The position numbers and the translations under genes are program-made. DNA of 64,000 bases from Fimbriimonadales bacterium (GTDB lineage: Bacteria > Armatimonadota > Fimbriimonadia > Fimbriimonadales > ATM1), in contig JBGTLG010000005.1 in assembly GCA_041744215.1 (NCBI GenBank), forward strand, positions 1-64,000, in the 5' to 3' direction. A model generated the notes under the pieces. It was not told where the DNA came from, did no database searches, and saw nothing but the letters and a program-made list of their open reading frames with translations. This document shows, piece by piece, positions 1 to 64,000 of this stretch (position 1 is its first letter; each line of letters opens with the position of its first letter).

Positions 1-214
1 CGCCGCCACCAAAGCCGCCGCCCCCGCCGCCACCGCCACCGATGTTCACGGCAAGAACCTCATTGGGAGATCCAAATCTTTTTACAACGTCCACGCCCGT
101 ATCGTAAAGCTTGATGCCTGCCAAGCCTGCTTCAGACGGCGGGGCAGCAAAAGGCACAGACGTCAATACGGCCAATCCGGCCACAATCATCGTAGTTCGA
201 ACCCAAACGTTCAC
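1..214 (-). CDS. Secreted Gly-rich hypothetical protein (5' part; runs off window edge)
   Basis: GGAGG SD, then GTG at 214; reads MNVWVRTTMIVAGLAVLTSVPFAAPPSEAGLAGIKLYDTG...NIGGGGGGGGGFGGG with signal-peptide-like start; open to position 1. Confidence 0.7.
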   Translation of the reverse strand, partial: MNVWVRTTMIVAGLAVLTSVPFAAPPSEAGLAGIKLYDTGVDVVKRFGSPNEVLAVNIGGGGGGGGGFGGG

Positions 215-381
215 GCTTTTCGGTTCCTCCTATAGTCTCGCGAGGCACGATTGGCCCGCGAATTCGTCATTTAGACGCGATTCGAACCCAATTGTTACCC
301 GGTCTCGCGCCTGTTTCGCAAGTAAAGACGTGTCGTCGGGTAATCTTGATCCATCACATTTCCCATCGGAGGTTACACCCA

Positions 382-708
382 ATGTCATTAGCTTCTCCCC
401 TTGCCCAGACCGAATTCGACGCCAAAGTCGCCAATTCGACCGTGCCGGTACTGATTGACTTTTGGGCCGAATGGTGCGGACCCTGCAAGGCCATTGCTCC
501 AGAGGTTGACGCTGTCGCCGAGTCTTATGCTGGCCGGGTTAGCGTTTTCAAAGTGGATGTCGATTCAGAAGGAGAATTGGCTGCACAGTTCGGGATCATG
601 AGCATCCCGTCACTCCTTATCTTCAAAGACGGAAAGGTCGTGGATCAACTCGTCGGTCTCACTAACCGCGACAACATCGCGAAGGCTCTTGATCGAGCCC
701 TCGCCTAA
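382..708 (+). CDS. trxA: Thioredoxin
   Basis: WCGPC active site in DFWAEWCGPCK; 108 aa from ATG 382 with GGAGG SD. Confidence 0.97.
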   Translation: MSLASPLAQTEFDAKVANSTVPVLIDFWAEWCGPCKAIAPEVDAVAESYAGRVSVFKVDVDSEGELAAQFGIMSIPSLLIFKDGKVVDQLVGLTNRDNIAKALDRALA

Positions 709-727
709 GCGCAAAGAAGAATAGGCT

Positions 728-2380
728 GTGGCCAAATCGCCAAAGCCGATGTCCGTCGTTCAAGCGAGCGGCTGCATGGCTTTGGCGATTCTTCTTTCGC
801 GAATCCTTGGCCTCGTTCGCGACGCGGTAATCAGCCGCAACTTCGGCCTCGAAGCAGAACGGGACGCCTATGTCGCCGCCTTCGCCATCCCAGACCTGCT
901 GTTCTTCTTGATTGCTGGCGGAGCCCTCAGCAGCGCGTTCATTCCTGTCTTCACACGCTACTGGACGTCGGGCGATGAGGCCGAAGCTTGGAAGGTCTTC
1001 AGCACACTCGCCACGTTCATGGGCATTGTCGTCATCGCTTTCGTCGTGGTCGCCTCGATTTTCGCGAAGCCCCTCATCGGTGTCCTGCGGCCTGGCCTCC
1101 CCCCAGAGGTGATGAATGAAGCCGCGAGGCTCTCGATCATCCTTCTCCCGACCCAACTCGCGTTTTTCCTTGGTGGGTTGATGTTCGGAACGATGAACGC
1201 CAGAAAGCACTTCGCCATTCCTGCTCTGGCACCAAACATTTACAACATCGGAATCATCGTCGGCGCAGCGATACTCGCTCACATCGGGGGCCTCGGAATC
1301 TATGGCGTGGCCTACGGAGCGCTCGTAGGAGCGCTTTTTGGAAACCTCATTGTGCCGATGATCGCCATGCGACGGTTCGGTGCGTCGTTTTCGCCCAGGC
1401 TCGACCTCAAGCATGAAGGAGTTCGTAGTGTGTTCCGGCTCATGGTTCCAGTCATCTTCGGACTGAGCCTTCCGGGCGTGTATGCAATTGTCGTCGGCGG
1501 ATTCGGTTCGTTCTACGGACAAGGCGCGATCTCGGCCCTCGACATAGGGAATCGGATCATGCAGGCGCCGCTCGGAATATTCGGCCAATCACTCGCCATA
1601 GCAATCTTTCCGACGCTTGCGGAGCTGTTCACAAAGCGCGACGCACCGAAGTTCCTCCTCGCAGTGAGCAAAACGGCGAGGACGTCTGTCTTCGTCGGGC
1701 TTTTCATTTCTGCAATCTTCTTCGTCCTCAGCGAGGACATCGTGCGAGTGCTCAATCAATATGGCAAGTTCGGCGAAGTAGATACCGTGTATGTCGCGGC
1801 GAGCCTCCGGATGTTTAGCATTGGAGTGTTCGCGTGGTGCGCCCATCCCATTCTGATGCGGGCGTTCTTCGCGATGGAAAACACGCTCTTGCCAATCGTC
1901 CTCGGAACGATCGCAACGGGCATCTTTGTTGCGCTCGCGTTCGCGCTGCCCCGCCTCCCCTTTGACTACGGCTTCCTTGCGTCGAGTCGACCGGACGGCG
2001 CGGACTTTCGCTACGCATCACTCGGGCTCGCAGTATCTGTCGCGGCCATCTGTCTCTTTGTGATGCTGCTGTTCGCCCTTCGTAGGAAGCTGGGTCGAAT
2101 CGACGGCAAGAGAATGCTCGCCCTGTTGCTTTGGGGAGGGATTGCCGCCTGCCTTTCCGCGCTGGCCGTGGGATTGGTGGCGAAGCTCATTCCTATGCCC
2201 CCGGAACCCGGACTGCTGTCCAACACCGTCTCCTTGGTGCGAGTCTTGGGGCTAGGCCTCGCGGGTGCCTGGATGTTTCTCGGGATCGGAAAGCTCCTCG
2301 GGCTCGAGGAGGCGACCTACGCCTTAGGGGCGCTGCGCCGAAAAAAGGTGACTGAAGAACCGCCCGCGACAGGCCAATAA
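728..2380 (+). CDS. murJ: Lipid II flippase MurJ (MviN)
   Basis: SRILGLVRD, AFAIPD, GALSSAFIPVF motifs; polytopic membrane protein, 550 aa. Confidence 0.95.
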   Translation: MAKSPKPMSVVQASGCMALAILLSRILGLVRDAVISRNFGLEAERDAYVAAFAIPDLLFFLIAGGALSSAFIPVFTRYWTSGDEAEAWKVFSTLATFMGIVVIAFVVVASIFAKPLIGVLRPGLPPEVMNEAARLSIILLPTQLAFFLGGLMFGTMNARKHFAIPALAPNIYNIGIIVGAAILAHIGGLGIYGVAYGALVGALFGNLIVPMIAMRRFGASFSPRLDLKHEGVRSVFRLMVPVIFGLSLPGVYAIVVGGFGSFYGQGAISALDIGNRIMQAPLGIFGQSLAIAIFPTLAELFTKRDAPKFLLAVSKTARTSVFVGLFISAIFFVLSEDIVRVLNQYGKFGEVDTVYVAASLRMFSIGVFAWCAHPILMRAFFAMENTLLPIVLGTIATGIFVALAFALPRLPFDYGFLASSRPDGADFRYASLGLAVSVAAICLFVMLLFALRRKLGRIDGKRMLALLLWGGIAACLSALAVGLVAKLIPMPPEPGLLSNTVSLVRVLGLGLAGAWMFLGIGKLLGLEEATYALGALRRKKVTEEPPATGQ

Positions 2381-2418
2381 TTCTCAGCAGAGAGCCTTAC
2401 AGAAGGCTAGGTGAGAGA

Positions 2419-3018
2419 ATGATAAAAATCGGCGATATGCTTCTGATGGTCTCGACGCGCGGAACTGAGCCTTTTGTCCGGATGGCGCGAGTAGAACGGG
2501 TTGACCCATTTGTACTCCTCGTACCGGGCAGCGGCGAAGATTACCAGCCGCAAGTGAGCGAGTCAGTCAACTTTATTCATCGAACACAGACCGGCGACGC
2601 ACATGCGTCGGGTCAAATACGCTCGGTCACCAGATACGGCATGAGCTTCGTTGTCGAAGTCGAGTCCGTAAGCTGGTTGCCGTTTGACAAGCGTCGCGCA
2701 GAGCGGCTCCCTGTGTCCATCGCGGCAGAGACGGTACAAGTCGACGAATCTGGAGGGCAGGTCCAGATTGCCCAGGTTCCTTGCAATATGTCGGATCTGA
2801 GCACGCATGGCTGCCATGTTACGACAGAGGAGTCGTTGGAACTCGGTTCGCTCGTGGCTGTCTCGGCCGAGGATCCTAACTCCGATGAGCAATGGCGTTT
2901 TCTCGGCATCGTAACTCGCCAAACAGAAACCGGCTTTGGCATTGAGTTCTTCGATTACTTCGGATCGACGAGGTACCGGCTCGACCAGTACTTGGCGACA
3001 CTCAAGAAAGCGGCCTAA
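2419..3018 (+). CDS. PilZ-domain (c-di-GMP-binding) protein
   Basis: RRAERL (RxxxR) and DLSTHG (DxSxxG) motifs, GIEF near C-terminus. Confidence 0.85.
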   Translation: MIKIGDMLLMVSTRGTEPFVRMARVERVDPFVLLVPGSGEDYQPQVSESVNFIHRTQTGDAHASGQIRSVTRYGMSFVVEVESVSWLPFDKRRAERLPVSIAAETVQVDESGGQVQIAQVPCNMSDLSTHGCHVTTEESLELGSLVAVSAEDPNSDEQWRFLGIVTRQTETGFGIEFFDYFGSTRYRLDQYLATLKKAA

Positions 3019-3857
3019 ATCCGCTCGTAGTACCCATCGTAAACGAATTCAGCGGGGCCCGTCATGAAGACGGTACCGTCGGGTTCGTACTCAATCACCA
3101 ATTCACCCCCGGGCAACGTGATCGTCGCAGCACGGTCGGACAGTCCGTTCACATACGCTGCAACAAGCACCGCGCAGGCTCCCGTGCCGCACGCCAGTGT
3201 TGCGCCTGCCCCTCGCTCCCATGTGCGTTGGAGAAGCCTTCCTGGCGAGATGACCTGAACAAAGTGCACATTCGTGCGTTCTGGAAAAAGCGGGTGATTT
3301 TCGATGGCAGGCCCAAGTTCTTCCAGCGGAACCTCGGCAACGTTTTCGGTAAAGATGACCACGTGCGGATTTCCCATGTTTACGGCAGTGGCCTTGAACG
3401 GTCGTCCCGCCGCATTGATCTCAAACCCAGTCGCCGTCTCAGACTTTGGCCCGGTCATGGGTATCTCGCCTCTAAGCAACCGAGCGGGGCCCATATTCAC
3501 CCTGACTCGCTGCCCTCCGTCCTCGATGCCCAACTCAAGCAACCCAGCGCCAGTTTCGATCGGTATCAAGCGGGAATCCGTCAGGCCGCGGTCTCGAACG
3601 TACCTTGCGACGCAGCGGATGCCGTTCCCACACATTTCCGCTTCGCTTCCGTCAGGATTTAGCATTCGCATTCGAAACGGTGCATTATCGCCCTTCATCA
3701 CAAGGATTAGGCCGTCACCGCCGACCCCGCGCCGCCGATCGTTAATCTCCCTGGAAAGCGATGCGAGGTCGCCTGCCGGAATGGGCCGTGTGACAGCATC
3801 CACGACGATGAAGTCGTTGCCAATGCCGTGCATCTTCGTGAATTCCAGACCAGCCAC
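3015..3857 (-). CDS. dapF: Diaminopimelate epimerase
   Basis: FTKMHGIGNDF, EMCGNGIRC, MGNPH, ERGAGATLACGTGACA; start reassigned to GTG 3857 just after hfq stop. Confidence 0.96.
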   Translation of the reverse strand: MAGLEFTKMHGIGNDFIVVDAVTRPIPAGDLASLSREINDRRRGVGGDGLILVMKGDNAPFRMRMLNPDGSEAEMCGNGIRCVARYVRDRGLTDSRLIPIETGAGLLELGIEDGGQRVRVNMGPARLLRGEIPMTGPKSETATGFEINAAGRPFKATAVNMGNPHVVIFTENVAEVPLEELGPAIENHPLFPERTNVHFVQVISPGRLLQRTWERGAGATLACGTGACAVLVAAYVNGLSDRAATITLPGGELVIEYEPDGTVFMTGPAEFVYDGYYERI

Positions 3858-3864
3858 AGACGTG

Positions 3865-4137
3865 TTACTCCCCTTCGGCTTCTGGGACCTCGCCCTGTTC
3901 GCGTTCATTCGGCGGCCGGTAGCCTGGGATCGGTCGGCTCGGAAGCACCGCAGAAACAGCGTGCTTGTACACAAGTTGCGTTGGCTTGCCCGGCGAATCG
4001 AGAAGAATCGTAAATGCGTCGAAGCCTCGAACGAGACCCTTGATCTGAACTCCACCTGTCAAATAGATCGTTACTGCGATGCCCTCTTTTCGCACCTGAT
4101 TGAGGAACATCTCCTGCAAGTTAATCGCTTTGGCCAT
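3865..4137 (-). CDS. hfq: RNA chaperone Hfq
   Basis: [36 protein letters not shown] Sm motifs; follows miaA. Confidence 0.96.
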
Positions 4138-5047
4138 GCCTGCCTCCTTCGTCCGAATTGATCAATGCAAGAATCTCTGATGCCAGCACTTCTGGCTCCT
4201 TTTTCGCATCCAAAACTTGAATCCCGGGCTCCTTCCGTAGCCACGTCATCTGCCTCTTCGCGTACTGTCGAGTCTGCAGTCGAATGCTGTCCATAGCCTC
4301 AGTCATCGTCACAATACCGCTTCCGCAGTTCAGCAGCTCTTGATAGCCGATTGCCCGCATAGCGGGAGAATTCTCCGTTACTCCCTGGGTTTCCAAGTTC
4401 AAAACCTCCTGGAGCCAACCATTTTGCATCATGTTCTCGACCCGGAGATCGATTCGTACGTTCAGCTCCTCACGGTCAAGAACAAGCCCTACCTTAGCAC
4501 GTTGAACGCCCTCAAAGATGGGCTCGGCCCCAGCAGATCTAACCATACTGCGCTCCACCACACGAACGAAGTGCCGAGGATTGTTGAGCGTGTGAGATGC
4601 GATTGCAGTCGGATCGAAGCCGTATCGCGAGGCGAACGAAACGGCCCCCAAGTCGCGATACTCAGTCTGCAGCCGCGTGCGAAGTCCCGGGTCAGGCGGA
4701 TCGTGCAGCTCGGTGTATCCCTCAAACAGAGCGCGCACGTAGAGCCCGGTACCACCGCAAACAATCACGTCTTTGCCCCGATCCGTTTCTCGTCTTATGA
4801 CCTCGCTCGACAGCTTGACGAACTGCCCAACGCTGAAATGCTCGGTTGGATCGCAGATGTCGATGAGTTCGTAACGCTCGCGGTTCGCCGGCTTGTTCGT
4901 GCCGATGTCGAACCCCCGATAGACCTGAAACGCGTCCGCGCTGACAATTCGACAATCAAGCGTCTCGGCGAGCAACTCAGCAACCGCGGACTTGCCCACC
5001 GCAGTAGGTCCCATCAGCGCCAGGAGTTGGGGTCCTTCTTTTGACAT
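4121..5047 (-). CDS. miaA: tRNA dimethylallyltransferase
   Basis: [38 protein letters not shown]. Confidence 0.97.
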
Positions 5048-5161
5048 GATTAGGCTTTCGAGCTATGGGGGATAATATGCTTGTCTGTCCAGCCCTTGGC
5101 TGGGAACGCATTTCCCGTGACGCATTGTAGTTCGAGCAGAGATCCAGAAGGAGGCTCGAAC

Positions 5162-6007
5162 ATGAGAACGGAAGAACGGCATCCGGAGACCGCTGGCTTG
5201 GCGGCTAAGCCCGTTGACGAGATTGTGCGCCTGATGTCCGCGGAGGATGCGCGCGCCGTTGAGGCAGTCAAGAAAGCGGCAGCAGCGATCTGCGCTGCTG
5301 CCGAGATGGTCGCAGACACCTACAAGTCTGGCGGGAAGGTGGTCTACGTTGGCGCGGGAACGAGCGGGCGGATTGCAGCGACGGACGTCTCCGAGCTGTG
5401 CCAATGCTTCGGGATTGAGGCCGGGAGGTTTGCGGCGATCATCGCTGGCGGTTCGTTCACATCTACAGTCCCCGGAGCTGAAGACGACACCGAGGCAGCT
5501 CATCGCGATCTGGCAGCCGCGCTCTTTTCGGCTCCCATGCCCGGTGCAGCCTACGCAGCAGTCAGCCCACCTGCGGCAGGGATTTATCGATCGCTCGTCA
5601 TAGGAGTTTCAGCGAGTGGGCGAACACCATACGTTGTCGAAAGCATTCGTTACGCAAAGTCAAAAAGTGCGACTACAATTGGCATCGCGAACAACCCTGG
5701 CGCGCCGCTCCTCCACGAAGCGGACCACCCGATACTTATCGACACAGGTCCAGAGGTCATAGCGGGAGCGACTCGACTCAAAGCCGGAACCGCGCAAAAA
5801 ATGGCGCTGAACATGATGAGCGTCGGCGCGATGGCGAAGTGCGGTCGGATACAAGACAACCTAATGACTCACCTTGCGCCAATGAGTGACAAGCTGCGCT
5901 TAAGAGCCATTCGCATCGTGATGACGCAGCTCGAACTGAGCGAAGACGCTGCGAAGCAGCGGCTCGAAGAGGCGAATTGGAACCTTCCGGCAGCGCTCGG
6001 GAGCTGA
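5162..6007 (+). CDS. murQ: N-acetylmuramic acid 6-phosphate etherase-like SIS protein
   Basis: TEERHP, GAGTSGR, GAED, SASGRTPYV, TGPEVIAGATRLKAGTAQKMALNM; ATG 5162 after GGAGG. Confidence 0.85.
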   Translation: MRTEERHPETAGLAAKPVDEIVRLMSAEDARAVEAVKKAAAAICAAAEMVADTYKSGGKVVYVGAGTSGRIAATDVSELCQCFGIEAGRFAAIIAGGSFTSTVPGAEDDTEAAHRDLAAALFSAPMPGAAYAAVSPPAAGIYRSLVIGVSASGRTPYVVESIRYAKSKSATTIGIANNPGAPLLHEADHPILIDTGPEVIAGATRLKAGTAQKMALNMMSVGAMAKCGRIQDNLMTHLAPMSDKLRLRAIRIVMTQLELSEDAAKQRLEEANWNLPAALGS

Positions 6008-6010
6008 GCC

Positions 6011-7624
6011 CTATCCTGGATCAGGGAACTCCGCCTCTTTCGCGTATCGCTTCCGTTCTCGCTCCCAGCGATCGCGTGTTTCCCGCACCACGTCGTGCGC
6101 CATCGCTTCGAGCATGCGCTCTTCAAACGCAGGCCAAGCGTCGTTGAACACTCTCGAAAACAACATTGGAAACCGGATTCGACTCTGCCTCGCAGTTTCG
6201 TCTAATCGTGATTCGACGCGCCGTATCGCATCCAGCGCAGTTGGACGATGCGCATACCCCCAGCGTTCAGGCACGCCTCTAAGGCTCCCGATCAAGACGA
6301 GCGCGTCCTGATGCTGGCCAAGCAAATCCTGTAAATCGGCGAGCGTTTTGCAAAACGCTCGCGCAGGTTTTCCATAAAGCGTCCTCGCAGCATCCGCTGC
6401 ATAGCGCAGTCGTTTACACCTAAGCCGCAGTCTATGGTATTCATCCGCCTCGGAATCAGGCCCTATAGTGGAACCGTCCCGTAATGCTTGAGCACACGCG
6501 CGGTGAAGAACGCCTGGCAAAAAGGAGAGCGCACTCGTCGCTGCTCGTTTCCCGCTAATGCGATACGAGAGCTCGCTCATCGTGTCGCATAGCTCGGTGA
6601 AGCGTTCCGAATCCAGGGCGATGAGCAGCGACCCTCTCGCCTCAGCTCGCTCTTCCTGAAGAGGGGACACGATCGCCGCTGCGTCCTCTCCCGAAACTTG
6701 TTCCTCGCCAAAAAGTTCCTGGAGTCTGTCTAACTGCACATCCAAATCTCGAACATTGCCAAGCATGTCCGCAAGCCACGCAAGCTCATCGCGAACGACT
6801 TTGGTTCGACCCGGTAAAACGTCTCGAAACAACCGCAGCAGAGTGCGCAATCTTCGAGTCCCCACGCGCATGTTGTGAACCGACTCCGAGTCGAGACCAA
6901 GACGTACGCCAGGTTCGCTTTCCTGAATCCGATACGCATAAACTTTGATCGCGGCCCCTATGAACTCGCCGATCGTGCAATCCAAGCCGGTATCGATCTC
7001 GGGCTGTCCGGGTCCGCTCGGCAGCATTCTCCTTGCGGCCAGGCCCTCTGCGAACTTGGACCTAACGCAAGGACTGAACATCGTCGACAAACTGGCGACA
7101 AACTTCAAGAGCGCTTCACTTTGTGCGCCTACTGCCTCAACTTCGATTCGCCGCAAGTCGTTGTCCGCGCCTTCAAAGACTGTGTGATCGAGCGCGATCT
7201 CACCGACTTCACAATTCCCATCGAACGCTCGAAACACCTTCCGCGTTGTTGAGTGAGTAAACAACTCGCAGAGTTGCCCTTGGCCTACCATCGCGCGAAC
7301 CGATTCTCCCACGGGTCCTTCTAACTCGTGCAACTCTCGCGAAAGTTCCTCAGTCACCTCAGTGCGAATTCGGGGACCTGAATCCACAGTGCCAAACGTC
7401 TTGATTGTTGCTTCAGATTTTCGTCCTCTTCGCCTCACCCGCAGATAAGCGAACGCGCTAAAAAATCGCCAATCCCTCGTGTCGAAAAAAGTGTCTCGGA
7501 GGCGAATCTCCCGGGGTACCGACAACCTCAAGCCCGCCGCCTCGGCGGCCTCAGAAATCGCGGCTCCAGCCAGTTCGAGGTCAGCGACCGCGAACTGCCA
7601 CTCGATTTCCTGACTCGTGCCCAT
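6011..7624 (-). CDS. CYTH + CHAD domain protein (polyphosphate-related)
   Basis: N-terminal EIE..F / DTFFDT / LRVR / IEVE (CYTH); VHNMRVGTRRLR, HRLRLRCKRLRY, LQDLLGQHQD (CHAD). Confidence 0.9.
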   Translation of the reverse strand: MGTSQEIEWQFAVADLELAGAAISEAAEAAGLRLSVPREIRLRDTFFDTRDWRFFSAFAYLRVRRRGRKSEATIKTFGTVDSGPRIRTEVTEELSRELHELEGPVGESVRAMVGQGQLCELFTHSTTRKVFRAFDGNCEVGEIALDHTVFEGADNDLRRIEVEAVGAQSEALLKFVASLSTMFSPCVRSKFAEGLAARRMLPSGPGQPEIDTGLDCTIGEFIGAAIKVYAYRIQESEPGVRLGLDSESVHNMRVGTRRLRTLLRLFRDVLPGRTKVVRDELAWLADMLGNVRDLDVQLDRLQELFGEEQVSGEDAAAIVSPLQEERAEARGSLLIALDSERFTELCDTMSELSYRISGKRAATSALSFLPGVLHRACAQALRDGSTIGPDSEADEYHRLRLRCKRLRYAADAARTLYGKPARAFCKTLADLQDLLGQHQDALVLIGSLRGVPERWGYAHRPTALDAIRRVESRLDETARQSRIRFPMLFSRVFNDAWPAFEERMLEAMAHDVVRETRDRWERERKRYAKEAEFPDPG

Positions 7625-7679
7625 CGTTCAGATTCTATACGAACCTTGTTAAATCGGAAATCCGCGCCAAAATGCACCT

Positions 7680-9509
7680 GTGTCAGCAAAGGCCCGCGAG
7701 GCTGTCGATCAGAAACTCCAAGCCCTCCCCGGGCTGCCAGGTTGCTACATCTTCAAAGATGAAGACGGGCTCGTGCTGTACGTCGGGAAAGCGCTCTCCC
7801 TAAAGAACCGCGTCCGATCCTACTTTCACAAATCCACGCAGCACGGAACCAGAATCGCGCGGATGGTGTCCCGCGTGCGCGATCTCGAGTGGATCGTAAC
7901 TGACAGTGAGCTCGAAGCGCTGATCCTCGAATGCAATCTGATCAAAGAACATCGGCCCCCATACAACGTGCGGCTTCGCGATGACAAGAGCTATCCATAC
8001 ATCGTCGTCACAAAAGAGACGTTTCCGCGTGTACTTTTCACACGCAAGCTGAGAAAAGATGGATCGAGGTACTTCGGCCCATACAGCAGCGCTTTCTCTG
8101 TGCGCGACACACTTCAGTTGCTTCACAAGGTGTTCAAATTGATTCCGTGCGGAAAATCGTGGAGTGGTGATCCCGTGCAAAAGCCGTGCCTGTACTTTCA
8201 CATGGGTCGGTGTTTGGCGCCGTGCGCCGGGTACGCCGCTTCGGAGGAGTACAAGCGAGAGGTAAGCAACGTCGTGATGTTTTTGGAAGGGAAGTCCGAT
8301 GCGCTTATCAAGTCGCTCGAGGCGCGCATGGCGGCGCACTCTGAGTCGCTTGAGTTTGAGCATGCGGCAAAATTGCGTGACACGATCGAGAGCATTCAGA
8401 GCGTGATGGAGCGGCAAAAAGTGATCGCGGGCGACATGAAGGATCAGGATGTAATCGCCGTGGTGAAGGACGATCGCGGGGCGGCGGTCCAGATGTTTTA
8501 TGTGCGGGGCGGGAAACTAATCGGCCAAAGAACGTTTTATCTCGACGGCGCAGCGGAAACGAACCCGAGCGAAGCGGTCGAGGAGTTTGTCAAGCGCTAC
8601 TACACCGACGCTCCTGAGGTGCCGTCCGAAGTTCTTCTGCCTGTCGAGATCGCGGAGCGGACGATCGTCGAGTCGTGGCTGCGCGGGAAGAAGGGACGCA
8701 GCGTCCACGTGACCGTTCCACAAGGCGGCGAGAAGTTGAAGCTCGTCGAAATGGCCGCGAACAACGCCGAGCTTGCGCTTCAGCAGTTCACGCAAGAGCA
8801 GGTCGCCAAAGAGGAATGGTCCGCAGAAGCCGCGCAAGCGCTTCAAGATGCTCTCAACCTTCCGTCTCCACCGGAACGCATAGAAGGTTTCGACATATCC
8901 AACATACAGGGCACCGCGCCGGTTTCTTCGATGGTCGTTTTCGAGGCCGGACAGCCTGCGAAAAGCGAGTATCGCCGATTCAAAATCAAGTACAACCCAG
9001 AGTCGCCTGACGATTTCGCGATGATGCGCGAGACGATCTTGCGCCGGTTCAAAAACTACAAAGAGAACAACCCGAAGTTCTCGAAGCTACCGGACCTCAT
9101 CATGATCGACGGCGGGCGCGGACAGCTCAGCGCAGCAATCAAAGCGCTCGACGAACTCGGCCTTGTTCTTCCAGCGATCGGACTCGCAAAGAAGCAAGAA
9201 CTGATTTTTCTTCCGAACAACCCAGAGCCCGTCCAGCTGCCGCTCAATTCCGCTGGCCTGCTCTTGCTGCGCAGGCTGCGCGATGAAGCTCACCGCTTCG
9301 CGGTTTCCTATCACCGCAAGCTTCGTGACAAGCGGATGTTCGGATCTCCTCTCGACGAGATCCCGGGCGTCGGGCCACGCCGCCGCCGAATGCTGCTTCG
9401 CTCGTTCGGCTCTGTTGCGAACATTCGCCGAGCCACGGTCGAAGAAATCGCGACGGTGCCGACGATGACTGAGACCCTGGCGAAGCGGGTCAAGGAAGCG
9501 CTGGAGTAA
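7680..9509 (+). CDS. uvrC: Excinuclease ABC subunit C
   Basis: GIY-YIG-like PGCY...YVGKA..L..RV.SYF, RIEGFDISN, IDGGRGQL, RDEAHRFA, C-terminal HhH. Confidence 0.98.
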   Translation: MSAKAREAVDQKLQALPGLPGCYIFKDEDGLVLYVGKALSLKNRVRSYFHKSTQHGTRIARMVSRVRDLEWIVTDSELEALILECNLIKEHRPPYNVRLRDDKSYPYIVVTKETFPRVLFTRKLRKDGSRYFGPYSSAFSVRDTLQLLHKVFKLIPCGKSWSGDPVQKPCLYFHMGRCLAPCAGYAASEEYKREVSNVVMFLEGKSDALIKSLEARMAAHSESLEFEHAAKLRDTIESIQSVMERQKVIAGDMKDQDVIAVVKDDRGAAVQMFYVRGGKLIGQRTFYLDGAAETNPSEAVEEFVKRYYTDAPEVPSEVLLPVEIAERTIVESWLRGKKGRSVHVTVPQGGEKLKLVEMAANNAELALQQFTQEQVAKEEWSAEAAQALQDALNLPSPPERIEGFDISNIQGTAPVSSMVVFEAGQPAKSEYRRFKIKYNPESPDDFAMMRETILRRFKNYKENNPKFSKLPDLIMIDGGRGQLSAAIKALDELGLVLPAIGLAKKQELIFLPNNPEPVQLPLNSAGLLLLRRLRDEAHRFAVSYHRKLRDKRMFGSPLDEIPGVGPRRRRMLLRSFGSVANIRRATVEEIATVPTMTETLAKRVKEALE

Positions 9510-9553
9510 CCGCGTCGTTTCACCGTGTCGCTGGTTGACCGGCTGGGCGCAGA

Positions 9554-9617
9554 ATTGTTAACGACTCATCGGACTCACTGAACTCATCGAACTCATCACG
9601 CTTTAATATTGTTAACG
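9554..9617 (+). repeat. Four tandem 9-bp repeats (RACTCAnnR) bracketed by two direct ATTGTTAACG copies
   Basis: GACTCATCG GACTCACTG AACTCATCG AACTCATCA at 9563-9598; ATTGTTAACG at 9554 and 9608. Confidence 0.85.
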
Positions 9618-9782
9618 CGGTTTCTTGAGTTCACAGGATGGGTCGGGTGCGGTGTTGCGAGTGGTTATGGCGCATTCCATCGGGTACAAGGGCACCGTCA
9701 GTTAAGTCCTCGGGAGTGGCAGAAGTCAACCTGTTGTGACACTGGCAGTCGCGGCGACGGAGGGATGATGCTAGCCTGAGCA

Positions 9783-9847
9783 GTTCACGGACAGATTCTT
9801 AGGGAGCAGTCTGCTTACGAAGTTTGGATAAGAATCTGTCAGTGCCA
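9783..9847. repeat. Palindromic REP-like stem-loop element, copy 1
   Basis: GACAGATTCTTA (9790-9801) is the perfect reverse complement of TAAGAATCTGTC (9829-9840); arms match the copy at 11238-11304. Confidence 0.8.
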
Positions 9848-9930
9848 CCCGACCCCACTCTGGCTGCCCGTCGACAGCTTTTCACTGCGAGTATCAACCT
9901 GTGAAGTGCCTCGGCCATAATCACGTCAAC

Positions 9931-11220
9931 ATGTCTCGGATCGGCACATTCGCGGTCGCATTAGCCGTCTGCCTTAGTTGCGGCGCCGAGCAGCAAGACT
10001 GGCCAGTGCGCTTTCGCGCGTACGGTGAAATGCTCGGACGTGCTAGGGCGATGCCGTTCCTCGGAATATACGCCGATCCGGGTGATCCAGTACCGAAGTC
10101 TAATGCCGGCATGATGCTGATGGGCGATCATGCGCCTGAAGCGAACGTTCTTTTCGCGAAGCTCTACTCAGTTGATATCGACGTTCGCGCAAATCTCGAT
10201 TCGGCATTCAGTACGGGTTTAAAAGCCGGGCTGGCCCTGCCTGAAGAGAAACTCTCCCGTCCCGTGTGGGCGGAACATTGGGATGAGATTACCGATACCG
10301 TTTCGTCAATTTATGCCGGGCGGCAGCTTACGCAGTATACGAAGCAGTTCGTGGAGGAGCATGTTAACGGCGAAGACTGGGAAACGGCGGCGGCCGTGGC
10401 GAAGATTCTCATCGCCGCATCGATCCACTCGAAACACGATAAACAGTATTCGCTGCAACTCCTCGAAGGAGCGCAAAAGCGCGCGGCTTCCAGAGAGGAA
10501 AGAATCTACTGGTCCGACTTGAGCGGCATTCTTTCTGACCTAGAGGATCGAGAACCGCCGCCTCCCCAGGAAAACGTCGGCACCGCCAGTCGGTTTGTTC
10601 ACGCCGAGTATCGCGGTCCGGGAAACTTGGAGGCGAGGCTGAGCGAGTATGCGCATGCCGTTGGTGTCGTCCATGAAAAGGTGGGCCTGCTCGATGTACT
10701 CGAAATCCCAGACTCCCGGTCAGCGTTCGACCCCTTTCGGGTGATGGTCATAGTTCAGAATGCGCTAGACCCTGAAGGAATCATCCTGCACGCCCATTCG
10801 ATCGCTACTGACGACTATGACCGTTTTCGCGAGAGATTCAGCGATGCGTACTCGATAGGAGCGAAATCGGCTGCCGACGCGCCGGAATTGGTCGAAATCG
10901 ACGACGCGGCTCTGCTGGAACTTCGAGAAGAGGCATGGCACCGACTCAGATCAGTCGAATGGGACGGGATGATGGACGCTGCCGCGAAGCAGTTCGTCGA
11001 GCGCATATTGCGCGCTTCTGACTGGAAGCACCGCGCCATCGCCGGGCGGTTCCTGTTGAGAGCTACGGCGGGCAGCACTGAAGGAAAGGCATACGCGCTA
11101 AGCATGGCCCGACGTGCGCTGACCCGAGCGACCGCCGATTCCGAACGCGCATTTTGGACAGAATTGATCGCACTGCTAGAACTGATATCGCCGAACAATG
11201 GGCTACCATCTCTTGACTGA
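9931..11220 (+). CDS. Hypothetical exported/lipoprotein with internal two-domain duplication
   Basis: Long ORF (439 aa from GTG 9901); from ATG 9931 MSRIGTFAVALAVCLSC is lipobox-like; halves share KQFVE..DW..A..K.Y.L..ER..W..L. Confidence 0.7.
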   Translation: MSRIGTFAVALAVCLSCGAEQQDWPVRFRAYGEMLGRARAMPFLGIYADPGDPVPKSNAGMMLMGDHAPEANVLFAKLYSVDIDVRANLDSAFSTGLKAGLALPEEKLSRPVWAEHWDEITDTVSSIYAGRQLTQYTKQFVEEHVNGEDWETAAAVAKILIAASIHSKHDKQYSLQLLEGAQKRAASREERIYWSDLSGILSDLEDREPPPPQENVGTASRFVHAEYRGPGNLEARLSEYAHAVGVVHEKVGLLDVLEIPDSRSAFDPFRVMVIVQNALDPEGIILHAHSIATDDYDRFRERFSDAYSIGAKSAADAPELVEIDDAALLELREEAWHRLRSVEWDGMMDAAAKQFVERILRASDWKHRAIAGRFLLRATAGSTEGKAYALSMARRALTRATADSERAFWTELIALLELISPNNGLPSLD

Positions 11221-11237
11221 GCGCCGGGTGCCCCCGT

Positions 11238-11304
11238 GTTCCACTGACTGATTCGCCCGAAACCACCGATCTGAATTCTGCTTCGTGCGAATCTGTCAGT
11301 GAAC
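11238..11304. repeat. Palindromic REP-like stem-loop element, copy 2 (inverted relative to copy 1)
   Basis: CACTGACTGATTCGC pairs with GCGAATCTGTCAGTG (14/15); GAATCTGTCAGTG identical to 9832-9844. Confidence 0.8.
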
Positions 11305-11451
11305 GGCGAATGGCCGGGGTGTGAAAGAAGAGCTTTCGCCCGGGCTCGATGGGGTAAACCAGGCCACCCTGCCCGATAGCTTTGCAATCCTCCTCCATCG
11401 GCATCTGTCCGTACGACCCGATTTCACGCACATCAATCCTATCCGTTCTCG

Positions 11452-11844
11452 TCATCCTTCACTCCCGCCAATTGTTGCTCGTTGGCTCCTTATCGCCGCT
11501 ATAGTGAGAATGCAATAGACTATGGGGACGGCCACAAATGCAATCACGGTGGTTACTTCCGGCCATTTGGATATTGTTAGCGACATCCCCACCAGCGCGA
11601 TGTTATGCGCAAACACCAAGGCGACAACATATCGCATCTGCGTCTTGAGCATTGGCACTTCGAGAGAGCGGACTCTCGTCATCAGAAGTAGCGAGTGGAG
11701 CACGAGGCCACAAGCGAAGCTCAGCTGGAGGGCATAAAGGTACGTCGTCACTCCCGTAATCGCAAGCACTCCAGAAGCTAGTACCACGGCAAATGGTATG
11801 ACCACAGTTGGCTCGCGAAGCAGAATAGTCATTTTGCGCTGCAT
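11452..11844 (-). CDS. Hypothetical membrane protein (~4 TM)
   Basis: AGGAG SD before ATG 11844; four hydrophobic segments. Confidence 0.6.
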   Translation of the reverse strand: MQRKMTILLREPTVVIPFAVVLASGVLAITGVTTYLYALQLSFACGLVLHSLLLMTRVRSLEVPMLKTQMRYVVALVFAHNIALVGMSLTISKWPEVTTVIAFVAVPIVYCILTIAAIRSQRATIGGSEG

Positions 11845-12078
11845 GAGATCACTCCTGCGCGATTTCTTAGAGGGCAACACTCACGGCTGCCCAGCCAGGT
11901 ACCCCGTAGATAATGTCAACCAATGATCGTTCCCCTACGAACGATTAAACCCTTTAGCGGCTGGCAATGTCCATTTGAGCTCCCTTTCGCGCAAGTCATG
12001 GCCACCATGCCGCTAGCCGCTCTGACGGCTCTTTGATCTGTTCGCTTTTTACTGCTTCTTTCATGGCAACACCTCACA

Positions 12079-12747
12079 TTATCTTCCTTCGCTCCAGTTG
12101 TCCAACGCTCTCGCTAGCGGGCTCACTAACTCCTCAAAGAACGTTGAACAGATGATTTCGTCGATGTGGTGCTCTCCCCAAAGCTGAATTGAGACATCTG
12201 GGCAACCGAAAACGATCGGTTGCCTCTGAAGTAGTATGGGCGCCCTACCGAATTGCATGTGATCAGCCTCTTCGACTTCATTGAAGACGAGGCAATCGCT
12301 ACCGACAGCCAAACGGCGATACCCCTGGATGCAAAACCGCCCTAACTCTAACGCAAGACACTCTATCAGGTTGGGAATGGAAGGTAGTGCTCCCTTGTAC
12401 TTTACAATGAACGATTCCACCTCCGAGGAGTAGATGCGAATTGTAGAATCACTCACCTGTCCTCGTATCGCCATTAGCCACTCGCCCAAGTCTTCTATAT
12501 CTACAACCGCCAGCATAGACCACTGCTCTATGCCCAAGCTGACCTGGACTGCATGTGCGATTTCGGAAACGGCTTCTCTAAATTCCGGTTCCGACTCGTC
12601 GCCATGCGAAGTGTCAAGACTGGGAGTCGCTCGTATTCGGTAGCACTGCTGAGCTTCGATTTTATGGACCTGTATTGGCTCGGGAGCGCAAGGCACTTTC
12701 TGCCAATCCAGTTGTGCTTGCTCCACTATCCATTCAAAGGAAGCCAT
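12079..12747 (-). CDS. Hypothetical protein
   Basis: 222-aa acidic ORF, AGGGGG upstream; no recognised motif. Confidence 0.6.
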   Translation of the reverse strand: MASFEWIVEQAQLDWQKVPCAPEPIQVHKIEAQQCYRIRATPSLDTSHGDESEPEFREAVSEIAHAVQVSLGIEQWSMLAVVDIEDLGEWLMAIRGQVSDSTIRIYSSEVESFIVKYKGALPSIPNLIECLALELGRFCIQGYRRLAVGSDCLVFNEVEEADHMQFGRAPILLQRQPIVFGCPDVSIQLWGEHHIDEIICSTFFEELVSPLARALDNWSEGR

Positions 12748-12897
12748 CCACGAACCCCCTAGTAAAGACGTAACCGTTCCCCTGCCGACTCAACTTCATT
12801 TTCACTACGTTGTTTTGCATGTTATCATCCGGGCGGGGTTCCCGCCGTTCGTCTTGTACCATTCACAGGATCGCCGCAAAGGAGCGGAGGCATAAGC

Positions 12898-13311
12898 TTA
12901 CTCATTCTTGTCCTCTTTTTCGCCACCAAGCCGGGAACCAGTAGCGGCTGCGTCGACGTGGTCATCCCTGAGATAGTAGATAATACCAAGCACCAAGCAA
13001 GCAGTCCGTATGCACAAAGCGAGTGAAAGCAAAAGATACGTTGCGACGCTGCCAAAATCGTTGGCTGTCACTATGATAGCAATCGCAAGAGGGACTGGAA
13101 AACCCACAAGAGAAAGGAGCAACCCCAAACAGCAACCCAATTCGCTGTAGGGATCGAAGACCGCAAAGCCAACAAAAATTAGAGCCGATACTGCAGCAAT
13201 GGCAAGTGGTTCCGGACCGAGACCAAACAGGAGCAGCGTTAGATCGAGCGTCCCCAACGCTAAGATAAAGAGCAGGAAGGCAACTTCAAACATCGTGAGT
13301 TGGAACTTCAT
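12898..13311 (-). CDS. Hypothetical membrane protein (~4 TM)
   Basis: GGAGG SD before ATG 13311; very hydrophobic. Confidence 0.6.
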   Translation of the reverse strand: MKFQLTMFEVAFLLFILALGTLDLTLLLFGLGPEPLAIAAVSALIFVGFAVFDPYSELGCCLGLLLSLVGFPVPLAIAIIVTANDFGSVATYLLLSLALCIRTACLVLGIIYYLRDDHVDAAATGSRLGGEKEDKNE

Positions 13312-13349
13312 GTCATTGATCCCTCCGCGTCTCGCCGTGCAAGCTGGAT

Positions 13350-13763
13350 TCATGCATCTTGAGTTTTATCGTGGTTTGCCGACCCATGGGCGCGGAACAA
13401 CTCCAGTGCGTCTTCCATCAGTAGCGAAGGCTTCGCGAGATCTATCAGCAATTGCTGAACATAGTAGGCACTTCTTCCCTTGCCCATTCCATCGATGCAA
13501 TCAAGTACCAGATTGTCATCAATCTTGGACAGTTCTGACGCATTTCGCTTCATCAATTGCTCAAGCAAGAGTTCAAGAAGATGGACTCTGATCCTCACAT
13601 GAGTCACAGCCATTCCCTGGTCGTGCTTTCGACGGAAAGTCAGATCAAACGGATTGAGCGGTGGCATATGGCACTCAATGTCGTGCGCCACAATTTTCAA
13701 GATCCGCTCTGCATCAGCTAGCTCCCGTTTCAAGTGATGTAGTTCCCATACTTCCTTTTCCAT
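13350..13763 (-). CDS. Hypothetical helical protein
   Basis: 137-aa ORF; ATG overlaps stop of an upstream micro-ORF (TGATG). Confidence 0.5.
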   Translation of the reverse strand: MEKEVWELHHLKRELADAERILKIVAHDIECHMPPLNPFDLTFRRKHDQGMAVTHVRIRVHLLELLLEQLMKRNASELSKIDDNLVLDCIDGMGKGRSAYYVQQLLIDLAKPSLLMEDALELFRAHGSANHDKTQDA

Positions 13764-13818
13764 CAATGGGTCGCATCGTTCTGTATGTTATCATCTGGGC
13801 GGGCGACCATCCCCCCTA

Positions 13819-14004
13819 TCATCTCGTCCAAACAAACCCGCAATCATGGCACTTCCTGTCACGGATCAATCTTATTGAGAGCAATAGGAGTGCCCCCACG
13901 ACGGTACAGACAGAAAGGATAATCAGGAAATTGTCATGGAAGAGACCGCGGTGGGAAATCCAGATGCCACAGTTTGGAGAATTGCACATAGGGCACGTGA
14001 TCAC
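13819..14004 (-). CDS. Small membrane protein with two CxxC pairs (zinc-ribbon-like)
   Basis: MITCPMCNS ... one TM ... KCHDCGFVW; GGAGG immediately upstream of start. Confidence 0.65.
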   Translation of the reverse strand: MITCPMCNSPNCGIWISHRGLFHDNFLIILSVCTVVGALLLLSIRLIRDRKCHDCGFVWTR

Positions 14005-14151
14005 CTCCGCTTTGCCTCCGATTGCGGCGGGCTTCTGCGACTGCGGATGCGTCGGCGCCTTTCATACATCAAACCTAGCACTGCCGTACCGCAACCCGCG
14101 ATCTCACGGCCACACGTGCGATGCCTTACCAAGCTCATCGACTTCCTCATT

Positions 14152-14484
14152 TCACCATAGTTGATTTCCAACCAATACCATTGCAATTGCAGTGGCGAAA
14201 AGCAATAGCTGTCGAACACACTGGGATCGACCCCGGCGATACTCCATCGCCGCCCTTATGAGTCCTACGCATCCTAAGACAACGGCTTGCACATTGGGTT
14301 CCCATTCATCGTGTAACGGGAGAAGATTTATGACGGTAATCAGGAGTGCGATAAGCGTCGCTTCGACTATGAACCAAAAGAGACGAAGCCACATCACAAT
14401 TAATGGTCCAATGAGGGAAGCTCTACGGACTCTCTCGTAAGCAGCCTCAAGTTCATCATCTTCTTTACTCATTGGTATGCCCAT
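14152..14484 (-). CDS. Hypothetical membrane protein
   Basis: 110-aa ORF, ~3 hydrophobic segments, GGAG upstream. Confidence 0.55.
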   Translation of the reverse strand: MGIPMSKEDDELEAAYERVRRASLIGPLIVMWLRLFWFIVEATLIALLITVINLLPLHDEWEPNVQAVVLGCVGLIRAAMEYRRGRSQCVRQLLLFATAIAMVLVGNQLW

Positions 14485-14488
14485 TTAT

Positions 14489-14845
14489 TCATCTCCCCGC
14501 GGGCGATCGTCTCCACTCCAGCATCCGATCCACAGTTGAAAGAAGGAAGACCTCGACCTCGTCGCAGGAGGCCAGTGTGTCGCCTGCGTCCACGGTGATA
14601 ATCTCGTCCTCAAGCACAATCGCGCCCATAGTCGTCGTCCCACACACTTTGCAGACAGCAGTATACGGGGCTCCTGCCAGCAAGTCGTCTGAGCTTGCGG
14701 CTCTAATCTCAATGTTTAATCTTATGCCGAGCTCGGCCAAGGGTCCTCCGATCGTGCCAATGAAGGCCTTGCAGCACCCCTCTAACGCAAGTAGATGCTC
14801 GGCGGCATTGTCTGAGGTCACCTCTGACCGATTACTCGCAGACAT
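14489..14845 (-). CDS. Hypothetical protein (paralogue of 14832-15260)
   Basis: AAGGAG SD; shares LAELG...A.C.V.G.T..G...FL pattern with upstream ORF. Confidence 0.65.
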   Translation of the reverse strand: MSASNRSEVTSDNAAEHLLALEGCCKAFIGTIGGPLAELGIRLNIEIRAASSDDLLAGAPYTAVCKVCGTTTMGAIVLEDEIITVDAGDTLASCDEVEVFLLSTVDRMLEWRRSPAGR

Positions 14846-15260
14846 TGTGTAAACTCCTTCGGGTCTTGCAACGGGAGGTGCGAAGCATATCCAGCAGCTT
14901 ATGGGTGCTTAAGTTTAAGAACTCGTCAAGGCTATGGACTGTAGCTGTCGCCAGGTCACTACTGCAGATTTCGAGTGAGTCAGTGTGCAACAACTCACCG
15001 TAGATGGTAAGCCCCCGAACTGCGCATTGCGCGCTAACTGCCGTTTTGCCAGCGAGAGATGTAGATCGAGTCTCAAGTTCGGCGTGGAACGCCAAACCAA
15101 GCTCAGCCAATACTCTTTCAGTTATGGCTGCATGCCGGCGGATGCGATTTTGCATCTCGCTCAAAAACTCCGCCTGTTCGACCTGACTATCGAGTCTCCT
15201 TTCGCCTAGCATTTGTCCTACTTCCCAAGTGACTGTTCGCCTGATTCTGGCCCATGCCAT
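14832..15260 (-). CDS. Hypothetical protein (paralogue of 14489-14845)
   Basis: 142-aa ORF overlapping the next ORF by 14 nt; same shared pattern. Confidence 0.6.
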   Translation of the reverse strand: MAWARIRRTVTWEVGQMLGERRLDSQVEQAEFLSEMQNRIRRHAAITERVLAELGLAFHAELETRSTSLAGKTAVSAQCAVRGLTIYGELLHTDSLEICSSDLATATVHSLDEFLNLSTHKLLDMLRTSRCKTRRSLHNVCE

Positions 15261-15278
15261 GAGCAGACTATGGATACC

Positions 15279-15785
15279 CTATTCTCGGCACCGCCCTCCC
15301 ATCGAACTCAGACGCTTCTTTCGGTCAATTGAAAGCGCCGAGGCCCAATGTTCGCTCAGTCTGTCCAACATTCTATTCCACTCTTTGTGAAACTCGCGAT
15401 CACGACGTTTTACATCTCGCCAGAGGCTAAGTAACTCTCTCAAATCCCCCAGGGTCTCGGCGTGAACAGGCACTAGCTCCTCGTCAACTTGTGGCAGCAC
15501 AGCACTCACCGATTCGAGTCGTTCGATGTTTGCTTTTAACGCTGAATGTATTCTGACGAAATCATAAGGATCCCAAATGAACAGGCCGCTATTCGCACGC
15601 ACAATCGCAATAACAACTGCCTTGTTAAACTTGGACTCTTTGAGAGCGTTTTCAACTGTTTCGGTAGCCATGCGAATGTCGCTTCTTTTGGACGCATAGG
15701 AAAGCGCGAAGTAGGCAATCACTACAATCACAAAGACGATGAAAGCAACATCTAACATCGAGTCAATAAGTGAAAGGTGAGTCAT
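15279..15785 (-). CDS. Hypothetical protein with N-terminal TM anchor
   Basis: 168-aa ORF; VAFIVFVIVVIAYFAL followed by helical soluble domain. Confidence 0.6.
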   Translation of the reverse strand: MTHLSLIDSMLDVAFIVFVIVVIAYFALSYASKRSDIRMATETVENALKESKFNKAVVIAIVRANSGLFIWDPYDFVRIHSALKANIERLESVSAVLPQVDEELVPVHAETLGDLRELLSLWRDVKRRDREFHKEWNRMLDRLSEHWASALSIDRKKRLSSMGGRCRE

Positions 15786-16019
15786 CTTCTTCTAGGTACA
15801 GGGAGGTGGCCGTGGATAAAGGCGGCATATCCAACAATGACTCGTGTTGATCGAGCATTAATCGGAGTCGACATGCCCGCATCGATAGCTGCTTTTGGCA
15901 GCAGCTCATTTGTAGCGGGGATGGCTTGTATGACCGCCGATCGTCCCTCCATGTCGCATTCCCGAGCACGTCGCTCTAAGAAGAATACGTTCCACTGCCG
16001 CTTTTGGGTGCCGAGAATG

Positions 16020-16043
16020 AGGGGGCGTTTCGAGTCGCCCCCT
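16020..16043. terminator. GC-rich hairpin at right edge of accessory region
   Basis: AGGGGGCG-N8-CGCCCCCT perfect 8-bp stem; no clear U-tract. Confidence 0.35.
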
Positions 16044-16162
16044 AGAGCCGATCCCTTAGCTCTTTCGATGAGTGACGACGGTGGCGAGGCAACGCAACCC
16101 GACCTGTGCGGGACGGCCGGGTCAAGCCGTCGCCGGGCAATCAACAACTCAGCGCGCGTGTG

Positions 16163-16657
16163 CTATTTGTTCCAAGCGTCTTCGGAGTCGGCGACGTCTT
16201 TGGTGAGCTTGTCGATCGTGCGCCTGAGGACTGCGGGCGTGATGGACCGATTTTCCATCGCGAATCCGAGCATCAATCTTTCGCTCGCTGTGATGTAAAA
16301 CTGGGTGGGCTGGATCTTGCCATTCCATTTCAGCATCTCTCGAAACTCAGAAGCCGGCGCGGTGGCTTTTGGAGCTTCGCCGAGGAAAACCGTGAGCCAA
16401 ACGTAGTTTTTGCTCGGGCTGACCTCGGCGGCTATGAAAATGTCGAGGCCATCGTGCACGACCTTGAACTCATACTTTTCCTTGCCGGGGTCGCTGTCCA
16501 GGTCTTTGGTTGTGTAGCCAAGCCCTTCGATCATGGCCCTGAGTTTCGCGGCGTCCAATTGGTCCTGGAGGGTCGGGCTCGAGAAGAGGAGGGCTGTGGA
16601 TCCAGTCGCCAAAACGGCGGCTGTGACCCAGGCACGAGTAAGGGTTTTCGAATTCAT
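16163..16657 (-). CDS. Exported protein with YbjN/CesT-like chaperone fold (tentative)
   Basis: Signal peptide; [34 protein letters not shown] resemble that family; host-like codon use. Confidence 0.55.
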
Positions 16658-16734
16658 ATGGGTTTTTCCGGCAAATAGACGGTAGGCAGGGTCGTTTCGT
16701 CTGTAGAAAACTCTCATTGGGTAAGTTGAACCTC

Positions 16735-19065
16735 ATGGCCGCGCCCGCATCCACCCGACGCAAACGCACCCGCACGACCGAAGACCAGCTTCCGGTGCTG
16801 CCGGTTCGCGACGCTGTCCATTATCCAGGGCTTATAAACACCCTGCTCGTGGGCCGAGAGCTGTCGCTTCGGGCGCTCCATGCCGCGCTGGATGGTGAGC
16901 GGAAGGTGCTGGTTTTGACCCAAACCGATATGTCGGTGGAGGAGCCAACGCCCGCCGATCTCTATCGCGTGGGCGTTCTGAGCGAGGTGGTTCAGGTGCT
17001 TCCTATGCCCGACGGCACTATGCGCGTTGTTCTTCGCGGAATCTCGCGGTTTCGCGTTGAGTCGATCGCCTTTAGTCAGGGCTTCATTCGGGCGAAGGGC
17101 GCTGTTGTCAAAGAGAAAGAGATTTCTGGGGCGTCTGTTGATGCGACGATTCGTGAGGCGATGCGTTTGTTTGAGGAGGTTACTCAGCTCGGCAAGCAGA
17201 TTCCTTTTGAAGCTTTGCAGATGGCGGCGCACATCGAGCAGCCAGGCGCGCTTGCGGATGTCGTCGCGCACCATTTGCCGATACGACCCCAACAGAAGCA
17301 AGCGATATTGGAGACTTTCGATTCCGTTGAACGGCTTACGACAGTGCTGGGCTTGTTATCGCGCGAGCGCGATGTTCTCAATCTCCAAGCGGACATCCGT
17401 GGTCGCGTTGAGGAGGAATTGGGGCAGACACAGCGCGAGTACTACTTGCGTGAGCAACTCAAGATTATTCAGCAGGAGTTGGATGAGCGGGACGAACGCG
17501 GCGACGAAGTTTCGGAGTACGACGATAAAATCGCTCGAGCCATGATGCCTCCGGAGGTTCGCGAAAAAGCGGAGCATGAACTGAGGCGATTGGAGCGTGC
17601 GCCGAGCGCGAGCCCGGAGAGCATGGTGATTCGCACGTATCTCGATTGGCTGACAGCGCTGCCGTGGAGCGTGCTCAGTGACGACTCGCTGGACGTTCGC
17701 CATGCCAAGGAGATTTTGGATCGAGATCACTTCGGTTTAGATAAAGTTAAGGACCGAATCTTGGACTTCCTTGCTGTTAGGCAGTTGAGCGGCTCGCTGC
17801 GCGGCTCGATCCTTTGTTTTGTTGGGCCGCCGGGCGTGGGGAAGACGAGCATCGGGAAGTCGATCGCTGAGGCTTTGGGGCGCCAATTCGCACGAATGTC
17901 GCTGGGGGGGGTGCGTGACGAGGCGGAGATCCGCGGACATCGGCGAACTTACATCGGTTCGATGCCGGGGCGGATTATTCAAGGTGTCAAGAATTGTGGA
18001 ACTCGGAATCCGGTGTTTATGCTCGATGAGATCGACAAGATGACGTTCGATTTTCGTGGCGATCCGACCAGCGCGCTACTCGAGGCGCTTGATCCTGAGC
18101 AGAACGATAAATTCACAGACCATTACATCGAGGCGCCGTTCGACCTTTCCGCTGTGATGTTCATTTGCACAGCAAATCTTCTAGAAAACATTCCGTGGCC
18201 GCTGCGCGATCGCATGGAGATCATTCAGTTTCCGAGCTATACAGAAGAAGAGAAGATTGCGATCGCGGAAAAGTATCTGATTTCCAAGAAGCTGCTAGAA
18301 CATGGATTGAAGCAGCGACAGGTTTCGATTCCGGCGAGTGTTTTGCGCGAAATCGTTCGCGAATACACTCGGGAAGCCGGTGTTAGAAACTTGGAAAGGG
18401 AGATAGCGACTCTCTGTCGCAAGACAGCGCGGAAGTTTGCGGAAGGGAACAAAGGAAGAGTGTCGATAACCAGGAAGACCCTCGGAGAGTTTCTCGGGAC
18501 ACCAAGGCACACATGGGGGTCAAAGGAGCAGCGGAATGAGGTGGGCGCTGCAACCGGCTTGGTTTACACAGAGTTTGGGGGGGATGTTGTGACGATTGAG
18601 GTGAGCCTGATGCCATCTCAGAACCCGGACAGCCAATTGATCCTGACGGGGCAGCTAGGCGAAGTTATGAAGGAGTCCGCACAGGCGGCTCTCACGTGTA
18701 TTCGGAGCAGGTTTCCGCAAAGCGGCCCTACGGACGTGCACATCCACGTTCCCGCGGGGGCAGTCCCGAAAGACGGTCCGAGCGCCGGAATCACTATGGC
18801 GACCGCGTATGCGTCGGCTCTGACGGGGAGGCCGGTTAGGGCGGATGTCGCGATGACGGGTGAAATCACGCTTCGGGGGAAGGTGCTGCCGATTGGGGGC
18901 TTGCGCGAAAAGATATTGGCTGCACACCGAGCGGGAATCGCGAACGTGATCATCCCTTCTGAGAACAAGCGTGACCTGGTGGATGTGCCTAAGCAGGCTG
19001 TGGATGAGCTAACGATCCACTTCGCTCGGAAGATTGACGAGGTGCTGAAGATTGCTTTGGCTTAG
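16735..19065 (+). CDS. lon: ATP-dependent protease Lon
   Basis: LPVLPVRD N-domain, [32 protein letters not shown] catalytic Ser. Confidence 0.98.
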
Positions 19066-19078
19066 ACGTCTGCCATAA

Positions 19079-22000
19079 TTGGCGTTCGCTTTGAACAACG
19101 GACGCGCGTTTCTCGATGCCCTCGCCGAGCGGGTCTTAGTTTGCGACGGAGCAGTCGGGACTCAGATTCAAGCGGCAGAGCTTTCTTTAGAAGATTTCAA
19201 CGGCCTTGACGGCTGCAATGAGATCCTCAATGTTACGCGTCCGGATGTTATCCGTCGAATACACCAGGCTTATGTTGAAGCTGGTGCGGACATCATCGAG
19301 ACAAACACGTTTGGATCGATTCCTTGGGTGTTGGACGAGTACGAGATTGGAGAATGCACGCATGAGTTGAGTCTCGCAGCAGCAAAGATCGCGAGGGAAG
19401 TCGCGGATGAGAGCGGCGCATTCGTGTTCGGCGCAATTGGGCCCGGGACCAAGCTCGGCTTGCTGGGGCAGATTTCATTCGACTCGGTGGAGTCTGGCTA
19501 CTGCGAGTCATTCAAGGGATTGCTCTTAGGCGGTTCCGACGCGCTATTGCTCGAAACGCAGCAAGACATGCTCAACATGAAGGCTGGCGTGGTTGGGGCG
19601 CACCGTGCGATGGAGGAGACGGGGATTGATGTGCCTTTGTTTGTTCAGGTAACGATGGAACAGACTGGCACGATGCTTTTGGGGAGCGAGATTGGCGCTG
19701 CTGTCAACTATCTGGAGTGCTTTTCTAAGATCGCGGGCATTGGCATCAACTGCGCGACCGGGCCCGAGGAGATGCAGCCGCATGTCCGATTTTTGTCGCA
19801 GTATTCGACTCGAGAGATTAGTGTGATGCCGAACGCGGGGTTGCCGGTGATGGAAGGAGGAGTTGGTGTTTACAAACTCACGCCTACTGAGCTGGCGAGT
19901 TATCACAAAAAGTTCGTTGAAGAGTTTGGCGTTTCGATAGTGGGCGGTTGTTGCGGAACCACTCCCGATCATATTCGCGCGGTGTCTGCTGCAATCAAGG
20001 GGGTCACTCGGGCAGAGAGGTCGCCTGAGAAGCTCATCGGGTGCTCATCCCTCTATCAGTTTCAACCGTACGACCAGTCGCCGTCTTTCCTCATTGTTGG
20101 CGAGAAGACGAACGCTAATGGGAGCCGCGCATTCCGTGACGCGCTGGCGGCACAAGACATGGACTTGTTGGTCGGCGTCGCGCGAGAGCAGGAGCGAGAA
20201 GGGTCGCATGTATTGGATGTTTGTGCGGCTTACGTTGGACGCGACGAAGTTGCAGACATGGACGCATTGCTTTTTCAGTACGCGCAGCAGGTGACGATTC
20301 CATTGATGATCGACACTACCGAGTGGCAGGTTGCGGAGTCTGCGTTGAAGCGAGTTCCTGGAAAGGCTCTGATTAACTCGATTCACTTTGAAGATGGCGG
20401 CGAGCGCTTGCACCGCGTCCTCAGTCTTGCGCGCAAGTACGGCGCAGGCGTCGTCGCGCTGACAATCGATGAAGAGGGTATGGCGAAATCGAGAGACGGG
20501 AAGCTCGCCATCGCCGAGAGAATCCTCCAGGAAACGAGGGCGTACGGAGTGGCAGATGAAGACGTCTTTTTCGATTGTCTCACTTTCACGCTTGGGTCAG
20601 GGGACGAGGAGTTCCGTAAGGCTGGGATCGAAACAATTGAGGCCATACGCGGTTTGAAGCAGATTGCACCGAGGGCAAACACAATTCTCGGGATCAGCAA
20701 CATATCTTTTGGTCTAAAGCCTGCAGCGCGACATGTGCTGAACTCTGTTTTTCTGCACTACGCACGTGACGCTGGTTTATCGAGCGCAATTGTCCACGCG
20801 GGGCGAATCATGCCGGAGAGCCGTGTGGATCCCGAAGTTTGGGAGATTGCCCGTCAGCTGGTCTTTGATGAACGTGGCGAAGGATATGACCCGCTCATTT
20901 CGTTCATGTCTCAGTTTGAGAACATAACGGCGACGAAAGCATCCGAGAGCGAAATGGATGCACTTTCGGTTGAGGATCGGCTGAAGCGGCATATCATTGA
21001 CGGTATCAAGATCGACTTGACGAAAAACTTGGATCTCGCGCTGGCGCACCACGCCCCAATCGACATCATAAACAATGTATTGCTCGACGGAATGAAAGTA
21101 GTCGGCGAGCTGTTTGGTGCGGGAAAGATGCAGTTACCGTTCGTGTTGCAAAGCGCCGAGGTGATGAAGGCAGCAGTACGCTATCTGGAACCGATGATGG
21201 ACAGAGTCGAGGGCGATGAACGTGGCTCGATTCTACTTGCGACTGTGGCCGGAGACGTGCATGATATCGGGAAGAATCTTGTTGACATCATCCTCTCTAA
21301 CAATGGATATCGTGTTGTCAATATAGGCATTAAGCAACCGATCGGAAACATACTCTCACAGGCTGAGGAGCATAAGTGCGAGGTGATTGGGATGAGTGGG
21401 CTGCTCGTGAAGAGTACGGTGATCATGAAGGAAAACTTGATTGAGATGAATGATCGGAATCTCGAGAAGTTTCCGGTGATTTTAGGCGGTGCCGCGTTGA
21501 CTCGTGCCTATGTTGAGGAAGACTTGAGAAGAGTTTACAACGGGCAGCTTTTCTATGCTCAGGATGCCTTTGAAGGTCTCAAGCTGATGGGTGATATCGC
21601 TGCAGGCACGACTGTTGTCGCTGATTTAGACGATAGCGCCATGCCGCGCAGGGTTTCCAGCCACCGCTTACCGGATTCAGATCCAGAATTGTATAGGTTC
21701 ACCGGTGAGAAAAGCGACGTCGCGACAGATATTGAGATTCCACGCCCGCCATTTTTCGGTTGCAAATCGGTTGCCGATATCTCGCCGGACGAAATCTATC
21801 CGTACATCAACGAGATTGCGCTGTTCCGGGGCCAGTGGGGGTTCAAGCGTCCTAAGGATATGGACAACCTTGCATTCAACGACTATTTGGAAGAGATGGC
21901 GCGTCCTGCGTTTGATCGCATGAAAGCAGAACTCCGCGAAGTATTGAAACCAAAGGTAGTTTATGGATACTTCCCGGCACAGTCGTGCGGAAACGATCTG

Positions 22001-22528
22001 ATCGTGTATTCTGAGGGTGGTGGGCGCGAGTTGGGAAGATTGAGGTTCCCGCGGCAATCAGACGGACGAAGGCTATGCATCGCTGATTTCTTCGCATCAA
22101 CAGACAGCGGACGTATGGATGTCGTCGCGTTTCACTTGGTGACCGTCGGCGAGAAAATCTCCGAGCTAGAACGCAATAAGTTTGAACTCGGAGAGTTCCA
22201 AGATTACTTGTACATTCATGGCATGGGGGTCGAGTCGGCGGAAGCTCTCGCTGAGTATTGGCACAAGAAGATTCGAGAGGAACTGGGCGTTGCAGATGAC
22301 GACGCCGCAGAGATTCGGCTTTTGTTCAGTACTAAGTATCGAGGCTGCCGCTACTCGTTCGGTTACCCTGCATGTCCCAATCTGGAAGATCAGAAACTGC
22401 TGTTCGACTTCTTGCGGCCCGAGCAGATTGGGGTTGAGCTAACAGAAGAGTACATGCTGGTGCCCGAGCAATCGACTAGCGCTATCATCTGCCACCATCC
22501 GGAGGCCAAGTACTTCAACATTCGATAA
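19079..22528 (+). CDS. metH: B12-dependent methionine synthase
   Basis: GINCATGP, GGCCGTTP, GEKTNANGS, DVHDIGKN, RYSFGYPACP; start uncertain by a few codons. Confidence 0.98.
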   Translation: MAFALNNGRAFLDALAERVLVCDGAVGTQIQAAELSLEDFNGLDGCNEILNVTRPDVIRRIHQAYVEAGADIIETNTFGSIPWVLDEYEIGECTHELSLAAAKIAREVADESGAFVFGAIGPGTKLGLLGQISFDSVESGYCESFKGLLLGGSDALLLETQQDMLNMKAGVVGAHRAMEETGIDVPLFVQVTMEQTGTMLLGSEIGAAVNYLECFSKIAGIGINCATGPEEMQPHVRFLSQYSTREISVMPNAGLPVMEGGVGVYKLTPTELASYHKKFVEEFGVSIVGGCCGTTPDHIRAVSAAIKGVTRAERSPEKLIGCSSLYQFQPYDQSPSFLIVGEKTNANGSRAFRDALAAQDMDLLVGVAREQEREGSHVLDVCAAYVGRDEVADMDALLFQYAQQVTIPLMIDTTEWQVAESALKRVPGKALINSIHFEDGGERLHRVLSLARKYGAGVVALTIDEEGMAKSRDGKLAIAERILQETRAYGVADEDVFFDCLTFTLGSGDEEFRKAGIETIEAIRGLKQIAPRANTILGISNISFGLKPAARHVLNSVFLHYARDAGLSSAIVHAGRIMPESRVDPEVWEIARQLVFDERGEGYDPLISFMSQFENITATKASESEMDALSVEDRLKRHIIDGIKIDLTKNLDLALAHHAPIDIINNVLLDGMKVVGELFGAGKMQLPFVLQSAEVMKAAVRYLEPMMDRVEGDERGSILLATVAGDVHDIGKNLVDIILSNNGYRVVNIGIKQPIGNILSQAEEHKCEVIGMSGLLVKSTVIMKENLIEMNDRNLEKFPVILGGAALTRAYVEEDLRRVYNGQLFYAQDAFEGLKLMGDIAAGTTVVADLDDSAMPRRVSSHRLPDSDPELYRFTGEKSDVATDIEIPRPPFFGCKSVADISPDEIYPYINEIALFRGQWGFKRPKDMDNLAFNDYLEEMARPAFDRMKAELREVLKPKVVYGYFPAQSCGNDLIVYSEGGGRELGRLRFPRQSDGRRLCIADFFASTDSGRMDVVAFHLVTVGEKISELERNKFELGEFQDYLYIHGMGVESAEALAEYWHKKIREELGVADDDAAEIRLLFSTKYRGCRYSFGYPACPNLEDQKLLFDFLRPEQIGVELTEEYMLVPEQSTSAIICHHPEAKYFNIR

Positions 22529-22588
22529 TGGGCCAAACGTCCTGGGGTGCAAAAAGTTGGGTAGCCTTCGCGACGGAAGAACAAACAT

Positions 22589-23113
22589 ATGAATTGGGAA
22601 GAATCGCCTGCGCCCGCCAATAGTGAAAAGCCGGTCAATCCGGCCTCCGACAAGATCGTTGGGATCCTAGCGACTGTAGTTTATGGAATCTGCTGTGTCA
22701 TGCAAGGGGTCGGCTTGGCGTTCGGCGCTGCTGCGAGCGGCGGTCAAGCGGCTCCCGAAGTAACTCCTACTCAATATGCATTGCTTGTCGCAAGCCTCGT
22801 TGTTGCCCTCGCTGCGCTTGCGTCCGGCATTATGGTGATCATGAGTAAAGCGAGAGGATTTCTGCTCGGTGCAGCCGCAATGATCGCATCTCTCGCCATT
22901 AACGTGTATTCAATGACGCAGATACCGATGCAGGCGAAACTGGCGATGGATCAGGCGGCCCAACAATCGACTAAAAGTGGGCAGCCGATGCCTGATAACT
23001 TTGTCGGCATTATGACTACCTCAATGTTTGCAATGGGGGCCGTTGTGATTCTCATTAACGTGCTCTATCTGGCTTACTGTGGCTCGCGGTGGTCCCAAGT
23101 TAAGAGAGGGTGA
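22589..23113 (+). CDS. Hypothetical membrane protein (4 TM)
   Basis: 174-aa ORF with four hydrophobic helices. Confidence 0.7.
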   Translation: MNWEESPAPANSEKPVNPASDKIVGILATVVYGICCVMQGVGLAFGAAASGGQAAPEVTPTQYALLVASLVVALAALASGIMVIMSKARGFLLGAAAMIASLAINVYSMTQIPMQAKLAMDQAAQQSTKSGQPMPDNFVGIMTTSMFAMGAVVILINVLYLAYCGSRWSQVKRG

Positions 23114-23120
23114 GTTGTCT

Positions 23121-23936
23121 GTGCGCATAATCTGTGTTTGTGTTTTCCTGTTGTGTACGTCGCCGCTTTTCCCTGGACCGCGCCCTCAAGGGAGTTCGTC
23201 GCTGGTGGAACAGTTGTCTGCTCTGGGCGAGGCTGGCGTTGAGAGGCTGATTCGTCTCTCGCTCGAATCGCCAATGTCGATACGCGAAGCGGCTATCAAG
23301 TCGTTGGCAAAGTTGGGCAGCCTCCGTGCGGTTGAGCCATTGCAGCGACTTGCTGCGGATCCGGCATCCCCGGTTCGATCCGCTGCAAGCTGGGCACTGG
23401 TCGAACTGATGGCATTTGATCCCGCTAGAGATTGGGTCGCGGCGCGGGCTGTCGAGGAACTCGGGCAACCCGCAGGAGCGTTTCTGATCGGCGCTTTGAC
23501 TCACAAAGATCGCAACGTGCGCTATCGCGCGGCGGCGATCCTTGGAAGAATGGCGGAACGACGAGCGCTCAATGCGCTGACGCAATTGCTTTCGGACACT
23601 GATGCGCTCGTTCGGAGGCATGCAACAGTCGCGCTCGGGTTCATTCGTGATGCAGCTGCTGCTCCGAATCTCATTCGTGCGATGTCGGATCGCGACAAGG
23701 TTGTGCGAGAGAATGCGATCTGGGCACTTGGCATGATGAGAGCCGAGTCTGCGGTCGAAGCGATTTCAAAGAGTTTATCGAGCGATGAGCGCGCTTTACG
23801 CTTTAGAGCCGTCAACGCGCTCGCTGAAATCGGCGGAGATGCTGCCATTCAAGCCATCAAGTCCGTGATAGCAGATCTCGACCCAGTGATTTCAGAGGCC
23901 GCTCGAAACGCTCTTCGCAGACTGAGCGCTCGTTAG
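23121..23936 (+). CDS. HEAT/PBS-lyase repeat protein
   Basis: Repeated D...VR..AA..LG units; hydrophobic N-terminus; start approximate. Confidence 0.85.
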   Translation: MRIICVCVFLLCTSPLFPGPRPQGSSSLVEQLSALGEAGVERLIRLSLESPMSIREAAIKSLAKLGSLRAVEPLQRLAADPASPVRSAASWALVELMAFDPARDWVAARAVEELGQPAGAFLIGALTHKDRNVRYRAAAILGRMAERRALNALTQLLSDTDALVRRHATVALGFIRDAAAAPNLIRAMSDRDKVVRENAIWALGMMRAESAVEAISKSLSSDERALRFRAVNALAEIGGDAAIQAIKSVIADLDPVISEAARNALRRLSAR

Positions 23937-24424
23937 GCTCCGTGCTCTCCTTCCGGCGTAGGGAGCAACGGCTCTGCCTGGAACATATTGATGCCGCTTT
24001 TGACCAGGGCGACCAGCTTTTCCATCAGGTTCTCTTCCTCAATCTGCTCGCTAATGAACCATTGCAGAAACTGCAGCGACGTGTGGTCTTTGTCTTTGAA
24101 TGCCTGATCTGCCATGTCGTGGATCTGCTTAGTGACCTCCCGCTCCCAGTCGAGCGATGCTTTGACCGGGTCAAGATCGTTCTTGAAATCGCTCGTTGCT
24201 GCTTCTGTCGGGGGAACTATGGGCCGGGAGTCTACGGAGACCAAGAAGTCGACGATCTTCATGGCGTGGAATCTCTCTTCGTCGGATTGCCGTCGGAAAA
24301 ACGCGCCCCATCCGTCAAGTTGCTTCAGGTGGAAATGGATCGAGATCGCGAGATACTGTTGGCTCGCCTGAAGTTCGTGGCCGATCTGCTCGTTGAGCAT
24401 CTTTGCAAGCTGTTTGCTAATCAT
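23933..24424 (-). CDS. ftnA: Ferritin
   Basis: LNEQIGHE, EERFHAMK, FLQWFISEQIEEE ferroxidase residues. Confidence 0.92.
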   Translation of the reverse strand: MISKQLAKMLNEQIGHELQASQQYLAISIHFHLKQLDGWGAFFRRQSDEERFHAMKIVDFLVSVDSRPIVPPTEAATSDFKNDLDPVKASLDWEREVTKQIHDMADQAFKDKDHTSLQFLQWFISEQIEEENLMEKLVALVKSGINMFQAEPLLPTPEGEHGA

Positions 24425-24465
24425 GTACTCAAATATAGCCCAAACAAACGGGTATGTTCTCGTCT

Positions 24466-25497
24466 ATGAAGGTGTTGGTGCTCGGTGGAACTCGATTCAT
24501 CGGCCCTCCCGTAGTCAGGCGCCTTCTCGCAGTTGGATGCGAGGTGACGCGTTTTCATCGCGGCAAAACACCAGGAGCTGGCGACACCGGAAGTAGGACA
24601 ATCCTGGGTGATCGGAGGCCACTGACACCGCATATTGACTTGTTGAGAGAGGAAGCGCCCGATGTCGTGCTCGATATGATCGCTCTCACTGAAGAGGATG
24701 GCCGACAGATGATGGACGCGTTCCGCGGAATCGCGAAGCGAGTGGTCGTGATCAGCTCAATGGACGTCTACCAAGTGTTTGGGCGCATGCTTGGCTCTGA
24801 GCCCGGGGGAGCGACTGATGAGATTGTAACTGAGGAGTCGCCATTGCGAACAAAGTGGTATCCCTATCGCGGTGAAGTGCCTCGCGCGGACGACGATCCT
24901 CAAAAGGTGCTTGACGACTACGATAAGATTCCGATGGAGCGGTTCGTCCTTGGCGATCCCGACCTCCCCGGGACGGTGCTCCGTTTGCCCATGGTGTACG
25001 GGCCAGGCGATTATCAGCACCGACTCTATGAATATGTAAAGCGCATGCGCGATGGGCGCAGTTTCATCGTCATTCAAAACAGTTTCGCTTCGTGGCGAAC
25101 GACGAGAGGATATGTAGAGGACGTCGCGGACGGAATTTTTCGGGCTGTAGTCGATGATCGTGCAGCGGGTCAAGTATTCAACATCGCGGACCCGACGTTT
25201 TATCGAGAGGCCGAGTGGATTCGGCTGATAGGCGACGCCCTTGGCTGGAGCGGTGAGATCATTGAGCTGCCTGAGGAGGCGCTTCCTGCGCCTATGCGAG
25301 TTCAGTTTGACCCGCGGCAACACCTGACGGTCGATTCATCAAAGATAAGGCGGATACTCAATTGGGACTCCCGCACGGACCCTAAGGCGGCTATTCGCGC
25401 GACTGCGGAGTATGAGCTCGCAAACCCGCCTGGGAACTTTGTTGCGGATTACGCTGCGGAGGACGATCTCGCAAGTTCGACCAAAATGGGAACATGA
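24466..25497 (+). CDS. NAD-dependent epimerase/dehydratase family protein
   Basis: MKVLVLGGTRFIG, ISSMDVY, LRLPMVYGPGD. Confidence 0.88.
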   Translation: MKVLVLGGTRFIGPPVVRRLLAVGCEVTRFHRGKTPGAGDTGSRTILGDRRPLTPHIDLLREEAPDVVLDMIALTEEDGRQMMDAFRGIAKRVVVISSMDVYQVFGRMLGSEPGGATDEIVTEESPLRTKWYPYRGEVPRADDDPQKVLDDYDKIPMERFVLGDPDLPGTVLRLPMVYGPGDYQHRLYEYVKRMRDGRSFIVIQNSFASWRTTRGYVEDVADGIFRAVVDDRAAGQVFNIADPTFYREAEWIRLIGDALGWSGEIIELPEEALPAPMRVQFDPRQHLTVDSSKIRRILNWDSRTDPKAAIRATAEYELANPPGNFVADYAAEDDLASSTKMGT

Positions 25498-26369
25498 TCG
25501 CGCTTTTGCTTCACTTCGTTATCGCTGAGACACCGTGGGCGGAGATTGTCGCGCAAGGGTCGAAGGTGGAACAGGTTGGGAGCGGCTTCAAGTTCATTGA
25601 AGGCCCGGTTTGGACTCGCGCTGGGCTGCTCGTGTTCAGCGACATTGATGGAGACACTCTGTACATTTTTGGCGAAGACAGATCACTTCGACCTTGGCGG
25701 CGCCCATCCAATCGGGCCAACGGCAACGCAGTCGACGCTTTGGGGCGCCTCGTGACTTGTGAGCAAGCCACGCGAAGAGTTACTCGAACTGCGATCGATG
25801 GCAGCGTCTCCGTTTTGGCCGACCGATATCAAGGCAAGAGGTTCAATGCTCCCAACGATGTAGCGATTCGCGCAAACGGCGAGATTTACTTTACGGATCC
25901 GCCCTATGGGATAGAAAAGAGCCAAGAAGAGCTTGGCTACTACGGCATCTTTCGAATCAAAGCGAACGGAAGCGTGGATTTGCTTGCCAAAGACATGCTG
26001 CGGCCAAACGGAATTGCTTTCTCTCCAGACCAGAAGCGGCTTTATGTATCCGACTCCTCTCGGATGCACATGCGGGTTTACGAAGTGAGAGCCGATGGGA
26101 CCCTTGATGGAGGGCGGGTGTTCGCAGATATGAAGGGAACGAAGCCTGGTGTCCCGGACGGTATGGCAATCGATGAGCGAGGCAACATTTATTGCACGGG
26201 CAGCGGCGGAGTACAGGTGTACACACCTTCGGGCAAGCGTCTCGGGACCATTGAAACTCCGGAGATTGCGACAAACTGCACGTTTGGAGGAGCCGACGGC
26301 AAGACACTCTATATAACTGCGCGCAAGAGCCTTTATCGAATCCGTCTGGGAATCGCAGGACTCCGCTAA
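25494..26369 (+). CDS. SMP-30/gluconolactonase family protein
   Basis: EGPVW, NAPND, PNGIAFSPD, PDGMAID, TNCTFGG. Confidence 0.93.
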   Translation: MIALLLHFVIAETPWAEIVAQGSKVEQVGSGFKFIEGPVWTRAGLLVFSDIDGDTLYIFGEDRSLRPWRRPSNRANGNAVDALGRLVTCEQATRRVTRTAIDGSVSVLADRYQGKRFNAPNDVAIRANGEIYFTDPPYGIEKSQEELGYYGIFRIKANGSVDLLAKDMLRPNGIAFSPDQKRLYVSDSSRMHMRVYEVRADGTLDGGRVFADMKGTKPGVPDGMAIDERGNIYCTGSGGVQVYTPSGKRLGTIETPEIATNCTFGGADGKTLYITARKSLYRIRLGIAGLR

Positions 26370-27445
26370 CCCATGCAGTCTGCGAGAAATCGGTGGAACT
26401 GGTGGACGCCGTTCTCGCGCTGCGGTGAGTATCGCCCACGATCATATAGCCGCGAGCGCAATCCTCGCTGCACAAGCTCGACTACGACTTCATCTTCTCG
26501 CTCGACTCTATCCAAAGCGGCTCCAGCACCGCTGCCAATCTTTGATTCATCCCAAACGTATGGAATGAAGGACACCCTTGTTCGGTCATGTGATACCGGC
26601 TTGACGATGTTGATCGAAAGCCCCCAGGGATAGAAGTTAAACATCGTGTTTGGATAAAGCCAGAAATAGTAAGCAGCGATTCTTTGACCGAAGTCAGGCG
26701 AATCAGATGGCAAGTCGAAGGTGTGTTCTCCGTCTGAAGCGGCTCCAATCTGAACATTCCCGGTTTCGAATAGCTCCGATCGATAGGTGCCGTAATCGAG
26801 AGTTGCATTTAGCGCCGCGTGTATGAATGGGATGTGGAATCCCTCCAAGTAGTTGTCAATGTAAAGTGCCCAGTGAGCGTTGATCAGGTAGTCGCGCCGC
26901 CGTGAAGGATCGTACATAAACTCGCGGATCGGCATCCATCCGATTCGCTCCGTCATCGGCTGCAAGTAGTTCTCGATTGTTATCTGTGGGTTCAGAGATG
27001 CAAAATAGAACTGATCCCAAACGCCGAAGGGGACCTTCGGGAGATCGTCGCGCTCGCTTGGGAATCCTGCTACGTCTTCGAACTCAGGCATGAATTGAAA
27101 CTTGCCATCTAGTCCGAAGCGCCTGCCGTGATAGCGGCATCGGAGATACCGCTCATTTCCAGCTGCCTCACAAACAATGTTGCCACGATGCGTGCAGACG
27201 TTCGAAAGGCAACGGACGTTGTCGTCCATGTCCCTTGTCAGCAGCAAAGGTTCGTCAAGGCAGCCATCCAACAGAGTAAAGGGATGGGTTTGCCCGGGCA
27301 CCTTGACCATTTCGGTGTCGCCAATCCACTGCCACGACCGAGCAAAAACCAGATCGAGCGACTCTTCGTATATTGAGCTGTCCACATAGAATCGCGCGGG
27401 CATCGTCTCTGCGAGCGAGATATCGGGATGAATGTGAAAACGCAT
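26366..27445 (-). CDS. Rieske non-heme iron oxygenase alpha subunit (choline monooxygenase-like)
   Basis: CTHRG...CRYHG Rieske motif; DNYLEGFHIPFIH mononuclear iron site. Confidence 0.9.
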   Translation of the reverse strand: MRFHIHPDISLAETMPARFYVDSSIYEESLDLVFARSWQWIGDTEMVKVPGQTHPFTLLDGCLDEPLLLTRDMDDNVRCLSNVCTHRGNIVCEAAGNERYLRCRYHGRRFGLDGKFQFMPEFEDVAGFPSERDDLPKVPFGVWDQFYFASLNPQITIENYLQPMTERIGWMPIREFMYDPSRRRDYLINAHWALYIDNYLEGFHIPFIHAALNATLDYGTYRSELFETGNVQIGAASDGEHTFDLPSDSPDFGQRIAAYYFWLYPNTMFNFYPWGLSINIVKPVSHDRTRVSFIPYVWDESKIGSGAGAALDRVEREDEVVVELVQRGLRSRLYDRGRYSPQRENGVHQFHRFLADCMG

Positions 27446-28788
27446 TAGTTAGCTATCCGGAGCTGCCAACTCTGGTTTGCGACGCAGAGGCCGTTTGTAT
27501 CGAAAGCCTCAATACGAAGCTCGGCTAGGCCGGGCGATAGACCTGCTTTTGCCGCAGTGATCGACCAACTCGGATCAGGTGTACCATCGAAAACCTTCCG
27601 GTCGGCTGCCCAAACGACTAGGCGAGCATCGACTGGTGCGCCGGTCACTCTAAGCACAGACTCGGTGTGGACAATCGTTGTGGAGCCTATCGGCGCAGGT
27701 GGTGTCGTATCGTCACTGCTGGGAAGCTTAGACAGGAAGTGGGGGTTTGAGATTGCCTTTCGATACGCTTCCAACACCCTTGGATGAGACGTTACACTAT
27801 AGTCGTTGTTTCTTCTATGCGAGATTAGCAGCGCGTTCGCGTTGAAGTAGTTGATGCACTTGACTCTTGGATACTTGACGGGCAGCGCAGCGTATAGATC
27901 GGTAATGCACTTTACGGCATAGTCGATGACCGGTCGGTTTTCGAGAGCTGAGAAGTTAGTAACGCCGTACTCGCAGATCATGATCGGCTTTCGACTTGAA
28001 TACGTTCTATAGACCTGGTCCAGCATATCGGTAGGCTTGACATGCATTGCTGGTGTGCGTGGGTTCTGATTGAAGTAGGTGACGTTGTACATGTTAACCC
28101 CGACCCAATCTACATATTCGTCACCCGGGTAGTAATCGTTGATGCTTTCTCTTGGTGTTGTATAGGGGCACCAGACGAGCACGACGTTTGGCGCATGGCG
28201 CTTCATCACTCGGTGCACGATGCGCCACTTTTCAATGTACTTGCGCGGGTTTCCACCGTACGCAACCCAAGCGCCGTTCATCTCGGAGGCGTATCTGAGG
28301 AAAATCGTCGCGCCCGTCTGCGCCATGTCCTTCGCCAGGTTGTTCAGGTACTCGTCATCTCGCACATACTCAAGCCCGTTGTTAGGCTCCAGGGCGATGT
28401 GGACGACTTTCGCTCTCGCCTTTAGCTCTGCGACCCAGTTCTTCGGTAGCGGCCGGCCATAGCCCTGATAGAAGAAATACATGGCGTGCTTCTTCCCGGT
28501 GATCGCATCGAACTCCAGCGGATCTGCGTGCTCTCGGCCGTCGACGGTGCGATACGTAGTTAGCAAGGGGTCCTTGTCTATGTATGCCCCGATCATGCAC
28601 CCCGTTTCCGGCTCAAAGGCGGCGAGTCCCGCCGCGACTGGCTTAGGATTCGAAAAAGTGATGGCGATGTTGACAGGTGCTGGCCTGGGCGGCGTTGCTT
28701 CCGAGCGTGAGCACCCCCCGATGTGAGGCAAAAATCCAACGACGAACAGCAAGGCCGCAAAGCCAATTCGGCATTCCCCTCCGGTCAC
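27445..28788 (-). CDS. Glycoside hydrolase family 26-like lipoprotein
   Basis: LRYASEMNGAW, YYPGDEYVDWVG, PIMICEYG; lipobox-like IGGC. Confidence 0.85.
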   Translation of the reverse strand: MTGGECRIGFAALLFVVGFLPHIGGCSRSEATPPRPAPVNIAITFSNPKPVAAGLAAFEPETGCMIGAYIDKDPLLTTYRTVDGREHADPLEFDAITGKKHAMYFFYQGYGRPLPKNWVAELKARAKVVHIALEPNNGLEYVRDDEYLNNLAKDMAQTGATIFLRYASEMNGAWVAYGGNPRKYIEKWRIVHRVMKRHAPNVVLVWCPYTTPRESINDYYPGDEYVDWVGVNMYNVTYFNQNPRTPAMHVKPTDMLDQVYRTYSSRKPIMICEYGVTNFSALENRPVIDYAVKCITDLYAALPVKYPRVKCINYFNANALLISHRRNNDYSVTSHPRVLEAYRKAISNPHFLSKLPSSDDTTPPAPIGSTTIVHTESVLRVTGAPVDARLVVWAADRKVFDGTPDPSWSITAAKAGLSPGLAELRIEAFDTNGLCVANQSWQLRIAN

Positions 28789-28843
28789 GCCGGAAGAATA
28801 CCATGCCGTCCGGGTAAAAGACTAATAGTATTCAGGAGCCGCA

Positions 28844-30979
28844 ATGAACCGCACCATGTTCGCCCTCATAACTGCACTTGCCTCCATAACCGCATTTGCC
28901 ATGATTGATCGCCTTACCTACCCTCAGACGCGGAAAGCCGATGTCGTCGACGACTACTTCGGAAATCCCGTTTCGGATCCCTATCGCTGGTTGGAGGATA
29001 CGGATTCCGCGGAGACCCGTGCTTGGATCGAAGCGCAAAACAAACTCACGTTTGGTTTTTTAGCAACAGTCCGCGAGCGCGAATCGATAAAAAAGCGGCT
29101 CACTAAGCTGTGGAACTATGAGCGATTCGGAATTCCGGCCAAAGAAGGTGGGCTGTACTTTTTCACGCGCAATAGTGGCCTCCAAAACCAAGCGGTGTTG
29201 TACGTTGCGAGTTCGCTTGACGCGGAACCACGGATTCTGCTTGACCCGAACACCCTGAGCAAAGACGGCACCATCGCTTTGGGATCCTGGTCGCCGAGCC
29301 CGGACGGGAAATACTTGGCTTACGCGACACAGAGTGGTGGATCAGATTGGCTAGAGTGGAAGATCCGCGACGTGGAGTCGGGTCTTGACCTCCCGGAGGA
29401 ACTCAAGTGGAGCAAGTTTTCTGGCGCTGCGTGGACGATGGATTCGAAGGGGTTCTTTTACTCGCGATATGAAGAGCCAAAGCCTGGCGAAGCACTTCTT
29501 GGAGTGAACTATCATCAAAAGCTTTACTACCACCAAGTCGGTAGTCCTCAGTCAGCTGACATCCTTGTTTACGAGCGGAAGGATGAGAAGGAGTGGGGTT
29601 TCGGAGGCTGGGCGACTGAAGACGGAGATTACTTGGTGATCTTTGTTTGGCGGGGAACTGATCCCAAGAACGGACTCTTTTACAGACGGCTTCGGGCCGG
29701 TGAATCGGAAGTAGTTGAATTGCTGCCGAACTTTGATGCGGAGTACTCCTACATTGCGAACGAAGGCACCACGTTCTTCATTCAGACCACGCTGGATGCC
29801 CCTAAGGGTCGAGTCATCGCAATCGACATCGAGAACCCAAGCCCGGAAAACTGGAAGGAAGTGATCCCTGAAGGGGCACATGCGCTCCAATACGTAACTC
29901 ATGTTGGTGGCAGGTTTATTGCGCACTATTTGCGGGACGCCACTTCGCTTGTGCGAGTTTTCGATATGACAGGGAAGCTTGAATCGACTCTCAAGCTGCC
30001 GGGGCTTGGATCCGCTGGTGGGTTCGGCGGGCGAGGGAAGGACACAGAGACGTTTTATTCTTTCTCAAGCTTTTCAACACCGAACACTGTTTTTAGGTAC
30101 GACTTTACAACGGGCAAGTCAATGACGTTTAGGGCGCCTAAAGTCGAGTTTCGTCCGACCGAGTACCAGTCGCGTCAAGTGTTTGTACCAAGCAAGGATG
30201 GCACGAAGGTGCCGATGTTTATCACCCACAAGCGAGGCATCGAACTTGACGGTACTCATCCCACAATTCTTTACGGATACGGCGGATTCTCGGTTAGTCT
30301 CACGCCTTGGTTTTCAGTCGCAAACCTTGTGTGGCTGGAGATGGGTGGCGTATTCGCAGTCGCTAACTTGCGAGGCGGCGCAGAGTACGGAGAAGAGTGG
30401 CACCAGGCGGGAATGCGCGAGAAGAAGCAAAACGTTTTCGATGACTTCATAGCTTGTGCTGAATGGCTTATCGAGAAGAGATACACGAACCCCGACGGCC
30501 TTGCTATCGAAGGAGGCAGCAATGGAGGGTTGCTCGTTGGCGCTGTTATCAATCAGCGCCCTGAACTGTTTGGTGCAGCCCTGCCGGCAGTTGGCGTTAT
30601 GGACATGCTGCGATACCACAAGTTCACTATAGGGTGGGCTTGGGTTCCCGAGTACGGCAGCTCAGAAAACGAGGATGATTTTCAGACACTGTTCGCATAT
30701 TCACCTCTGCACAACATTCGAAGTGGTGAGAAGTATCCAGCTGTTCTCGTCACGACCGGCGACCATGACGATCGGGTCGTGCCTGGACACAGCTTCAAAT
30801 ATGCAGCTGCGCTACAAGCGGCACAGGGCGGCGAATCTCCAATCCTGATCCGGATCGAAACGCGCGCTGGGCATGGGGCGGGCAAGCCGATGTCCATGGT
30901 CATCGACGAGGTCGCTGACAAGTACGCGTTCCTGACGAAAACGCTGCGAATGTCAATTCCCAGAGGCTTTGCCAAGTAG
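28844..30979 (+). CDS. Prolyl oligopeptidase (S9A)
   Basis: DPYRWLED, GGSNGG, DHDDRV, AGHGAGKP; signal peptide; AGGAG SD. Confidence 0.96.
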   Translation: MNRTMFALITALASITAFAMIDRLTYPQTRKADVVDDYFGNPVSDPYRWLEDTDSAETRAWIEAQNKLTFGFLATVRERESIKKRLTKLWNYERFGIPAKEGGLYFFTRNSGLQNQAVLYVASSLDAEPRILLDPNTLSKDGTIALGSWSPSPDGKYLAYATQSGGSDWLEWKIRDVESGLDLPEELKWSKFSGAAWTMDSKGFFYSRYEEPKPGEALLGVNYHQKLYYHQVGSPQSADILVYERKDEKEWGFGGWATEDGDYLVIFVWRGTDPKNGLFYRRLRAGESEVVELLPNFDAEYSYIANEGTTFFIQTTLDAPKGRVIAIDIENPSPENWKEVIPEGAHALQYVTHVGGRFIAHYLRDATSLVRVFDMTGKLESTLKLPGLGSAGGFGGRGKDTETFYSFSSFSTPNTVFRYDFTTGKSMTFRAPKVEFRPTEYQSRQVFVPSKDGTKVPMFITHKRGIELDGTHPTILYGYGGFSVSLTPWFSVANLVWLEMGGVFAVANLRGGAEYGEEWHQAGMREKKQNVFDDFIACAEWLIEKRYTNPDGLAIEGGSNGGLLVGAVINQRPELFGAALPAVGVMDMLRYHKFTIGWAWVPEYGSSENEDDFQTLFAYSPLHNIRSGEKYPAVLVTTGDHDDRVVPGHSFKYAAALQAAQGGESPILIRIETRAGHGAGKPMSMVIDEVADKYAFLTKTLRMSIPRGFAK

Positions 30980-30988
30980 AATAACCGG

Positions 30989-33514
30989 ATGCTTCCTTTC
31001 GTTGTTGCGCTGGTTATCCAGACACCGCCGCTGCTCCATCAAGCAGACTCGGCTACGCTCTACGACCCAATACGCCCGGTGAGCGAACTGTCGGCGAATC
31101 ACTTCGTATTGCAGTATTCGACATCGACACCGACCGAGACCATCGTGCAGGTCCGTGAAGGCAACAAGCTTTCGTTTCAGGAGCAAGCTGACGTATGGGC
31201 CGGAGCGCGCGAGATCCGCAGGAGCGAAACGACGAACTTCCATCAGATACGCATTGAAGGGTTGACTCCGGGTACGAGATACTTTTACAGAGTGTATGAC
31301 CCCGGTGCAACACCGACCGCGCTGGAGCGATCTTGGGGTGCGGCCCCACCATGGAGAAGAGAGTACGCCGTAGCGACTCTTGCGCCCGCAGGTCGAAAGA
31401 CGATCGTGAGGATTCCCGTCAAGGTGCTGTTGATGACAAACGCGGTGAATGTCGAATCTGCACACAGCGATACCGGCATGATTGGAGAACTTCCTGCGAA
31501 AATGAAACCCGAAGAGATCGAGATGATGAAGCAGGAGATGGAGAAGGCGGCTCTCTTCTTTTGGGTCAACAGCGGAATGCGCCTTTGGATCGATTTCGAG
31601 TACTTCGTCGACGATCGGTGGCAGCGCTGGGGTAGTGAGCCGGAGAATGCGCACACCTTCCATCGCGGATGGCCAGTCTCTCGGGGATACGCAGGCGTGG
31701 ACTTCGCTGGCCCAGGTGGTGGGGCATTCAACATTGTTGACACCAAAGATCCGCTCCGCGCTAACAAAGATCCATTGCAGGAGAAAGATCTGTATGCGGG
31801 TCAGATCGAGATAACGTTTGTTCGCAGATGGGACGCTAGTGCGAAGAAGTGGGTCTACTACAACTCGGGCGGCGGGACGTTCGGGATCGACAACTTTCCG
31901 CGAGGGTTCCCTGCTAGAAGTCAATACTTGGGCGGGGGCGACGATGCATGGCTGACGTGCCACGAGTTCCACCATCAACTCGAAAGCTACAGCGCATTTG
32001 CGCTCTCTTTTCGCGAAGACGACCGCATTGTTTTCAATCACTACGAGCCGAGACGGCGAGTTGCACGACCGGATGGCGGCTTTGATGAGACGGCATGGTC
32101 TACAAGTGGCAGGCATGGCGAACATTGGGATGGAATGGCGTTCTGGGACCGAACTCTTACCGACATTCAGTGGCTGCGGCTCTGTTTCGGAGAGGCGATA
32201 ACGGTTGCCGATCGGGATGGAGATGGCTTTCCGGACGACGATTCGCGATTGCCACTCGATGAGCGGCGATTTGGGTCTGATCCAACGAACCCAACAACGG
32301 ATGGTCAAATGACTGACCTTCAGAAAGTCATGCTCAGCACCTGGTCGCCAAATCCGCTTCAATCAAGCTGGGTAAAGGGGAATCCTCAATACTTCAAGTT
32401 TGATCCACGAGCGAAAGATTCAGACGGAGACGGGTTGAATGATCTTGTAGACCCTTATCCGCTCTTTCCATACACTCCGCTCATCATCGCAATGACGCCA
32501 GAAGTAGATGGAATTGGAACTGAGTGGGAACACGCGCCGCTATCGGGCGCAATCAAGGCGGGCGGGATCGATCTCGAATACAAGCAGTCGCACGACGATC
32601 ACGCTTGGTACGGTTTTATCCGCATTTTAGGAAACTGGCGCAACATCGAGCTTGTACTTGATGGCGAAGGATTGGGATTGTTTTCGCGAAACGGTGTGGT
32701 TGGGCTGCGCATCAATAAGACTGCATCCGGCGCGGAAGTTGTACGATTGTGGGAAGAGGTTAAGGGACTGACGTGGGCTGCCAAAAGTGATGGCGATGCG
32801 ATCACTATCGAGATGAGCCTTTCGAATCGCGGAGATAGTGTTTGGTTTTGGAACCGCGGAGGACGCGAGATAGGAACGCAGTTAAACGTGTACGAGCCCA
32901 GCGGACGCGCCTATGCAATGTACGAGACGTATCGGTTCTTCTACGCGAGGATGGTCGGCCCTTACGGGAAACCCCCGCTTCCGTCCGGCGCGCCGGCAGA
33001 GTTAAGTGCCTCAGACGCTGTAGTGCTGCTTCCAAATGATGAGCGAGTTCGCTTTCAGGGGGCCGGTTGGAGTTCCATTGGCGGTGCACTCGTTCACAAT
33101 GGTGGAGACGAAGCCGCGGCATACATCGATGGCTTGCAAACTAAGGAGTTCGATCTTTGGATTGATATCGAAGCGCGCCAAGATGGCATTCTTGGGGCCT
33201 TCCTGCCTGCGACTGAAGGCATGACTGCGGGCAAAGACTACATCGTGTTCGTCGGTGGATATGGGAACACAGTGACACGCTTCCGTCTTTTCGGTGCGGA
33301 ACAGTCAGACGCGGAGGTCATGATGAGGCCTGGCGCACGGACTCGGTTGCAGCTTTCGCGTCGTGCGAACGGAATATGGCTGCTCGTCGACGGTAAGCCT
33401 GTGATGTTTGCAACTGATCCCAACCCTGATGCAATCGTGGATCGGCTAGCGGTCATCGGTGGGTACAACGGCGATCAAAAGGTGTACGAGATTCGTTACC
33501 GGGTAGGAGGTTGA
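30989..33514 (+). CDS. Large secreted multidomain protein, possible zinc metallopeptidase
   Basis: 841 aa; signal peptide, FN3-like GLTPGTRYFYRV, HEFHH (HExxH), DRDGDGFPD/DSDGDGLND Ca-binding-like repeats. Confidence 0.6.
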   Translation: MLPFVVALVIQTPPLLHQADSATLYDPIRPVSELSANHFVLQYSTSTPTETIVQVREGNKLSFQEQADVWAGAREIRRSETTNFHQIRIEGLTPGTRYFYRVYDPGATPTALERSWGAAPPWRREYAVATLAPAGRKTIVRIPVKVLLMTNAVNVESAHSDTGMIGELPAKMKPEEIEMMKQEMEKAALFFWVNSGMRLWIDFEYFVDDRWQRWGSEPENAHTFHRGWPVSRGYAGVDFAGPGGGAFNIVDTKDPLRANKDPLQEKDLYAGQIEITFVRRWDASAKKWVYYNSGGGTFGIDNFPRGFPARSQYLGGGDDAWLTCHEFHHQLESYSAFALSFREDDRIVFNHYEPRRRVARPDGGFDETAWSTSGRHGEHWDGMAFWDRTLTDIQWLRLCFGEAITVADRDGDGFPDDDSRLPLDERRFGSDPTNPTTDGQMTDLQKVMLSTWSPNPLQSSWVKGNPQYFKFDPRAKDSDGDGLNDLVDPYPLFPYTPLIIAMTPEVDGIGTEWEHAPLSGAIKAGGIDLEYKQSHDDHAWYGFIRILGNWRNIELVLDGEGLGLFSRNGVVGLRINKTASGAEVVRLWEEVKGLTWAAKSDGDAITIEMSLSNRGDSVWFWNRGGREIGTQLNVYEPSGRAYAMYETYRFFYARMVGPYGKPPLPSGAPAELSASDAVVLLPNDERVRFQGAGWSSIGGALVHNGGDEAAAYIDGLQTKEFDLWIDIEARQDGILGAFLPATEGMTAGKDYIVFVGGYGNTVTRFRLFGAEQSDAEVMMRPGARTRLQLSRRANGIWLLVDGKPVMFATDPNPDAIVDRLAVIGGYNGDQKVYEIRYRVGG

Positions 33515-33536
33515 ATCAGTGCGACAATCGTTGGGA

Positions 33537-34064
33537 ATGAGTTCCGAAGCAGTTCAAAAGAAGACGGGAAGGACGTGGGAGCAGTGGATAAGCACATTAG
33601 ATAGGGACGGCTGCAGCGAAACGCCGCACAAGGAAATCGCCGAATACCTTGCCAACAAGTATCAACTCGGAGCCTGGTGGTCCCAAACCGTCGCAATTGG
33701 TTATGAGCGTGCGCACGGAAGGCGAACCGTCAACCAGAAGAGCTCCGGTGATTATGCCGTGTCTGTGACGAAGACATTTCCGGTTTCAATAGATAGGCTT
33801 TATCTGGCGTGGAACGACGACAGAGAACGGTCGAAATGGCTTGGCGACGAAACCCCGAAGGTCACGTCCCGAGCAGAGTGCAAATCCCTCCGGATGAAAT
33901 GGACGGACGACAAGTCGGCTGTGAGTGTTAGGTTCACAGACAAGGGACCTGGTAAGTCTTCCGTGACTGTTCAGCACGAGAAGTTATCCCGAAAAGGGCA
34001 GGTTGATGGAATGAGGAAGTACTGGAGTGGGGCACTTGACAGGCTTGCGCAAGGTATCCTTTAA
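33537..34064 (+). CDS. DUF4287-like N-terminus plus SRPBCC/Aha1-like domain
   Basis: AVQKKTGRTWEQW, WWSQTVAIGYE, VTVQHEKL, MRKYW. Confidence 0.7.
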   Translation: MSSEAVQKKTGRTWEQWISTLDRDGCSETPHKEIAEYLANKYQLGAWWSQTVAIGYERAHGRRTVNQKSSGDYAVSVTKTFPVSIDRLYLAWNDDRERSKWLGDETPKVTSRAECKSLRMKWTDDKSAVSVRFTDKGPGKSSVTVQHEKLSRKGQVDGMRKYWSGALDRLAQGIL

Positions 34065-34069
34065 GCCTC

Positions 34070-35893
34070 TTGACCTCTCACATTAGGAACATCGGAATCA
34101 TCGCTCACGTCGACCATGGCAAAACAACCTTGGTTGACGCGATCTTTCGTCAGGCCGGCTTGTTCCGAGCAAATCAGACGATGGTCGATCGAGTTATGGA
34201 TCGCAATGACTTAGAGCGCGAGAAAGGGATTACCATTCTCAGCAAAGTCGCGAGTGTTCACTACAAGGAATACAAAATCAACATTGTGGACACGCCGGGA
34301 CACGCCGATTTTGGCGGCGAAGTTGAACGAGTGCTGTCGATGGTAGACGGTGTGCTGTTAGTCGTCGACGCATGCGAGGGCCCCATGCCACAAACGAGGT
34401 TTGTCCTCAAGAAGGCTTTTGAAAACAGATTAACGCCGATCGTCTGCATAAACAAGATCGATCGCGAGGGTGCGCGGCCGCTCGAAGCTTATGACAAAAC
34501 GCTCGACCTGTTCATCGATCTCGGCGCAAATGAAGAGGACTTGTTTTTTCCTCATCTTTACACTAGCGGAGCGTCTGGATTTGCTCGCATGCATCCGGGT
34601 GGCGGTGAGCAAGACATGCGCGAGTTGTTCGAGATGATCGTCAACGCCGTTCCGCCGCCGAAAAGCGCGGAGGGACCTTTCCTGTTACAAGTAAACAATC
34701 TTGATTATTCTGATTATCTGGGCAGAATCTTTGGCGGGAAAGCATTGCGTGGCAAAGTGAAAGCCGGAGACCGGCTCGTCCAATCCCGCGAGGGAACTCG
34801 GACACCATTCACTGCAACAAAAGTTTGGGTTTATGAAGGCCTGTCGCTGAAAGAAGTCGACGAAGCCCACGTTGGAGAGATTGTGATGATTTCTGGGCTC
34901 GATGACGTTTTGGTCAGCGACACGATTGCTGACGCCGTGCAGCCCGAGGAGTTGATTCCAATACGGATCGAGCCGCCGACTCTAAGCATGGAGTTCTATG
35001 CGAACCAATCGCCTCTTGCCGGCAAAGACGGTGGAAAGTTTCTGACGATACAGAAGATCCGTGAGCGACTGGAAAAGGAGCAGAGTATCAACGTCGCGAT
35101 GAGAATCGATCCTGACGCGCCGATGGATACCGTAAAGGTGTTTGCGCGTGGAGAGCTGCAGCTTGCCGTTTTGATTGAGACGATGCGCAGAGAAGGGTAC
35201 GAGATGGCGTTGAGCCGACCTCGGGTCATATTGAAAAAGGGAGATTCGGGCGAGACTTTAGAGCCGATCGAGACGGTCACTCTCGAGTTTCCTGAGGAAT
35301 CGATGGGGCCGGTTATGGAGGAGATGAGCCGACGCAGAGGCGAGCTGCGCAGCATGACGAAGGACGAGCGCGGCCGATTGCAAATCGAGTATTCAATTCC
35401 GACTCGGGGATTAATCGGGTTTCGATCCAACTACCTAACGATCACCCGTGGCCTCGGAATCCTTGCGCAGCTTTTTGACGGATACTATCCGTATCGCGGT
35501 GACGTCGATGCGCGCACGCGCGGCTCCTTGATTGCAAAAGACCCTGGCAAGATAACTCGCTACGCATATGAGGACATTCAAGAGCGCGGACAACTGTTCC
35601 ATGAGGTCGGAACAGAAGTGTATGGTGGCATGATCGTAGGCGAATGCTCGCGAGATGAAGATATGGTCGTGAACATCACGAAGACGAAAGCGGCCAACAA
35701 CATACGATCGTCCACTTCCGAGGCGACGACGGCACTTGATCCGTATCGGGACTTTTCTTTGGAGGAATCACTGTCATGGCTGCGGGATGACGAGTTGTTA
35801 GAAGTGACGCCAAAGATGCTTCGGTTTAGGAAGCATGTGCTCGATCATAGTCAGCGCCGAGTGAGCGAACGAAAAGCCGAAACCGTCGCTTAG
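34070..35893 (+). CDS. typA: Translational GTPase TypA/BipA
   Basis: [50 protein letters not shown]. Confidence 0.97.
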
Positions 35894-38800
35894 CCGGCTA
35901 CTGAATTGCCCGCCTCGGCGATAAGACCAGGTCGGCGTTGAACAATGACAAAGCACTGAGATAGCGAGCGGCGAAGTTGCTGCACCCATGCACCGTCGCT
36001 AACCCTTTCGAGCAGGTGATAAGCTTTGATGGCTTTGGGATGACCATTTCCGTTCATCTGTGCAACTTCGAGTGTGATTGCAAAGTCACCGGGATTGTCC
36101 TTTACCAGATTCCGAACGATGGCAAGCTCGTCACGTGTAGCCTTCAGGAGTTTGACGCTGATCACGCCCTGTAGAGTGAAATCGTCTTGCGAGATGGGCT
36201 TTTCAGCGTTTCCGGTATCGAGTTCGTCAACTTCAAATGCAGCGATGCCGACCATTCGCTGGCCGGTGCGTAGTTCACGCTGTTTTACTTTTCCTCGGAC
36301 TACAATGAGGCGGTCTTTTGCGAGGATCGGCTTATACGTTTGATATGACTTGCCGTAGACAGCGACGTCGCATTGCCCCGTCAGATCCTCGAGCGTTAGG
36401 ATTGCCATCGGCTCTTTACTTTCGCCGACAGTCTTGTTTTGGACGCGAGCAATAACACCTGCGAGCGAAACGCGTTCACCATCGGCGAGCTCTTGAATGA
36501 GAGCGGCGGTGTGCGATGCCGACGCCATCACTTCTCGCTCGTGACCCCGAAGAGGATGATCGCTCACGTAGAGCCCGAGGACTTCCTTTTCCATCGAAAG
36601 CGCTTCCTGACGTGTGGGCAGTGCAACGTCAGGCAGAATCGGATAGTGTCGCCCATTTGCGTCTGCGTCTTCGGCTTCAGCAAACAATGCCGCTTGCCCG
36701 GCCTCTCGTTCACGCGCCTGCTTATCTGCGTAGGCGAGCGCAGTGTCCACTACGGAGAGTAGTTTGTTCCGGTTCGAGTCAATCGAGTCGAGCGCTCCGG
36801 CTTTTATGAGCGCATCCAATCCAGTTCGGTTCAATCCCCCCTGCGCCTTGACACGGGAAGCGACATCGAAAAGGTGGGTAAAACCGCTTCCATCTTCACT
36901 GCGCGCATTCAGGATTGACTGAATCGCGGAGTCTCCGATTCCTTTTATTGCTCCAAGCCCAAATCGAATCTTGCCCTCCTCTATTGTAAAGTCGACAGCG
37001 GAACGATTGATATCAGGAGGAAGCACCTGAATCCCCATACGTCTGCACTCTTCGACAAGTCCAACGACGCGATCTTCCTTTCCGCGAAACGCCCCGAGTA
37101 GCGCGGCCATGTATTCGACGGGGTAGTTCGCCTTAAGGTAAGCGGTTTGATAAGCGATCAGCGCATAACAGACCGCGTGTGCTTTATTGAATGCGTAGCC
37201 TGCAAACGGCTCAAGCAGAGCCCAGATCTTCTTGCACGCGGCTGCGTCGATTCCATTCTTCGCTGCCCCTTCCACAAACTCTCTTTCCATTGAGGCCAGA
37301 AGTTGTTTGTCCTTCTTGCCCATTGCGCGGCGGAGGATATCCGCTTTCCCGAGGCTGAATCCAGCTAGTGCGCGCACGAGCATCAGCACTTGGTCTTGGT
37401 ACACGATCACTCCGTGCGTCTCTTCTAAGATCGGCTCCATTAATGGGTGCAGGTAGCTGGGTTTGGTTCGTTTATGTTTTCCCGCGGCGTACGTGGCAAT
37501 GTGTTCCATTGGCCCAGGCCGATATAGCGCGACAAGCGCGGTAATGTCTTGAATAGAGTCAGGCTTTAGCTGCGCGACCGCTCTGCGCATTCCCTCAGAT
37601 TCAAGCTGGAATACACCGGCAGTCTCCCCTCGTCCGAGCATCTCATACGTCCGCTCGTCGTCAAGCGGCATCGTCTTTACGTCGATATCTCCCTTCCCGC
37701 TGTCGCGAATGTTTCGCGTCGCGTTCGCAAGCACCGTGAGGTTGCTCAATCCCAGAAAGTCCATTTTCAGGAGGCCAATCTTTTCCAAGTCACCCATCGG
37801 GAACTGAGTGATGATCTGGTCGCCAGACCCTCTCGCGAGGGGAACGCGCTCACGTAGTGGCTCCTTAGAAATCACGATTCCGGCGGCGTGGACTCCGGCG
37901 TGTCGGGCGATCCCCTCAATTCGCTTTGCAGTCTCGATTAAGTTGCTGGCTGTGGGGTCGTTCGTGTGTGCACTTCTAAGCTCAGCCGATGCTTCGAGTG
38001 CTTGCTCGAGAGTTATTCCGACTGGCAAGCTCGGCACCATCTTGCAGAGGCGGTCAACCTCAACCGGCGCGAGCGCCAACGCGCGGCCCGCGTCTCGGAG
38101 CGCTGCCTTCGCACCCATCGTTCCGAACGTTATGATCTGCGCGACATGGTCGTCGCCAAAACGAGCCTTGACATAGTCAATCACTTCGTCGCGCCGCGCG
38201 TCCTCGAAGTCCATATCGATGTCCGGCATCTGGATGCGCTCCGGATTGAGAAACCTCTCAAACGTCAGGCCGTAGTGCAAAGGATCTACGTCGGTGATTC
38301 CGATACAGTAGGTTACAAGCGATCCCGCCGCTGAACCTCTAACTCCAAAAAAGATTCCCTTGTCTCTTGAGAACTGGGCGAACTCCCTTACCAAAAGGAA
38401 GTACTTTGCGAAACCGGTTTGCTTGATCACGTCGAGTTCATAAGCGAGTCGCTCGCGTGCAGCAGTTAGATCGCCAGGAATCAGTTCCGGCAGGGACTTC
38501 TCACTCAGTTCTGCGAGGTAGTCGTCTGGCGAAACGTTTGAGGGGATCAGCGGATCAGGCAACTCGGCGCGTTCTTCACCCAGATCAACGTTGCACCTTT
38601 CTGCAACCATCAGAGTGTTTTCGATCGCATCGGGAGTTTCGTGAAACAGCTCCTCCATTTCCTCTCGCGATTTCAAGTAGAACTCTTCTGTTTCAAATCG
38701 CATTCGGTCTCGGTCTGCAACCTTCGAGTTGGTCTGTATGCAGAGGAGTACGTCGTGCGCTTGGTGGTCCGTTTTGCAAAGGTAGTGCGCATCGTTAGTG

Positions 38801-39411
38801 CAGATGAGGGGCAATTGGAGTTTGGATGCGATCTCTAACAACCCGCCACGAATGGCAGCTTGCTCTTTCAATCGGTGATCTTGCAGCTCAACGAAGTAGT
38901 TTTCCGGACCGAAGATGTCCTTGTACATCGCTGCAGTATCGAGCGCCCGCGAAAAGTCTCCGGCAAGGAGATACTGATTGACTTCACTTCCCAAGCAAGT
39001 CGTCGAGCTGATCAACCCCTCTGCGTATTCTCGTAGCGCCGTGTGATCGACGCGGGGATAGTGATAGAAACCCTCGAGGCTTGCCAAGGTAGAAAGCTTG
39101 CAAAGGTTGAGGTAGCCCGTGCGATTTCGTGCTAACAGCAGCAGGTGATACGAATTGCCCTCTTTTCGCCCGGTGCGAACGTGTCGACCCTGCGGTGCAA
39201 CATACGCTTCCATACCGATGATCGGCTTCACACCCTGTTTCTTGCACTCGGCATAAAACTCCATCACTCCATACATGGCTCCGTGATCGGTGATCGCCAC
39301 CGCTGGCATCCCCAATTCTTTTGCTCGGGAGACCATCTGCGGAATGCGCTGGGCTCCGTCGAGAAGGGAGTATTCGGTGTGGTTGTGGAGGTGGACGAAT
39401 GGCTTGCTCAT
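35890..39411 (-). CDS. dnaE: DNA polymerase III alpha subunit
   Basis: FVHLHNHTEYSLLDG PHP, RGSAAGSLV, FERFLNPER, PDIDMDF, YAFNKAHA; start set at MSKPF. Confidence 0.98.
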   Translation of the reverse strand: MSKPFVHLHNHTEYSLLDGAQRIPQMVSRAKELGMPAVAITDHGAMYGVMEFYAECKKQGVKPIIGMEAYVAPQGRHVRTGRKEGNSYHLLLLARNRTGYLNLCKLSTLASLEGFYHYPRVDHTALREYAEGLISSTTCLGSEVNQYLLAGDFSRALDTAAMYKDIFGPENYFVELQDHRLKEQAAIRGGLLEIASKLQLPLICTNDAHYLCKTDHQAHDVLLCIQTNSKVADRDRMRFETEEFYLKSREEMEELFHETPDAIENTLMVAERCNVDLGEERAELPDPLIPSNVSPDDYLAELSEKSLPELIPGDLTAARERLAYELDVIKQTGFAKYFLLVREFAQFSRDKGIFFGVRGSAAGSLVTYCIGITDVDPLHYGLTFERFLNPERIQMPDIDMDFEDARRDEVIDYVKARFGDDHVAQIITFGTMGAKAALRDAGRALALAPVEVDRLCKMVPSLPVGITLEQALEASAELRSAHTNDPTASNLIETAKRIEGIARHAGVHAAGIVISKEPLRERVPLARGSGDQIITQFPMGDLEKIGLLKMDFLGLSNLTVLANATRNIRDSGKGDIDVKTMPLDDERTYEMLGRGETAGVFQLESEGMRRAVAQLKPDSIQDITALVALYRPGPMEHIATYAAGKHKRTKPSYLHPLMEPILEETHGVIVYQDQVLMLVRALAGFSLGKADILRRAMGKKDKQLLASMEREFVEGAAKNGIDAAACKKIWALLEPFAGYAFNKAHAVCYALIAYQTAYLKANYPVEYMAALLGAFRGKEDRVVGLVEECRRMGIQVLPPDINRSAVDFTIEEGKIRFGLGAIKGIGDSAIQSILNARSEDGSGFTHLFDVASRVKAQGGLNRTGLDALIKAGALDSIDSNRNKLLSVVDTALAYADKQAREREAGQAALFAEAEDADANGRHYPILPDVALPTRQEALSMEKEVLGLYVSDHPLRGHEREVMASASHTAALIQELADGERVSLAGVIARVQNKTVGESKEPMAILTLEDLTGQCDVAVYGKSYQTYKPILAKDRLIVVRGKVKQRELRTGQRMVGIAAFEVDELDTGNAEKPISQDDFTLQGVISVKLLKATRDELAIVRNLVKDNPGDFAITLEVAQMNGNGHPKAIKAYHLLERVSDGAWVQQLRRSLSQCFVIVQRRPGLIAEAGNSVAG

Positions 39412-39533
39412 GGGGCTCGACTGATCAGTATGGCGCGACAAAGTCCCCCAGGAGTGAAGCCTCCTGTGGCATGTCCTTAGCGGCAAAGATTTAGACGAGA
39501 TGCGGCGGCAGAGAGGTGCGAGATTAACGGTTT

Positions 39534-40493
39534 TTAATGGAAAACGCTGGCACGTCGCAATCGATCAAGGATCGCCGCCCACTCTGGCTGCGGCGGAGGC
39601 TTTTCCACGACGATGGCGTCCAGCTCCAGCTGGTCCAGTTCGCGCAAAGTGGAGTACAGTGCCGCGCCATATTCGTCGGGCCCAGTCGGCATGCTCCTGA
39701 CCTCCGCCCCATCAATGCCCGTTACGCCGATAGGCATCCAGCCGACCTTCATTCCCGACTGGGTCAACGACTCCACGAGCGCCGATCCGTTCCCTTCGGC
39801 CAGGTGCAGCCGCGTGCGCGTCGCGTAGTGCCGCTCGCCTTGACCTGGCGACCGTGAAGGTCCGGTCTCCGGCCCAGTCTCGACTTGCCCGACGATCAAC
39901 TCGATTTGAGCACGCGAGACGGATCCTGGCCGGAGGATTCTCGGGGGCGAGGTGGTTACGTCCAAAACCGTGCTCTCGATCCCCTTGGGGCTCTGTCCGC
40001 CATCAATGACGATTTCTACACTTCCTTCGAGATCATCCAGCACGTGGCGAGCGGTTACCGCTGAGACTCCCGTTGATCTATTCGCGCTCGGGGCGGCGAT
40101 CGGCACACCTGCGGCCAAGATCAACGCTGAAGCAATCGGATGGGACGGGCAGCGCAAACCGACCGTTGGCCCGCCAGCTGTCACTGGGCCTGGGACAACG
40201 CCGGATTTCCAAACAACCAAAGTTAGTGCGCCAGGCCAAAAACTGTCTGCAAGCTCTCGGGGCACTTTCCCGAGTTGCGATGCCATTTCAAAACCTGATA
40301 CGTGGACGATCAGGGGGTTGGCCTGTTCGCGGTGCTTCGCCTCGAAGATGCGGCGCACTGCAGATTCGTCCAGAGCGTTTCCGCCCAGCCCGTAAACAGT
40401 CTCAGTCGGAAACGCGACAAGGCCGCCTGCAAGGATGACCTCAGCAGCTTCGCGGATCGTCTCCGCGGTGGGTGGGAGCAGTCGCGTTCTCAC
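39534..40493 (-). CDS. tsaC: Threonylcarbamoyl-AMP synthase (Sua5-type)
   Basis: VAFPTETVYGLG, NPLIVH, AAPSAN, ESTVLD, SPGQ..RHY, AILDRLRRA. Confidence 0.95.
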   Translation of the reverse strand: MRTRLLPPTAETIREAAEVILAGGLVAFPTETVYGLGGNALDESAVRRIFEAKHREQANPLIVHVSGFEMASQLGKVPRELADSFWPGALTLVVWKSGVVPGPVTAGGPTVGLRCPSHPIASALILAAGVPIAAPSANRSTGVSAVTARHVLDDLEGSVEIVIDGGQSPKGIESTVLDVTTSPPRILRPGSVSRAQIELIVGQVETGPETGPSRSPGQGERHYATRTRLHLAEGNGSALVESLTQSGMKVGWMPIGVTGIDGAEVRSMPTGPDEYGAALYSTLRELDQLELDAIVVEKPPPQPEWAAILDRLRRASVFH

Positions 40494-40529
40494 GTTGCGA
40501 GTTTACAGGAGTGCTGATACAATGACCGA

Positions 40530-40811
40530 ATGAGAATCAGATGGCTTGGTTTGATTTGCTTGGCTGTTGCGGTGCTCGGCTGCGGGGCCGAACCTGCGCC
40601 TGACCAGGCCCAAGGCGATGGTGGTGGGGGCGGAGCCGGGGGCGGAATGGTCACCTCACCGGGCGCCGGGCCGATCGCTCCGGTTGATCCTTACACCGAA
40701 CTCGGCGGTGGGGGTGGCGGCGCGCAGGGTCAGGTCGCAAAGGACCGGGCAAAGTCGGCGGCTGCAAAGGCCGGGCAGGGGTCTCTGGGCGGCTACACCG
40801 AGGGGGAGTAG
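40530..40811 (+). CDS. Small Gly-rich lipoprotein
   Basis: MRIRWLGLICLAVAVLGC lipobox; poly-Gly tracts; TACAAT 6 nt before ATG. Confidence 0.75.
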   Translation: MRIRWLGLICLAVAVLGCGAEPAPDQAQGDGGGGGAGGGMVTSPGAGPIAPVDPYTELGGGGGGAQGQVAKDRAKSAAAKAGQGSLGGYTEGE

Positions 40812-40997
40812 TTACTCGCCGCTTCTCTGGCGATACTTCTTAGCTTGGTCAGGATCAACTTTTCGCATTCGGCGCAACAGTTCATTGTCGCCGCCAGGTT
40901 TCTTTATGTCGCGCTTGGGCGGTCCGCTGTCGTCGCCCGGTTTCCGCTCGGGAGTGGGGATATCTCGTTCTCGGCGTTCCGCATGGATTCGCATCAT
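40812..40997 (-). CDS. ubact: Ubiquitin-like protein UBact
   Basis: 61 aa, charged and disordered; ends LLRRMRKVDPDQAKKYRQRSGE matching the UBact R[ST]G[EQ] terminus; Dop and PafA homologues within ~7 kb. Confidence 0.92.
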   Translation of the reverse strand: MMRIHAERRERDIPTPERKPGDDSGPPKRDIKKPGGDNELLRRMRKVDPDQAKKYRQRSGE

Positions 40998-41054
40998 AGG
41001 ACTTATACCGTCCTTTCGACAGAAAACGTGGCATCGGAGCGGTAATCTCTCCCA

Positions 41055-41510
41055 ATGGACTCGATCAGGATCGTCCGTGCCGACCTGGAAAATGACGCGC
41101 ACGTGAGTGCGATTTGCGAGCTCACGAACATGTACGCCTTCAATGCGACAGGCGAGCCACTTGACCCAGCAGTGCTCAACAATTTACCCGAGGCGTTGCG
41201 AGCGCATCCATCGATCGAGGCGTTGATTGCCTACATCCAGGATCAGGCAATTGGCATTGCGACTTGTGTGCTATCTTTCTCCAGTTTCTCAGCAAAGCCA
41301 ATTCTCAACCTGCATGATCTTGCGGTGCGCCCGGACTATCGCAACCTGGGTATCGGGCGAAAGTTGCTCATTGCAGTGGAAGAACTCGCGCGAGAATTGG
41401 GCTGTTGCAAGGTCAGTTTAGAAGTCCACCCGACAAACCCGGCGCGAGATTTGTATCGGCGGTGCGGATTCGAAGAAGTGTCGATCTATTGTGTTAAGGA
41501 ACCGCTGTGA
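41055..41510 (+). CDS. GNAT acetyltransferase
   Basis: LNLHDLAVRPDYRNLGIGRKLL acetyl-CoA motif; N.ARDLYRRCGF. Confidence 0.92.
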   Translation: MDSIRIVRADLENDAHVSAICELTNMYAFNATGEPLDPAVLNNLPEALRAHPSIEALIAYIQDQAIGIATCVLSFSSFSAKPILNLHDLAVRPDYRNLGIGRKLLIAVEELARELGCCKVSLEVHPTNPARDLYRRCGFEEVSIYCVKEPL

Positions 41511-41642
41511 GTTGCGCGACGCCCGAGTCATACTTCCTGCAGGCTTATTGAACTGCTGATCACTCTTCGGGCGAAGGAAAGGGCACGCTACAGGTCCACG
41601 GCGTCGACACGATGTCAGCTTGCTTCTCCATCGCAAGCCATC

Positions 41643-43370
41643 CTACAAGCCGAAGGCTTTTACGATGTCCTGATTCGTGTGGAACGTGGCGGATTCTGCG
41701 GGTGTGTCGTAGACAATGAACTCTTCTCGTTTATTCTTATCGCAGGTCACCCATCCGTCGTCGATCATCGCCTCTAAGGTGGCAATGGCATAGTCCATGC
41801 CCATCGCAATTGTCGGATACTTCGGATTCTCATAGAAGTAGTTTTCGAGCCATTGGAGCGCGCGCACGATACGGTGGTCTTCTTGGAGCATTTTAATCAC
41901 GAGCCCGAACATCCCGTAGTTCGGTAGCAGCTTTCCGTTGCGCTTATAACATGGCGTCGTCCACACCTTTCCTTCGGAGAACACCGGAAACGTAGATTCT
42001 TCTGCACCCTCTAAGTCGAGCTTGAAGACGTTGTATTCGCTGACTTTCCACGTCGCACGCGTTTGGCTGATCCGAGCAAGTTGAATTTTAACAGCTTGAA
42101 TAGCGAAACCGCCCAACATTGGAACGACGGGGTCATCGTTGGTGAACCCGCCAGTGGCCATCCAGCCGAACGCGGCGTTCGAACTCATATCGTGCCCAGA
42201 CTCCTTCGCGATAGTCTTGCAATAGTCAACCAAGTCGGTAAACGCGCCGTTCGAGCTGTACCAAAAGTCTGCGAACTTGATGTGCTGCAGGATTTGGCTG
42301 CGCTGTTTATCAGAGTAATAGGATTTGAGCCACTCGCCATCGTGAGAGCCTTGCATCTCGGCGATGATCGAGTAAGCGACCTGGCGGGCGCCGAACATTG
42401 CGAGTGTGAGCCCTGCGGAGAGTATCGGATCGGCAAATCCGCAGCTATCGCCAGCAAGGTACCAGTTCTCTCCGGCGAGGCGGTCGGCGATGTACGACCA
42501 GTCGTTGGTCGTCCGAATCACATTCTCGCGAGTGGCCTTGCGAATGAGCTCAGCGATAAGCGGATCCTGCTTCACAGCCTTCGCATACAAATCCTCAGGT
42601 CGCTCTCCAGACTTCTTGTAGTGCTCGAGCGGAAGTACTAAGCCCAAGCTCGTCTTCGTTGGGGCGATGGGAATGAACCAGAGCCAGCCCCAATCAATCG
42701 AGACAACCAAAATGCGTGTCCCTCCAGCGCCGACCTTCACTGCCCAATCAGCGTTGTCCCAGTAGTCCCAAATCGCGATGTTTCGGAGTGAAGTAGGATA
42801 GTCGGCTTCGACGCCCAGCGCCTTGCGCAGAATGCTCGAAACGCCCGAAGCGTCGACATACTGTTTTGCGCGAATTGTCTCGCCCGATTGGAGCACCAAC
42901 CCGTCGACGTGATCACCGGTTGATTTTACTTCGACAACTTTCGTCTCCTCCCGCACGTCACAACCAAGTTCAGCTGCATGATCAAGTAAGATCTCGTCGA
43001 ACACCGGGCGGTAGACTTGCCATGTAGTGTGGACTCGCTGGCCTTCAAAGGTGCCGGGCCTCTGATCCTCGCGGAACAGATGTGTGGGAAGGAACTCGAA
43101 ATCCCAGAGGTCGCGCTTCTTTCCCCATCGGCAGGTCGCGCCAATCTTAATCGGGAACTCTGCGGCCTCTACTTTGTCCCACGCCCCCATCTCATGGATA
43201 ACTTGAGGCACTATTGGCAAGAGGCTCTCGCCAATATGGTCACGAGGGAACTTTTCGCGCTCGAGGATCACAACTCGGCAGTCGGGCATATACTTTTTCA
43301 ACAAGCTGCCACAACAGCTTCCCGCCGGTCCACCACCAATTATGGCTACATCAAACTGAACTTCCTGCAT
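41643..43370 (-). CDS. Flavin-dependent halogenase family protein
   Basis: IIGGGPAGS, FPRDHIGESLLP, WGWLWFIPI (WxWxIP), GDSCGFADPILSAG. Confidence 0.88.
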   Translation of the reverse strand: MQEVQFDVAIIGGGPAGSCCGSLLKKYMPDCRVVILEREKFPRDHIGESLLPIVPQVIHEMGAWDKVEAAEFPIKIGATCRWGKKRDLWDFEFLPTHLFREDQRPGTFEGQRVHTTWQVYRPVFDEILLDHAAELGCDVREETKVVEVKSTGDHVDGLVLQSGETIRAKQYVDASGVSSILRKALGVEADYPTSLRNIAIWDYWDNADWAVKVGAGGTRILVVSIDWGWLWFIPIAPTKTSLGLVLPLEHYKKSGERPEDLYAKAVKQDPLIAELIRKATRENVIRTTNDWSYIADRLAGENWYLAGDSCGFADPILSAGLTLAMFGARQVAYSIIAEMQGSHDGEWLKSYYSDKQRSQILQHIKFADFWYSSNGAFTDLVDYCKTIAKESGHDMSSNAAFGWMATGGFTNDDPVVPMLGGFAIQAVKIQLARISQTRATWKVSEYNVFKLDLEGAEESTFPVFSEGKVWTTPCYKRNGKLLPNYGMFGLVIKMLQEDHRIVRALQWLENYFYENPKYPTIAMGMDYAIATLEAMIDDGWVTCDKNKREEFIVYDTPAESATFHTNQDIVKAFGL

Positions 43371-43567
43371 CACACCCGCTCCCTATCGGCCTATCCGTTT
43401 TCCCTCCTCGGGCGCCAACCCTGGGTCTAAAGAGCCGATAGTCGAATGTACCACGTTGCCACCTGCTGGGGCTATACGCGCTGAGAGTGCCCGGACTGCT
43501 GACAAAGGGAAACGATGCTGCCAGCGAAGTGCCAGGTGACCGCCGTATGATGGGCGACTAAGGCTTC

Positions 43568-43906
43568 ATGCGTACCTTTCGCGATCCCACCGTTCAGTTC
43601 TGTGTGGCGCTGATCACCGCACCTCTGCTTGCCATAACGGGGAGTTCAATCGCGTCGTCGAATTCCTTTTTCTGGGGAACATCAGTCGGGTGGTTTCTCA
43701 CTGTCGTTGTCATTGCTTACTTCGCATGGCGGTCTGTGCGTCACCAGTGGCGGAGCGCGCCAAAGCAGGCGGAAACGGGTAGGCCAGATCTAGCGAAGAT
43801 GGGTCCTATTGATATCGGGCTGTTACTTGGAATCACCTTCGTCGCTGTTCTGGGAGCCGCCGGTGCCGTGGTCGCGCTGATAGCAGTGGTAATGACTATG
43901 AGTTGA
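43568..43906 (+). CDS. Hypothetical membrane protein (3 TM)
   Basis: 112-aa ORF with three hydrophobic segments filling an intergenic gap. Confidence 0.6.
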   Translation: MRTFRDPTVQFCVALITAPLLAITGSSIASSNSFFWGTSVGWFLTVVVIAYFAWRSVRHQWRSAPKQAETGRPDLAKMGPIDIGLLLGITFVAVLGAAGAVVALIAVVMTMS

Positions 43907-43920
43907 ACTGAGTTTCTAAA

Positions 43921-45312
43921 CTACTCCCCGATCAGGAACTCGTATTCTTCGCCACTTTTCAACTTTGCCCTTCGCCACCCAATTGTCTCTAGACCTTCGC
44001 GCATGTGAGTAACGAGATCTCCGCGTTGCTTAGCGCGGGTGTCCTGTGGCGGCGTTGTCGTCGCCTCGATAACGCGACTCTCGGGGATGATCGTCTGGCC
44101 GCGGCCCATTTCGATCCATGCGGTGAATAGCGACTCCTGTGGATCAAGGTTGTGATACTCCATGTCCAGTGACTGCATATGCGCGAGGTCCCACTTGCCC
44201 TCCGCCTGAGAAAACTCTTCGAGCATTGCAAGCTTCGCTGCCCAATCGACCCGGTCTGACAGCTTGTGTGGATCGAGTGCTGCATCAGTTTGTGCAAGTC
44301 GCCATTCCGCCAGCGCCCAATCGGTTTCGGCATCGCGATGGAGGAAGTGCCGCTCAGCGGCCGAGAGATACCCATCCAGAACATCGATCGCAGTCGTCCA
44401 CGACGAGCCTTCGAGCTCCAGCCGCCATTGGAGGCCTTCGTCCTTGCTGAGAGCTTCCGCTGCACGAGGAGGATTACAGATCTCAAAACGAGGAGCCTCG
44501 CCAATGGATATCAGATCCAGAGCGAGCTGAGTCGTAGCGACTTTCATTGCCGTCGCCCACGGCATCCTGTTGGCATCGCCACAGATAACGTGGACTCTAC
44601 GCCACTTGTTTGGGTCTGCATGCGGTTCGTCGCGAGTATTGAAAATGGGCCGACGGTAGAGCGTCTCGATGTTCGCGACTTCATGAAAGAAGTCCGCGCG
44701 TTGGCTGATTTGGTAGCGACACGCTCGTCCTGCCTCGGCGCCGACTTTTCCCGCACCAAACATAACAATGCGCGTCACGAGAAATGGAAGCAAGTCGCGA
44801 ATCAGTTGATCCGGCGAGGCTTTGCGGGGGAATAGGTAGTTTTCGTGAGTCCCATAGCTCGCGCCGTGAAAATCGGTGTTGTTCTTGAAAACCCGTGTGC
44901 GCTGGCCGGTTGACCGTTCGAACGCAGTTGCCGTCGCAAGAAGCACACGTTCACCCGCGAGATCGTGCGCTACGATGTCAGAGATGTGAGAGCATTCCGG
45001 AGTTGCGTACTCCGGATGTCCATGATCGTTGTAAAGTCGTGCGCCGTTGGTCAGTACACGGTTCGCATGAAGATCGCGATCCATCGTTCGCGTTTTGCCG
45101 GTGTCGAACTCCGCGTCGACAGGATCATAAGCGAGGTCCTTGACTTGGAAACCTCTAATGTCCTGACGCGGTGACTCGAAGCCGTAATCCCAGCCGACGA
45201 AAGCGGGGAAGGGGCAATGTTCCACGAAGGCCGCCGAGTCGTCGATTTGCTCGGCGGCCCCGCGGCCTTCGATACTCAGGCCGTACTCGGTTTCAATTCC
45301 GAATAGGCGCAC
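43921..45312 (-). CDS. dop: Dop-like deamidase/depupylase (PafA2 family)
   Basis: GIETEYG, VLTNGARLYNDHGHPEYATPEC, KNNTD..GASYGTHENY, SQRADFF, RPIFNTRDEPHAD, RVHVICGDAN. Confidence 0.92.
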   Translation of the reverse strand: MRLFGIETEYGLSIEGRGAAEQIDDSAAFVEHCPFPAFVGWDYGFESPRQDIRGFQVKDLAYDPVDAEFDTGKTRTMDRDLHANRVLTNGARLYNDHGHPEYATPECSHISDIVAHDLAGERVLLATATAFERSTGQRTRVFKNNTDFHGASYGTHENYLFPRKASPDQLIRDLLPFLVTRIVMFGAGKVGAEAGRACRYQISQRADFFHEVANIETLYRRPIFNTRDEPHADPNKWRRVHVICGDANRMPWATAMKVATTQLALDLISIGEAPRFEICNPPRAAEALSKDEGLQWRLELEGSSWTTAIDVLDGYLSAAERHFLHRDAETDWALAEWRLAQTDAALDPHKLSDRVDWAAKLAMLEEFSQAEGKWDLAHMQSLDMEYHNLDPQESLFTAWIEMGRGQTIIPESRVIEATTTPPQDTRAKQRGDLVTHMREGLETIGWRRAKLKSGEEYEFLIGE

Positions 45313-45322
45313 ATTGCTTGTT

Positions 45323-45970
45323 TTACTTGAGAACGCCGGTCACTGTCGCATCGACGGGCTGACCGTCTGCCATCGGGACGATCCAATTCTTGATCTTGAT
45401 TTCAAACTTCAACACCTTGCCGTCTCGACTGACCCAGTACATTCCGTCGGAACTCGTCCGATCACCGGCATCCTCCGAGGTGGTCATGTGTATTTTGAGA
45501 GCCTCTTTGTCGCCGACCTTCTCTTCGCCTCGGGCTTCACACTTAAAGGTGAAAGTTCCGCCCTCGGAGCCTCTGTGTTCTAGCGTCCACTTGTCGCCGA
45601 TTGATACTGGCTTGTCTGGATAGACGAGAAAGATCGGAGCAGACATCCGTCGGAACGCGTCCCCGTGTTCGCTTTGACTCGCGAGTGCGTTGCCGCGGGG
45701 ACTGAGCCGGAGATCAAACTCTCCGTCGCTATCTTGCGCCATGCCTTCAACTTCCAGGTCAGCGAAGACGACATTCCCTCGCGTCTCCTTTTCCGAGACT
45801 TCTGTCACTCGAAACACGTACGTTAGCCGGACGCTAAGGTCTGTGCCTTGAACATTCACCGCGACGTTCGTGTTCCATGCGGTAGTTTCTCCCTTCTGAA
45901 AGGGCGGAGCAAGCTCCCACGCTTGTGCGGGGGCTGAGAGTGTTAGCAAGGCCAATGTGGGCAGTATCAT
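45323..45970 (-). CDS. Secreted beta-rich hypothetical protein
   Basis: AGGAGG SD, ATG 45970, signal peptide MILPTLALLTLSAPAQA; YPDKPVSIGDKW. Confidence 0.75.
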   Translation of the reverse strand: MILPTLALLTLSAPAQAWELAPPFQKGETTAWNTNVAVNVQGTDLSVRLTYVFRVTEVSEKETRGNVVFADLEVEGMAQDSDGEFDLRLSPRGNALASQSEHGDAFRRMSAPIFLVYPDKPVSIGDKWTLEHRGSEGGTFTFKCEARGEEKVGDKEALKIHMTTSEDAGDRTSSDGMYWVSRDGKVLKFEIKIKNWIVPMADGQPVDATVTGVLK

Positions 45971-46028
45971 GGTGTCCTCCTGATTGTGGGTTGTAGTCGG
46001 TACTTGTGGGTTATGAGTTGGGTTGCCG

Positions 46029-46628
46029 CTACCAGGCGAAAGTCCCGACAAACGCAGCAGATTCCTCGCCTCGGCTCCACGTTTCACCAAGAAGTGGATC
46101 GCAAAATGACTGCCGTTGGACAGTAGCCACATCGACTTTGGTGCCGAGAACCAGGGGCTTGAACCACAGGACGCCCGCCATAGAGCAGGTGTGACATTCA
46201 GAAGAATTGGTTTCGGCTGCTATCACCGTGATTCCGCCCGCCGAGACTCTCAACTCTGAGTCGAGCCCAGAAACCTCCAGCTGGATCTGCGCAGGTTGAA
46301 CTGAAACCACGGATCCGAGGCCTGCCCGCGGTTTTAGATAATCCGTCATCCTCTGCCCTTGCTCCTCGGTGGCTGCCGAGTCAATGTAGATAACTGCTTG
46401 GCGGTTTGCGCTCAAGTTGAGGTTGACGTCTCCCAACACGACTGCCGCTGCGGCGAGCCCGTCGAGCCCTTGGCCAGACTCGAAGCCTAAAGCGACAATT
46501 GCGCCCCGGCCGTCCGTCATGATCTCGCTGTTGTAGTGACAGGGTCCCGCGTAAATGGAGCACGTTCGGGTTTCGAAGTAGATTCCGGTGACTCCAATCG
46601 TCGCGACTGCTGCTATGGCTGTGAACAC
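46029..46628 (-). CDS. DUF1326-like protein
   Basis: YFETRTCSIYAGPCHYNSE, IYIDSAATEEQ; GGAGG SD. Confidence 0.65.
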   Translation of the reverse strand: MFTAIAAVATIGVTGIYFETRTCSIYAGPCHYNSEIMTDGRGAIVALGFESGQGLDGLAAAAVVLGDVNLNLSANRQAVIYIDSAATEEQGQRMTDYLKPRAGLGSVVSVQPAQIQLEVSGLDSELRVSAGGITVIAAETNSSECHTCSMAGVLWFKPLVLGTKVDVATVQRQSFCDPLLGETWSRGEESAAFVGTFAW

Positions 46629-46656
46629 TCGAATACCTCCGCTAGGTTGCTAGTCG

Positions 46657-46662
46657 ATTATA
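46657..46662 (-). promoter_or_regulatory. Consensus -10 box for the DUF1326-secreted protein unit
   Basis: Perfect TATAAT on minus strand 28 nt upstream of GTG 46628. Confidence 0.55.
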
Positions 46663-46683
46663 CGAGACTTAGTCCGAAATCGT

Positions 46684-48153
46684 TTACTTACCAGTTCCAC
46701 CGGCTTCTCGCTCGTATGTGTTGAACGGATCACTCAGCTCAACGACGGTTTGACGATCGAGGTGAACGGCGTCCCAGTCAACCCAATAAGTTGGTCGCTT
46801 GCTGGCGATCAGCTTTCTGATCAAAGCTGCGCGACCCTTAGCTCTCGTGTTATCTGGTGGCTCGGTCATCGCGTCGACAATTCTCAGATCGTCAACTACT
46901 TCAACCGCAGCGTCCATCTCGACGAGCCCCTGATGAAGGCTCCTTCTTGGGTCGATGTTGTGATACTCCAGGTCCACCGAGTGAAGCGCGTCATCATCCC
47001 ACCTTGCATCTGCCTCACGCATGTAGGTCTCCACAACTTGCTTCTTCGCTACCCAGTCAAGCTTCTTCGAGAGTGACATAGGGTCCCGTTCAAGCGCGTC
47101 AAGGGTCTCCTCCCAATTCGTAAGCGTCCAATCCGTGTCCTCATCCCTTCCTCGGAACTGTTGGGCGATTCCGAGATACTCACGATGGAGGTCGATTGCG
47201 GACATAGTGCGGCCACCATCCAGATGCACGATCCACCGGTACGATGGGTCGCGGCTCACCTCTCTTAACGCAGTAAGCGGATCTGGCATGAGCAGGTCGT
47301 CGGGAATCAGGTGATTTTCGACGAGGTCAAGCATCAGGCATGTCGTCCCAACTTTGAGGGCGTATGCAAACTGCATCTGATTCGCTTCACCGAACAAGAC
47401 GTGCAGACGGGTAGAGGCTCCATAGCTATAGAACGACTCCCACTTCGGATTGATGAGCGCGCGGTTGAATCGAACGCGGCTGGCAGTGAGCTTGATGATG
47501 TGGTCCGCACGTTGGCTGAGCTGAAAATCTACATCTTCGTCGGGTTGCACGCCATAGACATTCGAGACCCAAATGTAATCGACTGGGTTCGAAAACATCG
47601 TCGAGTTCGTTCGTGTGCCGGTGTAGTCGATGCGATGCCCACCGACCCGCCCGACCCCCGCGTATATCTGCCGCGTCACCAAGAATGGGTAGAGGTAGTT
47701 GACAGACTCCGTGAGGAACCGATCCTCGGACTTCACGAGATAGTTTTCGTGGCAGCCGAAAGTGTGCCCGCCGAAATGATCGACACTATTGTTGTAGAAC
47801 GCTGCGACCTCGCTGAGTCCTATCTCGTCGAGGGCCCTTACGATGATTCGTTGACCGGCGCGGTCTGAAGCAATGAGATCGAACAGGCGTCTGCACTCCG
47901 GTGTCGCATACTCTTCATGGGACCCCACTGCGTCCACGTAGAGCCTGCCGCCGTTAATGAGAAACCCGCCACTGTATGCCGGTTCGAAGGCCTCGTCCCG
48001 CGGGTGCAAGTCGTATACCCCGAGCTTCTGCGTTTCGAAGACGTGGTCCTTCACAGCCTCTACGACCGCCTCGTAAGTGTAGGGCTCGCCGGGTTCAACG
48101 AGACAGCCAAACTCGGTTTCTACTCCGAATATGCGGTTCATTCCTTCCGCCAC
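46684..48153 (-). CDS. pafA: PafA-like Pup/UBact--protein ligase
   Basis: RIFGVETEFG, GFLINGGRLYVDAVGSHEEYATPEC, GCHENY, LSQRADHI, RLHVLFGEAN, DWVAK, DLEYH, TRAKGR, VDWD. Confidence 0.9.
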   Translation of the reverse strand: MAEGMNRIFGVETEFGCLVEPGEPYTYEAVVEAVKDHVFETQKLGVYDLHPRDEAFEPAYSGGFLINGGRLYVDAVGSHEEYATPECRRLFDLIASDRAGQRIIVRALDEIGLSEVAAFYNNSVDHFGGHTFGCHENYLVKSEDRFLTESVNYLYPFLVTRQIYAGVGRVGGHRIDYTGTRTNSTMFSNPVDYIWVSNVYGVQPDEDVDFQLSQRADHIIKLTASRVRFNRALINPKWESFYSYGASTRLHVLFGEANQMQFAYALKVGTTCLMLDLVENHLIPDDLLMPDPLTALREVSRDPSYRWIVHLDGGRTMSAIDLHREYLGIAQQFRGRDEDTDWTLTNWEETLDALERDPMSLSKKLDWVAKKQVVETYMREADARWDDDALHSVDLEYHNIDPRRSLHQGLVEMDAAVEVVDDLRIVDAMTEPPDNTRAKGRAALIRKLIASKRPTYWVDWDAVHLDRQTVVELSDPFNTYEREAGGTGK

Positions 48154-48192
48154 GCCTCATTCTACGCCCAGCGACGGCGGTATCCTGCGGGC

Positions 48193-49764
48193 GTGCCCGG
48201 CAGAGCGTGGATATTGGCTTGGATTATCGCACTCACTCCTTTGCTTGGCTTTTGGGCATACGGTTTGTTCGACCTTGACGAAGGAATCTATGCTGCGTCA
48301 CTCCGTGAGATGATGGCGCGGGGGGACGCGTTCGTCATCATGTTCGACGGTGCGCCATTTCTTGAAAAGCCAATTCTCGTTTACTGGGTGGCCTGGGGAT
48401 TCGACTTATTGGGTTTTACGGGGGAGTTCGGCTTGCGGCTTGGGTCAGTCCTTGCCGCCATTGGCACACTGGCGATCTGTACAGCGTTCGCAAGGCGACG
48501 ATTTGGGGAACACGCTGGAGCGTGGACGTTGCTGATCCTCGCCTGTTCGCCCCTCTTCATGATCGTGGCAAGGATGTTTATTCCGGATGCCCTCTTTGTG
48601 TTCTTTCTTACTGCTTCTCTCCTCGTCTTTTGGGAGTCTCTGGAACGTCGAGGTTTGCGTATCCTCTCAGCGGTTTTGTTGGCAGCGGCTGCCCTGGCAA
48701 AGGGGCCCGTCGCTCCGGCAATCTTCCTTCTGCTTGTGATCTATGCACTTTTCAGACTGCCAACAATTCGACACGGTCTGCGGGGGGGATGGGTCGTGGG
48801 GACGCTCGCGTTCATCAGTGTTGTCGCTCTCTGGTATGTGCCGATCATGTTGGACAAGGGTCCAGAGTTCGTCAAAGAGTTCATCCTTTTTCAGAATCTT
48901 GGACGATTGGCTGGGGAGGACGAAGCTCATCGTGGGGACTTCTACATCTACGTTCCCATCATCTTCGTCGCTCTCGCCCCGTTCATCTTCGCAATCAAGA
49001 GAGCATTCATCGGTCTCCGGTCAAAACCTATCGAGCGCTTTCTTTGGGCGTGGGCGATTCTGGTCTTCGTGATTTTCAGCGCGGCTGGTTCGAAACTGCC
49101 ACACTACATCCTGCCGTGCTTGCCTCCGTTGGCGATTTTGCTCGCGGCGCAACTGGCAGAGGATCCTCCGTCGGGTTGGTGGGCAGTCGGCTGGGCGATC
49201 GTAGCTGCTGCCGGTGTGTGGACAGCATGGGGGTTCTTAGAGGAGTATCGCCAGGCCGTCATGCCTCTGGCCGGCGGGGCCAGTCTTGGAGTGCTGCTCT
49301 CTCTTCGTGCAGTCATGCGAGGAGCACGGCTCGGCGCCGCTGGGGCAGGAGCCGCATGGCCGGTTGCTGTCGCTGGGCTGGTTCTTGGTGTCCCGGCATA
49401 CTGGCAAGTCTCACATGCAGACGCCGTGAAGGCGGCGGAGGCCGCGTATGCTGACGGTGGGGAACAGGTCGTGGAGTTTCGGGTGGAAGGGCTCGGCGGC
49501 AGGATGGTCACGTCGCATCCAAGCACTTACTGGTACTTCGGTCGGCCGAGGGCATCGACCTACTGGTTTGACGAACTGGTTGACCAGTTGCCAGCCCAAG
49601 GCCGAATACTAACTCGAAGGTCCAGGCTGACCCTGGGCCATCTCGACGCGCTGCGGAGCCTTGGCTTGAGCGTCAGCCGAGAACGAGTGGTCGGTGAGTA
49701 CGAGATCTACAGGTTCTTTAGGGACCCAAACAGCGCAAACCCGCTGGTTAAGCCCACCGGTTAG
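48193..49764 (+). CDS. ArnT/PMT-family (GT-C) glycosyltransferase
   Basis: LFDLDEGIYA, FLEKPILVYW, LAKGPV, SKLPHYILP; start reassigned to GTG 48193. Confidence 0.88.
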   Translation: MPGRAWILAWIIALTPLLGFWAYGLFDLDEGIYAASLREMMARGDAFVIMFDGAPFLEKPILVYWVAWGFDLLGFTGEFGLRLGSVLAAIGTLAICTAFARRRFGEHAGAWTLLILACSPLFMIVARMFIPDALFVFFLTASLLVFWESLERRGLRILSAVLLAAAALAKGPVAPAIFLLLVIYALFRLPTIRHGLRGGWVVGTLAFISVVALWYVPIMLDKGPEFVKEFILFQNLGRLAGEDEAHRGDFYIYVPIIFVALAPFIFAIKRAFIGLRSKPIERFLWAWAILVFVIFSAAGSKLPHYILPCLPPLAILLAAQLAEDPPSGWWAVGWAIVAAAGVWTAWGFLEEYRQAVMPLAGGASLGVLLSLRAVMRGARLGAAGAGAAWPVAVAGLVLGVPAYWQVSHADAVKAAEAAYADGGEQVVEFRVEGLGGRMVTSHPSTYWYFGRPRASTYWFDELVDQLPAQGRILTRRSRLTLGHLDALRSLGLSVSRERVVGEYEIYRFFRDPNSANPLVKPTG

Positions 49765-49878
49765 CCGCATAACAAACGACCGTAAGAAATGCTTTCCGCC
49801 AAATTAGTAGACACGCGTCCGCAATACATAGTAGACGTATTGCACATCTAGATAAAAAAGCCAATTTTGTGGCCAGAT

Positions 49879-49911
49879 TTCCCACTAATTCCCAAGATCA
49901 CCCTGTATATT
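49879..49911. promoter_or_regulatory. Putative dcw promoter with 10-bp-phased MraZ-box-like repeats
   Basis: TTCCCAC / TTCCCAA / CACCCTG with CCC at 49881, 49891, 49901 (TGGGA-N5-TGGGA on minus strand); TATATT at 49906-49911. Confidence 0.55.
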
Positions 49912-49948
49912 GCCGATAGTTCCAAGGACGGAACACCGAGCCAACGAG

Positions 49949-49974
49949 GAGAACCCATTGGGATCTCTTTTTTT
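49949..49974 (+). terminator. Intrinsic-terminator-like hairpin within mraZ leader
   Basis: GAGAACCC-ATT-GGGATCTC (7/8 bp) followed by T7. Confidence 0.5.
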
Positions 49975-50032
49975 GCGAGGGCCGGCGCGCATGGACGCAG
50001 CGCTGGCCTTCGGCATCTCAGGCGGATTATAC

Positions 50033-50530
50033 ATGGACAAGGCCCAGTGGTCACACGAGATCGAAGAACTCGAGGCCCAGATAACGGGAACCGAGGTCAC
50101 GTCCATTGACGATAAGGGCCGAGTTCGATTGCCCAAGAAGATGCAGGACGCGCTGGGGAATCCATTCGTCCTTTTCGTGCATCCGTCAGGGTGCATCACC
50201 GCCTACCCGGTTCATCGTTGGAATTCCTTGGTCAGGGCCGTGCGCGCTTTGCCGGAGTGGTCGGAGCAGCACCAAAAGGCGATGGGTTATCTGGGAGAAA
50301 ACTCGATGCCGATATCTGCCGACGCGCAAGGGCGATTTGTCGTCTCGCGTCCATTTCGTGATTTGGCAGGCCTCAAGTCCAATGACATTATGGTGATCGG
50401 GTGCATCGATTATCTCGAAATCTGGTCACCGGCCGATCGACAAACATATCTTGCGAATCCGGAGTCGGTCGCGAGAGGAAACTCGAAGAAGATTTTTCAG
50501 GAAGTCGTTGAGCTCGCGAGGGGTCGATGA
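50033..50530 (+). CDS. mraZ: Transcriptional regulator MraZ
   Basis: IDDKGRVRLP, DAQGRFVV, VIGCIDYLEIW; first gene of dcw cluster. Confidence 0.92.
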   Translation: MDKAQWSHEIEELEAQITGTEVTSIDDKGRVRLPKKMQDALGNPFVLFVHPSGCITAYPVHRWNSLVRAVRALPEWSEQHQKAMGYLGENSMPISADAQGRFVVSRPFRDLAGLKSNDIMVIGCIDYLEIWSPADRQTYLANPESVARGNSKKIFQEVVELARGR

Positions 50531-51438
50531 GTCGTCGCCACGAGCCCGTGATGCAAGAAGAAGTGATGAGCATGCTACAAATCAATCAAGGAGCCACAAT
50601 CATCGACGGCACAGTCGGGCATGGAGGCCATGCGCTTGCGATGCTGCGTGCGGCTGGCCCTAGGGGTCGATTGATAGCGTTTGACTGGGACGAGACGATG
50701 ATCTCTCGCGCATCGGACACGCTCGCGGAGACACCAGGCGGCAAAAACTTCATTCATGCTGATTACCGGCAGATTCCTCAGTACCTGCAAACCCTCACAA
50801 TTGTTGACGTCGACGCGATCCTCCTTGATTTTGGTGTAAATCTGGAGCATTTCGAGGATGCCTCTCGCGGATTTTCGTTCCAATCCGATGCCCCTCTAGA
50901 CATGCGAATGGATCGCTCGTCAAAAGAAACGGCTGCTGCATGGCTGGGCCGGGCGAGCGAGCAGGAGATAGTCCGAGCATTGCGCGAGTTGGGCGGAGAA
51001 CGGCACGCGGGCCTCATCGCACGATCGATTCTGCGAATGCGGAAGGAAGGCCGATTGAAGACGACCTCCGATTTGGTCGCAGCAGTCGAAGCGGCGGTTC
51101 CGCCGCGCTTGCGAGAGAAGCGCATTCACCCAGCGACCCGGACTTTCCAGGCGATTCGAATCCAAATCAATCATGAACTGGACGATTTGCAGACGTCGAT
51201 TGAGGAAATCGCAGATTGTTTGGGAACAGCCGGGCGCATGGTCACGCTGTCCTATCACTCGGGCGAGGACGGTGCGGCCAAAAGAGCCTTCCGAAATCTG
51301 CAAAAGCGAGGGGAGTTTCAAGTTTTGACGAAGACGCCGCTCCGACCGACGGCGCGGGAAGTTTATGACAACCCAAGTAGCCGCAGCGCAAAGTTGCGCA
51401 CGATAACAAGAATAAGCAAACAGGAGACAACAACATGA
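50527..51438 (+). CDS. rsmH: 16S rRNA m4C methyltransferase RsmH
   Basis: HEPVM, DGTVGHGGHA, RGFSF, PLDMRM, HPATRTFQAIRI, SRSAKLR. Confidence 0.97.
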   Translation: MSRRHEPVMQEEVMSMLQINQGATIIDGTVGHGGHALAMLRAAGPRGRLIAFDWDETMISRASDTLAETPGGKNFIHADYRQIPQYLQTLTIVDVDAILLDFGVNLEHFEDASRGFSFQSDAPLDMRMDRSSKETAAAWLGRASEQEIVRALRELGGERHAGLIARSILRMRKEGRLKTTSDLVAAVEAAVPPRLREKRIHPATRTFQAIRIQINHELDDLQTSIEEIADCLGTAGRMVTLSYHSGEDGAAKRAFRNLQKRGEFQVLTKTPLRPTAREVYDNPSSRSAKLRTITRISKQETTT

Positions 51439-51788
51439 GCGCAGTACTGCATCCTGGATCTGTAAGACCTATCCCTCGCGCGAAACCTCGCGCTGTACCG
51501 AAACGGAAAGGAGTATCGGTTACGGGGGTCATCGTTTTTGTCTGCTGTGTGTCTGCCCTCGCGTTTTTGTTCTCATCGGCATTCTCGCTTGGAGGGTTTA
51601 TGCTTCTCGAAGACGCACGAGCCCAAGCAATCCAGGCAGATCGGCGCGCAGCGCTGGCCGAAATCTCTATTGCCGAGCTGCGGGCTGAGATCGAGCGTTT
51701 GAGGAGTGCCCATTCCGTGCAACGATGGGCAGCTGTTCACGACCTGATTCCGTCCTATAGAGCGGAGCATGAAGCGCCGACGTTCTAG
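51435..51788 (+). CDS. FtsL-like cell division protein
   Basis: Position between rsmH and PBP gene; one TM plus coiled coil. Confidence 0.65.
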   Translation: MSAVLHPGSVRPIPRAKPRAVPKRKGVSVTGVIVFVCCVSALAFLFSSAFSLGGFMLLEDARAQAIQADRRAALAEISIAELRAEIERLRSAHSVQRWAAVHDLIPSYRAEHEAPTF

Positions 51789-53544
51789 CGTCCCTCGCGA
51801 GGCCACACGAGCGATATTCATCGCTGGTGTTGTTCTTGCCGCGTTTTGTGTTGTCTTTGCGAACCAGTTGCGTGTTCAAACTTTCGCGAGGGACGAGATC
51901 TTTCGGAAGGCAGATGAACTCGGGCGCATGGTTCAGTCCGACAGGATCGCTGCGAGAAGGGGCAGGATTCTTTCAGCGGATGGTCGGCTGATAGCTGCGT
52001 CTGCATCGAAGTTTCGATTGGGTATCGACCCTGGCGCTACATCCTTGAGTCCTGCGCTGACTCATGAGCTGAGCTTGGCAACGGGGATCCCAGCCGCTGA
52101 GCTTTTGGATTTTGTGTCGAGAAGCAAGTCAGCTGATGACTGGGGAACACTGATCGATTCGGCTCAGGCCGCGGAAGTGAATCGGATCCGATCAAGATAC
52201 TCCGCTGACTTTGTCTGGACTCGTCCAGCGAAAGAAAGGGAGTACGCGTTAGGTGAGTACTTCGCTCCGGTTGTGGGATTCGTAGAAAAGGGCGAAGGTA
52301 GAACGGGCATTGAGAAGTGGTTGAATCACGCATTGCAAGGACGCGAGGGCTTGATCGCTGGCGTAAAAGATGGTGACGGCAGATTCCTCCCCTGGCTAAT
52401 GCGAAAGACGAATTCGCGACCGGTTCTCGATGGGGATGACGTTGTACTCACCATTGATCCAGACTTGCAGGTAGCAGCGATGGAGAGCTTGGCCCGTGCG
52501 ACTGAGACGCATCGCGCAGATCACGGCGTCGCAATTGTGATGGACCCGCACACAGGAGACGTGCTTGCCATCGCTACAGCACCTTCGTTTGATCCAGAGG
52601 ACCCCTTCCCGGCGTTTGCAGAATTTGCGTCCGGCAAGCGTTCGAGTCCAGAAATCAATCCAGCAGTCAGCTTCATGTTCGAACCGGGTTCGATTTTCAA
52701 GATGTTTACGATCGCACTTGGTCTCGAAGCGGGAGTGATTAGGAATGGTGAGACGATCAGGTGCACAGGGAGCAAGGACTTTTCAGTGAAGACAATGAGT
52801 TGTGCAGGTGACTCCGGACCGAAGGCTCATGGAATCGTTGGAATAGAAAAAAGTCTGGAGGTGAGCTGCAACATTTCAGCAGCGACCTGGGGTGTTAGAA
52901 TTGGATTCGACCGATACTACGCGACAGTCGAGAAGCTGGGCCTTCTCCAAGCGTCTGGCATTTCGCTGAGCCCGGAGTCTCGGGGAATCATGAGGAAGAA
53001 CGACGCGAACAGGACGATTCAAATGGCCAATGTTGGTTTCGGTCAGTCGGTAACCGGCACCCCGATCGGATTGGCTAGCGCGTTTACTTGCTTTGCGAAT
53101 GATGGAGTGCGAGTTGCCCCGCGCCTTGTCAAGCGGATAGGCGAGACAGAGCAACCAGCGAGCGGTTCAGCGCGTGTGTTCAGCCGCGAAGTTGCCAACC
53201 AATTGTTGGAGATGTCGGAGCGAGTCATTGAGTCACCGACGGGCACTGGGTACGCGCTGAGGATTCCCGGTTACACGTTGGCAGGAAAGACCGGTACGGC
53301 ACAGAAACGCGACCCCAAAACAGGCTTAGTCAGAAGCGGAATGTACATCAGCTCGTTTGTCGGGTACTTTCCTGCAAAGAACCCGAGAGCCGTTGTGCTT
53401 GTAATGATCGATAACCCCAAGGGTGGACATTATTACGGTGGCAAAGTCGCGGGACCGGTGTACCAAGAAATCGTGCAATTTTTGATCAGAAAGTGGAAAG
53501 TGCCGCCTGATCGGCCCACGGAGGCCGTCGATGCTGCTCAGTGA
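51769..53544 (+). CDS. ftsI: Peptidoglycan transpeptidase FtsI/PBP3
   Basis: RRGRI, EPGSIFK (SxxK), SCN (SxN), GKTGTAQK. Confidence 0.93.
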   Translation: MKRRRSSVPREATRAIFIAGVVLAAFCVVFANQLRVQTFARDEIFRKADELGRMVQSDRIAARRGRILSADGRLIAASASKFRLGIDPGATSLSPALTHELSLATGIPAAELLDFVSRSKSADDWGTLIDSAQAAEVNRIRSRYSADFVWTRPAKEREYALGEYFAPVVGFVEKGEGRTGIEKWLNHALQGREGLIAGVKDGDGRFLPWLMRKTNSRPVLDGDDVVLTIDPDLQVAAMESLARATETHRADHGVAIVMDPHTGDVLAIATAPSFDPEDPFPAFAEFASGKRSSPEINPAVSFMFEPGSIFKMFTIALGLEAGVIRNGETIRCTGSKDFSVKTMSCAGDSGPKAHGIVGIEKSLEVSCNISAATWGVRIGFDRYYATVEKLGLLQASGISLSPESRGIMRKNDANRTIQMANVGFGQSVTGTPIGLASAFTCFANDGVRVAPRLVKRIGETEQPASGSARVFSREVANQLLEMSERVIESPTGTGYALRIPGYTLAGKTGTAQKRDPKTGLVRSGMYISSFVGYFPAKNPRAVVLVMIDNPKGGHYYGGKVAGPVYQEIVQFLIRKWKVPPDRPTEAVDAAQ

Positions 53545-54985
53545 CATTGTATCGGGAATGCCGGGTGTCATCTCAGTAGATGGAGACGGAGAATTTACGA
53601 GCATAGTCTGCGACTCAAGAGCCTGCGTCGCCGGGTCGTTGTTCGTAGCATTGGCTGGTTCGAAAGCAGATGGGCATAACTTCATCTCAGACGCGATCAG
53701 GTCTGGAGCGGCTGCAGTAATCCACTCGTCCGACACGGAACTGAGCGTGCCCTCCGCGCGAGTTGTTGACACGCAAGATTCGCTATGGCGGATGAGTAAG
53801 AAACTCTATGGCGATCCTTCCGCGGAACTGACCATGGTCGGTATAACTGGAACCAACGGGAAAACAACCACTGCGTGGATTGCTGCGCAAGCTCTGAACG
53901 CATTGGGGATTGATACGGCCTACATCGGCACCCTTGGGGTGATTCATCGCGACCTCAACGAAAGTGTAGAGTTTACAACACCTTTCCCTCCAGACTTGTT
54001 TTCAATGCTCCGTCGATTGCGTGATCGCGGTGCGACGACGATCGTGATGGAGGTGTCGTCCCATGCGCTCGAGCAGCGGCGAGTCGACGGCGTTGAATTC
54101 GATGTAGCGGTGTTTACGAATCTATCTCAAGATCACTTGGACTTTCATCCCGACATGAATGCCTACTTTGCCGCGAAGCAGAGGCTTTTCGGGGAGTTAG
54201 AATCAACAAAGCGGCTCGTTGGCGTCGCCAATTGTGATGATCCTTGGGGCCAAAAACTGGTTGAGAAAGGGATCATCGACGTGTCCTTTGGCGAACACTG
54301 CGGGGACATACGTGTTGTAGAGAGTGGTGTCAGCGTGGACAACATTTCGCTGATAGTGTCGATAGGCGATGAGCCGGTTCGAATGAGTGCAAAAGTAGGC
54401 GGTCGGTTCAATGTCATGAACCTTGTAGCCGCGGTCAGCTGCCTCGTGGCACTCGGACATCCTCCACAGAGCATTGCAAAAGCAATGCGAGGTGTTCACT
54501 CTGCGCCCGGAAGATTCGAAGCCGTACCAACTGGCTCGAGTTTCGGAGTGATCGTCGACTATGCTCACACCCCTGACGCACTTGAAAAGTTGCTTGCGGC
54601 TGTTCGGGAACTAAAGCCACGACGTATTCTCACTGTGTTCGGATGCGGAGGTGATCGTGATACGGGCAAGCGGCCGAAGATGGCGTTCGCGGCCACTAAG
54701 TGGTCTGATTTGACGTTCGTTACCAGCGATAATCCGCGGTCCGAAGATCCGAATGTCATTATCGCGGGAATTCTGGAAGGAACCGTCGATGGCGCGCACA
54801 TTCGAGTGGAGCCTGATCGGCGGGCAGCCATCCATCAAGCAATTGCGGAGGCAGACGAAGACGATATCGTGGTCATAGCGGGCAAAGGCCATGAAGACTA
54901 TCAGATTCTTGCATCTGGGAAGATTCACTTCGACGACCGCGAGGTCGCTCTTGAAGCAGTGAAGGAGAAGGTCGCTTGCGCTTGA
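53531..54985 (+). CDS. murE: UDP-MurNAc-tripeptide synthetase (meso-DAP type)
   Basis: GITGTNGKTTT, MEVSSH, DYAHTPD, GCGGDRD, DNPR, AGKGHE. Confidence 0.97.
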   Translation: MLLSDIVSGMPGVISVDGDGEFTSIVCDSRACVAGSLFVALAGSKADGHNFISDAIRSGAAAVIHSSDTELSVPSARVVDTQDSLWRMSKKLYGDPSAELTMVGITGTNGKTTTAWIAAQALNALGIDTAYIGTLGVIHRDLNESVEFTTPFPPDLFSMLRRLRDRGATTIVMEVSSHALEQRRVDGVEFDVAVFTNLSQDHLDFHPDMNAYFAAKQRLFGELESTKRLVGVANCDDPWGQKLVEKGIIDVSFGEHCGDIRVVESGVSVDNISLIVSIGDEPVRMSAKVGGRFNVMNLVAAVSCLVALGHPPQSIAKAMRGVHSAPGRFEAVPTGSSFGVIVDYAHTPDALEKLLAAVRELKPRRILTVFGCGGDRDTGKRPKMAFAATKWSDLTFVTSDNPRSEDPNVIIAGILEGTVDGAHIRVEPDRRAAIHQAIAEADEDDIVVIAGKGHEDYQILASGKIHFDDREVALEAVKEKVACA

Positions 54986-56334
54986 AGCTAAGCGAGATTG
55001 CGTCGCGAGTGGGCGGAAATCTGTTCGGTGAAGATCGCGAGATTTCGTCGCTTTCCATCGACAGTCGGGCGACAACCGAGTCAAGTCTGTTCTGTGCAGT
55101 CGTCGGCGCGCGGGCAGACGGGCACGACTTTATCGAGGATGCCATGCGGTCGGGATCCGTCGCTGCATTGGTCACTCGAAAGATCGCGACGACAGCCCCA
55201 TTAGTGATCGTCGACTCAGTAGAGTCCGCTTTGGAATTGCTGGCAAAGTCAATTCGCCGTGAGTTTCTCGGTGCACCATTTGGAATCACTGGAAGTGTCG
55301 GCAAGACTTCTACAAAAGAACTACTTGCAACTGCTTTAGGCGATGAAGGCTCAGTGCTAAAGTCGAAGGGAAACCTGAACACCGAGTATGGAGTCCCAAT
55401 GACGTGGATGGACCTGCAACCAGCGCATGAGTTTGCTGTCATTGAAATGGGCGCAAGAGGCATCGGACACATTCGACATCTTTGTGAGATGAGCCAGCCG
55501 TCAATAGGAATCATTACCTCCATTGGCACAGCGCATATAGGCGAGCTCGGCAGTCGAGCTGGCATTCTGCAAGCGAAGGCAGAACTGTTCGAATCGCTCC
55601 CGGAGAATGGCGCAGCAATAGCCCCACACGGCACAGTTGCCGAAGAGCTTTCTGGCTATGCAAAGTGCGAAATGTTCACATTCGGTTTGCAGCCAGGCGC
55701 TGATGTGTCTGTAACTTCCGTAGAGTTCAATGTTCTAAACAACACGACTATCGCAGGAATGTCTGTATTCGGTGAGTTCGTAAAGCTTGAGATCCCTGCG
55801 CTCGGCCGACATCAGGCCGCAAATGCGGCAGCCGCGGTTGCTGCGTGCCAAGCGGCGGGCGTGGATCTCAAAAAAGCAGTATCGCGCATGGCGGCAGCAG
55901 AAGTTCCGCGAGACCGCCTCCGAAGCGTTCCATACAATAAGGCAATTGTTCTTGTCGATGTCTACAATTCAAGCCCTGAATCTTGCATGGAGGCACTTCA
56001 CGTTCTCACGTGCTCGCCCGCAACTGGCAAGCGAATAGCCGTTCTCGGTGATATGAAGGAACTTGGCGCGTTCTCGCACCAACTTCATTCTGAAGTTGGG
56101 CTGGCGGCAGCAAGCTCATGCGACAAAGTTGTCGCAATAGGTGATTTTGCCGAAGCCGTCGTTGCAGGGGCGAAGGAAGCGGATGCTTCATTCGATGCAC
56201 GTGCCTATTCATCAATAGACGCAGCCGTAGCCGTTTTGAAGTCGGCTGAGCCGGGAGACGTCATTCTTATCAAGGGATCGCGCACGCTACAGCTCGAGGA
56301 TGCGCTCGCGGAGGCCGATGTTGTTGTCGCTTAG
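54976..56334 (+). CDS. murF: UDP-MurNAc-pentapeptide synthetase
   Basis: GITGSVGKTSTKE, GNLNTEYG, VLGDMKELG, IKGSR. Confidence 0.95.
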   Translation: MRLKLSEIASRVGGNLFGEDREISSLSIDSRATTESSLFCAVVGARADGHDFIEDAMRSGSVAALVTRKIATTAPLVIVDSVESALELLAKSIRREFLGAPFGITGSVGKTSTKELLATALGDEGSVLKSKGNLNTEYGVPMTWMDLQPAHEFAVIEMGARGIGHIRHLCEMSQPSIGIITSIGTAHIGELGSRAGILQAKAELFESLPENGAAIAPHGTVAEELSGYAKCEMFTFGLQPGADVSVTSVEFNVLNNTTIAGMSVFGEFVKLEIPALGRHQAANAAAAVAACQAAGVDLKKAVSRMAAAEVPRDRLRSVPYNKAIVLVDVYNSSPESCMEALHVLTCSPATGKRIAVLGDMKELGAFSHQLHSEVGLAAASSCDKVVAIGDFAEAVVAGAKEADASFDARAYSSIDAAVAVLKSAEPGDVILIKGSRTLQLEDALAEADVVVA

Positions 56335-57229
56335 CCCTGTCCTGCAATCATTTTGGATAGCATTCGGCGTCTCCGCCATACTTGCGTGGCCAGCGCTGCT
56401 ACTCCTTCGTAAGATCCGCAGTGAATCCACCATCAGTCCGTATGCGCCGGAGAGCCACATGCTCAAGCAAGGGACTCCAAACATGGGCGGGATATTCGTA
56501 CTCGTTGCAATCGCAATTGCTCTGGCATTCGCTCACTCTGATGTCAACTTGCTGCCGCTTCTTACCATCATGGTTGGCTTTGGTCTGATCGGGTTTGTAG
56601 ACGATTTTGTCATGCCACGCTACACAGGGAAGCGCGGCCTCGGTTGGATTCCCAAGCTTTCTCTTCAGGTTGTCACCGTTGCAGGCTACAGCGCGTGGTT
56701 CGGTTTCTCGATGTCCTCACTATGGGCAGCGTTTTTCATTCTGTTCTTCGTGAATGCCGTCAATTTTGCAGATGGCCTGGATGCATTGGCAAGCTCGCTA
56801 GTGATCCTCGCACTGATTCCGTTTGTAGTGGCTGCGACGCTAACACAGCAGCTATCGAGCGCGATTATCGGTGTCATCATCATAGGGGCGCTGCTACCAT
56901 TCTTGGTTTTGAACTCACCGCCAGCAAAGATGTTTATGGGCGACGTCGGCGCACTCGCAATTGGTGGGCTTTATGGTCATCTGTTTGCTGCTTCTCCTTG
57001 GGAAACAAGCTTGTTTCCATGGATTGTGTCGGTCGTTCTCATTCTCGAACTGGTTATGGTGCCGATGCAGATCGTGGCCGTTAAAACCATCGAGCGGCGC
57101 ATCTTTCCAGCAACACCGATTCACCACGGTTTTGAGAAAAGCGGCTGGCCCGAATCGAAAGTGCTGTGGACGTTCATCGTTGCGCAATGCGTACTCGCAT
57201 CCGCAGCGCTTACGGAGATTCTGAGATGA
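56318..57229 (+). CDS. mraY: Phospho-MurNAc-pentapeptide transferase
   Basis: KQGTPNMGG, GFVDD, NAVNFADGLD, FMGDVG, PIHHGFE. Confidence 0.94.
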   Translation: MLLSLSPVLQSFWIAFGVSAILAWPALLLLRKIRSESTISPYAPESHMLKQGTPNMGGIFVLVAIAIALAFAHSDVNLLPLLTIMVGFGLIGFVDDFVMPRYTGKRGLGWIPKLSLQVVTVAGYSAWFGFSMSSLWAAFFILFFVNAVNFADGLDALASSLVILALIPFVVAATLTQQLSSAIIGVIIIGALLPFLVLNSPPAKMFMGDVGALAIGGLYGHLFAASPWETSLFPWIVSVVLILELVMVPMQIVAVKTIERRIFPATPIHHGFEKSGWPESKVLWTFIVAQCVLASAALTEILR

Positions 57230-58572
57230 GCGAGTTCTCAGGAAAACGAGCTCTCGTGATAGGATTGGCGCGAGCGGGTTCGGGAATGGCCAAAGCGCTG
57301 CGGAACGCTGGCACAAAGGTGACCATCGTCGACCAAAAGAGTCCGGATTCACGCTCGCTCTTCAATTCTCTTGACGAACTGAGCGGCGGCGACATAGAAG
57401 TCATCACGAGTTGGACAGGAACGTTGGATGGGTTGGAGATCGACTTTGTCGCGGCTTCGCCCGGGGTTCCGAAAAAGCATCCTGCGCTCCATCAAGCACA
57501 GACTCTAGGCATCCCGATCTTCAGTGAGGTCGAAGTTGCCTATCGCATTGCGAAAGCTCCGATCATCGCAATCACTGGAACGAATGGCAAGAGTACCGTC
57601 ACCGCACTAACTTATCATCTGTTGATCAACGCAGGACAGAAGGCAATACTATGCGGAAACATCGCGGGATCTGGTTTCAGCGAGGCAACGATTACGTCCG
57701 CTGCAGAAAGCGCTGATGACAATACAACTCTCGTGGCCGAGGTGTCCTCCTTCCAGCTGGAATGGGTGGATAGATTTCGTCCACGCGCAGCAACGATTAC
57801 GAACATCACGCAAGATCACCTCGATCGCTACGATTCATTTGAAGAGTATGGGAACACCAAGCATCGAATCTACGACAACTCTGGCGTGGGCGACCTCATC
57901 GTAGCCAATCAGGAATTCCCGGAGACGATGCCGAGGGTTTCAACGGGTGCAAAACTCGCGGTTATCGGTCAGGATGCGGTGATCCAAGGGCGAACAGTGA
58001 GATTCGCGGACGTTTCCGTCGACCAAGAGAGTCTTTGGGTGCCCGCTAGGCATAGTTTGACAAACCTTGCTCATGCGGTTTTGCTTTGTGGGCAGTTCGG
58101 ATTGACTCCTTCAGACGTCCTTCCTCATGTGCACACGTTTCCAGGACTTGAAAATCGGCTTGAGCTGGTCGGTGAGCGTGACGGCGTGCGAGTTGTGAAC
58201 AACAGCATGTGCACCAACCCGGCGGCAGTTCTGTACTCGCTCGACGGAGTGAGCGGCAGGCCCTTGCTCCTTATGGGCGGCGTTTCAAAAGTCGAGGACC
58301 TCAGCGCATTTGCGGAGGTCGGGCGCAGGGTGGCGCGTGCGTTCTTGTTTGGGCGTGACGCAGAGATGATCCGATCCAAGGTGGCCGAGGGTGGCGCATC
58401 CACGACGGTGCATAACTCTGTTGATGACGCATTCAATGAGGCTATGAGTTTTGCGAGAAGTGGCGATACCGTTGTGCTCTCTCCGGGATGCGCAAGCTTC
58501 GACCAGTTTGAAGACTTTATCGACCGCGGCAATCACTTTAGGAGGTTAGCAAAGCAATGGATAGAGGGGTAA
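57226..58572 (+). CDS. murD: UDP-MurNAc-Ala--D-Glu ligase
   Basis: SPGVP, AITGTNGKST, EVSSFQLE, DHLDRY, LSPGCASFDQF. Confidence 0.96.
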   Translation: MSEFSGKRALVIGLARAGSGMAKALRNAGTKVTIVDQKSPDSRSLFNSLDELSGGDIEVITSWTGTLDGLEIDFVAASPGVPKKHPALHQAQTLGIPIFSEVEVAYRIAKAPIIAITGTNGKSTVTALTYHLLINAGQKAILCGNIAGSGFSEATITSAAESADDNTTLVAEVSSFQLEWVDRFRPRAATITNITQDHLDRYDSFEEYGNTKHRIYDNSGVGDLIVANQEFPETMPRVSTGAKLAVIGQDAVIQGRTVRFADVSVDQESLWVPARHSLTNLAHAVLLCGQFGLTPSDVLPHVHTFPGLENRLELVGERDGVRVVNNSMCTNPAAVLYSLDGVSGRPLLLMGGVSKVEDLSAFAEVGRRVARAFLFGRDAEMIRSKVAEGGASTTVHNSVDDAFNEAMSFARSGDTVVLSPGCASFDQFEDFIDRGNHFRRLAKQWIEG

Positions 58573-59789
58573 ACAAGGACGTTCGCCCGATGGATAGGAC
58601 CTTGACGATTCTGATTGGCGTGGCTACGCTGCTCGGGTGCATTTTCATTCTCGACGCGGGCTATCCTCAGGCCATCGTGTAGGGCGAGAGTGTAGTGTTC
58701 AAAGATTGGATCAAGCACCTCGGCTTTGTGGTGGGCGCGGTAGTGGTTTACTTCTTGGTTGCGAGATTGCCAGTGGAGACGTTACAAAAACTGGCTAAAC
58801 CCGCGTTCTATCTCTGTTTGCTTGGGCTCATTCTCGTTTTTGTGCCGCCGTTCGGGGTTAAGATAAATGACGCGAACCGATGGATTGGATTCTATGGGCA
58901 GACGATTCAGCCAGCAGAGTTCATGAAGGCCGCGATCATCCTCTTCCTTGCCGTTGTACTCAGTCGAACCCCAATGAAGTATGGGGCCAAGTCGAAAGAT
59001 TTGATTTCAAACTTAGACAATCGCGTCGTGCCCCTCCTTGTTCGCGCGTGGCCGTACTTCATCGTATGTATCGTACTGGTGCTAATCGAGCGAGAACCGG
59101 ATCTCGGGACAGCACTCATGGTAGGCGCTGCTGGGTTTGGTGTGTTGTTATTCAGCCATGTGCCGCTGAAAAAGCTGATTCTGTGGAGCGGGGTTGCGGT
59201 TCTGATTGTCGGTGTAGTGATAGTGTCTGGTTTTGAAAGGTACAGGTTTGAGCGGCTGATAAACCACGGCGCGCGTTGGGATCCCGTCATCGCTAAAGAC
59301 ATCGGATTTCAGCCAACTCACTCCGAGTTGGCGATGGCAACCGGGGGCACCACGGGCGTAGGCGTCGGGCAAGGTCGGTCCAAGCACATCATGCCTGCGG
59401 CAACCACGGATTTCATCTACACAACCGCGGTAGAAGAGTTGGGCTATTTGGGTTCAGTCACGATCATCTTGCTGTTGGCTGCGATTTCGTTGCGGTTGAT
59501 TCTGCAGGCAGGCACGATCGATGATCCGTTTAGAAGAATGATCGTCGGCGCCGTCGGTTGGTGGCTTGGCGTTCAAAGCGTGTTAAACATGTTGATGGCC
59601 GGTGCAGCGCTGCCTACTGTTGGCATCCCGTTGCCTTTCTTTAGCTATGGAGGGAGTAGCCTTCTGGCTTTGGCGGCAACGTTGGGTATCGCTCAGGCGG
59701 CGATTCGAGGCCGATTTGCCCAGGAGGAAAGGCGTGCAGTTACTCGTCACAGGCGGGGGAACCGGCGGACACGTTTATCCCGCGCTTGA
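58557..59789 (+). CDS. ftsW: SEDS protein FtsW, interrupted by in-frame TAG at 58680-58682
   Basis: GGAGG SD, ATG 58557, TM1-like segment, TAG at codon 42, same frame continues into ANRWI, QPAEFMK, EPDLGT, TDFIY, PFFSYGGSSL. Confidence 0.9.
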
Positions 59790-60807
59790 GGTGGCCGAGC
59801 ATGCGCGATCTTGTGGCGCAACGGTTAGCTACTTAGGAAGTCTTCGCGGCATTGAGGGTGACGAGTGTCGCAAGCGCGATATGCCGTTCGTCGGGTTGAA
59901 CACAGGGCCACTCTGGCACCTCCTTACACCGCGGGGTTGGGTCGCACTTGCAGGAACCCTCCGCGCAGTGACCGTCGCGAGAAAACACCTGTTAGCCAAC
60001 AGACCCGATGTCGTCCTTTCAACTGGTGGCTACGCGGCAGGTCCAGTACTTTCCGCAGCAAGAACGATCGGCATCCCGTTCGTTATCCATGAGCAAAACA
60101 CGATCCCAGGGCGAACGCATCGACTCGCCGCGAGATTCGCGCGGACAGCTTGTGTCGTTTTTGATGAGGCGGCAGGAATGTTCAGCTGCAAAACAGTGCG
60201 CACAGGAATGCCAATACGAAAGGATCTCATTGAAGCGGCCGCCCGTTCGTCGAAGGATTCGCGTATCTCAACTCTCATCTTTGGCGGCTCTCAAGGCGCG
60301 GCGGCCATCAACGAAGCGGTTCTGACTCTCGTGATGCAACACGGCTCAGAAGGCAGCTGGCTCCACCTCACCGGGCCCAAGCTCTACGAGGAGGTAGCGA
60401 AAACTGCGGAGCGACTTGTGTCCGCCCCGAACTATCGGATCAAGGGATACCTGGACGGCGTAGAGATGGCTGATGCCCTGTCTGAAGCCTCGATTGCTAT
60501 CTGCAGATCTGGAGCCGGCACCGTATCCGAACTTGCGCTTTTTGGTGTGCCAGCCGTGTTCATTCCGTTTCCCTATGCTCAGGCTGACCACCAGTTCCAT
60601 AATGCGAAAGCAATCGAGAAGATCGACGGCTCAATCGTAATGCGACAAACCGAAATGACTCCTCAAAATCTTGCTGACGCATGGGCCAGGTGGGCTCACG
60701 ACCCGGGCAAGAGGGCCCAGGCTGGCCGACGTCTTCGCGAATGGGCATATCCGGACGCAACGGAACGAGTATGGAAGGTGATTCAGGAGGTTGCGGTTGC
60801 GCCTTAA
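59734..60807 (+). CDS. murG: Lipid I GlcNAc transferase MurG
   Basis: GGGTGGHVYP, HEQN, GGSQGA, RSGAGTVSE, HQFHNA; AGGAGG SD before GTG 59734. Confidence 0.97.
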   Translation: MQLLVTGGGTGGHVYPALEVAEHARSCGATVSYLGSLRGIEGDECRKRDMPFVGLNTGPLWHLLTPRGWVALAGTLRAVTVARKHLLANRPDVVLSTGGYAAGPVLSAARTIGIPFVIHEQNTIPGRTHRLAARFARTACVVFDEAAGMFSCKTVRTGMPIRKDLIEAAARSSKDSRISTLIFGGSQGAAAINEAVLTLVMQHGSEGSWLHLTGPKLYEEVAKTAERLVSAPNYRIKGYLDGVEMADALSEASIAICRSGAGTVSELALFGVPAVFIPFPYAQADHQFHNAKAIEKIDGSIVMRQTEMTPQNLADAWARWAHDPGKRAQAGRRLREWAYPDATERVWKVIQEVAVAP

Positions 60808-63115
60808 GTCGGAGATCGAAAGTTGGTTCGGAGCAAACCAACGTCTGCCTGAATCCGGGCGCATCCACTTTATCGGAATCGGCGGCAGCGGCATGAGCGC
60901 GATTGTTCGCATCCTCCTGCATCAAGGCCGAGAAGTGAGCGGCTCGGATCGAGAGCTTTCCCCTACCCTCGCAGATCTCCGAGAACGCGGAGCAGTCGTT
61001 TACGTAGGTCATCGGGCTGAGAACATCGACGGTGCCAGCGCAGTCATTGTTAGCGATGCAGTAGACCTTGACCTCAACCCAGAAACACGCGAAGCCCGCG
61101 CTCGAGGCATTACGTTGCTTCGTCGCTCGCAGGCGCTTGGAGAAATCGTAAACAAACGCAAGCCGATTGCGATCACCGGAACACACGGAAAGAGCACGAC
61201 GACCGCGTTGCTAACGGCAATTCTAGTTTCAGAGGGGATGGATCCGTTCGCGGTCGCTGGCCCTGCGGTAGCTACTTGGGACGGGAATGTGAGATTGGGT
61301 CAAGGAGACTTTGCGGTTGTTGAGGCATGCGAGGCGTTTGACGGATTTCACGACATTGATCCGCAGTTGGTGATCCTCACCAACGTCGAGGCGGATCATC
61401 TCGAGTTTCATGGCTCAATCGAGGATCTGCTCGACAGCATCACTCGGTTTTGCCAAAGGGCCCAGATGAATCCCGGATTGATATACTGTGCCGAAGATCG
61501 CGGGGCTCTCGAGGTGGCACGCAGGATTGGCAGCGGTGTCCCGTATGGATTTGGTTTACCTCCTTTCAACGCAGCTTACGCCGAGGGTGAGTTGCATACG
61601 GAGTTCGGCAGTGTTCGGCTAAAGGTGCCGGGGCGGCACATGGCTTTGAATGCAATTGGGGCCGCCACTGCAGCGATTCAGTTGGGGATCACTCCCGAGG
61701 CAGCGATTCACTCCCTCGGGAGTGCTGCAGGATGCCAGCAGCGCCTGGAGGTACTTGGTGAAGAGCGCGGAGTCTTAGTAATCAACGACTACGCGCACCA
61801 TCCGACCGCGATCAAAGCTTCCTTTCAAGCTCTCCGCGAGACATACCCGGGACGTCGGCTCGTAGCTGTGCACCAGCCGCACACCTACACACGCACACGA
61901 GATATGCGCGCCGAGTTCGTTGATGTGTTGGCGACTGCAGATGTGGTAGTGCTTACAGACATCTGCCCAGCGCGCGAGCGGCCGATTCCGGGTATCTCGA
62001 CTGCGCTCTACGTCGAAGATCTGGAAGCTCTTGGGAAGGAAGTTCACTATGTTCCTTCGCGGCATCTCGCGCCGCGCGAAGTCCCAAAGATTGTTCGGTC
62101 GGGAGACGTCGTTACCGCATTTGGAGCGGGAAACATTTCATCGTTTGCACCGGACTTCTTAAAGGAATTGCGACGTGAACGCGAGCCGTTGCGAGTCGCA
62201 GTTCTTTTTGGAGGAGAATCGACCGAGCGAGAAATCTCGCTCCTTAGCGGACTGATGGTCTCTGAAGCGCTCGAGAGGCGGGGATACCAAGTGACCGTTC
62301 ACGATCCCAACGAGGTGTTGTTGTACTGGTCCGATTTGCACCCGCTCGTCGGTTATTCTCGGCCAGACATCGTGTTCCCGGTCCTCCACGGTCCGCGTGA
62401 CGAGGACGGTTCTGTACAGGCTCTCCTGGATCTCTTACACCTTCCGTACGTTGGTTCCGGAGTCGTGGCCAGCGCGCTTTGCATGGATAAAGAGCGTACG
62501 AAGCAGTTTTTGTCAGCTCGAGGCATTCGGGTGCCCCAAGGGATCTTGCTCCGACGCGGAGACCCCCTCGGCTCGCCGCAGGTGCCGGCTGTCGTAAAGC
62601 CAAATGCGCAGGGATCTACGATTGGGTTGAGCTTTGTCGAGAATCCTGCCGACCTCGCAAACGCGATTGAAAAAGCGCTCAGATACGACGACGCGGTTCT
62701 TGTCGAGGAGTGGCTGCAGGGTGTCGAGATTAGCGTCCCTATCGTAGGTGATCAAGCACTCCCGGCCGTTGAAATTGTGCCAATGGACGGTGCTTACGAT
62801 TTCGCCGCCAAGTACACCCCAGGGGCAACCCAAGAATTGGTGCCCGCTCGAATCACTTCTGCATTGGAAGAATCGGCAAGAGCAACCGCGTTGGCGGTAC
62901 ATGAGATGCTTGAACTGGAGGATTACAGCCGATCAGACATGATCGTGCGAGGTGATGAAATCATCGTCCTCGAAGTTAACACTATTCCGGGGCTCACGCC
63001 GACTTCACTCTTGCCACGCAGCGCGGAAAGTGTTGGCATGTCCTTCGACTCGTTATGCGAGCAGATTCTGCAGATTGCGTTGGATCGCCATGGCATCAAC
63101 AAAGCGAAGTCGTAA
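60791..63115 (+). CDS. murC-ddl: MurC-Ddl fusion (UDP-MurNAc--L-Ala ligase + D-Ala--D-Ala ligase)
   Basis: HFIGIGGSGMS, GTHGKSTTT, DYAHHPT, QPH, then GGESTEREISL, LHG..EDG, MDK, YDFAAKY, EVNTIPG in one 774-aa ORF. Confidence 0.94.
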   Translation: MRLRLKSEIESWFGANQRLPESGRIHFIGIGGSGMSAIVRILLHQGREVSGSDRELSPTLADLRERGAVVYVGHRAENIDGASAVIVSDAVDLDLNPETREARARGITLLRRSQALGEIVNKRKPIAITGTHGKSTTTALLTAILVSEGMDPFAVAGPAVATWDGNVRLGQGDFAVVEACEAFDGFHDIDPQLVILTNVEADHLEFHGSIEDLLDSITRFCQRAQMNPGLIYCAEDRGALEVARRIGSGVPYGFGLPPFNAAYAEGELHTEFGSVRLKVPGRHMALNAIGAATAAIQLGITPEAAIHSLGSAAGCQQRLEVLGEERGVLVINDYAHHPTAIKASFQALRETYPGRRLVAVHQPHTYTRTRDMRAEFVDVLATADVVVLTDICPARERPIPGISTALYVEDLEALGKEVHYVPSRHLAPREVPKIVRSGDVVTAFGAGNISSFAPDFLKELRREREPLRVAVLFGGESTEREISLLSGLMVSEALERRGYQVTVHDPNEVLLYWSDLHPLVGYSRPDIVFPVLHGPRDEDGSVQALLDLLHLPYVGSGVVASALCMDKERTKQFLSARGIRVPQGILLRRGDPLGSPQVPAVVKPNAQGSTIGLSFVENPADLANAIEKALRYDDAVLVEEWLQGVEISVPIVGDQALPAVEIVPMDGAYDFAAKYTPGATQELVPARITSALEESARATALAVHEMLELEDYSRSDMIVRGDEIIVLEVNTIPGLTPTSLLPRSAESVGMSFDSLCEQILQIALDRHGINKAKS

Positions 63116-63836
63116 AAGGCAGCGCAAGCCATTAGGGAGAAGATTCTGGTTGGTGTTTTGGTTGCTCGCACTAACTTCTGTCGTCGTGATCGGACTTACT
63201 CAAAGTTCTTTGACGCAAATCGCTTATGTACGCGTGACTGCGCCAGAATCAGACGACTGGGATAGGTTGCGCGGAATACTGTCGTCTTTAAACGAGAAGC
63301 CGGTGCTGACGATCTCTTCCTACAACGTCGAACGCCTCGTGGAATCAAACCCCCGGGTAGCCCACTCAACGTTCTCCGCGAATCTCTTCGGACGGGCCCG
63401 CCTCGCCGTTGCGTACAGAACGCCGCTCGCCCTGGTCGACTCGGATCCCGGTTGGGGCGTCGACGAAACCGGATTCATCTTTCCGGTTGCGGGGCGCCAG
63501 GCTGCCGTGGTCCGGCTTCGCATAAATGTGCATGATTTGACTCCAAACCTCACCCTAGCCGACTCAAGCGGGCTCCACGAACTTCTTCAGGTCGTCAAGA
63601 AACTCCAAGTTGAACTGAAAAAACTTGGAGGTATTGTTGCCTTCGATTCGAATGGTCGGCTATGCTTTAACGTTGTGGATGGATTCGAAGTTGTGTTTGG
63701 TAGCCCGGATCGCCTCGAGGAAAAGATGGCCGTGCTCGGGACTGTCTTGGCTGCAGATCCCGAACTTGCAAAGAGTGATGCCATTGTGAACTTGGTGGAA
63801 CCGAGTGCCCCGATGATTAAAAGGTTAGGCGAATGA
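63090..63836 (+). CDS. ftsQ: FtsQ/DivIB-like protein
   Basis: Basic N-tail, single TM, POTRA-like segment (NPRV), VDETG, VVFG; follows ddl. Confidence 0.75.
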   Translation: MASTKRSRKRQRKPLGRRFWLVFWLLALTSVVVIGLTQSSLTQIAYVRVTAPESDDWDRLRGILSSLNEKPVLTISSYNVERLVESNPRVAHSTFSANLFGRARLAVAYRTPLALVDSDPGWGVDETGFIFPVAGRQAAVVRLRINVHDLTPNLTLADSSGLHELLQVVKKLQVELKKLGGIVAFDSNGRLCFNVVDGFEVVFGSPDRLEEKMAVLGTVLAADPELAKSDAIVNLVEPSAPMIKRLGE

Positions 63837-64000
63837 TCGATCGATCTCCTGTTAAAACGCCCGCATGGATTGTGCCGGTGACGATGGTTGCCCTTCTTTG
63901 TGGATTCCTTATTGTCTTTGCAGCGCAATCAAAAGGTCAAAGTATGGGTGCGCGCACCTCGGACGGCTTCTATGGATCGAGAGAAGCATCACCAAGCATC
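63833..64000 (+). CDS. Membrane-anchored protein, partial (possibly DUF881 by position)
   Basis: ATGA overlap with ftsQ stop; MIDRSPVKTPAWIVPVTMVALLCGFLIVFAAQ open to window end. Confidence 0.5.
   Translation, partial: MIDRSPVKTPAWIVPVTMVALLCGFLIVFAAQSKGQSMGARTSDGFYGSREASPSI

Follow-up and report, generated by a model that had tools for sequence, protein, structure and literature searches.

UBact is a described Pup analogue that was reportedly introduced by Lehmann et al. in BBRC in 2017, and it is defined by a size of about 60 aa and a C-terminal R-[ST]-G-[EQ] motif. In the literature that we searched, we found neither an experiment on UBact nor biochemical evidence for its conjugation. Where UBact systems occur in Gram-negative phyla, the tag is about 60 aa long, ends in R-S-G-E/Q and is encoded beside two Pup-ligase paralogues. 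The actinobacterial Pup locus has the order mpa/arc, dop, pup, prcB, prcA ... pafA. Pupylation is also found without a proteasome in Corynebacterium and Micrococcus, whose whole genomes are known to be devoid of proteasome genes; such actinobacteria lost the subunits secondarily and, as a figure legend of the same article indicates, keep ARC in the locus (PMC8223512).

The DNA analyzed here, called the window, covers 64 kb of a contig that is at least 91.7 kb long. It probably carries a UBact conjugation module of a soil-type bacterium of the Fimbriimonadales (Armatimonadota), in which the tag is accompanied by a ligase of PafA type and a deconjugase of Dop type and which has been rearranged from a compact locus. 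This is another member of the known UBact system, with a rearranged locus, in a phylum already annotated by NCBI, where proteins of Fimbriimonadales/Armatimonadota MAGs are named 'ubiquitin-like protein UBact' and 'proteasome accessory factor PafA2 family protein'. The window adds little to UBact knowledge. By homology with pupylation, we infer all the UBact chemistry, namely activation, ligation to lysine and removal: with ATP, the PafA-like enzyme would activate the side-chain carboxylate of the UBact terminal Glu and would join the activated UBact to lysines of target proteins.

The UBact tag gene

The tag is encoded in a minus-strand frame spanning positions 40812-41102 and ending in YRQRSGE before the stop codon. 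The ATG at 40997, with AAGGA about 13 nt 5' of it, starts a 61-aa protein (40812..40997, minus strand), a length in line with the 58-62 aa typical for homologues, and both the ending and the size agree with the UBact definition. The tag matched the UBact models PF20513 of Pfam (66.8 bits, E 1.4e-18, cut-off 27.8) and NF033388 of NCBIfam (67.9 bits, cut-off 35), and no other UBact-like segment turned up in the six-frame window, where the tag scored 108 bits. As with Pup, the tag carries a terminal Glu/Gln, but it comes from another family and gave no match to Pfam Pup even at E<=10. Proteins named UBact by NCBI in Fimbriimonadales MAGs share 90% identity with it. The two enzyme genes lie on the same strand, the Dop-like gene at 2.9 kb and the PafA-like gene at 5.7 kb.

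The nearest homologue (90% identity) ends in Q while the window tag ends in E, and the two endings switch between close relatives: the best 120 UBact homologues comprise 72 with RSGQ and 48 with RSGE. The Dop-like enzyme is predicted to be the UBact deconjugase, plus deamidase in the relatives ending in Q. Under the Pup rule given in PMC8223512, a tag that already ends in Glu would be ligatable without deamidation, and since none would be needed here, we infer, reasonably in our opinion, that the Dop-like enzyme would act in the window lineage by removing the tag. The E ending is no argument for proteasome independence, being uninformative: a terminal-E UBact is likewise present in 9 of the 25 loci complete for ARC, two proteasome genes and the PafA-like gene.

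Two enzymes of the Pup-ligase family

The Dop-like protein (463 aa, 43921..45312, minus strand) and the PafA-like protein (489 aa, 46684..48153, minus strand) matched PF03136 Pup_ligase with 462 and 404.9 bits, respectively. The database copy of the latter starts four codons later, at 48141 (485 aa), which is probably the true start. The UBact and Pup-ligase HMM searches thus returned family matches above the Pfam/NCBIfam UBact and Pup_ligase cut-offs, and the three core genes, together with their identities, were found on the minus strand as first described.

The first enzyme, the Dop-like protein, scored 378.7 bits against the Dop model TIGR03688 and 298.6 against the PafA model, an 80-bit margin for Dop, although under the TIGR03688 equivalog cut-off of 492.3 bits; against PDB sequences, it gave 308 bits with Dop (4b0r) and 171.5 with PafA (4b0t). 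A Dop-loop with a conserved Trp, located before strand beta-2, is a Dop-specific feature (PMC8599861); another, listed in Table 1 of PMC7947786, is a D-H-A type sequence in which no insertion follows the catalytic Asp. The alignment to 4b0r runs through the Dop-loop (W-D-Y vs W-D-F), and the catalytic Asp is followed by H-G without insertion, as in 98 of 120 Dop-like homologues (H-A in 21). The motif TRDEPHA is kept. The loop spacing is 83 residues in the Dop-like protein, against 56 in the PafA-like protein and 38-43 in reference PafA.

The PafA-like protein has the opposite signature, that is, no Dop-loop in the alignment and an inserted x-V-G-S (D-A-V-G-S) after the catalytic Asp, corresponding to the PafA-specific state (PMC7947786, Table 1). 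Of 120 homologues, 117 share A-V-G-S at this place, and reference PafA has V-G-S or V-G-A. These features, which separate ligase from depupylase as D-H-x and D-x-V-G-S do in actinobacteria, bore out which gene had been called Dop and which PafA. Its PafA-model score exceeded the Dop-model score by just 6.7 bits and lay under the TIGR03686 equivalog cut-off (277.3 vs 551.3 bits), so that, in a difference from the actinobacterial system, both window enzymes stay below the equivalog level. A PDB sequence search even favoured Dop (221 vs 173 bits). In the PafA alpha-loop, H-x-W-E-G-x-S-S-A-x-x-R-S, the His and one Ser match and the rest differs. An AF2 model (pLDDT 87.5) resembled both Dop and PafA structures in Foldseek (TM 0.73-0.81), and this fold comparison did not separate the two. 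From its sequence signatures, the PafA-like enzyme is predicted to be the UBact-protein ligase.

Another difference from actinobacteria is that the Armatimonadota PafA-like clade carries a 35-residue insertion and has PKWE-x-[FY]-Y instead of the conserved TRDEPHA. In the window protein, PKWESFY replaces the nucleotide/phosphate motif N-T-R-D-E-P-H-A. According to PMC8599861, the Arg of N-T-R-D (R227 in the numbering of A. cellulolyticus Dop) shows high conservation and makes contact with the phosphate mimic. This Arg, which in Dop touches the catalytic phosphate, is lost in the clade: a Lys stands at the R227-equivalent position, and Phe or Tyr takes the place of the motif's His. Together with the insertion, of which residues 179-198 were modelled at pLDDT <50, these replacements could mean that the PafA-like protein is a non-working ligase, either a pseudo-enzyme or one of altered chemistry, and that the actual work falls to the Dop-like protein. 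We consider this very unlikely. Conservation extends to the new motif, which opens with P-K-W-E in at least 115 of 120 homologues, and to the A-V-G-S, and a Lys is still able to bind phosphate. Moreover, the remaining core catalytic motifs are intact, the GxExE glutamates, the catalytic Asp, H-x-E-Y, HENY, Q-R, R-L-H and N258 all being invariant among the 36 PafA-like proteins of alignment A2. When compared with more distant Fimbriimonadales, the PafA-like protein is also the better conserved of the two enzymes, at 62% identity against about 50% for the Dop-like protein. For in vitro work on UBact ligation, the conserved PKWE of this clade offers a handle.

Phylogenies of the two enzymes gave differing pictures. 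A quick LG+G4 tree grouped Dop with the first (Dop-like) gene, apart from PafA with the second (PafA-like) gene (96*), while in a careful LG+C20 tree Dop and PafA of actinobacteria formed one group and the two genes of the UBact lineage another (88/92). This site-heterogeneous grouping would fit a duplication within the UBact lineage that was separate from the split of Dop and PafA in actinobacteria, in which case the shared features would be convergent, with no orthology behind the Dop-like and PafA-like labels, and the roles might differ. As single-copy Planctomycetes homologues align in part with the Dop-loop (PMC7947786, section 5), the loop may go back to the ancestor, with possibly more than one loss, which would suit the same idea. 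Yet the supporting branch is unstarred, and the AU test rejected neither arrangement (p-AU 0.384, delta lnL 4.77 for the alternative). The x-V-G-S common to PafA and a gene order colinear with actinobacteria favour orthology, and we hold an independent duplication to be quite improbable.

Layout of the locus and its neighbours

We compared the gene order with that of 52 related loci, the number of evaluable loci varying per feature. The usual order was ARC, Dop, UBact, proteasome beta, second proteasome gene and PafA-like, colinear with actinobacterial Pup loci. ARC was upstream in 32 of 46 loci, the UBact end lay at most 1000 nt downstream of Dop in 43 of 48, and the second proteasome gene and the PafA-like gene were present in 26 of 35, with the PafA-like gene following the proteasome genes. 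Wherever found, the PafA-like gene was downstream of Dop, and never upstream. From the Dop stop to the UBact stop, the distance was at most 1318 nt (median 266.5 nt) in the 44 related loci with UBact. In the window, this distance is 3109 nt, and the PafA-like gene is upstream of the Dop-like gene. The layout is therefore derived, and the atypical order noticed at first sight stood up to the synteny comparison. We propose that an ancestor would have had the compact locus, kept in most Armatimonadota, and that it would have been rearranged in the window lineage. All three window ORFs are intact.

The genes that had been reported between the core genes were all found. Unlike in other UBact systems, where the tag is close to Dop, two unrelated genes separate UBact and Dop over 3.1 kb. 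The first is a GNAT acetyltransferase gene (41055..41510, plus strand; Acetyltransf_1 69.6 bits) that diverges from UBact, with 57 nt from start codon to start codon. The second encodes an FAD-dependent halogenase/monooxygenase-like protein (41643..43373, minus strand; Trp_halogenase 91.8 and FAD_binding_3 80.7 bits); its matches to CmlS (177 bits), QhpG (121) and LodB (88) were all far under cut-offs, and it had no homologue among the related loci. A 112-aa ORF with hydrophobic stretches in a hydropathy scan (43568..43906, plus strand) gave no family at E<=0.001 and a chance-level best match (E 5.9), and is possibly not a gene.

The PafA-like, DUF1326-like, secreted-protein and Dop-like genes sit close together on one strand, separated by 55, 58 and 10 nt. 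The term 'dispersed' used in the preliminary description was thus an overstatement. The DUF1326-like gene (46029..46628, minus strand) scored 21.8 bits against Pfam DUF1326, under the cut-off of 25, with an Atlas score of 0.93 and 30 of 30 matches in DUF1326 clusters; the 52 related loci contained no homologue of it. The secreted protein (45323..45970, minus strand), 10 nt upstream of the Dop-like gene, has a signal peptide whose signal-like N-terminus begins at Met55 of a longer ORF (45323-46132). It matched DUF6263 weakly (19.2 bits, under the cut-off of 26.7) and reached Atlas scores of 0.95-0.96 with clusters of Armatimonadota hypothetical proteins and of DUF6263; among the 52 related loci, one weak homologue (33 bits) was found upstream of Dop (L044). 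These two genes are at most candidate members of the system.

Proteasome and ARC genes

Also in difference from other UBact systems, no ARC or proteasome gene was found within the window. The 50 ORFs searched gave no Proteasome domain and no proteasomal-ATPase OB domain with Pfam. HMMs for proteasome and ARC built from the relatives' own genes and run unfiltered on all 1794 six-frame segments of the 64-kb window found nothing either, the best match being Lon against the ARC model (E 0.086). The absence first reported for the window was hence reproduced.

The proteasome, and perhaps ARC, may have been lost in this lineage, leaving UBact conjugation as a proteasome-independent, regulatory modification as in the proteasome-less pupylating actinobacteria, which likewise have tag, ligase and depupylase without adjoining proteasome genes. 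The negative scans speak in its favour, as does the beta subunit with an HG/TT processing site located at most 2 kb from Dop in 38 of 41 relatives; moreover, the clade of Dop-like proteins to which the window belongs has long stems in the LG+C20 tree (0.5 and 0.35 changes per column). But absence from the window is not absence from the genome, the contig having at least another 27.7 kb outside it, whereas for Corynebacterium and Micrococcus whole genomes are known; these also keep ARC in the locus, and the window is without ARC too. The sister clade (L001, L003, L023, L030) retains an intact catalytic beta subunit adjoining UBact. The broken gene order, which had been put forward as a sign of separate regulation or proteasome independence, does not serve as an argument for the latter. 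We thus regard such a loss as possible but clearly the lesser option. Were the loss true of the whole genome, it would provide a counterpart of proteasome-less pupylation in a Gram-negative lineage. A more specific version is unlikely: UBact tagging would be uncoupled from the proteasome as a reversible regulatory modification, with ligase and deconjugase in one operon with the DUF1326-like and secreted DUF6263-like proteins, the tag transcribed separately, and a ligase clade with a rebuilt phosphate motif (TRDEPHA to PKWE-x-[FY]-Y).

Given a real module, we find it rather likely that tagged proteins still pass to an ARC-type ATPase and a proteasome encoded outside the window. The rearranged order indicates that tag, ligase and deconjugase can stay linked while proteasome genes move off or vanish. 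Finally, the records of a PafA-like homologue (79% identity) and of a Dop-like homologue (76%) both give a longest contig of 57,829, and this shared value suggests that the linkage of the UBact-system enzymes is kept in a close relative.

The UBact gene and two Pup-ligase family enzymes

The preliminary description had reported a UBact open reading frame ending in YRQRSGE at 40812-40997, a Dop-like gene at 43921-45312 and a PafA-like gene at 46684-48153, all on the minus strand, and the three genes were recovered with the corresponding family models. The UBact frame is open over 40812-41102(-), with an AAGGA about 13 nt upstream of the ATG at 40997. From this ATG it encodes 61 aa and closes with YRQRSGE followed by a stop, in agreement with the length of its homologues (typically 58-62 aa). 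The protein scored 66.8 bits against the Pfam UBact model (cut-off 27.8) and 67.9 bits against NCBIfam NF033388 (cut-off 35), and no match to Pfam Pup was obtained even at E<=10.

The Dop-like (463 aa) and PafA-like (489 aa; 485 aa in its database copy, which starts at 48141) proteins are full-length members of the Pup_ligase family, with 462 and 404.9 bits. Both fall under the NCBIfam equivalog cut-offs for Dop and PafA, and type-specific signatures were found in each. For the Dop-like protein, the Dop model scored 80 bits above the PafA model. Against solved structures it reached 308 bits with Dop and 171.5 with PafA, in an alignment spanning the Dop-loop. According to the passages of PMC8599861 that deal with this loop, every Dop has it and no PafA does, and its Trp is highly conserved; the Dop-like protein retains this Trp, as W-D-Y. 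It also carries D-H-G after the catalytic Asp, the type listed for the Dop state in Table 1 of PMC7947786, and the residues after the Asp are H-G or H-A in 119 of its 120 best Dop-like homologues. At the C-terminus, the Dop-like protein is about 25 residues shorter than other Dop-like proteins, as is its 81% homologue P0123.

The PafA-like protein is devoid of the Dop-loop, the spacing from GxExE to the Asp strand being 56 residues versus 83 in the Dop-like protein. D-A-V-G-S after the Asp corresponds to the PafA insertion (A-V-G-S in 117/120 best PafA-like homologues), and the alpha-loop His is present. Its scores on the Dop and PafA models were nearly equal, with solved Dop slightly better by sequence, and a fold search of its AlphaFold model (pLDDT 87.5; TM 0.79-0.81 to Dop, 0.73-0.78 to PafA) did not tell Dop from PafA. 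Judged by their sequence signatures, the 463-aa protein is of the Dop type and the 489-aa protein of the PafA type.

The closest homologues share 90% (UBact), 81% (Dop-like) and 84% (PafA-like) identity, and the named best matches belong to metagenome-assembled genomes of Fimbriimonadales, Fimbriimonadaceae or Armatimonadota; a PafA-like orthologue at 62% is found in Fimbriimonas ginsengisoli. Proteins of these relatives are named "ubiquitin-like protein UBact" and "proteasome accessory factor PafA2 family protein" by NCBI, and section 5 of PMC7947786 mentions sporadic Dop/PafA homologues in Armatimonadetes. The system is thus a known one, with Pfam and NCBIfam models and NCBI annotation, and the window holds a member with a derived gene order. 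We are confident, at a level short of certainty, that the three genes form a UBact conjugation module. By homology, the PafA-like protein would activate the side chain of the terminal Glu of UBact with ATP and then join it to target lysines, and the Dop-like protein would cleave the isopeptide bond and remove the tag.

The closest homologue of the window UBact ends in Q, and among the best 120 homologues the C-terminal residue is Q in 72 and E in 48. UBact ending in E occurs in 9 of 25 related loci having ARC (the proteasomal ATPase), both proteasome genes and the PafA-like gene, and also in 8 of 19 other loci; the terminal Glu is therefore uninformative about the proteasome. As PMC8223512 puts the rule for Pup, a tag that ends in Glu can be ligated directly, and by analogy the E-ended UBact of the window could be as well. 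No experimental work on UBact was found in the literature searched.

Relationships of the enzymes and the PKWE motif

Trees were built with reference rows that were 50%-cluster representatives above the equivalog cut-offs (3 PafA and 4 Dop), picked among 80 scanned representatives of 112 full-length ones. A quick LG+G4 tree of 75 rows split Dop and the Dop-like genes from PafA and the PafA-like genes (96, starred). A careful LG+C20 tree of 44 rows joined the actinobacterial clades with each other and the UBact-lineage clades with each other (88/92, unstarred), and the arrangement pairing Dop with the Dop-like and PafA with the PafA-like genes was not rejected by the AU test (delta lnL 4.77, p 0.384). 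The trees are not decisive between these two groupings of the sequences. Independent duplication of the two genes, the reading to which the careful tree leans, is in our estimate quite unlikely. Within the careful tree, the window Dop-like protein is sister (100/100) to a clade with the proteins of loci L001, L003 and L023, to which the quick tree adds L030. In this careful tree, long stems (0.5 and 0.35 changes per column) lead to the clade of the Dop-like protein and P0123.

Reference Dop, reference PafA and the Dop-like proteins have the motif N-T-R-D-E-P-H-A in common, in place of which the window PafA-like protein carries N-P-K-W-E-S-F-Y. The motif opens with P-K-W-E in at least 115 of the 120 best PafA-like homologues, and the consensus of the Armatimonadota PafA-like clade is N-P-K-W-E-x-[FY]-Y; relatives from outside Armatimonadota on the same side of the tree (P0243, P0248 and P0250) keep R-D-E-P. 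From the alignment of the Dop-like protein with solved Dop, the Arg and His of the motif are R227 and H231 in A. cellulolyticus Dop numbering. The structural passages of PMC8599861 describe R227 as highly conserved and contacting the phosphate mimic, and H231 as stacking with the loop Trp. A further feature of the PafA-like clade is an insertion of about 35 residues, predicted to be disordered at residues 179-198. A substitution at such positions might point to an inactive or re-purposed ligase, which we hold to be very improbable. Since the remaining core motifs are invariant in 36 aligned PafA-like sequences, we read the PKWE motif as a conserved variant of the ligase clade rather than decay.

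Proteasome genes and gene order in related loci

The preliminary description had noted the lack of any proteasome subunit or ARC/Mpa ATPase in the window, and two approaches gave the same picture. Pfam detected neither a Proteasome domain nor a proteasomal-ATPase OB domain in the 50 window ORFs scanned, the sole AAA protein among them being Lon. Unfiltered HMMs built from the beta subunit, second proteasome gene and ARC of relatives found no proteasome or ARC gene among all 1794 six-frame window segments (best match, Lon against the ARC model, E 0.086). The same HMMs recovered 50, 38 and 32 ORFs (beta, second gene and ARC) in related loci. The search covered the 64-kb window of a 91,712-nt contig, which extends at least 27.7 kb beyond it. 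The DUF1326-like and secreted proteins were considered as diverged proteasome subunits and set aside: neither matched the lineage HMMs, and the atlas assigned them to DUF1326 and DUF6263/Armatimonadota hypothetical clusters.

For gene order, one scan of genome contigs with six peptide patterns from the window Dop-like protein yielded 52 loci, nearly all from Armatimonadota or Abditibacteriota. The best of them reach 50% identity full-length and 58% partial, the 76-84% relatives lying outside the sample. The loci were analyzed by ORF calling, clustering, Pfam on cluster representatives and HMM searches. Their usual order is an ECF-type sigma factor, ARC (AAA plus two proteasomal OB domains), Dop-like, UBact, proteasome beta (with an invariant H-G-T-T processing site), a second proteasome-family gene (22.3 bits against a cut-off of 22.4) and PafA-like. 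In 43/48 evaluable loci the end of UBact is no more than 1000 nt downstream of Dop, with four loci lacking UBact; the beta subunit is found within 2 kb in 38/41, the second subunit and PafA-like gene downstream in 26/35, and ARC within 1 kb upstream in 32/46. The comparison proposed in the preliminary description thus showed the window order to be atypical: the distance from Dop stop to UBact stop is 3109 nt, against a median of 266.5 nt in 44 related loci, where it never exceeds 1318 nt, and the PafA-like gene lies upstream of Dop, as in none of the 52 loci.

In L001, L003, L023 and L030, Dop, UBact and beta adjoin, a predicted lipoprotein upstream replaces ARC, and no second proteasome gene or PafA-like gene was found within 10 kb. 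The predicted lipoprotein (420-490 aa, G-C-G-G lipobox) stands directly upstream of Dop at 2432-3901 in L001, 8691-9989 in L003, 8647-9981 in L023, 8640-9986 in L030 and 3965-5236 in L044. Being a predicted lipoprotein with no Pfam family, it was rejected as a diverged ARC in the sister clade. These loci, of Fimbriimonadales/Chthonomonas type, have only one proteasome-family gene, beta-type, after UBact. Because the sister-clade loci are already without ARC, second proteasome gene and PafA-like gene nearby, partial dispersal is therefore older than the lineage of the window, which represents a further step. If the module is real, ARC and the proteasome are probably encoded elsewhere in this genome. 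Their loss, for which PMC8223512 mentions an actinobacterial precedent and with which their absence from the window would also agree, is possible but rather unlikely.

Four other loci (L034, L040, L043 and L052; two from Abditibacteriaceae, one labelled Prosthecobacter and one from an uncultured bacterium) have a Dop-like gene with neither UBact nor a proteasome gene nearby. Its flanking genes in L034 and L052 encode a WD40 protein and a trypsin-like/C-type-lectin protein, and in L043 it precedes a LuxC-like acyl-CoA reductase gene.

Neighbouring genes in the window

The genes between and around the core set were found as the preliminary description lists them. A GNAT gene (41055-41510, plus strand) diverges from UBact with 57 nt between start codons, and an FAD halogenase/monooxygenase-like gene (41643-43373, minus strand) separates UBact from the Dop-like gene, which is adjoined by a plus-strand ORF of 112 aa (43568-43906) that contains hydrophobic stretches and matches no family. 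Between the two ligase-family genes lie a signal-peptide protein, in its best reading at 45323-45970(-) and with a weak DUF6263 match, and a DUF1326-like gene at 46029-46628(-). Homologues of the intervening genes were absent from the 52 related loci, save one weak DUF6263-like match in L044. Since PafA-like, DUF1326-like, secreted protein and Dop-like genes follow each other on one strand, 55, 58 and 10 nt apart, this run is compatible with a single transcript. A promoter and terminator scan of 40300-48600 did not rise above shuffles (5 sites vs 3.4 +/- 2.0 and 8 vs 8.4 +/- 3.5), so no operon boundaries were drawn. As for the cause of the rearrangement, the window gave no Rfam match, no tRNA genes and no repeats beyond the paralogue similarity of the two ligase-family genes.

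A separate region, 12000-16000, has a GC of 0.505-0.517 versus 0.53-0.58 elsewhere, and its ORFs at 12079-12747, 12898-13353, 13661-14164 and 15279-15785 matched no Pfam family at E<=1e-5; the region may represent an island whose genes are foreign or evolve fast.

Housekeeping genes flank the module: dnaE and sua5 occupy one side, and the other carries a glycosyltransferase together with the mraZ-to-murC/ddl division cluster. In its longest ORF, 47917-49764(+), the PMT_2/ArnT-like glycosyltransferase gene extends 237 nt into the 5' end of the oppositely oriented PafA-like gene; for at least one of the two, the true start probably lies further inside the ORF, which would leave room for a short promoter region between the divergent genes. 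The dcw cluster starts at 49910 with mraZ, rsmH, ftsI, murE, murF, mraY, murD, ftsW and murG, and is closed by a 774-aa MurC-Ddl fusion (60791-63115, plus strand) in which Mur ligase domains precede D-Ala-D-Ala ligase domains.
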